The notes: generated by a model not told the origin, from the letters alone. A stretch of 64,000 nt of DNA from Pseudomonadota bacterium (GCA_039028775.1 JBCCHL010000002.1:44-64043); one strand, 5' to 3'. Shown: positions 1-64,000, counted from the first letter of the stretch. Numbers and translations: made by a program.

Positions 1-183
1 CGTCGGTGGAGAGGAAGCAGGGCTCAACAGCGTATTCTGGTGGTTTCAGAGAGTTCTACATTGGTGATTTAGTACTAGCTGGAGATGTCAGATGTGAGCG
101 GTGGTTTCATGGTACTATTGCGGAGCGCAATGGACCAAAGTCTTACATAGTGTGCCTGCGTGATGGAAGATTGTGGAAACGAC
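1..183 (+). mobile_element. Fragment resembling the C-terminal, post-integrase part of an animal Ty3/Gypsy LTR-retrotransposon Pol (K02A2.6-like); probably non-bacterial
   Basis: Frame 6..194 reads FYIGDLVLAGDVRCERWFHGTIAERNGPKSYIVCLRDGRLWKR. This matches my recollection of the F.vGD.V.ar.....W..G.I....GP.SY.V...dG..WkRHvdq pattern of Gypsy Pol C-termini, and the similarity stops exactly where RH is expected. GC is 88/180 = 49% (hand count) against ~60% elsewhere. Confidence 0.65.
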
Positions 184-464
184 GAGAAAGATGACAAGGG
201 GATGGGAATATTCATGTCCAACATGGCCTCCAGCATATCGACCCGATGCTCAGGGTTCACCTCCTCCTCACGCCAGAGGTAGGTGATGAACAGCAGCTGG
301 GTGGGGGTGGCGGAGACGTAAATGGGAAACTCGTCGAGTTCACCTACCACCACGCGCACCACTTCGACATCATCGCCAGCGGGCACCAGTTCTGCGTCGA
401 AGCGCTGGCTGGGATGGATGGCGAGTTGCTGGGTCATACTCAAAAGGCTGACCAGATCGGACAT
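183..464 (-). pseudogene. yjfI: YjfI/DUF2170 family protein, 3'-truncated at the junction near 183
   Basis: ATG at 464 with GGAGG SD; DEFPIYVSATPTQLLFITYLWREEEV...MLEAMLDMNIPIPLSSFS is characteristic of DUF2170. The frame then runs into the unrelated low-GC fragment instead of the expected C-terminal half. Confidence 0.7.
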
Positions 465-623
465 ATTGCTCCTCCTTAAACCGACGTACCGGGTGCGCCC
501 GCAGGCCACGAGACCCGGCTTCAATCTCACTCCATGTCCGACGGCGACGGCGCGATTCTTATACTTTTAGACACCAACTTAATTGACCACCAACGTAAGT
601 TGCCGCCAACGCAGATTGCCATT

Positions 624-680
624 GACATAATATGTCGAACTATACTGCCTCGCAAAGCGTTTGTCGACATAATATGTCGA
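624..680. promoter_or_regulatory. Pair of palindromic operator-like sites GACATA-A-TATGTC (624-636, 666-678)
   Basis: The 15-mer GACATAATATGTCGA is repeated exactly, 42 bp apart, in the AT-rich gap between divergent yjfI and CPBP genes. The first copy overlaps a TTGACA. Confidence 0.7.
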
Positions 681-816
681 TAATGTTTTTTTCGACGACC
701 CCGGGAGCCCACCTACTCACGCAAATTGCAACCCAACGTCACACGCGGCGTCATAGGGTCCATGTAGACGTGGCGACGTGTGTTAGGGTGACCTCCCAGT
801 ACTCTGACTTGCAGCC

Positions 817-1428
817 ATGCCATCTTTGCCCACGCCCACCCCCATCAGCCGCGGCCGCCTGCAGCGCCCTCCAGATTTCACCGGGGCACGGCTGGAAACG
901 TTTACCAGCGTGTTTCTTCGCCACGGACTTCCCGGCGCATTGCTGGGAGGGTTGTGCCTGCTGGGGCCAGGTATGTCGGAGCTATTGCTCGAAGGCTTAG
1001 CCCCATTGGCTGCACAGCCGCTGCGGGCGGTGGCCATCGTAGGGGGTATCTTCGCGCTGCTCACCGCCTACGCGTGTTACCTCGCGAGACGCTTCGAAGC
1101 ACAAAACGCAGGCTGGATCGCCTATCTCGGCATACTGTCGCTGTGGGAAGAATGGGTGTTCCGAGTCGCGCTGCCCGAGTATCTCCAGGGCTTGGCACTC
1201 CTACCGTGGGCAGCCTTGTTGCTCAGCAACGCCTTGTTTGGGGCCGTACACTACTTCACCTTGCGCTGGCGCTGGCAGTGGTGTGTCGGGGCTTTCCTCG
1301 GCGGGGTGGCGCTGAGCCGCCACTACGATAACAACGCCAGCCTGCTGGCGATCACCGCCTTCCACTGGCTGGGTACCAGTTTCAATACCCCTCGCCCACC
1401 GAGCAGGAGCGATGCACGCGGCGCCTAA
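817..1428 (+). CDS. CPBP/CAAX-protease (Abi) family intramembrane glutamic metalloprotease
   Basis: Hydrophobic protein with WEEWVFR, FGAVH and downstream AFHW motifs (EExxxR / FxxxH / HxxxN-type). Start uncertain. Confidence 0.75.
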   Translation: MPSLPTPTPISRGRLQRPPDFTGARLETFTSVFLRHGLPGALLGGLCLLGPGMSELLLEGLAPLAAQPLRAVAIVGGIFALLTAYACYLARRFEAQNAGWIAYLGILSLWEEWVFRVALPEYLQGLALLPWAALLLSNALFGAVHYFTLRWRWQWCVGAFLGGVALSRHYDNNASLLAITAFHWLGTSFNTPRPPSRSDARGA

Positions 1429-1489
1429 TTCGGGTCGCATCTGTTGAGCCGCAACTACTAAAGCAAACCCGACCTGACCTTGAACAGCC

Positions 1490-2293
1490 TCAGCGCAGCA
1501 ATGCGCGATCCCAAGCAAAGCCGGAGAGCGCTCCCGCGGCATGACGATCCGCAGCGACGATCCCATCGGGGGTATTGTGCAGGATGAGCAAGGCGGGCGC
1601 CTCCAATTGCTCCAGCTCGGATGGCGCGGGCATGTCGCCCAGAGCGGCATGCAGTACCCGCTCGTCGTCATAGGTCGCCCGGCTGATGATCGAGAAGCGA
1701 GTTTCACCGGGTACACCGGTGGCCAACAGTCCCGTAACCAAATCCGCCAACACAGAGAAACCCATGTAGAACACGACCGTCTGCCCGGGACGCGACACCA
1801 GATCCCAATCCAAATCCAGGTGACCATGGCGCTTGTGGGCAGTAACCAACGTGACCGCGTGTGCGCTATCGCGATGGGTGAGAGGCAGCGTATTGCTGGC
1901 GGCAGCTCCCGTTGCGGCGGTGATTCCAGGTACCACCTCAACCGCGATGCCGGCCTGGTGCAGCGCGGCGACTTCCTCACCGCCACGACCAAAAACAAAC
2001 GGATCCCCGCCTTTGAGGCGAACCACCTTGAACCCCGCCGCGGCGCGCTCGACCATCCGCCGCGCGATGTCTTCCTGCCGCATCGCATGCAAATGCTTGC
2101 GCTTACCCACATAAACCAGTTCGCAGACCTCAGGAGCGAGCGTTAACACCTCCTTGTCGAGCAGGCGGTCATAGAAGATCACCTCCGCGCTGGCGATCAA
2201 GCGACAGGCTTTCACCGTCAGCAACTCCGGATCGCCGGGGCCTGCGCCCACAAGGTATACCACACCCGCTTGTGCACTGGTCTTACGTATCAT
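1490..2293 (-). CDS. cobA: Uroporphyrinogen-III C-methyltransferase (sirohaem supply)
   Basis: VYLVGAGPGDPELLT, VVRLKGGDPFVFGRGGEE, VVPGITAA motifs; last gene of the nas operon; ATG 2293 preceded by GAGG. Confidence 0.95.
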   Translation of the reverse strand: MIRKTSAQAGVVYLVGAGPGDPELLTVKACRLIASAEVIFYDRLLDKEVLTLAPEVCELVYVGKRKHLHAMRQEDIARRMVERAAAGFKVVRLKGGDPFVFGRGGEEVAALHQAGIAVEVVPGITAATGAAASNTLPLTHRDSAHAVTLVTAHKRHGHLDLDWDLVSRPGQTVVFYMGFSVLADLVTGLLATGVPGETRFSIISRATYDDERVLHAALGDMPAPSELEQLEAPALLILHNTPDGIVAADRHAAGALSGFAWDRALLR

Positions 2294-2326
2294 TGATCCG
2301 CGCCTCAAGATTCATCGCGTAGATAA

Positions 2327-4942
2327 TCATCGCGCGGCCACCGCCGCAGGGACGGCGAGGCGCGCCAACAACTCGTTCAGCTCCGGCACGCAGGAACCAC
2401 AATTGGTGCCGCACTTCAGTTCACGCCCGAGTGCAGGCAGATCGTCATGCCCCGCGAGGATCGCCTGCTCTATACGCGAACGTGTCACCTCAAAACAGGT
2501 ACAGACCACCGGCGATTGATCGCGTCTGACAACGCTGCGCACGCTGAGCTTCTGCCAGTCTGGAACATCCGCGTCCAATTGATGCTGTAGATGCGAAAAC
2601 GGCGGCAAGCGTTCCCGCTGGTCGTCGGTAAACAACAACCACGGTCGGCCGCTGTGCTCGCCTAAAAGGCGCAGCTGCGACCCGGCCTGGAAGCACAAGG
2701 CATCGCCAAGCTCAATCAGCTCTGCCATGGCCTCGGAATTGGCCAAAGCAAATTCGTACTGAAAAGCTGCTCGATCCTGGCCCGGGCTGACCGCCCAGTA
2801 GCGCAGCGCGACACAGCCGTTCAATCTGTCGAGGTCCAGTTCAGCTGGGTAGAGCAATCGCGCCCAGGTCAGGTGTTTGATCGCGCGGCACTGTACCGCG
2901 GCGTGTTTGCTCTCGGGCTGACCGGAGATGGGATCCGCCGCAGATTCGAATAGACTACCGACCACAGCCATGCTGGCGAAGCGATCGTTCCAGTGTATCG
3001 GCGCAAACACGTTACCCGCGCGTACGTTGTCGCAGACGTCAGCGATTAGACGCACCTCACCGACTGCACTGCGCACCGCAACCAGATCCCCGTTGATGAT
3101 GTTGCGGCTCGCTGCATCCCGGGGATGGATCTGCAAAGTCGGTTCGCATGAATGCAAAAACAGTTTGGCCGCACTCCCGGTGCGCGTCATCGTATGCCAT
3201 TGATCACGAAAGCGTCCGCTGTTGAGAATCAGCGGATAGGCGGGGCACGGTTGCTGCAGCGCTTCGCGATGGGCGGTCGGCACAAAACGCGCGCGTCCAC
3301 TAGGGGTGGAAAATAGACGCTGTGCGTAAGGTCTTTCTTGAGGCGGCCAACTGACGGGCTCGAGATCGGCATAGTCGCGCGCTGATAACCCCTTTAAGAA
3401 ACTGAGATCGAACAGTCTGTTGGTCGCTTTGTTTGTCGCACTCAGATCGACGTGTTCAGCGAAAATCTCGTGCGCAGCGGTGAAGGCAAACGCGTCGGCA
3501 AAACCCATCGAGATCGCCACGTCACAGATGATTTGCCAGTCCGGGCGCGCCTCACCCACGGCGGGCAGCAAGCGGCGCTGACGCGAGATACGCCGTTCGG
3601 AGTTGGTGACCGTGCCGTCTTTCTCACCCCAACCCTGGGCGGGCAGTAGCACGTCAGCAAAGGCAGTGGTGTCGGTCTGGGCCACACAATCGGAAACGAT
3701 CACTGTCTCACAACGCGCCAGCGCTGCGCGCACTTTCGGAGTATTGGGCAAGCTGACGGCAGGGTTGGTTCCCATCACCCAAAGCGCCTTGATGCGCCCA
3801 TCGTGGATCGCATCAAACATATCCACCGCTTTTAAACCGGGCTGACGCGCGAGATTTGGAGCACCCCAGAAGTTCGACACCGTGGTCCAACACGTCTCAT
3901 CAAAGTCCATGTGCGCTGCGAGTTGGTTGGCCAGCCCACCCACCTCGCGCCCGCCCATCGCATTGGGTTGACCGGTGATCGAAAAAGGGCCGGCGCCGGC
4001 GATTCCGATACGGCCGGTGGCCAAATGACAGTTGATGATGGCATTCGCTCGGTCCGTCCCGTTCGCGGCCTGGTTAACCCCTTGCGAAAACAACGTGACG
4101 GTTGCCTGCGTATCCGCAAACGCCGCGTAAAATGACAACACTTGGTGCAGGTCCAGATCGGTGAGCGTCGCTACCGCTTCCGGGGACAGGCGATTCGCTG
4201 CGCGGGCAGCGGCAAACCCCTCCGTGTGACGCTCTACAAAGTCGTGATCGAGAGCGCCATTGGCGGCAACGTAGGCGAGCAGGCCATTGAATAGAGCAGC
4301 ATCGGTGCCGGGGCGAATCGCCAGATGCTGATCCGCGATGTCACAGGTCGTGGTGCGGCGCGGATCGATGACCACCACCCGCGTACCGCGCGCTTCGCGT
4401 GCGGCGACTATACGCTGGTAGACAATCGGATGAGCCCACGCGGTGTTCGAACCACACAGGATGATTAGATCGGCGCTTTCCAGATCGCTGTAGTCACACG
4501 GCACCACGTCTTCGCCAAACGCCCGTTTGTGCGCCGCCACAGCGGAGGCCATGCAGAGGCGCGAATTGGTATCGACATTGGCGGTGCCGATGTACCCTTT
4601 GATCAGTTTGTTAGCGACGTAATAGTCTTCGGTCAGGAGTTGGCCGGAGAGATAAAAGGCCACCGCATCCGCGCCATTTACATCCACCACCGCGCGCAGG
4701 CGCGCTGCCACCTCGTCGGTGGCCGTCCGCCAATCGACCTCGCGGCCATCCACCACCGGACGCAGCAGGCGTCCATCGTTCACCATGGTGGCAGCCAGGT
4801 TGGCGCCTTTGACACAGAGACGCCCCCTATTGGCCGGATGGCGCGAGTTCCCCTCCACGGCGATCAAACGCCGCCCGTCGGTTTGCGCGGTTACCCCGCA
4901 CCCGACGCCGCAGTAAGGGCAGGTGGTGTCTTTGCTGTGCAT
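2327..4942 (-). CDS. nasA: Assimilatory nitrate reductase catalytic subunit (Mo-bisPGD, 4Fe-4S, C-terminal BFD-like 2Fe-2S)
   Basis: N-terminal CPYCGVGCG...LCVKG, DTNSRLCMAS, GQPNAMGGREVGG; C-terminal VCTCF...CGTNCGSC. Confidence 0.95.
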   Translation of the reverse strand: MHSKDTTCPYCGVGCGVTAQTDGRRLIAVEGNSRHPANRGRLCVKGANLAATMVNDGRLLRPVVDGREVDWRTATDEVAARLRAVVDVNGADAVAFYLSGQLLTEDYYVANKLIKGYIGTANVDTNSRLCMASAVAAHKRAFGEDVVPCDYSDLESADLIILCGSNTAWAHPIVYQRIVAAREARGTRVVVIDPRRTTTCDIADQHLAIRPGTDAALFNGLLAYVAANGALDHDFVERHTEGFAAARAANRLSPEAVATLTDLDLHQVLSFYAAFADTQATVTLFSQGVNQAANGTDRANAIINCHLATGRIGIAGAGPFSITGQPNAMGGREVGGLANQLAAHMDFDETCWTTVSNFWGAPNLARQPGLKAVDMFDAIHDGRIKALWVMGTNPAVSLPNTPKVRAALARCETVIVSDCVAQTDTTAFADVLLPAQGWGEKDGTVTNSERRISRQRRLLPAVGEARPDWQIICDVAISMGFADAFAFTAAHEIFAEHVDLSATNKATNRLFDLSFLKGLSARDYADLEPVSWPPQERPYAQRLFSTPSGRARFVPTAHREALQQPCPAYPLILNSGRFRDQWHTMTRTGSAAKLFLHSCEPTLQIHPRDAASRNIINGDLVAVRSAVGEVRLIADVCDNVRAGNVFAPIHWNDRFASMAVVGSLFESAADPISGQPESKHAAVQCRAIKHLTWARLLYPAELDLDRLNGCVALRYWAVSPGQDRAAFQYEFALANSEAMAELIELGDALCFQAGSQLRLLGEHSGRPWLLFTDDQRERLPPFSHLQHQLDADVPDWQKLSVRSVVRRDQSPVVCTCFEVTRSRIEQAILAGHDDLPALGRELKCGTNCGSCVPELNELLARLAVPAAVAAR

Positions 4943-4962
4943 GATCTGGCTATACCACCGAC

Positions 4963-5319
4963 TTACTTCAGGTACAGCACAACCTGGTCGCCTTCGATAC
5001 CGACCTCATAAACCGGCACCGCCACCTCGGGGTCTTCCAGACACACACCCGTGCGCAGACAAAAGTGCTGTTTGTACAGGGGTGAAGCCACACATAACGC
5101 GCCTTTTTTGTCGCCGATAATTCCGCGTGAGAGAACGTTGGCCTGACCGATCGGATCGAAGTTACCAATCGCAAATACCTGGCGATCGTCTTCATCGGGG
5201 CAATAAAACAGCGCGATCTGCTGTTCATCGAACAAGACGCCCACGCCCGAGCCGGCAACCAGATCGGTGAGCGCACACAAACCAACAACCGCCGTTTCAT
5301 TCTGCATGCTCGGCTGCAC
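4963..5319 (-). CDS. nirD: Nitrite reductase small subunit
   Basis: AIGNFDPIGQANVLSRGIIGD...VASPLYKQHFCLRTGVCLED; adjacent to nirB. Confidence 0.95.
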   Translation of the reverse strand: MQPSMQNETAVVGLCALTDLVAGSGVGVLFDEQQIALFYCPDEDDRQVFAIGNFDPIGQANVLSRGIIGDKKGALCVASPLYKQHFCLRTGVCLEDPEVAVPVYEVGIEGDQVVLYLK

Positions 5320-5320
5320 C

Positions 5321-7831
5321 TCAGGCCTCCATGATTTCTATTTTTTCCACCGCGGTGGCCGGGCGCTTCTGGCCACGCTCGCGGACAAAGATCACCTGGC
5401 TGTCGGCAGCTTCGGAATTAACAAACGGACGAAAACGCTTGAGTTTTTCCGGGTCTTCTATTGTGGTTTTCCATTCGCACTGATAAGTGCCTATGATGTT
5501 GGCCATCTGCGCTTCCAGCTCAGCGCCAATGCCCAGGCTGTCCTCGATGACCACGTCCCGCACATACTCAAGCCCACCCTCAAGAGACTCCAGCCATACG
5601 GATGTGCGCTGCAGGCGATCTGCCGTGCGCACATAAAACATGAGGAAACGATCGATGTAGCGGATCAGGGTCTCGTCATCGAGATCCGATGCAAAGAGGT
5701 CAGCGTGGCGCGGACGCATGCCACCATTGCCGGCCACAAACAGATTCCAGCCCTGCTCCGTGGCGATCACGCCGACGTCTTTGCTCTGCGCTTCCGCACA
5801 CTCGCGGGTACATCCACTCACCGCCATCTTCAACTTGTGCGGGGAGCGCAAACCTTTGTAGCGATTCTCGACCAACAGCGCCATACCGACCGAGTCTTGC
5901 ACGCCGTATCGACACCAGGTGCTGCCGACACAGGACTTCACCGTGCGCAGGGCTTTGCCATAAGCATGGCCGGTCTCGAACCCGGCATCGATCAGCTCTT
6001 TCCAGATGAGCGGCAGTTCATGCATCTGCGCGCCAAAAAGATCGATGCGCTGCCCCCCGGTTATCTTGGTGTACAGATCATAGCGTTTGGCGACGGCGCC
6101 GATGGCGATCAGTTTGTCCGGTGTGATCTCACCACCCGGGATGCGCGGTACCACCGAATAGGTGCCGTCCTTCTGCATGTTGGCGAGCATGTGGTCATTG
6201 GTGTCCTGCAGACCCACGTGCTGGTTTTCGAGCACATAATCGTTGTACAGCGACGCTATGATCGATCCCACCGCGGGCTTGCAGATGTCGCAGCCACGCC
6301 CGCGGCCATGTTTGGCCAACAGCGTCTGCATGTCTTTGATCTCTTCCACCTGACAGATATGAAACAACTCCTGCCGGGTGAAGGGAAAGTGCTCGCAGAT
6401 GCTCTTATCCACCTCGATGCCCAAGGATTCCAGCCGATCGTCGAACACGGACTTCAACAGCACCGCACATCCACCACACCCGGTGGAAGCCTTGGTCTGC
6501 GCTTTCAACTCGCCTAGCTCGAGTACCCCATCCTCCATGGTCTGCAGCACCGAACCTTTGGTGACGTTATGACAGGAACAAATCACTGCACTGTCCGGCA
6601 GCAGATCAGCGCTGAGGGCTGCCCCGCCCTCGCTATGGGGCAGAAACAGGCTTTCCGGCGCGTCCGGCAACGGCAGATCGTTCAGGTAGTACTGCAGGAT
6701 CTGGTCATATCCGGAACAATCACCCACCAATACCGCACCGACCACCTTGTCACCCGCAGCATTGAGATTGAGCCGGCAGTAAACATCTTTGACGGGGTCG
6801 CTATAGCGGTAAGCGCGCACACCCTCTGCGCGCCCGTGGGCGTCGCCGATGGAGCCCACGTCGACTCCCAAGAGCTTGAGCTTGGTGCTCATATCAGCGC
6901 CCAGAAACTCCTCGCTGCCACCCGTGATCCGAGCGGCCGCTACTTCCGCCATCCGATACCCTGGCGCGACCAGACCGAAGATAAACCCTTCGTAGAGGGC
7001 ACACTCACCGACGGCGTAGATGTTCGGATCGTTGGTGCGACAGGCACTGTCCACAACCACTCCACCGCGCTCACCGACTACCAGACCTATCTGTCGCGCC
7101 AGCTGATCACTGGGTCGTATACCCGCCGAAAAAACGACAATGTCGGCATCCAGAGGCTCGCCTTCGGCAAACGTCAGGCGTACGCCAGAGCCCAGGACAT
7201 CAATCGACTGGGTGGCTTTGGAGGTATGCACCTGCACATCCAGCCCTTCGATATGGCCGCGCAGGGATGCGCTGCCCAGATCGTCCAGCTGCACCCCCAT
7301 CAGCCCCGGCGCAAACTCCACCACGTGAGTATCGAGATCGAGGTTCTTGAGGGCGTTGGCACATTCAAGACCGAGCAGGCCACCGCCGATAACAACCCCG
7401 CGTTGGGCATCTTGTGCGGCAGCCTGGATTGCGTGTAGATCATCGATAGTTCGATAGACAAAACAGTTCGGTCCATCGCTGCCCGGTATCGGCGGCACAA
7501 ACGGATAAGAGCCGGTCGCCAGCACCAAATGATCGTAGGCGACGCTTTGGCCATCCGCGCAGTGAACCACACGGCGCGTGCGATCCACGTCCACCACGTC
7601 CGCGCCCAGGCGCAAGTCGATGCCGAGCCGGCTATAGTCATCCACTTCCGGCAAGGTCAGATCTTCCGGTGTTTTGCCGGCAAACACCTCGGACAAATGC
7701 ACCCGGTCATACGCAGGTATCGACTCTTTGCCCAATATCGTTACGGCCACCTCGTCATTACCCTGGGCGATCGTGATCGCGAAGTGGTGCCCGACCATGC
7801 CGTTGCCCACCACCAATACTCGTTGTCTCAT
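5321..7831 (-). CDS. nirB: NAD(P)H-dependent sirohaem nitrite reductase large subunit
   Basis: GNGMVG FAD motif, GGGLLGLE, ICSCHNV...CGGC, CDICKP, KSCVGSTWCRYG, SGCTRECAEA. Confidence 0.97.
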   Translation of the reverse strand: MRQRVLVVGNGMVGHHFAITIAQGNDEVAVTILGKESIPAYDRVHLSEVFAGKTPEDLTLPEVDDYSRLGIDLRLGADVVDVDRTRRVVHCADGQSVAYDHLVLATGSYPFVPPIPGSDGPNCFVYRTIDDLHAIQAAAQDAQRGVVIGGGLLGLECANALKNLDLDTHVVEFAPGLMGVQLDDLGSASLRGHIEGLDVQVHTSKATQSIDVLGSGVRLTFAEGEPLDADIVVFSAGIRPSDQLARQIGLVVGERGGVVVDSACRTNDPNIYAVGECALYEGFIFGLVAPGYRMAEVAAARITGGSEEFLGADMSTKLKLLGVDVGSIGDAHGRAEGVRAYRYSDPVKDVYCRLNLNAAGDKVVGAVLVGDCSGYDQILQYYLNDLPLPDAPESLFLPHSEGGAALSADLLPDSAVICSCHNVTKGSVLQTMEDGVLELGELKAQTKASTGCGGCAVLLKSVFDDRLESLGIEVDKSICEHFPFTRQELFHICQVEEIKDMQTLLAKHGRGRGCDICKPAVGSIIASLYNDYVLENQHVGLQDTNDHMLANMQKDGTYSVVPRIPGGEITPDKLIAIGAVAKRYDLYTKITGGQRIDLFGAQMHELPLIWKELIDAGFETGHAYGKALRTVKSCVGSTWCRYGVQDSVGMALLVENRYKGLRSPHKLKMAVSGCTRECAEAQSKDVGVIATEQGWNLFVAGNGGMRPRHADLFASDLDDETLIRYIDRFLMFYVRTADRLQRTSVWLESLEGGLEYVRDVVIEDSLGIGAELEAQMANIIGTYQCEWKTTIEDPEKLKRFRPFVNSEAADSQVIFVRERGQKRPATAVEKIEIMEA

Positions 7832-7858
7832 ATCTAACTTCCTGCCCTGGTGTGCGGC

Positions 7859-9058
7859 CTAAACCAGACCGAACGCCAGACGTTCACGTTGTTCCATATC
7901 CAGTTCCCTCCCCAGATGGGCGACAATTTCCCGCGCCCCTGCGGTATCGCCAAACAGCACCGCACCGGCCAAGCGATTGCCGGCAAAACCCAGGCGTCGA
8001 TACACACCCCGCGCCTGATCACGAATGGTGATATCGTCGCCAGGTTCAACCTGGGAGGCGGCGGGCATTTCTCCCGCTGCGACGAGGGCGATGTTGTGCA
8101 CCTTCAACCGTGTGCCGACTGGCGGCGCATGCACCGCAGCCGGCTCGCCTGTTAACGTGGTCGCCAACGCGGCGGCCTGGGCGTTCACATGGTCAACCAG
8201 TTGCTGACGGGCACCCGCCACGTTGGCGCACTCCCCCAACGCATAGACGCCGGTGCGTGAGGCGCGTAAATACTCGTCTGTGACAATCCCCGAATCCACC
8301 TCAAGGCCTGCAGCAGCCGCCAACCGATCGGCGGGTTGAGCGCCGGTGGCCAACACCACAAAGTCAGCGCGATACGACTCGCCATTGCTGAGGTTGATCA
8401 CATGATCGCCGTGTGGGTTCATCTGCATCTGCTCGATCGTGGTATTGAGGGTGACATCCACGCCATTGGCCTGCATGGCTGCCGCCAAAAGCTCGGAGCC
8501 GAGATCGTCCAATTGCCGGGTCATCAAACGCGGTCCGCGATGGATCAGGCGTACCGGCAGCCCCATCGCAGCAATCGCATCTGCGGCTTCCAAGCCTAAC
8601 AAGCCGCCCCCCACAACCGCGCCACACCTCGACTGCGCCACCAGATCGCGCAGCCGTTGCGCATCATCCAGATTGCGAAACTCGGTCAGACGTTCGGCAG
8701 GCGCACCGCTGATCTGTGGCACGGGCACCGCTGAGCCGGTGGCAAAAACAAGTCGGTCAAAGGAGGCCCGTGAAGCGTCGCTCAGGGTTGCTCTGCGGCG
8801 CATCAAATCGATGCCCACCACGTCTACACCGCTGCAGACGTTAAGCCGTTCATCAGTCGAGTGGCTGCTACTGCACAGATCGCGCAGCGTACATTCTCCG
8901 GCGAGAAAACCCGGCAGCAGCACGCGGTTGTAGCCCATCTGCGGCTCGCGACTGGCGACAACAATACGACCGGAGTATTGCTGCTCACGCAGTTCATGCA
9001 CCAACCGCGCTGCGGCCATGCCGCCGCCAACAATCAAGATGTCGCAATCGATCTGCAT
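7859..9058 (-). CDS. nasC: FAD/NAD(P)-dependent oxidoreductase, NasC-like electron-transfer subunit of nitrate reductase
   Basis: VGGGMAA, FATGS, VVGGGLLGLE, YALGECA; resembles the NirB N-terminal domain; lies in the nas operon. Confidence 0.75.
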   Translation of the reverse strand: MQIDCDILIVGGGMAAARLVHELREQQYSGRIVVASREPQMGYNRVLLPGFLAGECTLRDLCSSSHSTDERLNVCSGVDVVGIDLMRRRATLSDASRASFDRLVFATGSAVPVPQISGAPAERLTEFRNLDDAQRLRDLVAQSRCGAVVGGGLLGLEAADAIAAMGLPVRLIHRGPRLMTRQLDDLGSELLAAAMQANGVDVTLNTTIEQMQMNPHGDHVINLSNGESYRADFVVLATGAQPADRLAAAAGLEVDSGIVTDEYLRASRTGVYALGECANVAGARQQLVDHVNAQAAALATTLTGEPAAVHAPPVGTRLKVHNIALVAAGEMPAASQVEPGDDITIRDQARGVYRRLGFAGNRLAGAVLFGDTAGAREIVAHLGRELDMEQRERLAFGLV

Positions 9059-9921
9059 CAGGCGGCTTCGGACCGATCACCCACGGTGACACCGGCCGCG
9101 TCTTCATCCCCGCCGACAACTTCCGCATTCGCCTGGTCGTGGCCGCCTTGATTGGCGTATAGAAAATCCAGCACCAGACGGCGGCAATGGTTGTAACGGA
9201 CATCTTCCGCCAGCTCCAGCCGATGCCGCGGGCGTGGCAGATTCACATCGACAATTTGACCGATGGTGGCCGCCGGGCCATTGGTCATCATGACAATGCG
9301 ATCTGAGAGCAACACAGCCTCGTCCACATCGTGGGTGATCATGATCACCGTGTTACCCAACTCTTTGTGGATTTCCATGGTGCTGTCCTGCAGCTGCGCG
9401 CGTGTCAGCGCATCGAGAGCGCCAAAGGGTTCATCCATGAGCAACACCTTGGGTTGCATCGACAACGCTCTGGCAATACCCACACGCTGCTTCATGCCAC
9501 CAGAGATTTCGTGCGGCATTTTGTTAAGTGCATGGCTCATGTTCACCAATTCGAGATTGTGCTCGACCCATTGCGCCATCTCCGCCTTGGTTTTGTGCCC
9601 TTTGAAGACACTCTTAACGGCCAGCGCCACGTTGTCATAGACGCTGAGCCAGGGCATCAGGGCATGGTTTTGAAACACCACAGCCCGGTCGGGACCCGGT
9701 TCATCGATCTCCTTGCCCTGCAGGATCACTCCCCCGGAACTCGCCTGGTACAGGCCCGCAACAATGTTCAACACCGTGGACTTGCCACAGCCGGAGTGAC
9801 CGATCAGCGAGATGAAGTCTCCCTCATCGATTTTCAAATCAACGTTGCGCAGGGCCTCGAAACTGCCGCTCTCTGTCTCAAATACTTTGCCGATCTGGCT
9901 GATGTCGAGAAAAGGATTCAT
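9058..9921 (-). CDS. nrtC: Nitrate/nitrite ABC transporter ATP-binding subunit (NrtC/NrtD/NasD type)
   Basis: GHSGCGKST, ISGGMKQRVGIARAL, LLMDEPFGALD, ITHDVDEA. Confidence 0.92.
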   Translation of the reverse strand: MNPFLDISQIGKVFETESGSFEALRNVDLKIDEGDFISLIGHSGCGKSTVLNIVAGLYQASSGGVILQGKEIDEPGPDRAVVFQNHALMPWLSVYDNVALAVKSVFKGHKTKAEMAQWVEHNLELVNMSHALNKMPHEISGGMKQRVGIARALSMQPKVLLMDEPFGALDALTRAQLQDSTMEIHKELGNTVIMITHDVDEAVLLSDRIVMMTNGPAATIGQIVDVNLPRPRHRLELAEDVRYNHCRRLVLDFLYANQGGHDQANAEVVGGDEDAAGVTVGDRSEAA

Positions 9922-9955
9922 GTGGTTACCTTGTTTGTTTAGTAAAGGTCGTGTG

Positions 9956-10927
9956 CTAGCGCAGCACCGCCTGCTTGTCCCAGCTGACCCGGCGCTGCAA
10001 CATCAGCATCGCTCGGTCCAGGAGGAAACCGATCAAGCCGATGGTTAACACCGCAACCATAATGCGACTAAGAGAGTTGGAAGAACCGTTCTGGAATTCG
10101 TCCCAGATGAATTTGCCCAGGCCGGGATTCTGCGCCAGCATTTCCGCGGCGATCAGCACCATCCAGCCCGTGGCCAGGGACAGGCGCAGACCGGTGAAAA
10201 TCATCGGCACCGAGGCCGGTAAGACAATGCGTACCACGTTGGTGGCGGCGTTGAGTTTGATCACCCGGCCGACGTTCACCAGGTCTCGATCGATACCCGC
10301 AACCCCCACGGTGGTGTTGATCACGGTTGGCCACAGGCAACACAACGTCACCGTGAATGCCGAATTGAGAAACGACTTCTCGAACATAGGGTCTTCCGAG
10401 ACATAGACCGCGCTGACCACCATGGTCACCAGCGGCAACCAGGCCAACGGAGAGACCGGCTTGAACACTTGAATGATCGGGTTCACCGCTTGATACACGT
10501 TCTCGCTCAAACCACAGAGTATCCCGAGGGGAATGGCGACCAAGGAGGCCAACAAAAAACCAAACGCAACCGTGTAGAGACTTGTGAATATCTGATCGAG
10601 AAACGTGGGTTTGCCGGTGTATTTGCGCCACTTGATCGTCGCGTCCGGGTTTTTTTCCAACTTTTTGGCGTTACGCGATTCCTGGCGCTCGTAGAATGCC
10701 GCGGCTTTCTCGCGCTCGCGCTGGTGCTCCTGATACAGCGCCTGGCTCTGCGTCCACACCTGGGCGGGACCGGGAAACTGCCCGAGGGAGGTGTTGATAT
10801 TCCCCGCCACGATGTGCCAGAACAGCAGAAACAGCGCTATCCCGACCGCCGGGATAACACTGCTAGCCATGAATTTGGGGGCCTGCCGGGAAAATCCCAG
10901 CAAGCGCTCCACAGCAAGGGATGTCAT
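9956..10927 (-). CDS. nrtB: Nitrate ABC transporter permease
   Basis: [42 protein letters not shown]...[13 protein letters not shown]. Confidence 0.92.
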
Positions 10928-12279
10928 AGAATTTCGTCCTTAAGACCGATCGGGAACGATTTGAGATACTCGTTAGGTTTGGTGCCATCATAGGTCACCC
11001 CGTCGATGAACTCGGTCTGCGGTGCGCGAAAGCCACTCTCGGTGGAGAAGTCCGGAAAGTCCGACGCCTCCATGTGTCCTTCGGCGATCAATTCTTTTGC
11101 GGCGAGCTCATACAGGTCCGGGCGGTACACACTTTTGGCCACATCGTGGTACCAGGCGTCGTTTTTGGGTGCGTCGATCTGGCCCCAGCGGCGCATCTGC
11201 GATAGATACCAGACCGCGTCGGAGTAGTAGGGATAGGTCGCGAAATAGCGGAAGAAGACATTAAAGTCCGGCACGTCGCGTTTATCGCCTTTCTCATATT
11301 CGAAGGTCCCGGTCATCGAGTTGGCGATGACCTCTGCATCCGCGCCGACATACTCGCTGCGGGACAGTATTTCCACCGCCTCCATGCGGTTAGCATTGTC
11401 GTTTTCATCAAGCCCTTTGGCAGCGCGCAAAAGAGCTTTAACTACGCGTATAGTCGTATTGGGATACTTCTCGGTGAACTCCTTTGTCATCCCGAAGACC
11501 TTTTCCGGATTGTCCTTCCAGATCTCGTAATCGGTTATGACGGGGACACCGATTCCCTTGAATACCGCTTGCTGATTCCACGGCTCCCCGACGCAGTAGC
11601 CGTAGATTGTGCCGGCCTCCAAGGTCGCAGGCATCTGCGGCGGGGGCGTCACGGACAGCAGGACCTCGGCGTCGATTTGCCCGCTGATGTCCCCCTTGTG
11701 CGGCGCGTAGAAGCCGGGATGCAGGCCTCCCGCAGCCAGCCAATAACGCAGCTCATAGTTGTGGGTAGACACGGGAAACACCATGCCCATGTTGAACGGC
11801 TTGCCATCGGCAATGTAACTGTCCACCACGGGTTTCAGATAGTCTGCCTTGATCGGATGGACCGGCCGCCCGTCCGCCATTTTGGGGATGTTAGGCTTCA
11901 TCGCCTGCCACACGGCATTCGATACGGTGATGCCGTTCCCATTCAGATCCATCGAAAAGGGTGTGACGATGTGTGCTTTGGTGCCGAAACCGATGGTGGC
12001 TGCCAGAGGTTGGCCCGCCAGCATGTGAGCGCCGTCGAGTTGGCCATCGATCACGCCGTCGAGCAGAACTTTCCAGTTCGCCTGGGCTTCGATCGTGACA
12101 TACAGATCTTCGTCTTCGAAGTAGCCGTTCTCATAAGCCACCGCGATGGGCGCCATGTCGGTCAATTTGATGAACCCGAAAGTCAGCTCATCCTTTTCCG
12201 GTTCCCCCACCTCGGCGATGCTCGAAACGGGCAGGACAACACACATCACAACTGCGAGAAATCGTTTCACTAAATGCAT
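10924..12279 (-). CDS. nrtA: Nitrate ABC transporter substrate-binding protein (CmpA/NrtA)
   Basis: [48 protein letters not shown]; signal peptide after ATG 12279 (TTG 12294 is an alternative start). Confidence 0.93.
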
Positions 12280-12315
12280 AATTTCGTAATCCAAATAAAG
12301 CTAAAATCGGTGCCT

Positions 12316-12381
12316 AAAACGCAAAGCGCCCGTCCCTCAAGCCCGGTACCACCGAGACTCCAGAGACGGGCGCCTTTGCCC
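12316..12381 (-). ncRNA. ANTAR-responsive leader: GGGC-AAAGGC-GCCC hairpin overlapping a terminator-like stem
   Basis: Minus strand 12381-12368 gives a 4-bp stem and hexaloop with A1/G4. Its bases also pair (GCAAAGGCGCCCGUC with GACGGGCGCUUUGC, 12321-12334) in a long stem followed by GUUUUA. nasT lies upstream. Confidence 0.8.
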
Positions 12382-12415
12382 AAACAGCCACACAGAAAAT
12401 TGTCATAAGCGGAGA

Positions 12416-12432
12416 TTCAATTCTTGTGCCAA
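12416..12432 (-). promoter_or_regulatory. sigma54 promoter for nrtABC-nasC-nirBD-nasA-cobA
   Basis: TTGGCACAAGAATTGAA: consensus -24 TGGCAC, correct spacing, -12 reads TTGA instead of TTGC. Confidence 0.7.
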
Positions 12433-12613
12433 CTTTCGCGGGCCCGACTTAAAGCGGCCAAAAGTTCGCACGGGTAGCCCTTACGAGCGGTGTGGTATCG
12501 CTAAAACAGGCGCTTCAGCGCATCTGCGCCGCATCTGCGCCGCGTCGGAAGATCACAGGTGAGCATCCTGTCTGCCGACACCAGGACTAAACATCGAGGA
12601 GGATGATGCGCAG

Positions 12614-12630
12614 CGCACCACAATGGTGCC
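12614..12630. promoter_or_regulatory. NtrC-type enhancer box (second half-site at 12645)
   Basis: CGCACCACAATGGTGCC against consensus TGCACCA-N3-TGGTGCA; ~180 bp upstream of the sigma54 site; a CGCACC half-site lies 31 bp further on. Confidence 0.75.
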
Positions 12631-12688
12631 GTGGGAGACCGCCACGCACCGAGTTGATCACCCGCGCCCAGGATTATCCCCATCGACC

Positions 12689-13762
12689 TCACAACCATTG
12701 TTGGGTTTGTTCATAGAGGTCGTCGCGCCAGGTACTCTCCACCAGGGATTGCAACCGTGCCGCGGACAACGGCTGCCCCAACAACGCGACACACTCCTGC
12801 ACCATGGTCAATGCCATGTGCAGATCGGGTCGATTTACGGAAGGGCCAAAGAAACTGTGCAGCGCGCGCAGCGACGGCTTAAAACCCTGTCCGATCACCT
12901 CGATCTCGCCGGACAGCGCGGGCAGCAGCGTCTCCTCCGGCAGATCCAGGTATTCGACAGCGCCGAGGATGTGCGCCGCATCGCGCTGGTGCTGAGTTCG
13001 TGACAGCCAGGCGCACGCCCGCAGCAATGCCAGGCGCAAGCGCAGGTGGCTATGCGGACAGGCCTGGTGAACATCCGCGCGAACCGCGAGTACTTTCTCG
13101 GCCACATCCGGCCAGATATCCTGGCCTAACGCAATGGTCGCTCCCGCACCACCACGACTGGCAATTGTGTTCCACGGCTCACCCACACAGAAGCCTTCGA
13201 TGAGCCCCGACTCGAGACTGTCCACCATCTGGCTCGGTGGGATGACCAAAGTCCGGACATCCACGTCCGGATCGAGCCCAGCACTCTCGAACCAGCGACG
13301 CAGCAGGAGGGTATGGGTGGAGAACGCATGCACGGTGGCGAACGTGAACGGTGCCGTCCGCTCCTTGGCCAGTTGCCCCATCGCCTGAGGAATACTCACC
13401 GCACCACCGATATCGAAACACGCCTGTACGTGCTTTAGGAGCGAGTTGTGGAGGGTGATCGCATTGCCGTTGGTCGACAGCACGAGGCCCGCCAGCATAT
13501 GCACCCGCACGCCACTGACCCCCAGTGTGGACATCGCCGGCAGCGGCGCGAGCATGTGAGCCGCATCGAGATCCCCGCTGGCTAACTTGTCGCGCAGGTT
13601 CGCCCAGGAGACCTCCTGGCGCAAAGCCACGTCCAGGCCAAGATCTCGGAAGAACCCAAGCTCCTGGGCGATGATCAGGGGGGCGGCATCTGTAAGACGC
13701 ATATAACCAACTTGCCAACGCGTTTTCTCTGCGGCCGGTAAGGTTTCGAAGCTCACAGTCAA
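12689..13762 (-). CDS. nasS: NasS nitrate sensor (cytoplasmic NrtA-like protein)
   Basis: VGYMRLTDAAPLIIAQELG, DAAHMLAPLP, GFCVGEPWN; no signal peptide; overlaps nasT. Confidence 0.88.
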   Translation of the reverse strand: MTVSFETLPAAEKTRWQVGYMRLTDAAPLIIAQELGFFRDLGLDVALRQEVSWANLRDKLASGDLDAAHMLAPLPAMSTLGVSGVRVHMLAGLVLSTNGNAITLHNSLLKHVQACFDIGGAVSIPQAMGQLAKERTAPFTFATVHAFSTHTLLLRRWFESAGLDPDVDVRTLVIPPSQMVDSLESGLIEGFCVGEPWNTIASRGGAGATIALGQDIWPDVAEKVLAVRADVHQACPHSHLRLRLALLRACAWLSRTQHQRDAAHILGAVEYLDLPEETLLPALSGEIEVIGQGFKPSLRALHSFFGPSVNRPDLHMALTMVQECVALLGQPLSAARLQSLVESTWRDDLYEQTQQWL

Positions 13763-14355
13763 CGCTCCCTCGTTTGGTCCAACATACGCTTGGCCACATC
13801 GGCGATCGATGCACCGCAGGACATCGCTTGCGCGCGCAGGCGAGCATACGCCTCGGCCTCATCGATACCCGCTGAGCGTATCAGCAGGCGCTTGGCCTGA
13901 TCGATGGCGTGCGCGTCGTCGAGTTCGGCCTGGGTTTCCTGCAATTGCGTGCGCAGATTCTGGAATAGGCGAAACTGAGCTATCGCAACTTCTATCGCCG
14001 GTTTCACCTGCTCGACATCAATTTCTCCCACCAGATAGGCGGACACGCCCGCATCGACCGCTTTGTTTATATAGGCGGGGTCGTCTTGCCCACTGAACAT
14101 GACCACCGGCGTCGGTTGATGGATGGCGAGGATGGAGAGGCTCTCGAGAATGTCCCGGCCTGGCGCGGCCATATCTACGATCACCACATCCGGCGCAAGG
14201 TCAGACATCACTTTTAGAACGCGCACCGCGTTATCTACGACCGTTTGCGTGTCGTATCCCATCTCGAGCAGCGCCAGCTGCAACTCAGCAGCACGCTCGG
14301 CGTCGTCATCGACCAGGAGCACTTTGAGCCCTCTCGTCGCATGTCGCGAACCCAA
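13759..14355 (-). CDS. nasT: NasT ANTAR-domain antiterminator (pseudo-receiver + ANTAR)
   Basis: LKVLLVDDD, PTPVVMFS, AGVSAY; C-terminal IDQAKRLLI...EAEAYARLRAQAM (ANTAR). Confidence 0.9.
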   Translation of the reverse strand: MGSRHATRGLKVLLVDDDAERAAELQLALLEMGYDTQTVVDNAVRVLKVMSDLAPDVVIVDMAAPGRDILESLSILAIHQPTPVVMFSGQDDPAYINKAVDAGVSAYLVGEIDVEQVKPAIEVAIAQFRLFQNLRTQLQETQAELDDAHAIDQAKRLLIRSAGIDEAEAYARLRAQAMSCGASIADVAKRMLDQTRER

Positions 14356-14394
14356 TTCTTATTCCAGATCTGTGAGTACTACGGTCTGTAGGAA

Positions 14395-14411
14395 TGCAAG
14401 GCGAGTGCCAA
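14395..14411 (-). promoter_or_regulatory. sigma54 promoter for nasTS
   Basis: TTGGCACTCGCCTTGCA, a near-perfect -24/-12 consensus, 40 bp upstream of nasT. Confidence 0.85.
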
Positions 14412-14551
14412 TTGCCAGACAACCTATCGAGGGACGAAGTACGTGTTTTCGAGGATCGGGCGTGGCCGATCAGAACGGACACCAGATGGGGTTAACACAA
14501 TGCTCGGCGATGAAAGGAGCGCCGACCACCTATGCCTCGAGACGGCTACGG

Positions 14552-14599
14552 CGCACCTTCGAGAGGCACGGTGCGCGCGTATCGCATCATCCCGGTGCA
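14552..14599. promoter_or_regulatory. Tandem NtrC-type boxes upstream of the nasTS promoter
   Basis: CGCATCATCCCGGTGCA (14583-14599) and a weaker CGCACCTTCGAGAGGCA (14552-14568), 31 bp apart. Confidence 0.55.
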
Positions 14600-14620
14600 T
14601 GAGTTGTTGGCCGATGTTTG

Positions 14621-15826
14621 CTACAGAGCCATGATCAGGCTGAACCAGATTTTGGTGGTATCCGTCGCAAAATCATCCGCACTGTAGTCCGCAAACTTCA
14701 GCTGACCATTCAAACCCTTCATCACGGTGAAATTAGCGACTACGTTCACCTCACTCCCGTAGTCGATGGAACCTTCGTCCGAGGTAAAGTCATGATAGGT
14801 TGCCGCCAGCTTCACCGGTCCGAGCTTGCCCGCTACGCCGAAGTAGAGATCTTCAATACCGTTCCCGGGTGTGCCCAGAAACTTGTCAGCCCACCCCTGG
14901 AACTTGTGCAAGGTCGCGAGCGGGGTGCGGAACGCGGCAACGCCGTCATCGCTGCCGAGGACCTCATAGCCAACACTTAGCGTTACCGGATCGAGTTTGA
15001 AACCGGCACTCAGGGCGTAAAAGTCAGCATCATAGCTCAGAGGGGAATCGCCGTAGTCGGATTGGGTCGCGTAGGTCCCGACAACTTTTGCCGGACCGAT
15101 CTGGCCGCGATAACTCACGCCGAAGGTGCTGGTCGAGTTGGGCAGGCCATTGTCGTTCTCAAAATCCAACAAATAAGCAAACGCTTCGAAGCTGTGGTTT
15201 TCTTCGGCTTTAAATTTGGCCAGCAACATATGCGAGTTGCTGCGCCAGTCCGAGGGTTGTGCGCCGTCATCAGGACCGAAGATGCGATTGACGTTCCAAA
15301 CGTAGCTGTAGTCCACGCTGAACGCATCGCTGATCGGCGCCTCGATACGCAACGCGTCATAGGTCTGCTCATTTTGTCGCCAACCCACACCGCCAACGAA
15401 ACGCTGATCGGTCTGCAGATTACGCTGGCGTCCGAATGTAGCCGCAAAACCATCCCCCTTGTACTTCAGGAACGCCTGATTGAGATCGAAGCCTTCAGGG
15501 TCGGCCACGACCGGAAACTGAGTCTGACCGTTAGCGGTAGAGTTATATCTTTCGGAACCGATAAGAGCTACGTAATCCGCTTCGATGCCCCCGACCCACT
15601 TCCCGATCGCGCCGGACGCCCAGGTCAGCCTTCCGCGCAACGTCGAAGCACCGGCCTCTTTGTCCACCCCGTCCTGGTCCACATGCTCATAGCGATAGCG
15701 CAGGTTAAATTTGGTGCTGCTCTGCGCAACCGCCTCTTTGATATCGTCGATACCATTGGCATGTGCGGCCATGGTTGCGAACCCTACAGTGGTTAGTGCC
15801 AGTATCAGGCTGGACCGTAAAAACAT
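14621..15826 (-). CDS. Outer-membrane beta-barrel porin, alginate-export (AlgE-like) family, nas-linked
   Basis: Signal peptide from ATG 15826 (GGAG SD); RYRYEHVDQ, FRTPLATLHKFQGWADKF; alternating beta-strand C-terminus. Confidence 0.8.
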   Translation of the reverse strand: MFLRSSLILALTTVGFATMAAHANGIDDIKEAVAQSSTKFNLRYRYEHVDQDGVDKEAGASTLRGRLTWASGAIGKWVGGIEADYVALIGSERYNSTANGQTQFPVVADPEGFDLNQAFLKYKGDGFAATFGRQRNLQTDQRFVGGVGWRQNEQTYDALRIEAPISDAFSVDYSYVWNVNRIFGPDDGAQPSDWRSNSHMLLAKFKAEENHSFEAFAYLLDFENDNGLPNSTSTFGVSYRGQIGPAKVVGTYATQSDYGDSPLSYDADFYALSAGFKLDPVTLSVGYEVLGSDDGVAAFRTPLATLHKFQGWADKFLGTPGNGIEDLYFGVAGKLGPVKLAATYHDFTSDEGSIDYGSEVNVVANFTVMKGLNGQLKFADYSADDFATDTTKIWFSLIMAL

Positions 15827-15837
15827 TTTCAAACTCC

Positions 15838-15882
15838 AAAAAAAAGTCCGATGCAGCCGAGGCTGCACCGGACACCATTGTC
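15838..15882 (-). terminator. ANTAR hairpin (GAC-AAUGGU-GUC) overlapping an intrinsic terminator in the porin leader
   Basis: Minus strand: GACAATGGTGTC (15882-15871) shares GTC with a 12-bp stem GTCCGGTGCAGC-CTCG-GCTGCATCGGAC followed by T8 (15845-15838), just before the SD. Confidence 0.85.
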
Positions 15883-15942
15883 ATGAATAGTCTGCTTATT
15901 TCCGCGTGCTCCATAAATGAGTCCACGCGCTAAGGAAAGCAA

Positions 15943-15959
15943 TTCAAGAAGCGGGCCAA
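15943..15959 (-). promoter_or_regulatory. Putative sigma54 promoter for the porin
   Basis: TTGGCCCGCTTCTTGAA: GG-N10-GA spacing, with the same TTGAA -12 variant as the nrtA promoter. Confidence 0.55.
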
Positions 15960-16009
15960 GTCCCAAACCCACAAGAAACGGAGCAATATCCAGTGCGTTC
16001 GAGGGTTCT

Positions 16010-16026
16010 TGCACGAAAGATGTGCA
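16010..16026. promoter_or_regulatory. NtrC-type box upstream of the porin
   Basis: TGCAC-GAAAGAT-GTGCA (TGCAC-N7-GTGCA); only ~50 bp from the -24 element, which is close for an enhancer. Confidence 0.5.
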
Positions 16027-16149
16027 GCGTAAAGGGCACGCGCTTTAAATCAGCGCACAGATTATGCAGCGGCCCGCACCGCCACCACACCGTCAAAGAG
16101 GCAAGTTATCCAACGATATCTATTCGGGGCATGAGATATTGAGGCCGTT

Positions 16150-18102
16150 CTACGAGGAACGACCGGCCAAAGCTTCGCGCAGCGGCCCAAGCCAGGGCTC
16201 GAAGTGACGCCACTGCTCCACACCGGCACTGGAGATGGGCTGCCTGACCTGCTGCGAACTCGGCGTGCGGATATTGCGTTCGGTCTCATAGAACCGCAGG
16301 CAAGCAGCTTCGAAGGGTAACTCGCAGAACTCCAGCATGCGGCGCACCTGGCCTTCCAGATCGGCCACCACGTCCTCATTGTTTACCTGCAAGACAAAAC
16401 CAGGCAGGGTCCGAGCCCAGTGCGCCATCAGCGCCTCATAGTCGAGATAGTAGTGACCGATGTCCCGCAGGTCGTAGGAAAATTCCTGGCCTTCTGCAAA
16501 CAGCTGTTTGTAGCCGCTGAAGCAGCACGCCATGGCGTCACGCCGGGCATCGATAATCTTCGCTCGCGGCAAGATCATCTTGATCAGCCCGATATGACGG
16601 AAATTGTTGGGCATCTTATCTATGAAAAAAGGAGCCCCCGCCCGATGGATGCGCGTATCTTCTATAAAGGCCTCACCCATCTCCCGACACTCGGCCGTAG
16701 ACAGCGTATTCAGCACCGCCGGATAACCTCCACCGTCCTTGCGCCGGCGCAGGCGCTGGGACAGCGACAAGATATTGGGCAATTCCAGGGTGCCGTCGAT
16801 CTGGCTGTGGGAGGCGAGGATCTGCTCGAGCAAGGTTGAACCCGCCCGGGGCAGGCCGACCACAAAGATCGGCGCTGGGTCCTCGCAACCCGACCGACTG
16901 TGGCTGCCAAAGAAGTCGGCGGTGCAGGTCTGTGCGACCGCGCGCATCTCAGCCGCCATTTGCTGCGCATCGTAGCGACTCTGAGCTTTCTTCAGCGCGT
17001 TGCCCTGCTGATAAAAGTCGAACGCCCGCGCAAACTCTGCACGATCCTCGTATGCCTTGCCCAGCGCAAAGTTGACGTAGACCCGATCCATGAATCCCAG
17101 ATCGGGATCATCATGCACACCCAGCATCTGGTCGACCTGCTCCGCACTGAAACGATAGGTTTTAAGGTTTGCCAGTGCGTAGTGGGACTCACCGTGCTGG
17201 GGCCGTGCCACCGCCGCCTTTGCATAGGCCGCAACCGCCGCCTCGGCGCGATCACTGGTTTTGAGTGCATGGCCATAAGTTACCAGTGTCTGCGGATCTT
17301 CGGGAATCTCTTGCAGCACGTTCTCGAGCATGTCGAGCGCCTTGTCAAACTCTCCCGTCTGCATATGCTCTACGGCACATTGGGACTTCACCTGCAGATT
17401 GTCGGGGTGTGCGGCCAGCAACTTCAGCGCTTGGTCTTTGGCCGCGGCAAACTTCTGACGCTTGCGCAGGACGTTGACGTATTCCATCTGCACGTGCAGA
17501 TCGTCGGGTTCGAACGCCACCGCCGACTCGAGGAGAAACTCAGCATCTTCGAGCACGCCGAGGCGTATCCCAATGTCGGCCAGCAGCCGCATGCCATCCA
17601 CACTGTCCGGCTGCTTTAGAAGGAAAGCGCGACAGATCTCCTCCGCTTTGAGCAACTTGTTCTGGGAGATCAGGTCCATCACGGTGCGCAGCTCTTCCGG
17701 CACTGCCAACAAGCGCTGCAACTGACCCTGCATCTGCAACGCCAGGCGCGGTCGCTCGAGACCGTGAAGGATCTCGACACTCTCGCGCAAGCTCGCGACC
17801 AGAGAAGGATTGAGACGCAGGGCGCGCCCATACGCCTGCAGGGCGAGTTCGCCAGCACCTGCGTCGCGATAGAGGTGGCCTTCTTCCTGGTGCGCGCGGC
17901 TGTGTCCAGGCGCGAGGCGCTTCAGACGGGCCAGCGTGTCCAGCGCCGGCTGGGGTTGTCTCGCGTAGCGCAGAGCCACCGCTTGCAGATAGAGCGCTTC
18001 CAAATCGTCGGGCATTTCGCCCAGATGGGTTTCGAGATCGCTCAGCGCCACGCCAAGCTCGCCCGCCGCGAGCTTGGCCCGTACCTGCGCTAAGTCAGAC
18101 AC
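16150..18102 (-). CDS. TPR-repeat protein with C-terminal PAPS-dependent sulfotransferase domain
   Basis: Multiple TPR-like helical repeats; FVVGLPRAGSTLLEQIL (5'-PSB), FIDKMPNNF, RRDAMACCFS (3'-PB), RTPSSQQVRQPI. Confidence 0.9.
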   Translation of the reverse strand: MSDLAQVRAKLAAGELGVALSDLETHLGEMPDDLEALYLQAVALRYARQPQPALDTLARLKRLAPGHSRAHQEEGHLYRDAGAGELALQAYGRALRLNPSLVASLRESVEILHGLERPRLALQMQGQLQRLLAVPEELRTVMDLISQNKLLKAEEICRAFLLKQPDSVDGMRLLADIGIRLGVLEDAEFLLESAVAFEPDDLHVQMEYVNVLRKRQKFAAAKDQALKLLAAHPDNLQVKSQCAVEHMQTGEFDKALDMLENVLQEIPEDPQTLVTYGHALKTSDRAEAAVAAYAKAAVARPQHGESHYALANLKTYRFSAEQVDQMLGVHDDPDLGFMDRVYVNFALGKAYEDRAEFARAFDFYQQGNALKKAQSRYDAQQMAAEMRAVAQTCTADFFGSHSRSGCEDPAPIFVVGLPRAGSTLLEQILASHSQIDGTLELPNILSLSQRLRRRKDGGGYPAVLNTLSTAECREMGEAFIEDTRIHRAGAPFFIDKMPNNFRHIGLIKMILPRAKIIDARRDAMACCFSGYKQLFAEGQEFSYDLRDIGHYYLDYEALMAHWARTLPGFVLQVNNEDVVADLEGQVRRMLEFCELPFEAACLRFYETERNIRTPSSQQVRQPISSAGVEQWRHFEPWLGPLREALAGRSS

Positions 18103-18105
18103 ACT

Positions 18106-20697
18106 TTAGAAGTCGTAAGAAACACGCAGCCCGATGGTTTGGGGGCGCGCGAGCGTCACACGCTCGACATCGAAGACAAAGCTACGCGCCAGTTCTGCCT
18201 CTTCATCGAACAGATTATCGATGAACAGTTCCGCCGACCAATTGTCCTTCTCAACCCCCGCTGTAAGCCCTACCAGCACCCAGCTCTCGACTTCGGAGTT
18301 GTTGATAACGATCACATCACTCTGCGCCTCGGACGAGAATGACACGTGGGGCATCACATGGAAGGTGTATCCCGAGTCCGCGTACCAGTTATAGCGCGCC
18401 CGCAGATTACCCTGGAAGCTCGGTGCAAAAGCGAGATCATCCCCTTCGCGCACGTCCTGGGTTGGGGTGATCACCTTGGTGATCTCGGAGTCGAGCACCG
18501 AGAAAGCGCCGCTGAGGGTCAGATTCTCCGACGCGTTCCAGATGAAATTACCCTCGACCCCGGTGATTTCCGCGTCGGCTGCATTATCAGAGAAAAATAG
18601 GTTGACGATGCTGGGATCGAAGATCGTGGTCTGCAGATTCTCGATCTCGACATGGAAGATGCTGCCATTAAAGCGCAGCGTGCGATCCAGTAAATCAAGC
18701 TTCCAGCCTACTTCGATGTTGATAACATCATCGGTCTCCAGTGCGAACGGGACTGTATAGCCGTTCGGGCCGGACGCCCCACCCGGACGGTTCAGCAAAC
18801 CCGGACGAAAACCTTCTGACCAGGTCGCGTAGATCAGCGTGTTGTCATCTGGCGTCCAGTTCAGCGTGAATTTGCCGATGATCCCGTCGGTCTCCGCAGC
18901 ATCCGGCGCCCGTAGCGCGCCGACCACCTGAGCGGGAGTAGCGGGATCATCTATATCGTCGAGTGTGTAGGTAATGTGCGTGGTCGGGTCGCAGCTACCG
19001 CGAAACGTGAAGCGGCCATCGCCGTTATACAGGTCGCTGATATCGGTCCCAAAGGCGTTGACATCCGCAGCTGAAAACGAGTTACAGAAGGAGCTGTTGG
19101 CGCTGCCCTCAAAATCCACCTCGATGTCGTACCAACGCAACCCGGCCGTGACCGAAAATTGATCGCTGAGATCCCATGACAACTCACCAAACACCCCCTT
19201 TTGCTCGTCAGTGCGTCGCACGTCATTGCGAAACGCGACATCCTCCGGAAAGGGACCATTGTCAGACCGGTAGCCGGTCATGAATGGGAAGTTGGGTTTG
19301 AAGGGACCGAACGGTTCTGCGATCGCAAAGCCGGGGTAGGTGAAATCGTTGCGCTCGGTCAGCTCCAGATCGCTGAAAAACAGGCCCCCGGTAAAGCGGA
19401 CGCCATGCTCTGCGGGTGTCGTCACCCGAAACTCGTGCGAAGCGACTTCGGTACGCGTGGTGGAATTGACCCACATGGTCGGCGCCTGGCAGGTACCGCT
19501 GGGTGCCGCCGCCCCGGGATAGGACACCGACCCATCGCAGATGTAGTACGGCAGGTACTGTCCGACGAACAGATAGTCGGTGTAGTCGACGAGTTGATCG
19601 GTATCACGATCCGTATAAGCGCCGGTATACAAGACACTCAATGCCCCCAATCGACCCTCGATGGTCCAGTTGCTGTTGGTAAACTCATCGGTGATCTTGT
19701 CTTGGGAAAATCGCTGGATCTCCATCTCGCCGAGATCCGGATCGGTAAAAAACACCCCATCTGAATCCAGGGATTGCTGCATGATCGAGGCACTGACAGT
19801 CCAGTCTTCATTGACGTCCCAGAGCGCGCTGAGGCGACCGCCCTGGTATTGGGTCTCGTTGACATTGCTGTCGCGCAAAGACTGTGATTGCAGGAAAGTC
19901 ACCCCGCTGAGGTCCGCTCCAGCCTGGAAGCCGGCGCGGTTTGTGGAGACTGGCTCACCGTTTTCACGCACCGTACCACCGGGGCGAAAGCGAGCGCTGT
20001 CACGCAGATCACGGGTGCCGGAAACCTGATCGATGTAGCCGCCCTGAGTATCGGTGTACCCCACCGCGCGCACCGCGAAGTTATCCGCGAGCGCCAGGTT
20101 CAGAACGCCCTCCAGCTTCAGACTGGGATCGCCGTCTTTGGTGAAGGCCGTGCCCACATCCACACTGCCGTATGTGCCGGTGGTGTCCGGCTTGTTGGTG
20201 ATCAGCCGTACATTCCCCGCCTGGGAACTCGCCCCGAACAGCGTGCCCTGAGGTCCGGACAGCACTTCGATGCGATTTAAATCAGCCGCGTAGACATCCA
20301 GGTTGCGCCCGGGCTGGGACAAGGGCTGTTCGTCGAGGTAAAAAGCCACATTGGGTGCAAGCCCTGCAACACCGGCGGTGGTCAGGTTCGGGGTGGTGGA
20401 GGCCAGACCGCGAATGTAGATAGTGCTCTGCCCCGGCCCGCTGCCGCCAGCCGTGACCCCGGGGAGTTGGATGAGATAGTCCTCAAAGGTGGCTATCCCC
20501 AAATCGTCCATAGCGTCTTCGGTAAGCGCCTGGACCGCAACCGCAACGTCCTGCAGAGGTACCGCCCGTTTGGTAGCAGTCACAATCACCTCTTCGATCT
20601 CGCGCTCGGCGGCGGCTGCAGGGACTGCCTGGGTGGCGGTCATCGAGGCGATGGCAGCGACTACAGCTCGGTTGATTTTAGTACGTTGAAATTCCAA
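18106..20697 (-). CDS. TonB-dependent receptor
   Basis: TTG 20697 after GGGAGGGG; signal peptide; EEVIVTATKR TonB box; RIEVLSGPQGTLFGASSQAG plug; ends SYDF. Confidence 0.92.
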   Translation of the reverse strand: MEFQRTKINRAVVAAIASMTATQAVPAAAAEREIEEVIVTATKRAVPLQDVAVAVQALTEDAMDDLGIATFEDYLIQLPGVTAGGSGPGQSTIYIRGLASTTPNLTTAGVAGLAPNVAFYLDEQPLSQPGRNLDVYAADLNRIEVLSGPQGTLFGASSQAGNVRLITNKPDTTGTYGSVDVGTAFTKDGDPSLKLEGVLNLALADNFAVRAVGYTDTQGGYIDQVSGTRDLRDSARFRPGGTVRENGEPVSTNRAGFQAGADLSGVTFLQSQSLRDSNVNETQYQGGRLSALWDVNEDWTVSASIMQQSLDSDGVFFTDPDLGEMEIQRFSQDKITDEFTNSNWTIEGRLGALSVLYTGAYTDRDTDQLVDYTDYLFVGQYLPYYICDGSVSYPGAAAPSGTCQAPTMWVNSTTRTEVASHEFRVTTPAEHGVRFTGGLFFSDLELTERNDFTYPGFAIAEPFGPFKPNFPFMTGYRSDNGPFPEDVAFRNDVRRTDEQKGVFGELSWDLSDQFSVTAGLRWYDIEVDFEGSANSSFCNSFSAADVNAFGTDISDLYNGDGRFTFRGSCDPTTHITYTLDDIDDPATPAQVVGALRAPDAAETDGIIGKFTLNWTPDDNTLIYATWSEGFRPGLLNRPGGASGPNGYTVPFALETDDVINIEVGWKLDLLDRTLRFNGSIFHVEIENLQTTIFDPSIVNLFFSDNAADAEITGVEGNFIWNASENLTLSGAFSVLDSEITKVITPTQDVREGDDLAFAPSFQGNLRARYNWYADSGYTFHVMPHVSFSSEAQSDVIVINNSEVESWVLVGLTAGVEKDNWSAELFIDNLFDEEAELARSFVFDVERVTLARPQTIGLRVSYDF

Positions 20698-20711
20698 AGG
20701 ACCCCTCCCCT

Positions 20712-20844
20712 GCTTAGTGTTCAAACTAAGCGTAAGACAAATAAAATAGTTATAAACATCCCGATAAGCCGCGAATCGTACCAGATAGACACACACAAAA
20801 CTATTGAACCCTAAAGGTCATCTCTATTAATCTTTAGAACTCAA
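20712..20844. promoter_or_regulatory. Three TTGA-N3-CTAA boxes (candidate MarR/CosR operators)
   Basis: 20714-20724 (minus, TTGAACACTAA, inside the palindrome GCTTAGT-N6-ACTAAGC), 20804-20814 (plus, TTGAACCCTAA), 20834-20844 (minus, TTGAGTTCTAA). Confidence 0.6.
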
Positions 20845-20980
20845 TGGAATAGTTTTGGCAGATAAACTGTCTAACTCCCGGATCAGTTTCGGCCGCCACT
20901 GGACGGGCTGCGGCAGAGACCGAGAGACGTGGCGGCTATACCGGAAAGAAACACGGATCATTCACCAAGGCCGAGGCTCG

Positions 20981-21487
20981 ATGTCAGAGATCAATCAGGA
21001 AGAGCAGGTACTCATCAGCTTGCGCCAGATCATCCGCGCGACCGATCTGTACTCGCGCCAACTCAACAAAAAAGTCGGCTTGACCGCACCACAACTTCTG
21101 GTCCTGCAGTCCATTCAGGGGCTGGGCGATGTATCGATCTCCAAGCTCTCCACCGAGGTCAGCCTCAGCCAGGCCACGGTCACCACAATCATCGACCGGC
21201 TCGAAAAACGCGATCTGGTCAGCCGCCATCGTTCCAGTCAGGATCGCCGCGTGGTGCACACAACGCTAACACCGAAGGGTCAAGAAATGATCGGGGAAGC
21301 CCCCACGCCCTTGCAGGACACCTTCGGCACCCGCTTCGCGCGCCTGGACGACTGGGAGAAGTCGATGATCGTGGCGGCGCTGCAGCGCGTGGCGAGCATG
21401 ATGAACGCAGAAGAAATCGACGCCTCTCCCGTCTTACACGTCGGCGCGACCATCGAACAATCCCAGGGCAACGAGCCTCCGACGTAA
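20981..21487 (+). CDS. MarR-family regulator, CosR/EctR1-like
   Basis: VLISLRQIIRATDLYSRQL...GLTAPQLLVLQ...LSQATVTTIIDRLEKRDLVSR...DRRVV...M..AEEIDASPVL. Confidence 0.85.
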   Translation: MSEINQEEQVLISLRQIIRATDLYSRQLNKKVGLTAPQLLVLQSIQGLGDVSISKLSTEVSLSQATVTTIIDRLEKRDLVSRHRSSQDRRVVHTTLTPKGQEMIGEAPTPLQDTFGTRFARLDDWEKSMIVAALQRVASMMNAEEIDASPVLHVGATIEQSQGNEPPT

Positions 21488-21684
21488 GTCAACCGCCCGC
21501 CGACCGGCTGGTCCACGGGCGAAATTCGCTGCATCGCGACACAGCGCAAGAGCAGCGCGCCTCAGAGTTTTCCGCACATCGATCTCGACGCACGCACCCG
21601 TGTCACCGACATGCGCGAACGAACAGGCATGCGCACGCGTACGACGAACGGCGCGCTCTCGCAATCCTGCAGGAAAGGTGAATG

Positions 21685-23118
21685 TCAGGCGTGGCCGGTC
21701 AGGCGCACGAGCGCCCCATCGATCTGCCGGCTGACCTTGGTGCAATTGCGGATCATCTCCACCTTGGGCCAGGTCGCGCGCTCCCCATCCTGAATCAGGT
21801 TATGGGCTTCCTGCTCCGAGAGCGGCGACAACAAGCGCGTCGGGTCGAAGAAGCGTTGCTGCGGGAGAATGTTGATGTCCGCTGTGTACTCCTGGGTGGC
21901 CAGGCCGAACATAGCGCGCGTGTAGACGTTCATCGGATAAAAGTTGCGTACCGTATCCATCACAAAGGGATAAACCGCGCGCATCCAGTCACGCACCGCC
22001 GACTGATAGATCGTGGTCCAGCGGCTGAGGAGATTCTTTTCCCCGTCCGGATCCTGCAACATCCAGAACACCATCGGGTTGGTCTGACTGGAAATGAAAT
22101 GGTTGATGCCGTAAAGCCGCGCGAGACGGCGGGCCGGCAGATCATCCGAAACCGACCCGTCGATCCACTTGCGCGATGGTACATAAGGTTGCCGCTCACC
22201 AGCCGCATTCCTGGCGTATAGCGTAACCGGCGAGAACACACCGGGCACCGCACAAGAAGCCAGCGCGGCTTCGCGGATCAGTGCATTGGGCGAGGTGGTC
22301 GCATTGAGCAGACGTGAGCGCTGATGGAGTCGTGACGGCGCAACGGACACGTTGATCGCATAACCGGTTTGTTCATAGGCTTCGAGAAACGTCATATCCG
22401 GGATGGCGGCCTGGATCATTTCATAAACGTCCTGCTGGCGCATGATCTGGGGCATGCCCCACCCACCCGACGTGCTGTTGGCTGCAGCATCGCGCATCAG
22501 GGTCGCACCGCGGGCGAGAATGCCTGGCAGTTCATCGGCGGCATGGGTGCCGATCACGGCTGCGACGACGGAACCGGCGCTGGAGCCCGACACCACCGAC
22601 GGCAACAGCTCCTGTTCGGCAAGCGCTTTTGCAACCCCGATGTGAAATGCGCCAAGGGAACCCGCTCCGCTGAACATCAGCGCCGAGCGGCCAAAACAAC
22701 CACGCGCACGCTGAAAGTAGTCTACCTTGGTGCGCTGATCGATCTCCGCCTCGGCAACCGCTTCAAAATCCGCCAGCGCGGCGACAATCTCATCGATATA
22801 GCGGGTGATCAGCTCCTTGGTACCCACCCGGGCCTTGGCATAGAGTTGCGGGGCCCCCATGCCACCCATGTTGCCATGCAGCCCTTCGTTCAGATAGAAC
22901 AGCAGGCGCTGAGCATCGCCGCTGGCGCGGGTTTCCACCAACTCATCGTAACGCGCCCGGATAACGCCGTAGTCATACAGGTTGCTGGTCTCTTCGCGCT
23001 TCCAGGCATCCAGCCCGCGACGCTCATCCTCCGCTTCCGCCCAGGCTAACCACTCGTCGTAGCTCTCCAGCACTTTGCCTCCAGTCGCCATACCCACAGT
23101 CGCTCCTTTCTTGTTCAT
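21685..23118 (-). CDS. Patatin-like phospholipase/TAG lipase with N-terminal DUF3336
   Basis: SGAGSLGAFHIGV oxyanion loop, GSSAG nucleophile motif, WIDGSV catalytic Asp, ISSQTNP. Confidence 0.88.
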   Translation of the reverse strand: MNKKGATVGMATGGKVLESYDEWLAWAEAEDERRGLDAWKREETSNLYDYGVIRARYDELVETRASGDAQRLLFYLNEGLHGNMGGMGAPQLYAKARVGTKELITRYIDEIVAALADFEAVAEAEIDQRTKVDYFQRARGCFGRSALMFSGAGSLGAFHIGVAKALAEQELLPSVVSGSSAGSVVAAVIGTHAADELPGILARGATLMRDAAANSTSGGWGMPQIMRQQDVYEMIQAAIPDMTFLEAYEQTGYAINVSVAPSRLHQRSRLLNATTSPNALIREAALASCAVPGVFSPVTLYARNAAGERQPYVPSRKWIDGSVSDDLPARRLARLYGINHFISSQTNPMVFWMLQDPDGEKNLLSRWTTIYQSAVRDWMRAVYPFVMDTVRNFYPMNVYTRAMFGLATQEYTADINILPQQRFFDPTRLLSPLSEQEAHNLIQDGERATWPKVEMIRNCTKVSRQIDGALVRLTGHA

Positions 23119-23276
23119 AGCCGCCTCGTCCGCCAAGGTCGTCACACCGCACCTCGAGCACCGCCAAGGCCGATGCAACCTGACAAGCAACTTTCGGGCC
23201 AACCAGGGGACTTCGTTGATACTCCGGGAAGATTAAACCGACGGAAACGACGCAGAGCAAGCACCCTGCGCACGCA

Positions 23277-24092
23277 CTATTCGAAGGCGGCTGCGGACTC
23301 CGCTTGGCGGTGGGAGATCACATTGCAGAAAGCGATGACCAATTCGGGCAACTGGCCGCGCAGCGCACAGCGCGCAAAACGATGATCACTGTTCGGCAAA
23401 ATTTCCAGCACGTGACGCTGGTGCGTACCCCGCAACTGCGCCCGCCCCCGCAGATGAGCGTGCCACCAGCGCGCTCGCTCTAGACGGGTCTCACCTTGCT
23501 CTGCGATCAGCTCATGTTGGCAAACCTGCCCATCCGTTTGTTGGTCATCTTCACCGACCAGGGTGAGGGTCGGCATCTGCAACAGTGCGGCGGAATCAAA
23601 GCGCAAATCGCTGAGATGTTCGCTCGCGCCCAGACCATAAGGGTAGGTTTGGCTCTGGGACAATGGCGTGTACCAGCCCGCGGAAGCGCAGATCAGGGCA
23701 CTGAGCTGATGCCCATGACTCAAGGCAAAACGATGGGCAAACTGCGCCCCCGCGGAAAAGCCGAATATGGGTACCCGTTGCGGTAGCGCAAACCCCAGGT
23801 CGCGCACGTCATTAAGAATCTCCAGCAGCGCCCGATCGGCACGCGCTTCCAGTCCATTACGACCCAGACGCTGATAGTCTTCATATGTTCGCGCATCGAA
23901 CACCGGTGCGATCAAGTTGATGTCCCGCCCCTGGGCGGGAGATGCAAACCAGCTCAACATACCCTCGACGTCGCGAGCCGCATCATGGATGAGAATCAGC
24001 CACTTCTGCGATTGGGGATCACAGATCTGGAGTTCATAGTTGATGTGTCCACGCGCTAGCCCGCGCAGGTAACGCTGCGATGCTGCAATCAT
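23277..24092 (-). CDS. Alpha/beta hydrolase
   Basis: GFSAGAQFAHRFA (GxSxG), LVGEDD, C-terminal NSDH; 9 bp downstream of DUF1611. Confidence 0.75.
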   Translation of the reverse strand: MIAASQRYLRGLARGHINYELQICDPQSQKWLILIHDAARDVEGMLSWFASPAQGRDINLIAPVFDARTYEDYQRLGRNGLEARADRALLEILNDVRDLGFALPQRVPIFGFSAGAQFAHRFALSHGHQLSALICASAGWYTPLSQSQTYPYGLGASEHLSDLRFDSAALLQMPTLTLVGEDDQQTDGQVCQHELIAEQGETRLERARWWHAHLRGRAQLRGTHQRHVLEILPNSDHRFARCALRGQLPELVIAFCNVISHRQAESAAAFE

Positions 24093-24101
24093 GCCGTGCT
24101 C

Positions 24102-25214
24102 CTAACTCGCTGCTAACAACTGTTTGATGGTCCCTGCGGACTGCAGATCCTCCTGCCGCCAGACCGGCAACCCAGTTGCCTCCTCTATTTCAGCCACACC
24201 GAGGGGGGATGCCGTAAACAGTCCGCTCAAGGCCGCCAATCGCAACCCATGGGCTTCCAGAATTTCGATCCCGGTCCGGGCGGACACGACCTCACCCGCT
24301 GCGAATATCAAACGCGGCTGTAGCGCTTTGAGCGTCGCGCAGGTGAGTAGGGGCAGACAGTTTTCGTGCAACAGACCATCGGCCAACTCCAGTAGGATCA
24401 CATCGACTTGGGCATCGCCCTCCGCCGTCGCCACCAGGGTGGCCAGTGAGCTCTCTATGCGGGCGGGCGAAAGCTGATAGGTGGAGGCAAGCCCGGCATC
24501 CGTGGCATCGAGGACCATGTCGGCCCCCGCATCCGCATAGTCCCACGGGTCATCGCCTGCGCCCGTACCGGTGACCTTGAGGGCGGCAACCCCCATGCCC
24601 GCGGCACACAGCCCGCGGGTCAACGCGGTGATAACGGTCGTTTTACCCACCTGCATCGCACTGCCGACCACGCAGATCACCGGTTTGCTGCCGACCGCCA
24701 CCGCCGGAGACAAGCCATAGTGGCTGAGGTTGAGCACCTCGCCCTTATGGTCGAGCAAAAAACCGTAGGGTGTGATCAGGGTGGGCTCTCTCCGAGGGCT
24801 GCGCGCCGCGATCACCCGTGCTGCCAATCCGCCGGATGCCACCAGATGACAGCTCCTCAGGTCCTCCGGCACCTGCGCCTCGAATACCCCCGGCGCCTGC
24901 AGATGGCCATAGGCAACCACCAAGCGGTCACCCGGGAACAACTGCGAGCGCCGGCCCGAAACCAGATGCAGCTTGGTGTGCTGCGCCACCCGATCGACTT
25001 GCGCGAGCAGCAGATCGCCGGCCGCCGGCCGCCGACGGGCCAACGCTGCGACACCACCGACATCGTCCTGCCAGACATTACGCGTGATGTAGGCCCACTT
25101 GGCTTCGGCGGAGAGCGGATGGCGGATCAAGCCTTCACCCACGCTACCGGTCCGTTCCGCACGCAGCTTGGCACGGTGGTTAGCTCGGTCTGCACTCGTA
25201 TCTGAAAGGACCAT
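24102..25214 (-). CDS. DUF1611-like P-loop protein
   Basis: VVGSAMQVGKTT, KVTGTGAGDD, DAGLASTY, LELADGLL; N-terminal PGDRLVVAYG...CHLVASGGLA. Confidence 0.7.
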   Translation of the reverse strand: MVLSDTSADRANHRAKLRAERTGSVGEGLIRHPLSAEAKWAYITRNVWQDDVGGVAALARRRPAAGDLLLAQVDRVAQHTKLHLVSGRRSQLFPGDRLVVAYGHLQAPGVFEAQVPEDLRSCHLVASGGLAARVIAARSPRREPTLITPYGFLLDHKGEVLNLSHYGLSPAVAVGSKPVICVVGSAMQVGKTTVITALTRGLCAAGMGVAALKVTGTGAGDDPWDYADAGADMVLDATDAGLASTYQLSPARIESSLATLVATAEGDAQVDVILLELADGLLHENCLPLLTCATLKALQPRLIFAAGEVVSARTGIEILEAHGLRLAALSGLFTASPLGVAEIEEATGLPVWRQEDLQSAGTIKQLLAAS

Positions 25215-25242
25215 CCCCGGCTCTCAAACTTACTGCCATATT

Positions 25243-25298
25243 TGGGAATATATTCCCATTATCGAGAACACGGAAGCAAAAATGGGAATAAATTCCCT
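25243..25298. promoter_or_regulatory. Two 16-bp palindromes, TGGGAATATATTCCCA and TGGGAATAAATTCCCT
   Basis: The first (25243-25258) is a perfect palindrome; the second (25283-25298) differs at 2 positions; 40 bp apart in the 155-bp gap between divergent DUF1611 and DUF6502 genes. Confidence 0.8.
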
Positions 25299-25369
25299 CT
25301 TTTTCGTAAGTTTTCACCTTATAATTCGCGGCACGGACCAGCACGACGGGGTGCATTGGCATAACTGGC

Positions 25370-26230
25370 ATGAGCGAAGGGGAACTACAGAAGCGCTTGC
25401 TCAAGGCAATGCGTCGCGCCCTGCGACCGTTGGTACGTATCATGCTGCGCAACGGCATTACCGCACAGACGTTTCAGGAGCTGGCGCGCAAAGAATTTGT
25501 GGATGTCGCGCATGAAGAATTTACCCTGCACGGCCGTAAGCAGACCGCTGCGCGCGTATCGGTCATCACGGGTCTCAGCCGCAAAGAAGTCAGTCGGCTG
25601 CAAGCGATACCGCCGCTGGACGATCAGGATCTGTCGTTCCGTAATCGCGCCTCAACGGTGTTGTCCAGCTGGGTGGTCGATCCAGACTTCAACGACAGCA
25701 AGGGCGATCCGTTGGATCTACCGTTTGATGGACCATCGCCTAACTTTTCCGATCTGGTAAAACGATACAGCGGGGACATGCAGCCACGGGCGATTGCGGA
25801 CGAGCTGATGCGCAACGGCGCGCTCGAAGTGATCGACCATCGCTATCGCATGGTCCGGCGCGGGTACGTGCCGCTGGATGACCCGTCAGCGATGATCGAT
25901 ATGCTCGGGACCGACACCGCCGAGCTCATCGAGACCATCGACTACAACATTCAGTCGGGCGACGACAAACGCCTTCAGGCCAAGGTCCTGGCCCAGAACG
26001 TTCCGGCAGTGCACCTGCCGGAATTTGATGCATTCTCCAAGCGCCTGGCGCGACACGTACTCGACGAATTGACCCATTGGCTGCGCGCCCGAGACGAGGG
26101 CGACGATTTCAGCGGCGAAGATCCGCGCTATGAGGTGGGCTTGGGGCTCTACCACATAACGCGGCTTGCCCGGGGGCAAGGTGATCCGCCCGAGGAATCC
26201 AGGAGTACACAACAGGAGAAAGGCACTTGA
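25370..26230 (+). CDS. DUF6502 family protein (probable HTH/wHTH DNA-binding protein)
   Basis: RLLKAMRRALRPLVRIMLRNGI...F.ELARKEFVDVA...RVSVITGLSRKEV, LPFDGPSPNFSDLVKRYSGD; typical neighbour of DUF5666. Confidence 0.75.
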   Translation: MSEGELQKRLLKAMRRALRPLVRIMLRNGITAQTFQELARKEFVDVAHEEFTLHGRKQTAARVSVITGLSRKEVSRLQAIPPLDDQDLSFRNRASTVLSSWVVDPDFNDSKGDPLDLPFDGPSPNFSDLVKRYSGDMQPRAIADELMRNGALEVIDHRYRMVRRGYVPLDDPSAMIDMLGTDTAELIETIDYNIQSGDDKRLQAKVLAQNVPAVHLPEFDAFSKRLARHVLDELTHWLRARDEGDDFSGEDPRYEVGLGLYHITRLARGQGDPPEESRSTQQEKGT

Positions 26231-27915
26231 AGCGCTACATTCGCATCCTTTGGGCAGTCATCGCGGTCGTGATTCTAAGCGGCTGTGGGGGCGGCGGTGG
26301 TGGCAGCTCGAGCCAGCCAGCAGCTGCGACCCCGCCCGATCCACCACCCAGCGGCGGCGATGGCGGCGGCTCCAGTCCGCCGGTGGATCAGGACCCACCT
26401 AGCGGCGGTGACGGCGGAGATTCGAATCCGCCCGCGGATCAGGAGCCGCCCAATCCGACGCCCGATGCCGGTGGCTCACGCGACACCCCTACGGTCGATA
26501 ACACCCTGGGGCTGGTATCCGGCGCGGCTGGGCTGGCGAGTGGCTCCGGCGTGGATGGGGTTGCATTGGTTGGCGTCAGCGGCACGGGCCTGGCCGTTGG
26601 TGTGTCCGGTACAGGTCTGTCCGTCGGCACCATTCAGAGCTTCGGCAGCATCGTCATCAACGATGAGAGTCTGGATACCGATACCGCAAGCTTCACGATC
26701 AGCGGCCTGGCGGGGAGCCAAGCCGAGCTGCGCCAGGGTCAGCATGTGCTGATCATCGGCGACATCACTGCCGGCATCGCTGATGCGGTGATCTACCGCC
26801 CCAACATCGTCGCCCGCCTTGACAGCTTGACCATTAAAGACGCCACCCTGGGGCTGGCCACAGGCAGCGCTCTGGCCCAGGATCTGGAATTTGACGCCGC
26901 CACGGTCTACGAGAACACCGAGTTTGAACTGCTGAGTGCCGGTCTGCACTACGAGATCAGCGCGATCGTCGAACAAGGGGGTGGCCTGCGGGTGACCTTC
27001 ATTCGACCGACCAGCACCGCAGATCTCAGGCTGGTCGGTGAAATCGAGAATCTGGACGACGCCACGTTTACCTTGAATGGCCTGACCGTCGACGCGGACA
27101 ACGCGAGCCTGATCGACTTCGAGGACAACGAGCTGGAAGAGCATGATGTGGTGGCGGTGGAGATCGACCCCAACAGTTTCAACGTGGAGACCGCGACCGC
27201 CACCGCCATCTCTGTGACCCTGCTGCCGAGGGTGATCATCGGCCAAGACGCTCCACTCAAGGTCGAAGGTCTAGTGGACAACTTTGTTTCCGCCACCGAA
27301 TTCAGCGTGCAGAACCAACCCATCACCACCAACTCAAACACCCGGTTTTTTAATGGCGAGGCGGAGGACATCGCGCTGGACAGTCGCCTCCTCGTGATCG
27401 GTAGGGTCGATTCCACCGGCACGCTGCTCGCCCAGAGGATATTCCTGGAAGCCAGCGAGAGCATTTTTTTGGTGGGCATGATCGAGGCGATCGATTTGAC
27501 CCTGCAGACCATCACGGTGTCGAGCGTCGTCTTCGAGGTCCGCGCGCTGACCGATTTCGACGAGTTTGAGGACTTGGACGAATTGCAGGTCGGCGACCTG
27601 GTGAGTGTTGTGGGCTATGTGGATGGAAGCGCCAGCGTGGCCGCGGAGGTCGAGCTGTTGGATCAAGAGGAGGATGACGATGAACTGCGCGGTCCCGCCG
27701 TCAACATCGATGCGGCGGCGGGCACCTTCACGATTTTAGGCGTCGACATCACCACCTCAGCGGCGACCACCACCTTCGAGGCGGATGAAGATCCTCTCAC
27801 TCAAAGTCAGTTCTTCGCCCTGTTGCAGCCATTCGACTTCGTCACCGTAACCTGGGCGGAAGGCGCGACCACCGCAGACATCGCCGAATCGGTGTCGCTG
27901 GATGACGACGACTGA
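26227..27915 (+). CDS. DUF5666 repeat lipoprotein
   Basis: Lipobox LSG-C, Gly/Pro linker, about six ~65-aa beta-rich repeats (G.I...d...F.v.G..v....t.f...L..G..V.V.G), very acidic; overlaps the DUF6502 stop. Confidence 0.78.
   Translation: MKRYIRILWAVIAVVILSGCGGGGGGSSSQPAAATPPDPPPSGGDGGGSSPPVDQDPPSGGDGGDSNPPADQEPPNPTPDAGGSRDTPTVDNTLGLVSGAAGLASGSGVDGVALVGVSGTGLAVGVSGTGLSVGTIQSFGSIVINDESLDTDTASFTISGLAGSQAELRQGQHVLIIGDITAGIADAVIYRPNIVARLDSLTIKDATLGLATGSALAQDLEFDAATVYENTEFELLSAGLHYEISAIVEQGGGLRVTFIRPTSTADLRLVGEIENLDDATFTLNGLTVDADNASLIDFEDNELEEHDVVAVEIDPNSFNVETATATAISVTLLPRVIIGQDAPLKVEGLVDNFVSATEFSVQNQPITTNSNTRFFNGEAEDIALDSRLLVIGRVDSTGTLLAQRIFLEASESIFLVGMIEAIDLTLQTITVSSVVFEVRALTDFDEFEDLDELQVGDLVSVVGYVDGSASVAAEVELLDQEEDDDELRGPAVNIDAAAGTFTILGVDITTSAATTTFEADEDPLTQSQFFALLQPFDFVTVTWAEGATTADIAESVSLDDDD
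26338..26450 (+). repeat. Intragenic 51-bp (17-aa) tandem repeat in the DUF5666 linker
   Basis: PPSGGDGGGSSPPVDQD / PPSGGDGGDSNPPADQE; a further 9-aa repeat GVSGTGLAV/GVSGTGLSV at ~26572-26625. Confidence 0.8.
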
Positions 27916-27964
27916 CCTTTGTTCGGAGGGGGCGATAGGAAGACGTGCGCGGTCAGGGTGAGAC

Positions 27965-28618
27965 TTATTCCACCATCCGGCCGAAGAGTATGCGCACCGT
28001 GTCCTCAACGTCAGCGCGCATCGCCTGTACCGCGCTGCGCGGGTCGTTGCGCTCCCTACCAACCTCCGGCCCGGGCTGCATATTGAGCAGCAGCGAGGCG
28101 ATCCCGTGCACCCCCGCCCAAATGGCGCCGCCAAGGCGCACGTCCTCGTGGGGAATACGTTTGGCGGCGATCAGTTCCTGCTCGCAGCGTCGCACCTCCA
28201 TATAACAGGCCTTGGCCGCGGTTTGCAGACTTTCATAGGCGGAAAAGTCAGCCACCACCCCACCGAACATCAGCTGATATAACACCGGATTCTCCAGCGC
28301 AAACTCGACGTAACTCACCCCCATGCCGATGAAACGCGTTTCGATCGGCGCGTCGGATTCGACAATGCTGCGCACCCGCTCGCGCAGTTCGACAAACCCC
28401 CGGGTGGCCAACGCCGCAAGCAGGCAGGTCTTGGTCGGGAAATGTCGATAGGGTGCGGTCTGCGAAACCCCGGCTTGGCGTGCGAGCAAGCGCAGACTGA
28501 GGCGCTCGGTACCCTGCTGGGCGATCTCTTCAATCGCGAGTTCCATGATGGTCGTGGCCAGATCACCATGGTGATAGTTCGATTTGCCCGCCTGACCGAT
28601 CTTCGCTTTTTCTGACAT
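27965..28618 (-). CDS. TetR/AcrR regulator with WHG-type C-terminal domain
   Basis: YHHGDLA...LSLRLLARQAGVSQTAPYRHFPTK; IWAGVHGIASL; ATG 28618 (the ORF-track extension to 28909 overlaps the divergent gene). Confidence 0.9.
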   Translation of the reverse strand: MSEKAKIGQAGKSNYHHGDLATTIMELAIEEIAQQGTERLSLRLLARQAGVSQTAPYRHFPTKTCLLAALATRGFVELRERVRSIVESDAPIETRFIGMGVSYVEFALENPVLYQLMFGGVVADFSAYESLQTAAKACYMEVRRCEQELIAAKRIPHEDVRLGGAIWAGVHGIASLLLNMQPGPEVGRERNDPRSAVQAMRADVEDTVRILFGRMVE

Positions 28619-28697
28619 GTTCTTCACCCACCTTCGGGCACCATTATCCCCTGGATTCGTGCTGGGACATATACCTTGCCCGCAGTCTAACAGATAG

Positions 28698-28759
28698 ATG
28701 TTGACAACGAGTACATTAGTGTTACGATTTTTCCCATATGATGTGTGCAATGAATACAT
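28698..28759. promoter_or_regulatory. Two ATGT-N11-ACAT boxes (candidate TetR operators) overlapping a sigma70-like promoter
   Basis: ATGTTGACAACGAGTACAT (28698-28716) and ATGTGTGCAATGAATACAT (28741-28759); TTGACA-N16-TACGAT at 28701-28728. Confidence 0.55.
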
Positions 28760-28838
28760 TAATCGGCAAATAGCAGGTGAAGGCATGATTGGTGACTGCA
28801 AATTGATCCGCAACAGCACACCGCGCAGCGGTATCTCG

Positions 28839-29948
28839 ATGCGACACTTCTTGTGGCTGGCTCTGCTCACCACAACCACCGCGGTGCAGGGGCAGATCAG
28901 CGCACCCATCCTGGTGCTAGAAGCCAGTTCGGGTTACGAAGCGACCCGCCGTTACGCCGGCGAAACGGTCCCCGGCCGTGCGACCGAACTGGGCTTCAAA
29001 CAGGCCGGTCAGGTGTCGGAGGTGTTGGTCGATGTGGGTAGCAGGGTGACTGTCGGTGAGCCCCTGGCGCGCCTGGACGCCCGCACCCTCAAAGCCCAAC
29101 TCGCCACGGCGGATGCCGACATCGCGGTCGCCAAGGCGGCGGTGCAAGCGGCCGGGGCACAACTCCTCCTCGCGCGCAACAACGAGCGCCGCCTGCACCG
29201 CCTGCGCGAGACCGGGCATACACCCCAACAACTGTACGACGAGGCAAAGCTCGCTCTCGACGTCAAACTTGCCGATCGCCAGGTGGCCAAAGCACAATTG
29301 GCACGGGTCATCGCCAGCCGCAATATGGCGCAGATTGCGTTGTCCGAGGCGGTGATCTATGCGCCCTTCCCCGGCACCATCCAAAGTCGCTACCTCGACG
29401 AAGGCACCCAGATCCTGCCGGGCCAGGCGGCCCTGCGGCTGGTAGCCACCGACCAAGTTGAAGTCCATGTCGGCATCCCCAGCAAAATCGCCGCCACTCT
29501 GCTGACAACAGGGCGCATCGAGCAGGCTGATAAGAACTACCAAGTGCTGTGGCAAGGGCGCGAACTCACCGCGCGGCTGCGCAGCGTCCTACCGGAGATC
29601 GACGCCACCACCCGCACCCAGAAAGCGGTATTCACCGTCACCGCGAACGACCTCCCCCTGGGCGCCGTGGTCGAGCTGACCCTGGCTAACTTTGTCTCGC
29701 AACCCGGCTTCTGGGTCCCATTGGCGGCATTGGTGGAAAGTGAGCGCGGTTTGTGGGGCGCATATGTCATCGCGGAGGACAACACCGCGCAACGCCGCCT
29801 GGTGGAGATCATCCACAACAACGGCGAGCAGGTTTTTGTACGCGGCACGCTGCAGGCGGGCGAGCGGCTCATCCGCGACGGCGTGCACCGCATCGTCCCG
29901 GGACAGGCGGTGACCCCGGCCGGGATGGAGGTCGCCCATGCGCGCTGA
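28839..29948 (+). CDS. RND efflux periplasmic adaptor (MFP)
   Basis: GQVSEVLVDVGSRV..GEPLARLD, IYAPFPGTI, coiled-coil hairpin; start is 28839 or 28785. Confidence 0.9.
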   Translation: MRHFLWLALLTTTTAVQGQISAPILVLEASSGYEATRRYAGETVPGRATELGFKQAGQVSEVLVDVGSRVTVGEPLARLDARTLKAQLATADADIAVAKAAVQAAGAQLLLARNNERRLHRLRETGHTPQQLYDEAKLALDVKLADRQVAKAQLARVIASRNMAQIALSEAVIYAPFPGTIQSRYLDEGTQILPGQAALRLVATDQVEVHVGIPSKIAATLLTTGRIEQADKNYQVLWQGRELTARLRSVLPEIDATTRTQKAVFTVTANDLPLGAVVELTLANFVSQPGFWVPLAALVESERGLWGAYVIAEDNTAQRRLVEIIHNNGEQVFVRGTLQAGERLIRDGVHRIVPGQAVTPAGMEVAHAR

Positions 29949-32900
29949 CAGCTTCTATACCAATCCGCGCCTCACCCTACTGTTCATACTCTTTGTTATT
30001 ACGCTGGGCGGGGTCGCCTTCAGCAGCCTGGCACGCCAGGAAGACCCCACCATGACCGAGCGTTGGGCGGGGGTGAACACGTTCCTACCCGGAGCGACGG
30101 CGGCACGCATGGAGTCCCTGGTCTCTGAGCCCATCGAGACCGCACTGCGCGAGATTCCCGAGATCAAACAGATCGAATCCACCTCTAAATCCGGCCTGTC
30201 CGTGGTTGGTGTGGAGCTCTACGATCACATCGGCGCCGACCGCGTGGACGCGATCTGGTCCGAGGTGCGCGACAAACTGAGCGACGTCACGGCGACTTTG
30301 CCGGCAAGGGCCACAGAGCCTGAGCTGACCATCCGCAAGCCCCTCGCCTCTACGCTGATCCTCGCGGTGGGTTGGAATCAGGATACCCCCATACAATTGA
30401 ACATCCTCTCGCGTGTCGCTGAGAGCCTGCGTCTGAAGCTCGCCAACCTACCCGGCACCGAGATCGCGGAGTCCTGGGGCGAAGCGGAAGAAGAACTGCT
30501 GGTGGCACTCGATCCGCATCGTTTGAACGATGCCGGTCTGACCCCGGCACAGATCGCCGAGCGCATCCGCGTGGCGGATACCAAGTTACCCTCGGGGCGC
30601 GTGCGCGGCCCGGCGGCAGATCTGCTGGTAGAAGTAGATGCGGAACTCAGCGGCATCGAACGCATCGCCCGCATCCCGCTGGCGATTGGCACAGACGGCA
30701 CGGCTCTACGCTTGTCGGACCTGGCCGAGGTGCAAAAGCACCGCCTCGAGCCCGCCAACTCCGCCGCCTGGCATGCGGGGGAACGGGTAATCCTGGTCAA
30801 CGCCAAGATGCAACCCGGCCAACAGATTGCTCAGTGGATGCAACGTGCGGACAAAGTTCTAACCGCATACCGCGCGACGCTGCCCCGCGAGATCAGCGTG
30901 GAGGTGGTTTACGACCAGGCCGTATACACCTCACAGCGTATGGACAGCCTCGCGACCAACCTCACGTTTGCCTTGGTAATCGTGCTGTTGGTCTTGATCT
31001 GGTTTATGGGTTTACGCTCGGCGATCACCGTCGGCATCGCCCTACCGCTCTCCGCCGGCATGGTGCTGATCGGCATGCAGTTCATGACCATCCCATTGCA
31101 TCAGATGTCGGTAACGGGCTTGATTATCTCCCTCGGCCTGTTGATCGACAATGCGATTGTCGTGGTGGAAGACTACAAGCTGAAGCGGGCGCGCGGCGCG
31201 GACGTTCCCCAGGCAATCAACGCCGCCATCCGTCATCTGCTGATTCCACTGGGTGCGTCCACCGCCACCACCGTGTTCGCCTTCATGCCTATCGCACTGG
31301 CCCCTGGCGGGGTGGGAGACTTTACCGGCACGATCGGGGTCACCGTGGCGCTGTCCGTGGTCAGCTCGTTCGTGCTGGCGATGACCATTGTCCCGGCCAT
31401 CGCAGGTTTCATCGAGCGGCGCTGGCCGCCGCGGGGCGCGAGCACGCGTTGGTGGACAGGCGGCTACAGGAACGCACAGCTGACGGCGGCATATCGCCGC
31501 TCCATCAAACAAGTGCTGGCACGGCCATCCCTGGGCATCGCGATCGGCTGCGTGCTGCCGCTGATCGGTTTTGCCCTAGCCCCCACGCTCACCCAGCAAT
31601 TCTTTCCACCAGTGGATCGCAATCAATTTCAGGTGCAGCTGGCATTGCCCGCATTCACCTCCATGGACCAGACCCAACAAGTGGTCGCACGCGCCGATGC
31701 GGTACTGCGCTCCGACCCGCGCGTCACCGATAGCTTCTGGAGTATCGGCAAGAGCGCGCCACGGGTGTTTTACAACATCATCTCCCTCAACGAACGCGTA
31801 CCGAGCTTTGCCTCCGCGTGGGTGAACACCACCTCTCCTGAGGCCACCCAGGCCCTGCTGGTCGATATGCAGGCAACGCTGAGCACCGCTTTACCCGAAG
31901 CTGAAGTGCTGGCCATCCCGTTCGAACAAGGGCCGCCTACCAACGCCCCGGTCGAGCTGCGCATCGTCGGCCAGAACCTCGACACCCTGCGCAGCAAGGG
32001 CGAAGAATTGCGCCGCATCCTCGCCGGCCTGGACAACGTGACCTACACCCGCGCTACCCTGTCGAGCGCGGAGCCCAAGCTCACCTTCATGCCCAATGAA
32101 AACGCGGCGGCGCGCGCGGGGATGACCACCGGCGAACTTGCACGCCGCCTCAACAGCGCTCTGGCCGGTGAGCTGGCCGGCACCGTCCAGGAGGGGAGTG
32201 CCGAACTTGCGGTGCGCGTGCGCCTCGCTGACGAATTTCGCAACAGCAGCAACGACCTCGCTACCCTGCCGCTGCTGAGCAGCGGCGGTGCGGGCATCCC
32301 GCTCGATCAACTGGGCGAATGGCAGTTGGTGCCGACCGCGACCGCCATCGACCGCCGCCAGGGGGATCGTCTGAACACCATTCAGGCTTTCCTGGTGCCC
32401 TACACCCTGCCCGCCTCCGTTCTCCAAAAGGTAGAGCAGGCGCTGGTCGATGCCAACTTCGCGCTGCCACCTGGCTACGCGCTGCAGTTCGGCGGCGAAG
32501 CAGAGGAGAGCAGCGAATCGATGGGCAATCTCGTGTCGGTCTTCATGTTTTTCGTGCTCGCGATGGCGGCGGTCGTGGTGCTTTCCCTCAACTCTTTCCG
32601 CGAGGCTGGCCTGATCGGACTGGTCGCCGTCCTGAGCTTTGGCCTGGCCTTGTTCGGGGTGCGGCTGTTCGGCTATCCATTCGGTTACATGGCGTTGATC
32701 GGCTCGTTAGGCATGATGGGCCTGGCGATCAATGGCGCGATCATCGTCCTGAGCGCATTGAAGGCGTCGCCAATGGCCCGCGAGGGAGATCCTGACGCCA
32801 CAGCCGACGTGGTGGTCAACGCCACGCGCCACATCGTATCGACGACCGCTACCACGATCGGCGGGTTCGTCCCGCTCATCGTCGACGGCGGTACGTTCTG

Positions 32901-33084
32901 GCCACCCCTCGCCACCGCCATCGCCGGTGGGGTCGCAGGTTCAGCACTGATCGCGCTCTACATGGTGCCGGCGGTGTTCCATACGCTGCATAGGCACAGC
33001 GACGCCAGGGAGGCACTCTCCCCCTCGCTCCTGCCTGCGGAGAGCGACCCCAGCAGCCCGCCAACACTGAAGTTATCGGCCTGA
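29938..33084 (+). CDS. RND efflux permease (AcrB/AcrD/AcrF family)
   Basis: 1048 aa; GLLIDNAIVVVE, INGAIIVL, TTATTIGGFVPL; 12-TM layout with two large periplasmic loops. Confidence 0.93.
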   Translation: MRADSFYTNPRLTLLFILFVITLGGVAFSSLARQEDPTMTERWAGVNTFLPGATAARMESLVSEPIETALREIPEIKQIESTSKSGLSVVGVELYDHIGADRVDAIWSEVRDKLSDVTATLPARATEPELTIRKPLASTLILAVGWNQDTPIQLNILSRVAESLRLKLANLPGTEIAESWGEAEEELLVALDPHRLNDAGLTPAQIAERIRVADTKLPSGRVRGPAADLLVEVDAELSGIERIARIPLAIGTDGTALRLSDLAEVQKHRLEPANSAAWHAGERVILVNAKMQPGQQIAQWMQRADKVLTAYRATLPREISVEVVYDQAVYTSQRMDSLATNLTFALVIVLLVLIWFMGLRSAITVGIALPLSAGMVLIGMQFMTIPLHQMSVTGLIISLGLLIDNAIVVVEDYKLKRARGADVPQAINAAIRHLLIPLGASTATTVFAFMPIALAPGGVGDFTGTIGVTVALSVVSSFVLAMTIVPAIAGFIERRWPPRGASTRWWTGGYRNAQLTAAYRRSIKQVLARPSLGIAIGCVLPLIGFALAPTLTQQFFPPVDRNQFQVQLALPAFTSMDQTQQVVARADAVLRSDPRVTDSFWSIGKSAPRVFYNIISLNERVPSFASAWVNTTSPEATQALLVDMQATLSTALPEAEVLAIPFEQGPPTNAPVELRIVGQNLDTLRSKGEELRRILAGLDNVTYTRATLSSAEPKLTFMPNENAAARAGMTTGELARRLNSALAGELAGTVQEGSAELAVRVRLADEFRNSSNDLATLPLLSSGGAGIPLDQLGEWQLVPTATAIDRRQGDRLNTIQAFLVPYTLPASVLQKVEQALVDANFALPPGYALQFGGEAEESSESMGNLVSVFMFFVLAMAAVVVLSLNSFREAGLIGLVAVLSFGLALFGVRLFGYPFGYMALIGSLGMMGLAINGAIIVLSALKASPMAREGDPDATADVVVNATRHIVSTTATTIGGFVPLIVDGGTFWPPLATAIAGGVAGSALIALYMVPAVFHTLHRHSDAREALSPSLLPAESDPSSPPTLKLSA

Positions 33085-33168
33085 TACCATCGTCCGTCTT
33101 CCGGCGCGCTTGATCCGTGCCGGGGGACTGCGCATAGTGCTCAAGGAGTATCACCGAGGGGGAATGCC

Positions 33169-34173
33169 ATGGCGGAGCAACCGAAGGCGGACACCGTGCG
33201 TCTGCAGGCGATGTCGCGGGCATTCATCAGCAGCGCGGCATTGTTCGCCGCCATCGATCTCGACCTCTTCACAGCCGTGTCGCAGGGGGACAACACCCCG
33301 GAGCGTTTCGCTGCCCGCCACGACCTGTCCACCCTCAATGCCGAACGCATAATGACGATGTGCGCAGCGGCGGGCTTGCTCTCGTGGCAGGACAACACCT
33401 ACGTTAACGCACCGGATGTCGAACGTTTCCTGGTGGCTGGGGAGGACCGCTACGCGGGTGCCTGGTTGCAGTTTATGCGCCCGCACTGGGCCCAATGGGG
33501 TGACCTCACAACAGCGCTTGCGAATGCCGACGACGCCCGGGTGACCCCGCGCTCGGTTGTGGGCATGACGGTCGAACAGGCGCGGCGCTACCACGAGGCT
33601 ACCGCCAGCGTCGGTTTCGGCGCGGGTCGGCGCTTTGCGCGCGATGTCGATCTGCACGGCCGTCGCAGCCTGCTCGACCTCGGCGGCGGATCAGGCGCCT
33701 ACTCGATCATCGCGACCGAGACCTATCCCGGACTGCAGGCGCTGATCTTCGATCTGCCCGCGGTGGTTGAGGTCACCCGTGAGTTTATCGCCCGCCACGA
33801 CGCCGTGGATCGCGTCAGCGCCATGGCGGGCGACTTCACCCGGGATCCGTTCCCCACATGCGACGCGATCGTGATGGCCAGTAATCTGCCGATGTACGGC
33901 AGCGCCGTCATCCAGGACGTTGTCCACAAGTCCTACGCGGCACTCGAACAGGGTGGCGAGATGCATCTCGTCGGCGAGATGCTCGACGATGACAAAGCCG
34001 GTCCAACCGACGCAGCGATTTGGGGTCTTGCTGAGGCGCTCGCGAACAGCACCGGCCGCGCTCACACGCAGAGCGAGTGCGTCGGCTATTTCCAACGCGC
34101 GGGCTTTGTTGACATAAGTATCCACGCGTTTATCCCAGGGGTATTGACCCGGGTCGCGGGCTACAAGCGCTAG
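33169..34173 (+). CDS. SAM-dependent O-methyltransferase (class 2, dimerisation + MTase domain)
   Basis: LLDLGGGSGAY, FDLPAV, AGDF... Confidence 0.88.
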   Translation: MAEQPKADTVRLQAMSRAFISSAALFAAIDLDLFTAVSQGDNTPERFAARHDLSTLNAERIMTMCAAAGLLSWQDNTYVNAPDVERFLVAGEDRYAGAWLQFMRPHWAQWGDLTTALANADDARVTPRSVVGMTVEQARRYHEATASVGFGAGRRFARDVDLHGRRSLLDLGGGSGAYSIIATETYPGLQALIFDLPAVVEVTREFIARHDAVDRVSAMAGDFTRDPFPTCDAIVMASNLPMYGSAVIQDVVHKSYAALEQGGEMHLVGEMLDDDKAGPTDAAIWGLAEALANSTGRAHTQSECVGYFQRAGFVDISIHAFIPGVLTRVAGYKR

Positions 34174-34175
34174 AC

Positions 34176-35678
34176 CTACCCCTGCTGGTCGCGACGATCG
34201 GCCAAACGCGCCTGAATCTCCTGCAGGCGCTCGCGCGTCAGCGTGTAGCGCGACATCATCCAGATCGGGATGACGAGAAATACATTGACCAACACGCCAT
34301 CGGTCAAGGCCAGACGAAACAGCTCGTCCGGCGCAGGCACGGCCTTGCTGCCCGGGCTCATGCCGACAAAGAACTGCAGCAAGAGACCGCCAACGATGAT
34401 GCCAAAACCGGCCGTCGCCTTTTGGGAAAATGCCAGCGCCGAAAGAAATACACCCTCCTGCCGATAGCCGACCAGCAGTTCCTGCTCGTCCACCAGATCG
34501 GCGATCATCGATGCGAACAGGATGCCAGCGATGGTGCTGAAAAACGCCTCCACCGACACATAGGCGATGATCACCACCAGCAGTGTGGTCTCTCCGTTCT
34601 CCGGCAGGATATCTGCAAAACGCAGGCAGACTTTGAGGATACCGAGGACCATGCCCGCTGCCAGGCAAGTGATCACCACATGGTGTTTCTGATAACGGCT
34701 CTGCAACAGCGGGATCAGGCCGAAGGCCGCCAGTGGACCGACCACCACAAAGGCCGCAACAAAGCTCAGATCTTCCCCGCGCAGGCCCCAGAAAAACGTG
34801 GTCATGAACACATCGAACACACCGCCCACGCCGATCACCACAAAATAAAGCATCGTCCCGAACAGAATCAGGCGGAAGTTGGTCCCGCGCAGCGCCAGAA
34901 TCACCGCGTCGAACAGCATCTTCAAGTGCACCTTCCGCGCCTGCACGGGTTGCAGAAAGTACGGAATTTCCCGGCGCGTCAGATGGGCGGTCAACAAACA
35001 CCAGAACGTGCACAGAACGCCCAGCAGGATCGCGAATGACTGATAGTTGGCGGGATTGAGCTGACCCTGGACGTATTCATCGTTACCGGCAAACACGACC
35101 GCAAACACAGACACCGAAAACAGAGTACCACCCACCCAGCCGACAATGTGTCGATAGGTGACCACCGCCGTGCGCTCCTGGTAGTCGTCGGAGAACTCGG
35201 CTTGCAGCGCACTCCAGGGTACGACAAAAGCCGTAAAACTGAGATGGGTGGCAACGGTAAAGAACAGTAGCCACGCCATCAAAGCGATCTGCGACAACGT
35301 CGCTGGTGGCGCGAACAGCGCAAACACCGTCAGCCCCATCGGCAACGCGGCCGCGTACATCAAAGGGTGGCGCCGCCCCAGGCGGGATTTGATCTGGTCG
35401 GAATAAGCGCCGATCAGAGGATCGGTCACCGCGTCGACGATCAGTGCCAGGGCGAGAATTCCGGACGTAAAACCTGCGGGTACGCCCAGAATCTGGTTGT
35501 AGTAGAGCAGCAGAAAAGTGGAGAAGGCGAACGTCTTGTGACTACCGGGCAGGGCTCCCAACCCCTGGTAGATCTTGGTGCTCAGCGGCAACGGCCCGTC
35601 GCGCCGCCGCGCACGCCGGTAGACGGTGTCTCCCACATTCACATGGTCGAACTCGGATAGCTCTGCCAAGGCGATCAC
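34176..35678 (-). CDS. MFS transporter, GPH (MelB-like) family
   Basis: DAVTDPLIGAYSDQIKSRLGRRHP, PWSALQAEFSDDYQER, SMIADLVDE...RQEG. Confidence 0.88.
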   Translation of the reverse strand: MIALAELSEFDHVNVGDTVYRRARRRDGPLPLSTKIYQGLGALPGSHKTFAFSTFLLLYYNQILGVPAGFTSGILALALIVDAVTDPLIGAYSDQIKSRLGRRHPLMYAAALPMGLTVFALFAPPATLSQIALMAWLLFFTVATHLSFTAFVVPWSALQAEFSDDYQERTAVVTYRHIVGWVGGTLFSVSVFAVVFAGNDEYVQGQLNPANYQSFAILLGVLCTFWCLLTAHLTRREIPYFLQPVQARKVHLKMLFDAVILALRGTNFRLILFGTMLYFVVIGVGGVFDVFMTTFFWGLRGEDLSFVAAFVVVGPLAAFGLIPLLQSRYQKHHVVITCLAAGMVLGILKVCLRFADILPENGETTLLVVIIAYVSVEAFFSTIAGILFASMIADLVDEQELLVGYRQEGVFLSALAFSQKATAGFGIIVGGLLLQFFVGMSPGSKAVPAPDELFRLALTDGVLVNVFLVIPIWMMSRYTLTRERLQEIQARLADRRDQQG

Positions 35679-35690
35679 TCCCTCTTAGAG

Positions 35691-36878
35691 CTAGGCTTGT
35701 TCCAGTTCCAATGGTGGCAGTCCCAGACCTTCTCGGTGCACGTTGTGATAATGGTGCAGTGCCGGCTCGTTGCGGCCAAAAATGTAGTGGCTGCGGGCAC
35801 CCGAGAGGGCATTGCGCTGAGTATGGGTGGCCGCCGCAAAATCCTCGTCCACGACGATCATGTTGAACCCGACGAAGCGACTCCCACCCGCCTCGATCCC
35901 CTGCTGTTCCAGATGCGCGGCGAGCTCGGGATTGGCGTAGTAGCTGTGATGGGTCCGTGAGCGCGCCGGGTCCTGGGCATCCGGATACATGCGCAGCACA
36001 TCCACACCCGCCGGATCCACCAGGAAGATCACGTTCGGGTAAATAAAATAGACGTTCAGCGTGATCCACCGATACGGCCACTGCTCAAGGGGCATGTTGT
36101 TATCAGCGACATACTTGAAGCCACCTTTCTGCGCAAAGACCATCCGGTAATTGCGCCCGAAGATGTCCTGGGTCTGCAGATTGCCGTGGATGTCGTTGGC
36201 GAGGGTCTGCTTGTGCAGAACGTCGAAGTGATAATTTTCCCCGAACGTGTCGATGGCCAGCTTCCAGTTGATCTCCGCGTCGATCACCTGCGCTTCGGAA
36301 AAAGCGTGGGTGGGTAGTTGCCAGGCTTCCATGTCCTCCGCCAACCCGCCCAGTTGCGCATCGATGTCGATCGGGTCACCCGGGCTCGGCCGCACCCACA
36401 GAAGTCCATATTTCTCCGCTGCGGGGAGCTCAACCAGGCCGTGCTCGCCTTTGTCGATACAGCCGAATCGGTCCTCCCGGGCGATGGCGATCAGCTCGCC
36501 GGAATTCTTGTATGTCCAAGCATGGAACGGACAGGTGAAACGATGTTTCACCCCACGGCCTTCTTCGACCACCTGCATACCGCGGTGGCTGCAGACGTTA
36601 AGGAACGCGCGGAACTGACCCTGGGTGTCTCGAGTTAGGAGGATGGCCACACCCGTCTCGGCGGTCGCAACATAGCTGCCGGGTTGCGGCAGGTCGGTGC
36701 TTAAGCCCATCAGCAAGGGGGTCTGGCGGAAGAATATTTCTTGCTCCCGGGCGAGCAACTCCTTGCAAGTAAAGTCGGTCACCGGCGCGCGCAAAATACC
36801 CCCCGCATCCACGCTGGTGTTGGTATCCAGGCCGTGCCGTAGGGCCTTGAGAATGCGCGCTCGCTCTGCCTGACGCAT
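35691..36878 (-). CDS. Rieske non-haem iron oxygenase alpha subunit (choline monooxygenase-like)
   Basis: NVCSHRG...CPFHAW Rieske motif; NWKLAIDTFGENYHFDVLH; DED near the C-terminus. Confidence 0.9.
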   Translation of the reverse strand: MRQAERARILKALRHGLDTNTSVDAGGILRAPVTDFTCKELLAREQEIFFRQTPLLMGLSTDLPQPGSYVATAETGVAILLTRDTQGQFRAFLNVCSHRGMQVVEEGRGVKHRFTCPFHAWTYKNSGELIAIAREDRFGCIDKGEHGLVELPAAEKYGLLWVRPSPGDPIDIDAQLGGLAEDMEAWQLPTHAFSEAQVIDAEINWKLAIDTFGENYHFDVLHKQTLANDIHGNLQTQDIFGRNYRMVFAQKGGFKYVADNNMPLEQWPYRWITLNVYFIYPNVIFLVDPAGVDVLRMYPDAQDPARSRTHHSYYANPELAAHLEQQGIEAGGSRFVGFNMIVVDEDFAAATHTQRNALSGARSHYIFGRNEPALHHYHNVHREGLGLPPLELEQA

Positions 36879-36967
36879 CTTGGTCCACTCCTTCCTCTAC
36901 TTCTCGCCGCGCGACAATCTCGCTAAAGCCACCGGGATTGTCAAATAGCTGTGGAGGTGCCCAATCA

Positions 36968-38476
36968 TCATGGGAGCAACCCCAGAGACGCCTCTGCATA
37001 ACCGCGCAGGCGAGCGTCATGTGCCCAGTTCCGAGCACGCTCCAGATACGCCCGGCAGCGTGGATTGCCGAGCAGCCGCAGGGCTTCCCCGAGCAGATAG
37101 TTGACCCGCGGCGCCCAAGGGGCGCGGGCCTGGGCCACCTTTAGATAGTTCAGCGCCCCACCCGGATTGCCGGAATACAGCTCGGTCACACCGAGCCATA
37201 AAATCGCGTGATAGTGATCCGGATTCTGCGCCAGCACCTCGCGCAGGATGTGCGTGACATCCTGCCAGTCGACCAGGCACTGCATCGAGCGATCGAGCGG
37301 ACACGCATCCATCGCCTGCACGGCGGTCTCGAGGAGTACTTCCGGGTGCTGGGGGTCCAGTTGCTGAGCGCGCTCAAGACTGCGGCGCGCAGCAGCCCGA
37401 TCGAAGCGTCGCTGACCAGCAGCCAGCGATGCCCACAAACCGGCATCTTCCGGCGCCCGCTTCAGCAAGCGCTGATAGGTGCGTGCCGCATAGCGCGGAT
37501 TCGGGGTCAGCGCCGTCGCCGCCAGCAGGCGGTCGACCTCATCGCGGGAGAGTTTGGACTCCCGCACGCCTGCCGCGGGCACCGGTTCCAGCTCAAAGCG
37601 ACGCACGCGCCAGTCCGCTGCCTTGTTGTAAGCCGTAACGGCGCGTTGCAGATCGTCCGGGGACAGCCCCAACTCTCGCCAAATCGGCTGCTCTCTGGTC
37701 TCGAGGTGACGATCCAGCGCCGCTGCGACTCCCGGCTTGTCCTGCAGCAGATATCGCGTCAGGTGGGCTGAGCGTTTATAGAACGAAGTGATCCGTCCAA
37801 GCGGCCAATCATCCAGCCGGGTGACCGCTGTCATTGCCGGCAGATCAAAGTTGGCGATCGGGCGGCGCAGGTACTTTTCGGGCATCGCGAGCGGGGCACT
37901 AGCGACCTCCACACCTTCCTCACGCTCGAAGCGGGTGGTGGACAGGAGGGTCGCCAAGCCCTCTTCGTACCACAGCGGCACGCTACGCGATGCCGTGCGC
38001 AGCCGGTAGTGCACGTGTTCATGGAGCAGATTCTGCAACCACCCGTCCGGACCGTCCGGGCCCACAACCAGCGTGGTGCGCGAGAGACGCGGTTGGGTAA
38101 ATGCGGCGAAGTGGCGGGAGCGATAGATGCGCGCGAACTCGCGGCGTTGCGCGAACACGACAATCCGCAAAGGCGGTGCTGCAAACCCATCGCGGGGTAC
38201 ATACGCATCCATAACCTGATCGAAAGCCCGCAAACGCTGCAGCAACGCGCGCGCTTTAGCGGCTGGTAAATCCGCTACGAGCGTGATTTCATCCGCCTCA
38301 TAACGGCGCCAATCCGCGGCACCGGACACTGCAGCCAAACCAATACAGATGAGGAGCGTGACTTGGAGCGCACGGCCAAACCGACGTCGCTGGATAAGCT
38401 GCTGCGCAACTTGCCGCCCAGCCAGGCGCGCGCGCGGCGCACTACGGCTCGATGGCCAATCTTGAGCTACCGCCAC
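36968..38476 (-). CDS. Exported DUF1570-like HExxH protein with C-terminal TPRs; start uncertain
   Basis: Signal-like LLICIGLAAVSGA|AD; LLHEHVHY; PLWYEEGLATLLST; TPR-like C-terminal half. Confidence 0.7.
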   Translation of the reverse strand: MAVAQDWPSSRSAPRARLAGRQVAQQLIQRRRFGRALQVTLLICIGLAAVSGAADWRRYEADEITLVADLPAAKARALLQRLRAFDQVMDAYVPRDGFAAPPLRIVVFAQRREFARIYRSRHFAAFTQPRLSRTTLVVGPDGPDGWLQNLLHEHVHYRLRTASRSVPLWYEEGLATLLSTTRFEREEGVEVASAPLAMPEKYLRRPIANFDLPAMTAVTRLDDWPLGRITSFYKRSAHLTRYLLQDKPGVAAALDRHLETREQPIWRELGLSPDDLQRAVTAYNKAADWRVRRFELEPVPAAGVRESKLSRDEVDRLLAATALTPNPRYAARTYQRLLKRAPEDAGLWASLAAGQRRFDRAAARRSLERAQQLDPQHPEVLLETAVQAMDACPLDRSMQCLVDWQDVTHILREVLAQNPDHYHAILWLGVTELYSGNPGGALNYLKVAQARAPWAPRVNYLLGEALRLLGNPRCRAYLERARNWAHDARLRGYAEASLGLLP

Positions 38477-38995
38477 TTGGTGCTGAAGGGGTTTTGTCTG
38501 TTCGCCGTCTCCGGCGTCGGCGCGCAGGAGTTGCGCGCCCGCATCGATGCACTGCCGCAACGCATGACCTGCACCGCAACCCAGACTGCCGGCTTTCATG
38601 ACTATCCGCACAACAGCCAGGGTTACGAGGCGGTGGTATTCTTTGAGAGCAGCTTTACCCTCACCGTCAACCGCGTGCTCATGAATCATCTCGCGACAAC
38701 ATCTGCGTATGATCTTTTTCTCAGCTTAACCCAGGACGGCGAAGTCATCGAATTGCAGTGCAGCCAGGTGCGGGCGCGGGGCAACCACTTCGGTGTCAGT
38801 TGTAGCAGCCAGCCTCCGGCTGACCTGCTGTTGCTCAACCTCGACAACCTGCGTTTCACCCGCACCGCCATTGGCGGCTGGACGTTTTCAGCCATCGAAT
38901 CCCCGGCCGCTAACACCCCTGCCCCGTCCGCGACCAACGCTGAAGGCGAATCGATCTATGTCGAATATGGCCGCTGCGAAGGGGCGTCGGGCTAG
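38462..38995 (+). CDS. Hypothetical exported protein with four Cys; start uncertain
   Basis: Open frame with signal-like segment (LVLKGFCLFAVSGVGA|QE) and normal codon composition; no family recognised. Confidence 0.55.
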   Translation: MSYRHLVLKGFCLFAVSGVGAQELRARIDALPQRMTCTATQTAGFHDYPHNSQGYEAVVFFESSFTLTVNRVLMNHLATTSAYDLFLSLTQDGEVIELQCSQVRARGNHFGVSCSSQPPADLLLLNLDNLRFTRTAIGGWTFSAIESPAANTPAPSATNAEGESIYVEYGRCEGASG

Positions 38996-39312
38996 TTCTT
39001 AACGGCGCGTTCCGTCGACGTGCCGCGCGTTTCAGCAGCCCGTGTCTGCGTGTCCAGCAGTTCGGCTTCGCGCAACGCCTCGGCTACCGCGTTGCTGATC
39101 GGCGCCTGTTCCTGCACAGGTTTTTCCGCGGTTACGTTGATCTGCTCGATCGATTGCAAACGCTCTTTCACCTCGAGCGAGGGTACCTTTACCGTCCGCT
39201 CTCCCTCCTGGGAAGCCGCCAACGTGCCCACGGCGCATAACGCGGCCGCGGCACCCAACACGATTCTCTTACCCATACTCTTAACACTGTAGGACATCGA
39301 GATTCTCCTCAT
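38992..39312 (-). CDS. Small exported hypothetical protein
   Basis: KRIVLGAAAALCAVGTLAA signal peptide; LQSIEQINVTAEKP; start may be 39276. Confidence 0.6.
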   Translation of the reverse strand: MRRISMSYSVKSMGKRIVLGAAAALCAVGTLAASQEGERTVKVPSLEVKERLQSIEQINVTAEKPVQEQAPISNAVAEALREAELLDTQTRAAETRGTSTERAVKN

Positions 39313-39347
39313 TATGACCCTGGCCTGATGACCCGGGTATGATCGCC

Positions 39348-40106
39348 TCAGTTCGAATCCGCACGCCCGCCAGCGAACGGATCGTAGTCGTCACGGTGAT
39401 CCCAGACCGACCGCTCATTCATAGCATAGATAAAACGATAGCTGCGATGGCTGCCCTTGCGTATACGGTTGTCCGAGTCGAGTAACCATACCGCACCATC
39501 GGGCAGTCGCATAGCCAACACCGCATGATGGCCGCGCACGTTGCGCTCGCGGGTGATGAGCACCCGCATATCGTCGGGATCGTACCCCAGCTCCCGAAAC
39601 ATGAAGTACTTGGCGGTGGCATAATCTTCACAATCGCCACGCCGGGTGAGAAATTCGTGCAAAGTCGCCCAGCGATTGCGTTGGATACCCAGTTTGTTGC
39701 CGGCTTCGTCGTAGAGTCGCTTGGGACGATCATCGTCATAGCGTGTGCGGTTGATGTAGAGATTGACCAGATCGATCTGCTCTTCGGTCGATAACCCCCG
39801 CGCCCGCGCTAGTACCCGGTTGAAGGATACCAGGCGGCCACGACACCCCGCGCCACGCTCGGTACACGACAGCAGTTGCTCGCGCTCCTCGGCGTGCGCC
39901 TTCAGGGTATCCCGCCAACTGTCGAACTGTTGCGCGGGTGCCAGATAGTCGGCGCTGCTGGCAAAGCTGTACGCGCCGGCCATTTCAGAGCCGAAGACCA
40001 ACGCGGGCAGCCCCCAGAGCAACCCCAATATAGTCCAACAACTTATATCTTGGTGGAACGACATAGTGCGCATAGTAACCCGTATCGGACGTCCGTGCCC
40101 GCGCAC
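39348..40106 (-). CDS. Transglutaminase-like cysteine peptidase (BTLCP/LapG family)
   Basis: GDCEDYATAKY, HAVLA, WLLDS (Cys-His-Asp triad); WAT motif; N-terminal hydrophobic segment. Confidence 0.88.
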   Translation of the reverse strand: MRGHGRPIRVTMRTMSFHQDISCWTILGLLWGLPALVFGSEMAGAYSFASSADYLAPAQQFDSWRDTLKAHAEEREQLLSCTERGAGCRGRLVSFNRVLARARGLSTEEQIDLVNLYINRTRYDDDRPKRLYDEAGNKLGIQRNRWATLHEFLTRRGDCEDYATAKYFMFRELGYDPDDMRVLITRERNVRGHHAVLAMRLPDGAVWLLDSDNRIRKGSHRSYRFIYAMNERSVWDHRDDYDPFAGGRADSN

Positions 40107-40207
40107 AGCTTCTCACCGGCGGGATATCCATCACAGGAGCGGCCGACCTGTCCAAGCAAGGGGAAGCGCGGTAGAGTGGAGTTGATCATAGAGCGCAAAG
40201 GGTAAGG

Positions 40208-41317
40208 ATGCGGGCTGCAGCTATCGTCATTGCATTGGCCGTCGGGTGTGGGGCATGCAGCACCACTGCGCCCGAGCAGCGCACGCCCTTGCAATACGAT
40301 CCGGCGCTGCTCAGCGGCGCAGCTTTGTTCGGCCGACCGATCCCGCCGTCTCGCGCACCGGCCCACGACATTCTCGGTGCAGACGCCGCCATGCACGCGT
40401 TTGTCGGTGACATCGTGGACAAACGCCTGGCTGTGGTGCGCTTCAACCGTCTGCTCGACAAACTCGCGGACAGCGACTTCTTCACCAACACCTACGATGC
40501 GAACGTCACGCTCACCGCGAGCGAGACCTTTCACCGCAAGATCGGCAACTGCATGTCCTACAGCAATCTGTTCGTGGCTCTCGCCCGCCTGGCCGGATTG
40601 GAGGTGCGTTTTCAGATCGTGCCGCAGTTGTATCCGACCTGGAATGCTGAAGACGGCGTGCTGATCCGCAACAACCACATCAACCTATCGGTCCGCGGTC
40701 AACGTTTCGATCGCAATCGCGCCAATGGCTATACGATCGACTTCAATCTGGTCGAGCCGGACCCGGATAGCCAAGTCCAACCCATCAGCGACGCCTACGC
40801 GGCCTCGCTGTTCTACGCCAATCTGTCGGTCACGGCCCTGATGGAAGCCGACGTTGAATTGTCCTTCGCCTATCTCAAACGCGCCTTTGCCGCAGAACCG
40901 CGCAACCCAGATCTGTGGATCAACCTGGGCGCTCTGTACAATCGCTTTGGCGAACACCGGCTGGCGATCGACAGCCTGTTGGTCGCGCAACAAATCGCGC
41001 CACGCGATCGCACCATCGTCTCCGCGCTCGAGCGCAGCTACCGGGTGGTGGGCGAGATCGAGGTCGCTGATCGCCTCGCGGTCAAAGTACGGCGGCATCG
41101 CAACGCCAACCCCTACTATCACTTTGCGATGGCGCAACAAGCTGCTCAACGTGGGGACCACGATGCCAGCAAAGCCGCGATCGAAGCAGCACTCCGGCTC
41201 AAAAAGGACGAACCCCGCTTCCATCACCTGCAGAGTCTGTTATACCGTAGGACCGGGGAGACAAAACTCGCCGATGCAAGCTTACGCCGGGCCCGCAAGC
41301 AGGGTTGGCGCGGATAA
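40208..41317 (+). CDS. Lipoprotein with transglutaminase-like core and TPRs
   Basis: Signal ending CGAC; GNCMSYSNLFVALARLAGL, NNHIN, TIDF; TPRs (DLWINLGALY...). Confidence 0.78.
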   Translation: MRAAAIVIALAVGCGACSTTAPEQRTPLQYDPALLSGAALFGRPIPPSRAPAHDILGADAAMHAFVGDIVDKRLAVVRFNRLLDKLADSDFFTNTYDANVTLTASETFHRKIGNCMSYSNLFVALARLAGLEVRFQIVPQLYPTWNAEDGVLIRNNHINLSVRGQRFDRNRANGYTIDFNLVEPDPDSQVQPISDAYAASLFYANLSVTALMEADVELSFAYLKRAFAAEPRNPDLWINLGALYNRFGEHRLAIDSLLVAQQIAPRDRTIVSALERSYRVVGEIEVADRLAVKVRRHRNANPYYHFAMAQQAAQRGDHDASKAAIEAALRLKKDEPRFHHLQSLLYRRTGETKLADASLRRARKQGWRG

Positions 41318-41401
41318 CACAAAAGATCGGGCGGAGAGAGCGCCTGACCAGGACGGCAACCTGGTAATCGCCGGGCGAGAGACTCAAGGGGAGACAACAA
41401 A

Positions 41402-42940
41402 ATGACACCGATCGGACGCAGAGACCTGCTCAAGGCCGCGGGGGCGATGACGGCGGCCACACCCTATCTGGCCCACGGCCTGCCAACCGATAACCAGCCA
41501 CCCAACGTGGTATTCATCCTCGCCGACGATATGGGCTATGGGGACGTGAGCTATCTGAATCCGGATTCTCAGATACCCACGCCGAATATCGATCGTATCG
41601 GTCGGGAAGGCATTTTTCTGCGCGATGCCCACTCCCCCTCCGCGCTGTGCACGCCTACGCGCTACGGCATCCATACCGGGCGCTACTGCTTCCGCACCCG
41701 CATCAAGCGCAGCGTCACCTGGGGTTACAGCCGGCATCTGATCGAACCGAAGCGTATGACGGTGGCATCCTTGCTGCGAGAGCATGGTTATCGCACCGGA
41801 TGCTTCGGCAAGTGGCATATGGGCATGGATATGATGACCCGCGACGGGCGCGGCATCACGGAGGACGATACGATCGTCGACCAGCGCAGCTATCGCGGTG
41901 ATATCGACTGGGCCGCGCCCATCACGAACGGTCCCACGGCTATCGGCTTCGATGAGTTCTACGGCATCTCCGCATCGCTGGACATGCACCCCTATATCTG
42001 GATCGACGGCGATCGCTTTGTGGGCACCTGCACCACCGAGCAGGATCTGCTGTTCAACACCCGTGACAATCTGCGTCCCACTCATGGCGCCAACAGCGGG
42101 CCGTCCCACGCGGACTTTGTGGCAGAAGACGTCCAGCCAGAAATCACGCGCAAAACCGTCGAGTTTATTCGCCGACAAAGCACCGACCGACCGTTCTTCG
42201 CGTGCATGGCGCTGGCTGCACCACACATCCCGATCGTGCCCAGCAAAGCCTACCAGGGCCGCAGCAAGATTGGGCCCTACGGCGATTTCTGCATCCAGGT
42301 GGACGATGATATTGGCAAAGTCCTGGACGCCCTGGAGCAGCAGGGTGTGGCCGACAACACGCTGATCATCTTCACGGCGGACAACGGTTGCGCACCCTAT
42401 ATCGGCGTGGAAGCGATGAACGAGATGGGTCACTACCCGAGCTACGTATTCCGCGGGTACAAGGCGGACATCTACGAAGGCGGCCATCGCATACCGTTTC
42501 TGGCGCGCTGGCCACGGGCGATCAAAGCCGGCAATAGTTCGGCGGAGATCGTCTGCCTGACCGATTTGTTAGCCACCTGCGCGGCCCTGGTGGGCGCCTC
42601 TCTACCCGACGATGCGGGTGAAGACAGTTACAACATTCTGCCCGCGTTGCTCGGCCAGACCTCGAGTACCCCGATCCGTGAGGCCACCGTGGCCCAGTCC
42701 GGGGACGGCAGCTACAGCATCCGCCAAGGTCGCTGGAAACTGGAGCTGGCACCAAGTTCGGGCGGTTACTATCGTCTCTCACCCGAAGAGGTTGCCGCAC
42801 AGGGGCTGCCGGATATCCAACTATATGATCTTGCGGCCGACCTCGGCGAGACCGTCAACGTGCAAGGCCAACACCCAGCTGTGGTCAGGCGTCTGAGCGA
42901 ACTGCTGGGTGAATATCAGCGCAGCGGCCGCTCGCGCTGA
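41402..42940 (+). CDS. Arylsulfatase (Cys-type, FGly-dependent) with Tat signal
   Basis: GRRDLLK Tat motif; ADDMGYGD; CTPTRYG (CxPxR); GKWHMG; TADNG. Confidence 0.93.
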   Translation: MTPIGRRDLLKAAGAMTAATPYLAHGLPTDNQPPNVVFILADDMGYGDVSYLNPDSQIPTPNIDRIGREGIFLRDAHSPSALCTPTRYGIHTGRYCFRTRIKRSVTWGYSRHLIEPKRMTVASLLREHGYRTGCFGKWHMGMDMMTRDGRGITEDDTIVDQRSYRGDIDWAAPITNGPTAIGFDEFYGISASLDMHPYIWIDGDRFVGTCTTEQDLLFNTRDNLRPTHGANSGPSHADFVAEDVQPEITRKTVEFIRRQSTDRPFFACMALAAPHIPIVPSKAYQGRSKIGPYGDFCIQVDDDIGKVLDALEQQGVADNTLIIFTADNGCAPYIGVEAMNEMGHYPSYVFRGYKADIYEGGHRIPFLARWPRAIKAGNSSAEIVCLTDLLATCAALVGASLPDDAGEDSYNILPALLGQTSSTPIREATVAQSGDGSYSIRQGRWKLELAPSSGGYYRLSPEEVAAQGLPDIQLYDLAADLGETVNVQGQHPAVVRRLSELLGEYQRSGRSR

Positions 42941-42961
42941 TCCAAGCCAAGGAGCCCAACC

Positions 42962-43786
42962 ATCGATCTCGCAAAGCTGGACACCCTGGCGGCGGAATTA
43001 CAGCACGATCTCGATCATCGCCAGATCAGGCGGCTGTACGCCGACGGTCGAGGTCCGGACAACATCACCGAAGCTTACGCTCTGCAACGTGCGCTGCGCC
43101 GCGTGCGCGAGGCGCGTGGTGAACGCGTGGTCGGTTTCAAGATCGGCTTCACCAGTCCGACCGTGCGCACCAACGCGGCGACGCTCATGGGCCTTGACGA
43201 GTCGGTCCACGGATATCTGTGGGAACGTGAGGCCTACCTAAACGGTGCGGAGGTCGCCCACGCCAGACTCGGGATCGAAGGCGAGCTTGCGGTGTCCCTG
43301 ATCGAGTGTGCGGGGGACAACGTCAGCAACTGGGTGGTGGACTATCAGCCGATCATCGAGCTGCACATGCTGGGCTATCGACCGGAGCAGATGTGGGACG
43401 GTCCGCCAGCGGACAATCACGGCCGCCGCGGCCTGGAGTTGATCGGCACCAACTGCGTGCACACCGGTGTGGTGCATTGTGACACGCAGCGCCGTGGCAG
43501 GATCGCCGAGATTCCCCTCGATGAGATCATGCGCGTGCACATCGGCGGAAAATTGATCGAAGAAGTCACGCTCACCGAGCTGGCGGTGGATGGCGTTTAC
43601 GGCCCGGCGGGGACCATCGGCTGGCTGCTGCGCACCCTGCGCCGCGAAGCCAACGGCGAGGATGCACTGCTAAGACCGGGGACACAGCTGCTGTGTTCCA
43701 CCCCGGGAGGTCTTTATCCGGTGCCTTCGGGTCAGGGCGTCGAAGTGGCATTTGCGGGTATGACCACACGTTGCACCGCGGACTAA
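42962..43786 (+). CDS. 2-keto-4-pentenoate hydratase-like (FAH superfamily) protein; apparent ATC start
   Basis: EAYALQRAL...GERVVGFKIGFTS, IEGELAV; homology-like sequence extends ~47 codons upstream of the first GTG (43103) to an ATC placed 7 nt after AAGGAG. Confidence 0.7.
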   Translation: MDLAKLDTLAAELQHDLDHRQIRRLYADGRGPDNITEAYALQRALRRVREARGERVVGFKIGFTSPTVRTNAATLMGLDESVHGYLWEREAYLNGAEVAHARLGIEGELAVSLIECAGDNVSNWVVDYQPIIELHMLGYRPEQMWDGPPADNHGRRGLELIGTNCVHTGVVHCDTQRRGRIAEIPLDEIMRVHIGGKLIEEVTLTELAVDGVYGPAGTIGWLLRTLRREANGEDALLRPGTQLLCSTPGGLYPVPSGQGVEVAFAGMTTRCTAD

Positions 43787-43796
43787 AAACCCGAAC

Positions 43797-44720
43797 TTAA
43801 GCCTGTACGAGCCTCAGCATCACATTCCCCTCCTGGCGCGTATCGAAGTACGCAGTCGCACCGTCCTCGGACCGGCGCAGACATTCGACCCCCTTGGCGG
43901 CCAAACGCTGGGCCTCGACCTCCAAGTCATGCACCGCAAACGCGATGTCGTTCACACCGTCGCCGCGCAACGCCAGGGAGTCCGCGTAAATACTGTGCGC
44001 GCCGGTCGCCTGATAGAACGACCAGGTGAGCGGACCGACCTGCACCCCCTGCGAGCGGGTCCCGAGAGCGGTATCGCTGACCGCCTCGTCAGATGCGGCA
44101 AAGCCTAAATCCGCGTAGTACGCCATGCTGTCGGCAAGGCTATCCACCCCGATGCCAACCCCGAGGAAACGCCACGCAGGCACCAACGGGTGAGTCTGAT
44201 TGTTCGCCTTCCATGCCCGCTCCCAGTCGGTGGGCGGCGGTCGTAGCGAGATCATCAGATCTCCGTGGGTGCGCGTATCGAGATAGTTCTCCACGGTCCG
44301 ACCGTTGACCCGTGCGTCAAACATGAGTTCACAGCCGCGCGCGAGCAGCGCGTCCGTGTCCGCATCGATGTCCGCGGAGTTGAAACAGATGTGGTTGATC
44401 CCAGGACCCTTGGCGGCCAGGTATTCACTGATGAACATCCCTGGACCCGGTCGCATCGGATAGCACTCCAACTGGCAATCGCCGATCTGGCTCTCGCCGT
44501 CCGTGAACGTGTGCGCACCACCCGTGGGGTAAGTGTGGGTGACGGGGTCACCGTCGAGCTTGCGGTAGTACATCAAAGAACCCTCGCCGGGTTCATGCGG
44601 CAGCAAGGGCTGCGGCCCAACGCTAACCCCTACGCCGATGCTCTGCAGATAGCGCAGCGTCGCGTTGCGATCGGTAATCATCAGCCCGACGTGATTCAGC
44701 TCCCAACCTTCTCCCAGCAT
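43797..44720 (-). CDS. Two-domain VOC (glyoxalase/methylmalonyl-CoA epimerase-like) protein
   Basis: LNHVGLMI, QLECYP, GPGINHICF; second domain GVNDIAFAVHDL...YFDTR. Confidence 0.75.
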   Translation of the reverse strand: MLGEGWELNHVGLMITDRNATLRYLQSIGVGVSVGPQPLLPHEPGEGSLMYYRKLDGDPVTHTYPTGGAHTFTDGESQIGDCQLECYPMRPGPGMFISEYLAAKGPGINHICFNSADIDADTDALLARGCELMFDARVNGRTVENYLDTRTHGDLMISLRPPPTDWERAWKANNQTHPLVPAWRFLGVGIGVDSLADSMAYYADLGFAASDEAVSDTALGTRSQGVQVGPLTWSFYQATGAHSIYADSLALRGDGVNDIAFAVHDLEVEAQRLAAKGVECLRRSEDGATAYFDTRQEGNVMLRLVQA

Positions 44721-44741
44721 CTTTTCCCCCTCGTTTGACCT

Positions 44742-45584
44742 TCAGGCCATGTACCCACCATCGACACACAGGACGTGGCCGGTGACATAACTGGCTGCGT
44801 CGGATGCGAGAAACACCGCAGCATTGGCCATCTCTTCGAATGTAGCTACCCGCCCCAGCGGCAGGTTTTCCGGTCCGGTAGACCACGCTTCAAACTTCTG
44901 CTGTTCGGTGGGCTCGGGGGGCGGCGCCTTGGGTTTTTTGGGCACGCGGTCCGGGTTCTCTCGATAGTAATCTCCAGCCGGATGCTGTTCCCACTCCACC
45001 AGCGACGGCGCCAACGCGTTGACCCGCACGTTATACGGACCCAGATAGCGACAATACTGGCGCGTCATCATCGCGATCCCGGCCTTGACGATGGCGTAGT
45101 TACCCATGCCTTTATCCGCATGGGCTTTGAGCCCACCACGAGAGGACAGATTGATGATGCTACCGCTGCGTTGTGCCTGCATGATCGGAGCGACGGCCTG
45201 ATGCATGAGCCAGTAGCCCTTGAGGTTGACGTCGGTGAGCTTGTCCCAGCCGTCCTCGTCAAGTTCCAGGACCGAATGCCGGTGGTACATCACCGCGACG
45301 TTCATAAGGATGTCGATGCCACCCAAGGTTTTTGCCACTTCGCCGACCAACGCATCGACGCTGGATTTGCGGGAGATGTCGGCCTGCACCGCGAGCGAAC
45401 GCCGACCCATCGCCGCGATCTCATCCGCCACGGCCTGCAGGCGTCCGTCTTCAATATTGAGGTCAGTAACGGCCACGTCGGCACCCGCCTCGGCTAGGCC
45501 GAGCGCAAAACCTTTGCCCATATTGCGACGGCCACCCACCACCAGGGCTTTTTTGCCCGCCAGTGAAAAATCTGCAATCCCCAT
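44742..45584 (-). CDS. SDR family oxidoreductase
   Basis: ALVVGGRRNMGKG, NLSSRGG, YAIVK (YxxxK), VRVNALAP, DGGY. Confidence 0.9.
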   Translation of the reverse strand: MGIADFSLAGKKALVVGGRRNMGKGFALGLAEAGADVAVTDLNIEDGRLQAVADEIAAMGRRSLAVQADISRKSSVDALVGEVAKTLGGIDILMNVAVMYHRHSVLELDEDGWDKLTDVNLKGYWLMHQAVAPIMQAQRSGSIINLSSRGGLKAHADKGMGNYAIVKAGIAMMTRQYCRYLGPYNVRVNALAPSLVEWEQHPAGDYYRENPDRVPKKPKAPPPEPTEQQKFEAWSTGPENLPLGRVATFEEMANAAVFLASDAASYVTGHVLCVDGGYMA

Positions 45585-45844
45585 CTGTTCCCCAAGCCCT
45601 CTCTTCCCAAGCTATTCATCGCTGCCAATGTCGCCGTCTTACAACGCGGCTTCCACCCCATCGGTAACGCACAACGTGGCGTAAAGATAGCGCGGTTCAA
45701 GACAATCTGCACGGCGCTAAACCGGGGCCTATCGCGGCTGCCGCGCACGCACTAAGATGCACGCCTCCTCCACAGCGAGCAAAAGGCGCTACCTATGGTC
45801 CGTCAGCCGAATCCACGCGCACACCCAGCCGGCAGGGGCGCCTG

Positions 45845-47731
45845 ATGCCGATCCTCGAGTTGCGCGGCGCCCAGTTGGCCTTTGGCCACATACCGCTGCT
45901 GGACGATGCGAGCCTTTTGATCGAACCCAGGGAGCGCATTTGCCTGGTCGGGCGCAACGGCACGGGCAAGTCGACTCTTCTCAACGTGATCAGCGGCGCA
46001 CAAGATCTCGACGCCGGTTCCCTGTGGCTGGCGGACGGCATCAAGGTGGCCAAACTCGCCCAGGAGGTTCCGGCCGGCGGCTCCGACACCATCTACGCCA
46101 CCGTCGCGAGCGGCCTCGGCGACATCAGCGGCGTGCTGGCACGCTACCATGCCCTCACCGCGGATATGTCCGGCGACCCCGACGAGAACCTGCGTCAGCT
46201 GGGCGAAGTTCAGGCCGAGATCGATCGGTTGGACGCCTGGGAGGCTGCGCAGAAAGTCGACACGGTTCTCTCCCGCCTGCGCCTGCCGACGGACGCGTTG
46301 ATGTCCGCTTGCAGCGGCGGTATCCGTCGCCGCGCAATGCTCGCTCAGGCCCTGGTCGACGCACCCGACCTGCTGCTCTTGGATGAACCAACCAACCATT
46401 TGGATATCGATTCGATTACGGCTCTCGAAAGCGCGGTAGCGGAGTTTGTGGGTGCGATCCTCTTTATCACTCACGATCGCACGTTCACCGACACGTTAGC
46501 CACCCGCATCATCGAGCTCGATCGCGGAGTGCTCACGGCCTATCCAGGCAGTTATGCCGAGTACCAGGCGCGTAAAGAGGCGGATCTCGCGGTGGAAGCT
46601 GACCACAACGCCAAATTTGACAAAGTTCTGGCGACGGAAGAGGTATGGATCCGCCAGGGTATCAAGGCACGACGCACCCGCAATGAAGGGCGCGTGCGCC
46701 GGTTGGAGGCGCTGCGTCGCGAACGCGCCGCGCGGTTGGAACGCCAAGGCCGAGTGAAGCTGAGCGTGGATCAAGGCAGGGACTCGGGCAAGCTGGTCAT
46801 CGATGCTGAAGACGTAGGCTTTCAATACGGCGACGAGACGATCATCCAGCACTTCTCCACCACAATCCTGCGCGGCGATCGCATCGGCATTATCGGTCCG
46901 AATGGCAGCGGCAAGAGCACGCTTCTGAAGCTCTTACTCGGCCAACTCGTGCCCGCCACCGGCACCATCAAACAAGGAACTCAACTCAACGTCGCGTACT
47001 TTGATCAGGAGCGCGAGCAGATCGATCCCGAGCGCACGGTGAAGGACAACCTGGCGGATGGTAACGATCAGGTGCAGATCGGTGACAAGAGCAAACATGT
47101 CATCAGTTATCTGCGCGATTTTCTGTTCGCACCGGAACGCGCAAATTCACCGGCCAAGACGCTCTCGGGTGGTGAACGCAACCGGCTCCTGCTGGCCAAA
47201 CTTTTCACCAAACCGGCCAACGTACTGGTCTTGGACGAGCCGACCAACGACCTGGATGTGGATACCTTGGAGCTTCTGGAAGAATTGTTGAGCGACTTCA
47301 GCGGCACCCTCTTGCTGGTCAGTCACGATCGCAGCTTCCTCGACAAAACCGTTACCAGTACGCTGGTGCTGGCCGGGGGTGGCCGCGTGGAAAGCTATGT
47401 CGGCGGGTATAGCGACTGGTTGCAACAGCGCCCGGAGCAGACCCCTAACAAAACAAACTCCCCCACGGCCAGCGCGCCGCGTCCCAAACGCCGGGATCAG
47501 GCGGGTAAGCTCAGCTACAACGAAAGCCGGGAGCTGGCCGGTCTGCCGGAACAGATCGAACGCCTGGAAGCCCAACAGGCGCAGATTAGCGAGGAGGTAG
47601 CGCAGAGTGACTTTTACCAACAGCACCAGGACGCTATCGAAGCGACTATGACGCGGTTGGCCGACGTTAACGCGGCTCTGGAACAAGCCTACGAACGATG
47701 GACCGAACTGGAAGAGAAAGGCGGCGGTTGA
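45845..47731 (+). CDS. uup: ABC-F family ATPase Uup
   Basis: Two ABC domains (GRNGTGKST; GPNGSGKST), WIRQGIKARRTRNEGRVR linker, C-terminal KLSYNE coiled coil. Confidence 0.92.
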   Translation: MPILELRGAQLAFGHIPLLDDASLLIEPRERICLVGRNGTGKSTLLNVISGAQDLDAGSLWLADGIKVAKLAQEVPAGGSDTIYATVASGLGDISGVLARYHALTADMSGDPDENLRQLGEVQAEIDRLDAWEAAQKVDTVLSRLRLPTDALMSACSGGIRRRAMLAQALVDAPDLLLLDEPTNHLDIDSITALESAVAEFVGAILFITHDRTFTDTLATRIIELDRGVLTAYPGSYAEYQARKEADLAVEADHNAKFDKVLATEEVWIRQGIKARRTRNEGRVRRLEALRRERAARLERQGRVKLSVDQGRDSGKLVIDAEDVGFQYGDETIIQHFSTTILRGDRIGIIGPNGSGKSTLLKLLLGQLVPATGTIKQGTQLNVAYFDQEREQIDPERTVKDNLADGNDQVQIGDKSKHVISYLRDFLFAPERANSPAKTLSGGERNRLLLAKLFTKPANVLVLDEPTNDLDVDTLELLEELLSDFSGTLLLVSHDRSFLDKTVTSTLVLAGGGRVESYVGGYSDWLQQRPEQTPNKTNSPTASAPRPKRRDQAGKLSYNESRELAGLPEQIERLEAQQAQISEEVAQSDFYQQHQDAIEATMTRLADVNAALEQAYERWTELEEKGGG

Positions 47732-47804
47732 GCCTCCGTCGCTGTGAACCCGGACCTGTATGTTCGCGCCGGCGGTCGTTCGAAAACGGGCGTCAACCCC
47801 TACT

Positions 47805-49034
47805 TTAGACAGTGCGCGTCGCCACCGCAGGTGAGACCCGACAAGCATGTCGTGCGGGGCCGTACACCGCCAACTGGCCGATGAGCAGCAAGCCGAGCAT
47901 GCCCAGCGGAACCCCAACCCAATCGATCTTCGGGAAGCTCATGGCATCCACCAGTACGATATTCAAGCCAACGGTCATGACCGCTCCCAGTACCACGCCC
48001 GCGCCGGTGATCATCGCGTTCTCGACCAGAAAGTAGCGCAGCACGTCACTCTGGGTTGCGCCGAGGGCGCGCCGTGTGCCGATTTGTTTAGTACGGCGCC
48101 GCACGCTGAAACTCGCCAGCCCGAGCACCCCGACGGCGGTGATGAACAGCAACACGGTCATCACCGCGATAAGTAGTTTCGACAATCCTTCGTCCAGCCG
48201 ATAGGACTGCTCCCGGGTCTCGCCCATCGAGCGCATGTTCATCACTATGCGCTGAGCATTGGCATCCGCCAGTCGCGCCTCAATCTCAGGCATCATCGTA
48301 TCGCGTTGTCCCGGTAGCGTGCGCACCAGATAGCGGCTGGAGCCCACCGCCAGCTTCTGCGGGACCAGAGTCACGTGCTCAATGTTGTTCCACTGCACCC
48401 ACGGCGCATGGAGCTTCTTGACCACACCGATGATCTGCTGCGGTTTGGTATTCTCTATGTACACCGTCTGTCCGATCACCGCCTCCGGCGCAAGGTCAGG
48501 GAACATCGACGCCGCGAGGGTCTCGGTGACGATGATCAGGTCCGGCCAGCGACTGGAGTTAGGTGTCCGCCACTGAACATCACTGGCGGCAAAGTTGCGT
48601 CCGGCGACCAGCTCCACCCCCATGGTATCGATCGCCTGCTCATCGACCATGTAGATCGCCGTGCCGTAACTCTGCGTATCCTCACCCGGCTCGACCCTCA
48701 ATCCCATAGACCAGCCGCTGCCGCTCAAGGGGATCGCGTTGGTGGTAATGGCGTTGTGCACCCCTGGCGTGCGGCGCAACAGGTCGAGGTCCTCTTCGAT
48801 GGCCGACTGCGTGTTGAATTGTTCGCCGATACCCACGCTGACGACGTGGAACAACTCATCCTCGACCATGCCGCTGGGTCGCTCCACCAACGCCAACCGC
48901 TCGCTGATCATGTACCAGGAATTCACCACCACCGTCATGGTAAAGGCGATTTGCAGCGCGATGAGGATCGCGCCGATTTTGTTGCGCAACGCCGCGCGGA
49001 TGATCGGACCAAGTTCTATGCGTGACAAATCCAT
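47805..49034 (-). CDS. MacB/FtsX-like ABC permease
   Basis: Large periplasmic loop; VRRRTKQIGTRRALGA; PARHACRVSPA. Confidence 0.9.
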   Translation of the reverse strand: MDLSRIELGPIIRAALRNKIGAILIALQIAFTMTVVVNSWYMISERLALVERPSGMVEDELFHVVSVGIGEQFNTQSAIEEDLDLLRRTPGVHNAITTNAIPLSGSGWSMGLRVEPGEDTQSYGTAIYMVDEQAIDTMGVELVAGRNFAASDVQWRTPNSSRWPDLIIVTETLAASMFPDLAPEAVIGQTVYIENTKPQQIIGVVKKLHAPWVQWNNIEHVTLVPQKLAVGSSRYLVRTLPGQRDTMMPEIEARLADANAQRIVMNMRSMGETREQSYRLDEGLSKLLIAVMTVLLFITAVGVLGLASFSVRRRTKQIGTRRALGATQSDVLRYFLVENAMITGAGVVLGAVMTVGLNIVLVDAMSFPKIDWVGVPLGMLGLLLIGQLAVYGPARHACRVSPAVATRTV

Positions 49035-49041
49035 GCCGGCC

Positions 49042-50355
49042 TCACTGTGATTTCAGTTGCAGCGCGGGCGCGATATTACTCGCCCGCCAGGTTGGATAGA
49101 GTCCCGCCGCTATGCTCGCCAGCACTGCCAGCACGATCGCGGAAGTGACCATTACCCAGTCGAGTTGAACAAATGGCTCTACGAGATTACCCAGCAACAG
49201 CACCAGCCCCTGCAGGCCGAGCCACGTCAGCGCAAGGCCAAGAATGCCACCAACGATACCGATACAAGCCGATTCCACCAGGTACTGCGCAAACAGAGCG
49301 CGCTTGCTGGCGCCCAGCGCACGGCGCAGACCGATCTCAGGGGCCTTACCCAGAAACTTGGATAGCAGCAGACCGATGGTATTGAGCAGACATACCGCCA
49401 GGAACAAGATCGCCACCACCAGCATGATGCGCGCCTCTTCCTGGACCACCTCCTGATTAGCCAACCAATCGTTGACGTCACTCAAGCGATTGTTCAGAGG
49501 ACGCGGGAACCGTCCAAGCGTTTTCTGATCGCGCACATAGTCGTCGAGAAAAGCCAGATACTGCGCTCTGGCCACCGCATCGGGCAGCTCGACCCACATC
49601 TGGACCCAGATACACTCGGAAGCCAGAAATGCCTCGAAGCCGGACTCGTCGTTCGGCTTCCAGCAGTTGGTGTTTCCCGAGCGCGATAGCCGCAGATCGA
49701 TAAGCACGTTGAACGGCACAAATATCTCTTCCACCTGATTGAAAGGCCCGGTGGTGACGTCGTAGAAGCGTGGCATCGGGCGCCATTCGTCCATCACCCC
49801 GATCACCTGGAACAGGTGCCCGCCGAGCCGCACGCTGCGCCCGACAGAGTTCTCACCACCGAACAGACGATCGTTGGTTCGCCGGGACAGGACCGCAACC
49901 AGCTCGCGCTGTTCGTCAGCTTGTTGCGACCAACCCGAGCCGAACAGGAAGGGCACTTCGAACATCGGGAAAAAGTCCGCGTGGGTGGCACGACCGGACG
50001 CGGTAAAGGGTTTGATGTCGCGATCGTCCGGCTCCACCACGTAGGATGCCCCGACACTCGCCACCTGCCGGGGCGCGCGCGCCGCAGCCATGAGGGCCAT
50101 GGCATCGGTGTAGGTCAACTGGTCCGGTGGCTCATTCGGTTCGTCGAAAGGAGAATTGGGATCCCAACTGTCCACCTGCACGTAGAGGAGTTGACCGCTC
50201 TTGTTCGGGATCGGATCGCTCCCCATCACATAGTTGACCGTCACGATGGTCATACAGACGCCGATGCCCAAACCGATGGCCGCGATCATCAAAGCTGAAA
50301 GTACCCAGTTGCCGCGAATGCTGATCGCGGCCAAACGGAAATAGTAGCCTAACAT
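49042..50355 (-). CDS. MacB/FtsX-like ABC permease (second)
   Basis: EIGLRRALGAS, YPTWRASNIAP. Confidence 0.9.
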   Translation of the reverse strand: MLGYYFRLAAISIRGNWVLSALMIAAIGLGIGVCMTIVTVNYVMGSDPIPNKSGQLLYVQVDSWDPNSPFDEPNEPPDQLTYTDAMALMAAARAPRQVASVGASYVVEPDDRDIKPFTASGRATHADFFPMFEVPFLFGSGWSQQADEQRELVAVLSRRTNDRLFGGENSVGRSVRLGGHLFQVIGVMDEWRPMPRFYDVTTGPFNQVEEIFVPFNVLIDLRLSRSGNTNCWKPNDESGFEAFLASECIWVQMWVELPDAVARAQYLAFLDDYVRDQKTLGRFPRPLNNRLSDVNDWLANQEVVQEEARIMLVVAILFLAVCLLNTIGLLLSKFLGKAPEIGLRRALGASKRALFAQYLVESACIGIVGGILGLALTWLGLQGLVLLLGNLVEPFVQLDWVMVTSAIVLAVLASIAAGLYPTWRASNIAPALQLKSQ

Positions 50356-50356
50356 G

Positions 50357-51058
50357 TCAGCTCACCCGCCGATGCGCGCGCGCGGCGCCGGTTTCCTGCA
50401 GCTCGACGCGGCCATCTTTCAGGCGCACCAGCTTCGGGGTCTTGGCAGCCAACTCCAAATCGTGGGTGACCATCACGATGGTGGCGCCGGCATCGTGCAA
50501 TTGGTGCAGCAACGCCATCACACCATTGGCGGTCGTGCTGTCCAGATTACCGGTGGGTTCGTCCGCGAGCAGGAAGCGCGGCTCCCCAGCGAGGGCGCGC
50601 GCGATGGCGACTCTCTGCTGCTGCCCACCCGACAGTTGGCTGGGGAGGTGTTTGGCCCGCCCGGCAAGTCCAACCATATCCAGCTTGTCCATGATGCGCG
50701 CACGCCTCTCGACAGCGTTGAACCCGCGATAGCGCAGCGGTACGTCGACATTGTCGTAAACGTTCAAGTCGGGGATCAGGTTAAAACTCTGGAAGATAAA
50801 GCCGATCTTTTCGTTGCGCAGCTGCGAGCGGGCGGTGTCCGACAACGCGCGCACATCCTCCCCGTCGAGGTAATAGGCCCCGTCATCAAAGGTCTCCAAC
50901 AAGCCCGCGATGTTCAGAAAAGTGGTCTTGCCGGAACCCGACGGACCCACCACCGCAACAAAGTCGCCTTCGTCGATGGAAAAAGAGATGTCCCGTAACG
51001 CGTGGGTCTGCACACTGTCCGTGCGATAGACCTTGTTCAGTTGCTCCATCTTTAACAT
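50357..51058 (-). CDS. ABC ATP-binding protein (MacB/LolD type)
   Basis: GPSGSGKTT, LSGGQQQRVAIARAL, LADEPTGNLD. Confidence 0.93.
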   Translation of the reverse strand: MLKMEQLNKVYRTDSVQTHALRDISFSIDEGDFVAVVGPSGSGKTTFLNIAGLLETFDDGAYYLDGEDVRALSDTARSQLRNEKIGFIFQSFNLIPDLNVYDNVDVPLRYRGFNAVERRARIMDKLDMVGLAGRAKHLPSQLSGGQQQRVAIARALAGEPRFLLADEPTGNLDSTTANGVMALLHQLHDAGATIVMVTHDLELAAKTPKLVRLKDGRVELQETGAARAHRRVS

Positions 51059-51072
51059 GGCTATGGCTCCGC

Positions 51073-52374
51073 TTAGTCGGTGATAAGAAGGGTGGCGTAT
51101 TCGTCGAAGGTATCGGTGCTGGAAATGATGATCGTGTCGCCGACATTCAGCCCCGACACCACTTCGACCTGATTGAGACTGCGTGCCCCGATGACGATGT
51201 TCTGTCGGGTCGCGACATCGTCCACGACCCGGTAGGCGATACGGCCCCCGCCGGATTCGAGGAACTGTCCCCGAGCTACCAGCAGCACGTCGTCCACCTC
51301 ATCGAGAAGAATGCGCGTCGTCAGGCGCTGATTCTGGCGCAGACCGCCGGGACTGGCGGCGGCGAAGCGCAGCCGCAACGTCACCTGATTGTCGATCACC
51401 TCCGGCGATACCGAGACGACGGTGGCGTCAAACACCTGCTGACCGACCCGGACCTGCGCGCCCATACCGATCGCCAGATCGTCCGCATAGCTCTCGGGCG
51501 CTTGGCCCTCCACCTCGAACTGGCTGAGATCGACCACCGACAAGACGGCCTGATTCCGGGCGACATTAGTTTTCTGATCCACCAGCAGATTGCCCACGTT
51601 GCCAGACACCGGTGAGCGCAACGTAAGCTCCGCCACCTGGCGTTCGAGGTCGGCGACCAGCAGGCTCTGCTGATCAACTTCCAGTTGCTTGGTGCGCTGT
51701 TCAAACTCAAGGCGTTCGCGATTGAGCGCCTGATCGGATACTGCATGGCTGTGCGCGTACTGAGCGGACTCCAGCTCATCCTGGGCCTTCTCGTAGTCAA
51801 GCTGCGAGATTGCCTCCTTCGCGAACGCTTCCACCGCGCGACGCGATTCGCGGTCGGCCGCCGTCAGTTGCAGTTTGGCCAGATCGACCGTTTTCTGATT
51901 GGCGAGGTTTTCCTGCTTGGTTTGGATGACAAAGCGCTCGTACCCGACCTGACGCTGGGCGAGGACCGCCTGTTCCTGGGCGAGGCGATTGGTCAATTCC
52001 GGACTGTCGATCTGTGCCAGGGGATCACCCTCTCCCACCTCGTCACCGGAGGCGACCAGATAGGTGATCGTACCGGTATCCGCGGCGTACAAAGTCGGGC
52101 TGACCGCAGCGACCACCCGCCCCTGCACCGAAAGATCGCGAACCAAATCGCCACGCTGCACAGTCGCGAGGCGTAAGCGATCCCGAGATATAGAATCTTC
52201 CGCCGCGGCCCAACGCAAAAGGTCGGGCACCCACCAGAAGAGCAGCGCCACCAGGAGGAGTGCCACCCCTATGTACAGATAGCGCCGCGGTGAGGCGCTG
52301 GGAACCACGAGCTCGTCTTGCGCCGAGGTATCGGCAATGCGCAGGGTTTGGTCCCGCTGCGGCTCTGGCTGCAT
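51073..52374 (-). CDS. HlyD/MacA-like periplasmic adaptor
   Basis: N-terminal TM helix, long coiled coil, LRSPVSG; in operon with the ABC exporter. Confidence 0.88.
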   Translation of the reverse strand: MQPEPQRDQTLRIADTSAQDELVVPSASPRRYLYIGVALLLVALLFWWVPDLLRWAAAEDSISRDRLRLATVQRGDLVRDLSVQGRVVAAVSPTLYAADTGTITYLVASGDEVGEGDPLAQIDSPELTNRLAQEQAVLAQRQVGYERFVIQTKQENLANQKTVDLAKLQLTAADRESRRAVEAFAKEAISQLDYEKAQDELESAQYAHSHAVSDQALNRERLEFEQRTKQLEVDQQSLLVADLERQVAELTLRSPVSGNVGNLLVDQKTNVARNQAVLSVVDLSQFEVEGQAPESYADDLAIGMGAQVRVGQQVFDATVVSVSPEVIDNQVTLRLRFAAASPGGLRQNQRLTTRILLDEVDDVLLVARGQFLESGGGRIAYRVVDDVATRQNIVIGARSLNQVEVVSGLNVGDTIIISSTDTFDEYATLLITD

Positions 52375-52656
52375 AACTGCTTATCCTTCTGGCACTGTGT
52401 ATTCTTGAACGTGTCCCCTTAAAGACGCAGCTGCGCGCAAAATAGTTTGCCCGAAGATGGGTTGTTTTTGCGCGGCGACCAGTCGTGAATGCGGGCTGGC
52501 CGCACGGACCTGCGCGTTTCGTTCGGGTACATATTCGGTGCAGCTCAAAGCGGCCGCTCTACCATCCGCCCCACCCCTCCCTCGCGATGCAACGAGCACC
52601 TGCACTAGCTGCGTTGCGATCGGAATGAACCTAGCAACTTTTCGGCAGCAGCATTT

Positions 52657-52675
52657 GTTAATGCGAATACATATC
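52657..52675. promoter_or_regulatory. Putative Fur box
   Basis: GTTAATGCGAATACATATC matches 13/19 of GATAATGATAATCATTATC; 43 bp upstream of the TBDR ATG. Confidence 0.55.
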
Positions 52676-52717
52676 TTTATCATTTGCACCCCTTTTATTT
52701 CCAACAAAAGTACAAAA

Positions 52718-54997
52718 ATGAAGAGTCACTACACCTCTCTACTCGGGATAACGCTTGCATTAAGCCTCTTGGCCGCACCTTCCTATGCGAACGACGATGA
52801 CATTCCACAAATCGAAGAAGTGGTTGTGATCGGCACCAAGGTAGGCAAATCTGTTCAGGACACACCCAATAGCGTGGCCGTAATCGATGCTCAGATCCTC
52901 GATGATGAGAACATTCTCAACCTGGTCGACATCCTCTACCGCACCGCTAACGTGCTCCCCACCGGCGGCGGTACCGGCTTCTCGATCCGCGGTGTCAACA
53001 GCACCAGCGTGGCCGGCGGCGGCTTTGCCGATCTCGCCACCATCTACCTGGACAATGCCCCACTCTCACGCGATACCACGCAGATCGGCGCGGTCGATGC
53101 CTGGGATCTGGCCCAGGTGGAAGTGTTGCGCGGCCCACAATCCACCCTGCAGGGACGTAATTCTCTGGGGGGTGCGATCATCATGCAGACCACCCAACCC
53201 TCCTATGAATGGAATGCCCGGGCTCGCTATCAAGTGCTCGATGAGATCGACGAGACACGTATCGGTATCGCTTTTGGCGGGCCGATTCTCGAAGACCAAC
53301 TGGCGTTCCGCATCGCCTACGAAGACCGGGAATCTGACGGTCTGATCGATAACCCCACCCGCAACGAAGACGCGGGCGCGGGAGAATCCGATATGCTGCG
53401 CCTGAAGCTGCTGATCGAACCGGAGGCGATCCCCGGTCTGAGCGTGAATCTCAGCCACACCATCGACGATCGTCTGTTCGGTATGCGCGAGTCATTCTTT
53501 GAAGCACCCAGCAGTTGGGACGATCGCATCATCCTGAGCAATCGCCCCACCACGGACGAAGCCGAAACGAAAATCTCCGTGCTCGACCTGAACTATGAGA
53601 TCAACGATGTCTTCGACGTCACCTGGATCTCCACGTTGCAGGACAGCGATCGTGCGCGCCAACGCGACCTTGACTTCGACCCCACCGACGTACAGTTCGG
53701 CAGCTTTGTCAGCCAGACGGACACCACCACCCACGAGCTACGGCTGGGCATCAACATGGACAACTTCTACGGTGTCGTCGGCCTCTACAGCTCTGAGGTG
53801 GACAACCCGGAAAGTGTGTTCGACATCAACTTCTTCTTCGATGTGTTGACCGACTTGAACCTGGTCGGTGTCTTGGTCGGCAACTTCGGCCTGGACGTGC
53901 CGACGGCCACCTTCATCGGCTCCTTCTACACAGACCCATTCATTCTGCAGGCACGTCAGGATCTGCCGAGCGAGGTCAGCACCCAAGCCATCTTCGGTGA
54001 CTTCACCTGGGAGTTGAACGAGCATTGGTCTGTACTGGCCGGCTTCCGCTACGACAACGAAGAGCAGGACATCTCCAATACTCAGCTCGTCACGGTCGAA
54101 TCTGAGTTTCCTGATCCGGCCGCCTTCCCGCCCACGCTGGCGCCGGTGATCGCTGCGGTCAACGGCTTCCTGCAGGCTGAGGCGGACCGCGCCAATACGC
54201 CGGGACAGGTGTCGGACACGGACATCAGTCAGTTCCTGCCGAAGCTCGGGGTGAGCTACCACATCGACGACTCTCAGACCTTGAGCTTTATCGTGCAGAA
54301 GGGTTACCGCTCGGGGGGTGTCGGCACCAACACTGCCCGTGCCTCCGTGACCCAGTACGACGAAGAGGTAACCTGGAACTACGAGATCTCATACCGCAGT
54401 CAATGGCTAGACAACCGTCTGACCGTAAATGGCAACCTCTACTACACGGATTGGGAAGATCAACAGGTCCTGGTCTATCTGAGTTCAAACGTCTTCGACA
54501 ACGAGATACAAAACGCGGGCAAGAGTGAGTTGTTGGGCATCGAACTGGAGACCAACTACATCGTAGATGAGAATCTGAGCTTTTACTTCACCGCAGCGCA
54601 TACTCAGACCGAGTTCAAAGAGTTCAATGCGCTGGTCGACGGTGGTGTAGAGGACCTCAGCGGCAACGAGTTTCCCAACGCACCACCCTGGACATTCTCA
54701 GCGGGAGGTACCTGGACCCATCCGGATGGATGGTTCGTCAACGTCAGCGCCAGCCATAGCGCGCATTACTTCAATACGGCCATCGACTTCCAGGACGACG
54801 GGCCTACCCTTCCGGAGCGCACGCTGGTAAACCTGAAGGCGGGCTGGCGCAATGACAATATCGGCGTCTACCTGATCGGTCGTAATATCTTTGATGACGA
54901 GTACTACGACAGCAAGTTCATCGACGATTTCGGCCGCGAATACGGGCGCTACGGCGAACCCCAGATCTTCGGTCTTTCCATCGAAGGCAGCCTTTAG
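52718..54997 (+). CDS. TonB-dependent receptor, FyuA-like (putative ferric-siderophore)
   Basis: ATG 52718 with signal peptide; EEVVVIGTK; QVEVLRGPQSTLQGRNSLGGAI; Fur-like box upstream. Confidence 0.88.
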   Translation: MKSHYTSLLGITLALSLLAAPSYANDDDIPQIEEVVVIGTKVGKSVQDTPNSVAVIDAQILDDENILNLVDILYRTANVLPTGGGTGFSIRGVNSTSVAGGGFADLATIYLDNAPLSRDTTQIGAVDAWDLAQVEVLRGPQSTLQGRNSLGGAIIMQTTQPSYEWNARARYQVLDEIDETRIGIAFGGPILEDQLAFRIAYEDRESDGLIDNPTRNEDAGAGESDMLRLKLLIEPEAIPGLSVNLSHTIDDRLFGMRESFFEAPSSWDDRIILSNRPTTDEAETKISVLDLNYEINDVFDVTWISTLQDSDRARQRDLDFDPTDVQFGSFVSQTDTTTHELRLGINMDNFYGVVGLYSSEVDNPESVFDINFFFDVLTDLNLVGVLVGNFGLDVPTATFIGSFYTDPFILQARQDLPSEVSTQAIFGDFTWELNEHWSVLAGFRYDNEEQDISNTQLVTVESEFPDPAAFPPTLAPVIAAVNGFLQAEADRANTPGQVSDTDISQFLPKLGVSYHIDDSQTLSFIVQKGYRSGGVGTNTARASVTQYDEEVTWNYEISYRSQWLDNRLTVNGNLYYTDWEDQQVLVYLSSNVFDNEIQNAGKSELLGIELETNYIVDENLSFYFTAAHTQTEFKEFNALVDGGVEDLSGNEFPNAPPWTFSAGGTWTHPDGWFVNVSASHSAHYFNTAIDFQDDGPTLPERTLVNLKAGWRNDNIGVYLIGRNIFDDEYYDSKFIDDFGREYGRYGEPQIFGLSIEGSL

Positions 54998-55008
54998 CCG
55001 CTTGTGAT

Positions 55009-55034
55009 AATGTGGGCGGAGACCCGCCCACATT
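55009..55034. other. Perfect 11-bp hairpin without U-tract after the TBDR stop
   Basis: AATGTGGGCGG-AGAC-CCGCCCACATT, flanked by TTGTGA/TCACAA (55002-55045). Confidence 0.75.
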
Positions 55035-55067
55035 GCCCCTCACAAATAAGCGCACGCGGAGATTTCG

Positions 55068-55493
55068 ATGCCACAGTCTATGGAGCCAGCGACCTTTGAT
55101 GCCTTTTTGGACAGCAAGCCAGGCTGGATCGTACTGACCACCATCGATGGAGATGGATTCCCGCACAGCGTCCCGTTGGGGTACTTTCGCGACGGAGACC
55201 GCGTGTACTGCGGCGTGCGCGATCACACCCAGAAGATCCGCAACATCGAAAAGAATCCAAAAGTCTCACTGATGGTCGAAGCCGGCAGCACCATGCAGGA
55301 TATCAAAGGTGCCATGATCCAAGGCGTAGCGACCATCCATCGCGAGCCTGAATCCGTGCTGCGACTCATGCGCCTGGGCGCCAGCGCTCGCGGGGTGGCG
55401 GAAGCAGACCTGCCAACCGCGGCCAATCCGGGTTCGGCGTTTATCGAGGTTGCCGTGCACCGACGCATCTCCTGGGATTACGGCGCACCCTGA
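55068..55493 (+). CDS. Pyridoxamine 5'-phosphate oxidase-like (FMN/F420 split-barrel) protein
   Basis: VLTTIDGDGFPHSVP, QKIRNIEKNPKVSLMVE, SWDY. Confidence 0.8.
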   Translation: MPQSMEPATFDAFLDSKPGWIVLTTIDGDGFPHSVPLGYFRDGDRVYCGVRDHTQKIRNIEKNPKVSLMVEAGSTMQDIKGAMIQGVATIHREPESVLRLMRLGASARGVAEADLPTAANPGSAFIEVAVHRRISWDYGAP

Positions 55494-55560
55494 TCGCTCC
55501 AGCGTCCCCCTGGGCGAAGAGTTCTAACACCTGCTCACCCACCTCGGCTAACATGACGCG

Positions 55561-56127
55561 ATGTCGCCGCCGCTTACCACCGCCTTGCTCGCCACCCTCA
55601 CCTGCGCCGTGGCGCTGGGCCTGATCCACGCCGCCTGGCGGGATACCGGAGCCCGTACCCGCACCTTTGCGGTGCTCGGCTGGGGCGGCGTCGCCCTGGC
55701 CGGTTTTCTGTTCAGCAACGCCTGGGGCAGCGAGGTGGGTTGGGTGACCGGCTGCTTGGTCGTGGCGCTGTGCGCCTGGGTGGGAGTGATGTTCGAAGCA
55801 ACCCCTCGGTCCGTCAGGGCGGGGCACCCCCGAGAGGCGCTGCGCAGCTTGGCCTTCACCCACCTCGCGCGCAACGTTGGCCTGTTCCTGATGGCCGTCC
55901 CTTTGAGCGCCTTCGTCAGCGTGCTGCTGGTGGTCAGCGCCTCTGCGTTCTGGGGGTTTGCCATCGATAACCGCCTGGTGCTGGTCATGTTGATCACACC
56001 GGCGATCTGGGGGGTGCTGATGGCCTGGGTGCTGATCGATCGCAACCGGCTGCGCAGCAGCGGAGCGTTGGTCGGTATCGCTGTGGTGAGCGGCGCGCTG
56101 CTCTGGCTGCAACGTCTTACCGGATAG
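55561..56127 (+). CDS. Integral membrane protein typical of PepSY iron-uptake operons (DUF3325/DUF3649-like halves)
   Basis: About six hydrophobic helices; directly upstream of the PepSY-TM gene. Confidence 0.6.
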   Translation: MSPPLTTALLATLTCAVALGLIHAAWRDTGARTRTFAVLGWGGVALAGFLFSNAWGSEVGWVTGCLVVALCAWVGVMFEATPRSVRAGHPREALRSLAFTHLARNVGLFLMAVPLSAFVSVLLVVSASAFWGFAIDNRLVLVMLITPAIWGVLMAWVLIDRNRLRSSGALVGIAVVSGALLWLQRLTG

Positions 56128-56131
56128 GTCT

Positions 56132-57592
56132 GTGCTGTCTACCGATCTGATCAAGAATGCTCTGAGCGCACACTCCTGGTTGGGATTGGCCATCGGCGCG
56201 GGTATGTACCTCGTGTGCCTGAGCGGCGCGATCCTGACCTTCAGCGCCGAGTTGGAACAGTGGGAACAAGCCGACACACCCGTCGTCACCAGCCTCGATA
56301 TCCAGGCGGCGACTGGTACGTTTAACCGCTTTGTTGCCGCCGATCAGGGCGTCACCCCACATATGTACCTTGTGCTGCCCACCTCAGCTTCGCCCAAGGC
56401 GCGCCTTGCCACAGAAGAAACCAGTTGGTTTTTAAACGCGGATGGCAGCCTCGGGCCGCAAGAGGACAACAGTTGGACCAGCATGCTCATCGACCTGCAC
56501 TACTACCTGCATCTGCCCAAGAGCTGGGGTATGGCGGTCGTCAGCGCCCTGGGTTCGGTACTGGTGGCGCTCATCATCACCGGCTTGCTGGCCCACCCCG
56601 GCATCTTGCGCGACGCGTTTCGGCTGCGCCGCAATAGTTCCAGACAGCTGTTCGACACCGATCTACACAATCGCCTGAGCGTCTGGGCCAGTCCTTTCCA
56701 CCTGATGATCGCCGTCACCGGCGCGTGGTTCGCCTTTGCGGTACCCCTGATCACCATCGTCGCCGACGTCGAACAGAGAGCCACCCCCGAGGCTCTGGTG
56801 GCAGAGGTGTTCGGCGCTGAACCGGAACTCGCGCCCGCTACGGGCGAAGCGGATCTGGTCGCCGCCCTGACCCAAACCCAACAGATGGCACCTGATAGCG
56901 AGCCGTTCGTGATCATCGTCCACGATGCCGGCACGCCGCGCGCCCACATCGGCGTCTCGGCCCGCCACCCGGGTCGCCTGATCTGGGCTGAGAACTACCT
57001 CTTCACCCTGGACGGAAAGTTCCTGCGCACGGACCACTGGCACGACGGCAGCGCAGGCCGCCAGATGGTCTACAGCATTTATCGCCTGCATTTCGGGACC
57101 TTCGCGGGTATGGGCATGCAACTGCTGTATCTGGTGATGGGCCTGGCGCTGAGCGTGATCGCCGCCAGTGGGGTCAACATCTGGCTGAGCAAACGCCGCC
57201 GGGAAGACGCGTGGGGCGACCTGTGGGTCGCCCTCGTCTGGGGCACCCCCATCGCGCTGGCAGGGGCGGCCATCGCCCGGTTCTCTGCCGTTCCAATATC
57301 GATGGCGGCCGTGTTCTGGAGCGTGTTGGCCGCCTGCGCTGTCTGCACCCTGGCGTTGACCGACATCACCCGCAGCCGCGCCTGGCTGCGCGTTGCGACC
57401 AGCGCAAGTATCGCACTGCTGCTCGTTGTGCATCTATGGCGCTTCGGGACCTCTGGTCTGACCGGCAAACCGGGCCTGATCAATCTTGGACTCGTGCTCG
57501 CATTGCTCGCGACCGTTCGTCTATCAGTTAATAGCTATCAACAGCTGACCACCAACAAAAGTCACCAACCAGAAGCCACCGGAGAAGTTTAA
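56132..57592 (+). CDS. PepSY-associated TM protein (FoxB/PiuB-like ferric-siderophore reductase family)
   Basis: AHSWLGL...SGA, LIDLHYYLHLP, DLHNRLSVWASPFHLMIAVTG, IYRLHFGTFAG. Confidence 0.88.
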   Translation: MLSTDLIKNALSAHSWLGLAIGAGMYLVCLSGAILTFSAELEQWEQADTPVVTSLDIQAATGTFNRFVAADQGVTPHMYLVLPTSASPKARLATEETSWFLNADGSLGPQEDNSWTSMLIDLHYYLHLPKSWGMAVVSALGSVLVALIITGLLAHPGILRDAFRLRRNSSRQLFDTDLHNRLSVWASPFHLMIAVTGAWFAFAVPLITIVADVEQRATPEALVAEVFGAEPELAPATGEADLVAALTQTQQMAPDSEPFVIIVHDAGTPRAHIGVSARHPGRLIWAENYLFTLDGKFLRTDHWHDGSAGRQMVYSIYRLHFGTFAGMGMQLLYLVMGLALSVIAASGVNIWLSKRRREDAWGDLWVALVWGTPIALAGAAIARFSAVPISMAAVFWSVLAACAVCTLALTDITRSRAWLRVATSASIALLLVVHLWRFGTSGLTGKPGLINLGLVLALLATVRLSVNSYQQLTTNKSHQPEATGEV

Positions 57593-57593
57593 C

Positions 57594-58814
57594 GTGGGCA
57601 AGAAAGTCATCGTCATCGCACTGATCATCATCGCGCTGACCGTCATCCTTGCGCTGGTGTTTCGCAGTGAGATCGGCCGGCTGCAGTATCAGACCTCGCT
57701 CTTCACCGGCGCGCCGCAGCATGAAAATTTCGACCGCCAGGATGAGTTTTATCCGGTCAATCGCATGGCCGCATCGACCACACCTTTCAGCTTCCCGAGC
57801 GGGCCGCCGCTGACCCTACCGGAGACGTTCAGCCACGACGACAACCGTCTCGACGTCGCGGAGTTTCTGACCACCACCGATACCGCGGCGCTGCTGATCC
57901 TGCAGGATGGCAAGCTGGTGTACGAAAACTACTTTCTCAACGGTGGCCCTTCCGTCGCCTGGCTGACCCATTCCATATCCAAGAGCCTGGTCGCTACAGC
58001 CGTGGCGTTTACCCTGCAGGACGGCCTGCTGGCCAGTCTGGAGGACAAGGCCTCGGCCTACCTGCCCACTCTGGCGGGTAGCGGCTACGCTGAGGTGACC
58101 GTGAAACAGCTGTTGCAGATGTCCTCCGGTGTACGCTGGAACGAGGACTACGCGGATCGGGAATCGGACCTCAATCAATTTGGCGTGACGATCCTGACCG
58201 GCGCTTCCTATGATGAATTTGTCACCACCGTGCAGGGCGAGCGCGAACCGGGCAGCTATCACCGCTATACCGGCATGGACAGCCAAGTACTGTCGATGCT
58301 GGTGCGCGCTATCACACGGCAGACGCTGGCCGCCTATCTACACGGCAAACTATGGCAGCCCCTGGGTATGCAGGACGAGGCTTACTGGAGTACCGATCGC
58401 CACCATGCGGAATTAGGCCTCGGCGGCTTGAGCGCATCCGCCCGCGACCTTGCCAAGGTCGGCGAATTGTATCGCCGCCGCGGTCGCTGGGGTGAAGAAC
58501 AGATTCTTAATCCGCAGTTTGTGGAAGCCGCCACCACCGTTACCAATCCCCTGTTGATCCGTGGCGATCATCCACAATCCGCACATCGTATGGGGTACGG
58601 CTACCACTGGTGGCTGCCAGACGGTGACGCCCAGGACTACGCCGCGATCGGTATCTACAATCAGTTCATCTATGTGAACCCGCAATACCGGGCGGTCATC
58701 GTCAAACTGTCGGCCTATCGGGACTACGCCAATCTCGAATCCGATATGCCGTACCCAGAAGCACCAACGTTTTCGTTGTTCCGACACATCACCGTCAATC
58801 TGCCCGCGTACTAG
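57594..58814 (+). CDS. Beta-lactamase-fold serine hydrolase (AmpC/NylB-like) with N-terminal anchor
   Basis: HSISKS (SxxK), YTGMDS, YGYHWW, AIGIYNQFIYVNP. Confidence 0.85.
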   Translation: MGKKVIVIALIIIALTVILALVFRSEIGRLQYQTSLFTGAPQHENFDRQDEFYPVNRMAASTTPFSFPSGPPLTLPETFSHDDNRLDVAEFLTTTDTAALLILQDGKLVYENYFLNGGPSVAWLTHSISKSLVATAVAFTLQDGLLASLEDKASAYLPTLAGSGYAEVTVKQLLQMSSGVRWNEDYADRESDLNQFGVTILTGASYDEFVTTVQGEREPGSYHRYTGMDSQVLSMLVRAITRQTLAAYLHGKLWQPLGMQDEAYWSTDRHHAELGLGGLSASARDLAKVGELYRRRGRWGEEQILNPQFVEAATTVTNPLLIRGDHPQSAHRMGYGYHWWLPDGDAQDYAAIGIYNQFIYVNPQYRAVIVKLSAYRDYANLESDMPYPEAPTFSLFRHITVNLPAY

Positions 58815-58905
58815 CCAGGATTGCCTGCATTCTCACTCTGCAGCAGGCCGGACTGCGCTGCCGCTGTCGCCCGCAAGAGGGTTGGTGCCTCGCGCAATGT
58901 CATTA

Positions 58906-58924
58906 GTTATTGCGAATCATTCTC
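58906..58924. promoter_or_regulatory. Putative Fur box
   Basis: GTTATTGCGAATCATTCTC matches 14/19 of the consensus; 21 bp upstream of the first ABC gene. Confidence 0.7.
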
Positions 58925-58944
58925 ATTTCTAATATAACGGTCGC

Positions 58945-60768
58945 ATGTCTGAACAAGTGACCGAACCCGGCGCCATCGGTGCCCAAGAACCGGCCGCCAA
59001 CGCCCCAAAGGAGTCCGTTGGCGGCGGGATCAAAGCCCTGCTGCCGTTCGCGCGCCCGCTGCGCGGGCGCTTGCTGCTGAGCGGCGCCATCGCCGTGGTC
59101 GCCGCCTTGTTGGGACTGGTGCCTTACTGGGTGGTCTATCAGACCGCCGTTACCCTGGTGAGCGCTACCGACACCGCCCTCGCCGGGCTCTGGCCTCTGG
59201 CCTTCATCGCGCTCGGCGCCGTGGTCATCCGCTTCCTGCTGGACGGCATCTCCACCTACATCGCACACATGGCCGCGTTCGAGATACAGTACGGTATCCG
59301 TGTGAGCCTGGCCGAACACCTCGCGCGCATGCCATTGGGCTTTACCAACCGTCGGCGCTCCGGTGAGATCAAGAAAATCATGGGTGATGACGTCGAGCGC
59401 CTGGAGCTCTTTCTCGCCCACGCGATCCCCGACCTGACCGCCGCTATCGTGACCTTCTTCGGCCTGCTCGGCTGGATGATCTGGGTCGACTGGCGCATGG
59501 CGCTGGCGGTCTTTGGCCTGGTTATCCCGGCCTTTGGTTCGATCGCTTACGCGATGCGCAGCGCCGGCAGCCACATGGGAGAGTACAAGCAGACCCAGGG
59601 CGAGATGAACGCGGCGATCGTCGAACTTATTCGCGGCATGGCCGTGGTCAAGACCTTTAACCGCGATGCAGACGAGGTGCGCGGCACCGAGCGGATGATC
59701 TCCCGCTACGTCAATGTGGTGAGAGAATACAGCCTGATCTTCCTGCCGTTCGGCACCGCCTTCTACGTGCTGCTCGGCGCCAATATCCTGTTGATCCTGC
59801 CGGTCGGGGGCTGGTTGTGGAGCACGGGCTCCTTGAGCACGGAAGCGCTTTTGTTTTTCCTGATCGTCGGCCTTGGCGCGCTGGGTACGTTCGTCACCCT
59901 GTTGTTTCTTTTCGCGAACCTCTCACACATCGCCTCGGGCGGCAAGTTGGTCACCGAGATTCTCGAACAAGCAACCCTCTCGGACGGCGCGACAAACAGT
60001 AGCACCCGACCGGAAGATGCTACCGTCACGTTCAACAATGTGTCGTTCCGTTACGAAGACGACTGGGTATTGCGCAACATCAGCTTCAGCGCCCCCAGCG
60101 GCGAACTCACAGCCCTGGTCGGACCGTCCGGCGGGGGCAAGAGCACCATCGCGGCACTCATCGGCCGGTTCTGGGATGTCGATGAAGGTTTCATCGACCT
60201 CGGCGGGGTCATGCTGCGGGACGTTCCAAACGACGTTCTCAGCAGTCACGTCTCGATGGTATTGCAGGAGACATTCCTGTTCGACGACACCATCGCGAAC
60301 AATCTAAGGGTGGGTAAGCCGGATGCGACCCAAGCCGAAATCGAAGCGGCGGCGCGCAAAGCGCACATCCATGACACGATCTGCGCGTTCGACGCCGGTT
60401 ACGCCACCCGGGTCGGCGAGCACGGCGTGCGCCTCTCCGGCGGCGAGCAGCAGCGTCTGACAATCGCACGTGCGATCCTTCACGACGCCCCGGTGATCGT
60501 GCTGGATGAGGCCACTGCCTTCGTCGATCCGGAGAACGAACGGCTGCTGCAGGCCGCGATCAGCGAACTGGTACGCGGTAAGACCGTCATCATGATCGCC
60601 CACCGTCTCACCACCATCGCCGGCGCAGACGCCATTCTTGTCATCGACGACGGGCAAATTGTCGAGCGCGGCCGCCACACCGAGTTGGTCGAACAAGACG
60701 GGTTGTACGCACGTCTCTGGGCCGATTTCAACGCGGCGGATGCCATCGCGATAGGAGGCCAGACATGA
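58945..60768 (+). CDS. ABC transporter fused permease/ATPase, YbtP/IrtA-like
   Basis: DDVERLELFLAHAIPD, GPSGGGKST, LSGGEQQRLTIARAIL, LDEATAFVDPENE; no N-terminal FAD siderophore-interaction domain. Confidence 0.85.
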   Translation: MSEQVTEPGAIGAQEPAANAPKESVGGGIKALLPFARPLRGRLLLSGAIAVVAALLGLVPYWVVYQTAVTLVSATDTALAGLWPLAFIALGAVVIRFLLDGISTYIAHMAAFEIQYGIRVSLAEHLARMPLGFTNRRRSGEIKKIMGDDVERLELFLAHAIPDLTAAIVTFFGLLGWMIWVDWRMALAVFGLVIPAFGSIAYAMRSAGSHMGEYKQTQGEMNAAIVELIRGMAVVKTFNRDADEVRGTERMISRYVNVVREYSLIFLPFGTAFYVLLGANILLILPVGGWLWSTGSLSTEALLFFLIVGLGALGTFVTLLFLFANLSHIASGGKLVTEILEQATLSDGATNSSTRPEDATVTFNNVSFRYEDDWVLRNISFSAPSGELTALVGPSGGGKSTIAALIGRFWDVDEGFIDLGGVMLRDVPNDVLSSHVSMVLQETFLFDDTIANNLRVGKPDATQAEIEAAARKAHIHDTICAFDAGYATRVGEHGVRLSGGEQQRLTIARAILHDAPVIVLDEATAFVDPENERLLQAAISELVRGKTVIMIAHRLTTIAGADAILVIDDGQIVERGRHTELVEQDGLYARLWADFNAADAIAIGGQT

Positions 60769-62540
60769 GCGAAGCCACACCCGAAGCGACAAGTTTCCGC
60801 CAGCGCTCCACCCTGCGTACCATCTGGCGCCTGAGCGGAGACCAGCAGAGTGTCTTGATCCGTTCGGTCGGTTTCAAAGCGCTGCAGGCGGCCTGCGAGG
60901 CCGCACCCGCCGCGATCCTCGTGTATGTCATCAACGAACTGCGACTCGCGTCGCTCACCACGAATGAACTGTTCGTGTGCGTCACCATTGTCGTGGCCTG
61001 TGTGATCGGTCAGTGGTTTGCCGGCTACGTCGCCAACAGGTCGGCGTGGATCGCAACCTATGAACTGTTCGGCCACCTACGCGCACGCATGCTCAACCAC
61101 GTGCGCAGGCTACCGATGGCGTTTCATGACCAGGAGCGCACCGGCAACGTGGTCACGGTCATGACCCAGGACGTCAGCGCGGTCGAAAATTTCACCCACG
61201 AGCCCATGCAGATGATGATCGGCGCAGTCACCGCGCCAATCATCGTTTTCATCGTGCTGGCCTTTCAGGACATGGCGATGGCCACCGCCACCCTGACCAG
61301 TGTGCTCCTGGCGCTGCCGGCATTCCTGTGGAGTAACCACGTGTTCCTGAAGCTCGCCAACCGGCGTGCCGAGGTGCAGGCCGATGCCTCGAGTCGCATG
61401 ATCGAATATGTGCAGGGCTTGGCGGTCATCCGCGCTTTCGGTCTGGCCGGAGAACGCCTCGGGCTGTTCCGCGACTCCCTGGCATCTTTCCGCGATATCA
61501 ACAGCGAGATGGCGCAACGCCTAGCACCGTTAGGGTCCTTGTTTTTGTCCGTGGTTTTCCTCGGCATCCCGCTGATCCTGTTCGCGGGCACCTACTGGCT
61601 GCTCGGCGGCAAGATCGATGCGGCGGTGTTTCTGATCTTCGCCGTGCTTTCGCTGCGGGTATACCTGCCCCTGATCTCCGCCACCCAGGGCTTCGAGAGC
61701 CTGCGTCTGGCAGACGCCTCCCTCAATCGCATCGCCGCGTTGATGGATCGACCGCTGGAAGGCACCTCCGTACAGACCGTGGCAAGCCCCGCCCATCATG
61801 ACGTGACCTTCGAACAGGTCAGCTTTGCCTATAACAGCGGCGAAGAGGTCCTGCACGACGTCAGCTTCACGGCACATCAGGGTCAGGTCACCGCCATTGT
61901 CGGACCGTCAGGGGCCGGCAAATCCACCGTCCTGCAACTCATCGCCGGGCTGCGCTATCCAGATGAGGGTACGCTGCAGATCGGCGGTATCGACCAGCAC
62001 CGGCTCACCCCGGCGCAACTGTTCGATGCCGTCACCCCCGTGTTCCAAGACATCTACCTGTTCCCCGGCACGATCTATGACAACATCGCGTTCGGTCGGG
62101 AAAACGCACCCCAGGAAGATGTTGTGGCCGCCGCCCAACTCGCCCAGGTGGATGCGTTTGTCAGCAAGCTTCCCGACGGCTACAAGACGGTCATCCAGGA
62201 AGCAGGCGCCAACCTCTCCGGCGGCGAGCGTCAGCGCATCGCCATCGCTCGCGCGATCCTGAAGGACGCCCCCATCGTGCTGCTGGACGAGGTGACTTCA
62301 GCACTGGATGCGAGCAACGAACGGCTGGTGCAGGAGGCGTTGGCACAGTTGGTACGCAACAAGACTGTGATCGTCATCGCCCACCGCCTTGCCACGATTC
62401 GACAAGCGGACAATATCGTTGTGCTGCGCGACGGTGCCGTCGTACAACAAGGTCAGCACGATATGCTGCTGGAACAGCCGGGTCTATACAGCGAACTTTG
62501 GGCCTCCAGAGAAGCTGCAGCGGCTTGGAGCATTCGTTGA
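60765..62540 (+). CDS. ABC transporter fused permease/ATPase, YbtQ/IrtB-like
   Basis: GPSGAGKST, LSGGERQRIAIARAILKDAPIVLLDE; overlaps the partner gene (ATGA). Confidence 0.85.
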   Translation: MSEATPEATSFRQRSTLRTIWRLSGDQQSVLIRSVGFKALQAACEAAPAAILVYVINELRLASLTTNELFVCVTIVVACVIGQWFAGYVANRSAWIATYELFGHLRARMLNHVRRLPMAFHDQERTGNVVTVMTQDVSAVENFTHEPMQMMIGAVTAPIIVFIVLAFQDMAMATATLTSVLLALPAFLWSNHVFLKLANRRAEVQADASSRMIEYVQGLAVIRAFGLAGERLGLFRDSLASFRDINSEMAQRLAPLGSLFLSVVFLGIPLILFAGTYWLLGGKIDAAVFLIFAVLSLRVYLPLISATQGFESLRLADASLNRIAALMDRPLEGTSVQTVASPAHHDVTFEQVSFAYNSGEEVLHDVSFTAHQGQVTAIVGPSGAGKSTVLQLIAGLRYPDEGTLQIGGIDQHRLTPAQLFDAVTPVFQDIYLFPGTIYDNIAFGRENAPQEDVVAAAQLAQVDAFVSKLPDGYKTVIQEAGANLSGGERQRIAIARAILKDAPIVLLDEVTSALDASNERLVQEALAQLVRNKTVIVIAHRLATIRQADNIVVLRDGAVVQQGQHDMLLEQPGLYSELWASREAAAAWSIR

Positions 62541-62648
62541 CAAGGAAAGTCCGGACCATCACGCCCGTTTCAGTGTAGACCCCATAGATTGTATTGCCAG
62601 AGACACTGGGCAATACTCGAACGCCGGGAGAGTCAGACATCTAACGGC

Positions 62649-63986
62649 ATGGTCACAGCAACCGACCATACATCCACCGAGGCGGAGATAAACCGAATCA
62701 TCGACCACGGCGGTTTCAACCGTCGTCAGGTTGCGCTGGTGGCGATGTGCATGCTGTTCAACCTACTGGACGGCTTCGACATCACCGCCATGGCCGTGGT
62801 CGCGAACCCCGTGGGTGAAGAACTGGGGCTGGGCGCCGATCGATTGGGCTGGCTGTTCAGCGCTGCACTGGCGGGCATGATGGCGGGGGCGATGTTGCTG
62901 GCCCCGTTATCGGATCGCTATGGGCGCCGCCTGGTGGTGATTGTCGCCCTGGGTGTGGTCGCTTGCGCGGTGCTGCTGATCGCCGTCACGTCCAACCTGG
63001 CAGGTCTGGTGTTCCTGCGCTTCATCAGTGGCTGCGGTGCAGGCGCCATCCTCGCCAGCCAAGCCGCGCTTGCGGCAGAGTACAGCCCGCCTAAGTTCCG
63101 CGCCGCCATCGTCGCGATCGTCACTTCAGGCTACCCACTGGGCGCCATGTCGACCTCGCTGGTGGCGCAGTGGCTGTTGCCCGAGTACGGCTGGCGCAGC
63201 ATGTTTATCTTCGGCGGCGTCCTGACCCTGCTGATGAGCGTGATCGCGATCACCTCGCTCCCCGAATCGATCCGCTTTCTGCTGGTGCAACAGCCTGCCA
63301 ATGCCCTGGCCCGAGTGAACGCAACGCTGCAACGATTCCGTAAGCCTGCGCTCGACCGACTACCAGCGCCACCCGCGACCGTGCACGATGGCCCCGAGAA
63401 CTTCCTACGCGTCCTCCTCGGGGCAAGCTACCGTCGCCAGACCCTGTTTCTGTGGAGCGCTTTTTTCATGTGCGTGAGCACCCTGTACTTCCTGCAGAGT
63501 TGGATTCCCAAGCTGGTCGAGGACAGCGGCTTCAGTGCGGCCGATGGCCGCAGCGCGTTCTTCCTGTTCAACTTTGGTGGGGTCTGCGGGATCTACCTGA
63601 TGAGCGCTCTCTCCACCCGTTGGTCGCTGAACAGTCTGATCGCACAGTTCGCGATCTTAGCTGGCATCAGCATGATGCTGTTCGCCAACGTGGAGGGCGA
63701 TCGACTGGTGATCGCCGCATTGATCCTGGTGGTCGGCATCCTCCAACAGGGCGCGTTCACCGGCCTGTACCCCGCCGCCGCGGCGGTATACCCCACCAGG
63801 GTACGCAGCGCGGGCATCGGTTGGGCCATAGGCCTGGGACGTTTCGGGGCGGTGGTCGGACCCGCGCTGGCCGGTTATCTCATCGCCGCAGGCTTCGGCC
63901 TATCTTTCAACTTCTTCGTCTTCGCCATCCCGATGTTTATCGGCGCTTTGCTCGCCTACCGGCTAATCCTGCAATCTCCAACTTAG
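62649..63986 (+). CDS. MFS aromatic acid:H+ symporter (PcaK/BenK-like)
   Basis: LDGFDITAM, PLSDRYGRR, AEYSPPKFRA, LPESIRFL, YPTRVRSAGIGWAIGLGRFG; ATG 62649. Confidence 0.88.
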   Translation: MVTATDHTSTEAEINRIIDHGGFNRRQVALVAMCMLFNLLDGFDITAMAVVANPVGEELGLGADRLGWLFSAALAGMMAGAMLLAPLSDRYGRRLVVIVALGVVACAVLLIAVTSNLAGLVFLRFISGCGAGAILASQAALAAEYSPPKFRAAIVAIVTSGYPLGAMSTSLVAQWLLPEYGWRSMFIFGGVLTLLMSVIAITSLPESIRFLLVQQPANALARVNATLQRFRKPALDRLPAPPATVHDGPENFLRVLLGASYRRQTLFLWSAFFMCVSTLYFLQSWIPKLVEDSGFSAADGRSAFFLFNFGGVCGIYLMSALSTRWSLNSLIAQFAILAGISMMLFANVEGDRLVIAALILVVGILQQGAFTGLYPAAAAVYPTRVRSAGIGWAIGLGRFGAVVGPALAGYLIAAGFGLSFNFFVFAIPMFIGALLAYRLILQSPT

Positions 63987-64000
63987 AGCAGACCCATGAG

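Follow-up and report, generated by a model that had tools for sequence, protein, structure and literature searches.

Many marine and soil bacteria have no siderophores of their own and live on those of others, and, to our knowledge, little has been established about the fate of such a ligand once it has been taken up. YbtPQ and FyuA act in the uptake of a salicylate-capped siderophore. IroE, PfeE and Cee are periplasmic siderophore esterases with an alpha/beta-hydrolase fold that act on catecholate trilactones; as far as we know, all periplasmic siderophore hydrolases described so far are esterases of this fold for this class of ligands. In the case of the PIB-1/NylB branch of serine hydrolases, we know of no activities other than the hydrolysis of carbapenems and nylon oligomers. 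Finally, a PepSY_TM protein that works with a small partner has a published precedent in HiuB-HiuC (PMC12424826).

The locus presented here was found in a stretch of 64,000 nucleotides of bacterial DNA, hereafter the window. We regard it, with moderate confidence, as an island under Fur repression that obtains iron by means of chelators made by other organisms, and which would combine two known kinds of uptake module with one unstudied enzyme.

Layout of the island

The locus comprises eight genes, all of them on the + strand and all found in place with respect to a previous sequence-only reading, which had described seven co-oriented genes downstream of a TonB-dependent receptor (TBDR). Seven of the genes form two units, each headed by a Fur-like box. 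Unit 1 (52657-58814) encodes the receptor, a PNPOx-fold (split-barrel) protein, a 188-aa polytopic membrane protein, a PepSY_TM protein and a serine hydrolase; its nearest counterparts are hiuABC in Caulobacter and FoxB in Pseudomonas. Unit 2 (58906-62540) encodes a pair of YbtP/YbtQ-like ABC half-transporters, ABC1 and ABC2, and is followed by a gene for a transporter of the MFS type. An operon structure is supported by gaps of 4 bp and 1 bp and by one overlap of 4 bp, the latter between the two ABC genes.

Evidence for iron control and siderophore piracy

The motif GTTA(A/T)TGCGAAT, pointed out before as the common start of two Fur-like boxes, has just two occurrences in the window (52657 and 58906), with the proviso that a shuffle test of this motif is weak and circular (0.34 occurrences expected, and at least two in 3 of 100 shuffles). 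Compared with the 19-bp Fur consensus, box 1 (52657-52675, + strand) matches at 13 of 19 positions and box 2 (58906-58924, + strand) at 14 of 19, and only 25 sites with at least 14 matches, box 2 among them, are present in the 4.43-Mb genome. Box 1 is located 43 bp upstream of the ATG of the receptor and overlaps a -35/-10-like pair (52655-52683, TTGTTA-17-TATCAT) located 35-60 bp before that start codon, and box 2 lies 20 bp before the ATG of ABC1. Similar boxes, with 12-15 matches out of 19, precede orthologous receptor and ABC operons in six comparator loci of other genomes, and the genome contains a Fur gene (139 bits). Altogether, these sequence features support the control of both units by Fur, and hence by iron, through predicted binding to the two boxes.

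The lack of NRPS and NIS genes, previously reported for the window, extends to the whole genome (95.8% complete), where neither the NRPS condensation domain (PF00668) nor IucA/IucC (PF04183) gave any match. The absence of these genes argues for piracy rather than for the production of an own siderophore, and their absence from a genome with Fur lends support to the siderophore piracy that had been proposed. FeoB_C did not give any match in the genome either, which is a point against the overall reading of the island.

The receptor and the PepSY_TM module

The TBDR (759 aa; 52718-54997, + strand) carries the plug and barrel Pfam domains. Its ATG at 52718 results in a signal-peptide-like N-terminus, and a longer ORF starting at 52457 crosses the promoter. 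The description of this receptor as specifically FyuA-like is not supported: FyuA (4EPA) is its best PDB match, but only through the plug (residues 50-239, 56 bits, E 1.8e-14), and its score against TIGR01783 (152 bits) is under the siderophore-receptor cut-off of 223.5. Orthologues of the receptor (71% and 54%) are found either with a PepSY_TM gene next to them or in a locus with a hydrolase and a YbtPQ-like pair, and the 71% orthologue is followed by PepSY_TM and small membrane proteins. The PNPOx-fold protein encoded next (141 aa; 55068-55493, + strand) lacks a signal peptide, matches PF01243 with 56 bits and shows Rv2991 as its best PDB match (E 7e-10). YbtPQ-like pairs repeatedly have a PNPOx or DUF2470 protein in their vicinity.

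The PepSY_TM protein (56132-57592, + strand) scores 176.4 bits against PF03929, far above the Pfam cut-off of 28.8. Its alignment with FoxB (7ABW) is weak, with His14 and His320 opposite FoxB histidines, and His123, His155, His179 and His320 are invariant among 7 homologues. These data support its assignment as a putative di-haem periplasmic ferric-chelate reductase of the FoxB/HiuB type, in line with the FoxB-type reductase deduced before. As for the 188-aa membrane protein (55561-56127, + strand), no Pfam match was obtained, but an exhaustive search retrieved full-length matches in 85 representative clusters of proteins of about 180 aa. Profile comparisons indicate that its N-terminal half resembles DUF3325 proteins (E 3.6e-5) and its C-terminal half the second of the small ORFs that accompany PepSY_TM genes (E 1.2e-5). 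A model of its complex with the PepSY_TM protein scored 0.85 in three runs (0.84-0.86), the best control being 0.00, a mark that 58 of 80 solved complexes and 2 of 110 mismatched pairs attained. Contacts agreed by at least 81% between runs, and the partner had a pLDDT of at least 79. The modelling suggests that the 188-aa protein is a probable accessory subunit of the PepSY_TM protein, so that the hiuABC-type layout would be present: a receptor, a PepSY_TM protein, a small partner predicted to bind it and a Fur-like box.

The YbtPQ-like pair

Among PDB half-transporters, the best match of ABC1 (58945-60768, + strand) is YbtP (6P6I_A, 381 bits), followed by IrtA (308 bits) and Sav1866 (261 bits), and that of ABC2 (60765-62540, + strand) is YbtQ (284 bits). 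Both proteins have the exporter fold and share 33% identity. Orthologues of ABC1 (70-75% identity) adjoin Fur-family and SIP genes, and those of the pair as a whole adjoin Fur-family, SIP-DUF2470 and PNPOx genes. The comparisons support a YbtPQ-like pair, that is, a heterodimer of half-transporters closest to YbtP/YbtQ, which agrees with the YbtPQ-like importer of the earlier description, with import as the presumed direction.

An exporter fold would also suit a pair that expels the ligand, or pieces of it, once the iron is gone, and high scores were obtained with many exporter families. Similarly, the island could serve another metal such as copper, since PepSY_TM proteins of the CrpH group can act in copper supply (PMC13038864) and a cupredoxin adjoins PepSY_TM in one of the comparators. 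However, the importers YbtP, YbtQ and IrtA are clearly the best half-transporter matches, the orthologues are located with Fur-family and SIP genes, and the boxes of both units are of the Fur and not of the copper type, which leaves export or a copper role as very improbable.

The adjacent MFS gene

The last gene of the locus (62589 or 62649 to 63986, + strand) encodes an aromatic-acid/H+ symporter-type MFS protein, whose scores stay under the cut-offs of the individual families (TIGR00895, 354.3 versus 418.55; PcaK, 250 versus 770; MhpT, 224 versus 410). By sequence, it is a relative of the aromatic acid/H+ symporters such as PcaK and MhpT rather than a named member of the group. Only 9 bp after it, a glyoxalase-fold, extradiol-dioxygenase-like gene starts at 63996 and runs beyond the end of the window, and an MhpA-like hydroxylase gene comes next.

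The sequence-only reading had joined the iron genes and the MFS gene in a single pathway for an aryl-capped siderophore (salicylate or catechol), in which the hydrolase frees the cap and the MFS protein salvages it. The downstream hydroxylase and dioxygenase could extend such a pathway to the degradation of the phenolic fragment. The MFS gene is indeed co-oriented, no terminator was called between ABC2 and it, and no separate regulator adjoins the trio of MFS, dioxygenase and hydroxylase genes; moreover, the transporter group fits an aromatic acid, and YbtPQ and FyuA handle a siderophore with such a cap. However, no Fur box was found upstream of the MFS gene, where the best match (9/19) is at chance level, and the MFS, glyoxalase-fold and hydroxylase genes are absent from all the comparator iron loci. 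An MFS orthologue (54%) was found in just one of 60 same-genus genomes, which is none of the three that keep ABC and hydrolase orthologues, and there it adjoins an RPE65-type dioxygenase and an acyl-CoA dehydrogenase, a catabolic context. Neither does the rest of the island point to an aryl-capped substrate, as the likeness of the receptor to FyuA is confined to the plug and the nearest characterised relatives of the hydrolase, PIB-1 and NylB, cleave carbapenems or aliphatic amides. We consider this single pathway quite unlikely. The MFS protein is probably not part of the iron system, and together with the two next genes it would most likely form an adjacent unit for the catabolism of phenolic acids.

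A hydrolase clade associated with iron-uptake genes

The serine hydrolase gene (57594-58814, + strand; PF00144) starts with a GTG located 1 bp past the PepSY_TM stop codon, and is translationally coupled to it. Neither the motif Ser127-x-x-Lys130 nor Tyr225 varies among 30 homologues. The structural model (pLDDT 93.8) shows an N-terminal helix at residues 2-22, and its best structural match is PIB-1 (8RLJ; TM 0.83, 29% identity, E 1.3e-47), with NylB next. It is a PIB-1/NylB-like, class-C-related serine hydrolase with a beta-lactamase fold and its catalytic residues kept. The single N-terminal helix and the analogy with PIB-1 suggest a membrane-anchored enzyme facing the periplasm.

The hydrolase of the island belongs to an iron-linked clade. 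In the phylogeny, the iron-linked sequences group as 7 (SH-aLRT 100), nested within a larger clade of 10 (SH-aLRT 99). A TBDR, a PepSY_TM gene, a YbtPQ-like pair or a SIP gene was found within 10 kb in 9 of the 11 clade contexts, which are not independent, as their hosts, known from MAGs, may be related; the remaining two members have no iron genes nearby. In the wider family, a TBDR appears in 2 of 47 loci and PepSY_TM in none of the 47, both counted with profiles built from the loci of the clade itself. These gene neighbourhoods support a real link between the hydrolase subclade and iron-uptake genes.

The same data could still reflect an envelope role unrelated to iron, for example on peptidoglycan fragments or lipids, in which case the hydrolases would lie in iron islands because a few marine genomes are related by descent. 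The possible relatedness of the hosts and the two members without iron neighbours fit this idea, as does the wider family, which is present in hundreds of species (37-46% identity) without iron context. On the contrary, the neighbourhoods of the clade differ from each other (receptor and PepSY_TM; YbtPQ-like pair; SIP and Glyoxalase_3; Fur island), which argues for repeated association over inherited synteny, and the genome also keeps a wide-family paralogue (37% identity), suggesting that the clade copy is specialised. An envelope role thus seems unlikely.

A third possibility is that the hydrolase protects the cell by inactivating toxic siderophore mimics in the periplasm, either conjugates resembling sideromycins or molecules of the beta-lactam type. 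Carbapenems are hydrolysed by PIB-1, its nearest relative of solved structure (bioRxiv 10.1101/2024.03.05.583521), albomycin enters by siderophore routes in a related system (PMC10760861), and the translational coupling to uptake genes would suit such a task. However, the identity with PIB-1 is just 29%, the locus has no antibiotic-related gene, and the clade contexts without receptor, which have cytoplasmic SIP reductases or ABC pairs, fit iron release better than defence, so a protective function is rather improbable.

As a bolder and less probable reading, the iron-linked clade might be a new family of membrane-anchored, periplasmic beta-lactamase-fold enzymes that cleave amide- or ester-linked foreign siderophores, either for iron release by PepSY_TM or for import of the fragments by the YbtPQ-like pair. 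Given the kinship with NylB, aliphatic hydroxamate oligomers of the ferrioxamine type could be candidate substrates. No paper tying a PIB-1/NylB-type fold to siderophore use was found.

Conservation and proposed mechanism

Orthologues of the ABC pair and a clade hydrolase occur in the same three of 24 same-genus genomes, the only ones of the genus searched with both queries. In the closest relatives, which include two of these three, separate contigs carry the receptor-PepSY module, the ABC genes and the hydrolase gene. The locus is then a mosaic, and the combination is not a conserved system. The synteny between hydrolase, PepSY and YbtPQ, previously put forward as a check, is thus not seen in the closest relatives.

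The proposed pathway would start with the receptor, which would bring a ferric chelate into the periplasm. There, the di-haem PepSY_TM protein, probably complexed with the 188-aa protein, would reduce the bound iron, as is thought for FoxB and HiuB-HiuC. The hydrolase, produced from the same message and presumably periplasmic, would break an amide or ester linkage in the ligand taken up, or in a related compound that uses this entry route. The YbtPQ/IrtAB-type pair would carry the intact metal chelate into the cytoplasm, where the PNPOx-fold protein may help to free the iron.

Both uptake modules are of known kinds, and the real lead of the locus is the hydrolase clade. If the proposal is true, an amidase or esterase of the beta-lactamase fold, associated with receptors, with PepSY_TM and SIP reductases and with YbtPQ-like importers, would represent a new enzyme class in iron piracy, and the PIB-1/NylB branch would gain a natural role. 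If the hydrolase is unrelated to iron, the locus would be no more than two known uptake modules set next to each other. Genes for the proposed reduction in the periplasm and the proposed import into the cytoplasm adjoin each other, which makes the locus a compact case where the choice of route is testable.

Comparison with known systems

Like hiuABC of Caulobacter crescentus (PMC12424826) and FoxA/FoxB of Pseudomonas aeruginosa (7ABW), unit 1 has a receptor gene under predicted Fur control and, downstream of it, a gene for a PepSY_TM protein whose predicted transmembrane histidines are conserved, in a host without a siderophore of its own, and shares with hiuABC a small membrane protein predicted to bind the PepSY_TM protein. 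However, the gene of the small partner lies here upstream of the PepSY_TM gene, and its product seems to combine in one chain a DUF3325-like half with a half like the second small protein. Moreover, the resemblance of the receptor to FhuA or FoxA stops at the plug, and a PNPOx-fold gene and a serine hydrolase gene are inserted in the operon.

Unit 2 is similar to YbtPQ of Yersinia and uropathogenic E. coli (6P6I) and to IrtAB of mycobacteria (6TEJ) in its two adjacent genes for exporter-fold half-transporters, which give the top PDB matches, in its predicted control by an iron box and in the lack of a binding-protein gene in the locus. Unlike those systems, it has no biosynthesis genes, YbtX-type MFS or fused SIP domain, and import by the pair is presumed here.

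Regarding the hydrolase, the proposed logic of a periplasmic enzyme co-expressed with a receptor and acting on the imported ligand is that of IroE, PfeE and Cee, but its fold is that of beta-lactamases and no link to catecholates was found. With PIB-1 of Pseudomonas aeruginosa (8RLJ) and the 6-aminohexanoate-dimer hydrolase NylB (for example 2ZM0) it shares the fold, the serine of the SxxK motif, the catalytic tyrosine and an N-terminal extension ahead of the catalytic domain, whereas its identity to them is 29% and about 25%, respectively, and it belongs to a separate clade located with iron-uptake genes.

Organization and predicted iron control of the locus

ORF listing together with Pfam and NCBIfam scans confirmed eight genes in one orientation, all on the plus strand. 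Unit 1 opens with a TonB-dependent receptor (52718-54997), whose ATG at 52718 lies in frame with a long ORF from 52457 and provides a signal-peptide-like start. It is followed by a PNPOx-fold protein of 141 aa with no signal peptide (55068-55493), a 188-aa polytopic membrane protein of no Pfam family (55561-56127), a PepSY_TM protein (56132-57592) and a beta-lactamase-fold hydrolase (57594-58814), with intergenic gaps of 70, 67, 4 and 1 bp. A 130-bp gap containing the second Fur-like box separates the hydrolase from unit 2, formed by two exporter-fold ABC half-transporters (58945-60768 and 60765-62540) that overlap by 4 bp, and 48-108 bp further on lies an aromatic-acid-type MFS gene (62589 or 62649 to 63986). 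Divergent from the receptor, and sharing its promoter region, there is a MacB-type efflux operon on the minus strand (47805-52374) with an HlyD-like adaptor, an ABC ATPase and two FtsX/MacB permeases. PvdRT-OpmQ is a MacB-type pump that handles the iron-free ligand in the pyoverdine case; ExsFGH was rejected as a model for the divergent operon, being an RND pump and not a MacB-type one.

The sequence-only reading had proposed two Fur-like boxes that begin with a shared 12-mer, which occurs exactly twice in a pattern test that is circular and weak and was replaced by Fur-consensus scoring, both genome-wide and at orthologous promoters. Both boxes are present under this scoring, with 13/19 matches to the 19-bp consensus at 52657 and 14/19 at 58906, levels reached in the entire 4.43-Mb genome by 199 sites (at least 13/19) and 25 sites (at least 14/19). 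Box 1 overlaps a -35/-10-like pair, and the genome has a Fur gene. Similar boxes precede the 71% receptor orthologue (13/19, locus L119), the 54% receptor orthologue (14/19, L088), a 59% orthologue (14/19, L120), the SIP-Fur-MFS-ABC operon of the same-genus genome G009 (15/19, L102) and the ABC pairs of three comparator loci (12-13/19 in L088, L003 and L103). Predicted iron control of the two units is therefore well supported by their promoter sequences. Of the 25 highest-scoring Fur-like sites, only three have a TBDR or PepSY ORF close by (about 0.5 would be expected), a suggestive figure that was left out of the supporting evidence.

An iron-linked clade of beta-lactamase-fold hydrolases

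The hydrolase shows an invariant Ser127-x-x-Lys130 and Tyr225 across 30 homologues, and its AlphaFold model (pLDDT 93.8) starts with an N-terminal helix at residues 2-22. The nearest structure is P. aeruginosa PIB-1 (sequence E 1.3e-47, TM 0.83, 29% identity), reported to be an atypical class C enzyme that hydrolyses carbapenems and carries some 80 extra residues at its N-terminus (bioRxiv 10.1101/2024.03.05.583521), followed by NylB-type 6-aminohexanoate-dimer hydrolases. The wider family is very large, with 584 confirmed relatives of 37-46% identity in many phyla; the genome of the window has a paralogue of this wide family as well (37%). No PepSY_TM or YbtPQ-like gene was found near the wider-family hydrolases, and a receptor occurs in 2 of the 47 wider-family loci of at least 15 kb.

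Close relatives differ from this wider family in gene context. Eleven contexts of at least 50% identity were examined. Besides the window, where the hydrolase has the receptor, the PNPOx-fold and 188-aa proteins, PepSY_TM, the ABC pair and the MFS as neighbours, they include L001 (receptor, PepSY_TM, SIP, ChuX/HutX), L003 (a YbtPQ-like pair 62-63% identical to that of the window, DUF2470 and an RhtX/FptX-like MFS), L086 (PepSY_TM, DUF3325), L087 from G010 (receptor), L088 (a YbtPQ-like pair and the 54% orthologue of the receptor), L110 (receptor, DUF3325, PepSY_TM), L112 (a Fur island with three receptors and TonB-ExbBD) and L129 from G009 (SIP, Glyoxalase_3), together with two loci, L089 and L111, showing no iron genes. 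In a quick tree built with IQ-TREE from 69 rows, leaving aside L002 and L004 (duplicates), every locus shorter than 12 kb and L129, seven iron-linked rows form one clade (SH-aLRT 100), nested in a ten-row clade (SH-aLRT 99) with eight iron-linked members and two that are not. Moreover, clade hydrolases (59-62%) were found in G009, G010 and G012, exactly the genomes with ABC orthologues among G001-G024, a co-occurrence limited to this set because hydrolases were sought in 60 same-genus genomes and ABC orthologues in 24. The hosts are MAGs that may be kin, so their contexts are not independent, and loci of the clade itself supplied the TBDR and PepSY profiles; these caveats notwithstanding, the variety of the neighbourhoods argues for a functional tie of the hydrolase clade to iron uptake. 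Literature searches found no work joining siderophores, a beta-lactamase fold, an esterase and TonB-dependent uptake, nor any joining PepSY, TonB-dependent uptake, a serine hydrolase and iron.

In several unrelated arrangements (L001:7795-9893, L088:13221-13985, L103:6360-7127, L112:20250-21233 and L129:11979-13447), Glyoxalase_3 proteins lie beside an iron-clade hydrolase or a YbtPQ-like pair. A SIP reductase or an NAD_binding_8 protein of around 465 aa often accompanies them, and the whole looks like an uncharacterised iron-associated gene set.

The receptor and PepSY_TM unit

The proposal of a FoxB-type PepSY protein agrees with a score of 176 bits on PF03929, four histidines (His123, 155, 179 and 320) invariant in seven homologues, and a weak match to FoxB (7ABW) in which His14 and His320 align to histidines of FoxB; a reductase role is predicted. 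One branch of the PepSY_TM superfamily is copper-related, but the Fur boxes and the SIP and Fur neighbours of orthologues favour iron. The receptor, previously described as FyuA-like, failed the FyuA test. Haem uptake, a possibility raised by the ChuX/HutX and DUF2470 genes of comparator loci, was not adopted because the receptor scores 152 bits on the siderophore model versus 73 on the haem model, both below cut-off; the absence of haem-uptake genes within the window also counts against it. Downstream of the closest receptor orthologue (71%, G009) come a Coq4-like gene, a 103-aa ORF, PepSY_TM and DUF3325, so that receptor, PepSY_TM and small membrane proteins make up the conserved core. An FMO-like flavin monooxygenase adjoins this orthologue (L119:8210-9841), and another the hydrolase orthologue of L088 (L088:8609-9973).

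A word-based search with the 188-aa protein retrieved itself alone, and BLAST did not relate it to the 192-aa protein that occupies its position in L001. Its family nevertheless comprises 85 representative clusters of around 180 aa with full-length alignments. Profile comparisons relate the N-terminal half to DUF3325 proteins (E 3.6e-5, probability 71%) and the C-terminal half to a second small ORF flanking PepSY_TM genes in four comparator loci (E 1.2e-5, probability 81%), and an Atlas model also likens the C-terminal half to a DUF3649 cluster. The protein thus looks like a fusion of DUF3325-like and DUF3649-like partners, which elsewhere are two separate small genes flanking PepSY_TM. Modelling of its complex with the PepSY_TM protein gave 0.86, 0.85 and 0.84 versus 0.00 for the best control, with at least 81% of contacts in agreement between runs and partner pLDDT of at least 79; 58 of 80 solved complexes attain the mark applied, as do 2 of 110 mismatched pairs, counts that are rough for a 7-row alignment of our own making. 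The models support a predicted binding of the two proteins.

The ABC pair and scavenging of foreign chelators

As proposed from the sequence, unit 2 is a YbtPQ-like pair: the best half-transporter matches in the PDB are YbtP for the first protein (381 bits, then IrtA, 308, and Sav1866, 261) and YbtQ for the second (284 bits, then ABCB6, 254, and IrtB, 248). Orthologues of 70-75% identity occur in 3 of 24 same-genus genomes; in G009 they come after a SIP-DUF2470 fusion, a gene of the Fur family and an MFS of another kind, and a PNPOx gene is close by, and G010 has a divergently oriented Fur gene next to them. The pair is best read as an importer of an iron chelate, its direction being inferred.

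The lack of NRPS or NIS genes holds beyond the window, since neither an NRPS condensation domain nor an IucA/IucC domain was found in the 95.8%-complete genome, where receptors account for at least 26 ORFs and PepSY_TM genes number 5-6. This content fits the scavenging of foreign chelators, as in Caulobacter (PMC12424826). FeoB_C likewise has no match in this genome despite several PepSY_TM reductase genes, so that an importer for periplasmically reduced iron is not obvious.

The genome contains, on another contig, a second YbtPQ-like pair (37-38% to that of the window) in a second iron-type locus (L104, contig C19:8000-26000), with PepSY_TM, a 334-aa PNPOx-domain protein, a 499-aa protein of no named family, an NAD_binding_8 protein (464 aa), an ICMT/PEMT methyltransferase, another methyltransferase and a TonB receptor.

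The MFS gene and its downstream neighbours

The MFS had been assigned the salvage of an aryl fragment, a role that the data do not favour. It has no Fur box, the best consensus match upstream being 9/19, it is missing from every comparator iron locus, and it scores below the cut-offs of aromatic-acid symporter models. Its sole close orthologue among 60 same-genus genomes (54%, G586) is flanked by an acyl-CoA dehydrogenase and an RPE65-type dioxygenase, and the surroundings of four homologues in the order (43-46% identity) share no gene with the window. A glyoxalase-fold, extradiol-dioxygenase-like gene begins 9 bp past the MFS stop and runs beyond the window on the same contig (L105), followed by an FAD hydroxylase passing the MhpA-type NCBIfam subfamily cut-off (488 vs 390 bits). 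Across 400 genomes of the class nothing matched the hydroxylase at E 1e-110 or better, a threshold too strict to inform. Because these genes follow so tightly, the simplest reading places the MFS in an adjacent phenolic-acid catabolic unit. No terminator was called between unit 2 and the MFS, so read-through is possible. Convergent to the MhpA-like gene there is a 1703-aa protein with many WD40 repeats (L105:2126-7884), with a 220-aa MarR/HTH protein just upstream on the same strand.

Comparison with known systems

The eleven-kilobase arrangement is a mosaic found in no other genome examined, and none of the comparators has its gene set. The PIB-1/NylB-like hydrolases with their iron-linked clade are the new element here, and the fused 188-aa accessory protein is a lesser one. 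The two units belong to kinds already known. Unit 1 shows the tested features of hiuABC/FoxAB and, by analogy, would work as they do; the HiuB-HiuC complex predicted in PMC12424826 parallels the model of the 188-aa and PepSY_TM proteins. Unit 2, in turn, shows the tested features of YbtPQ/IrtAB.
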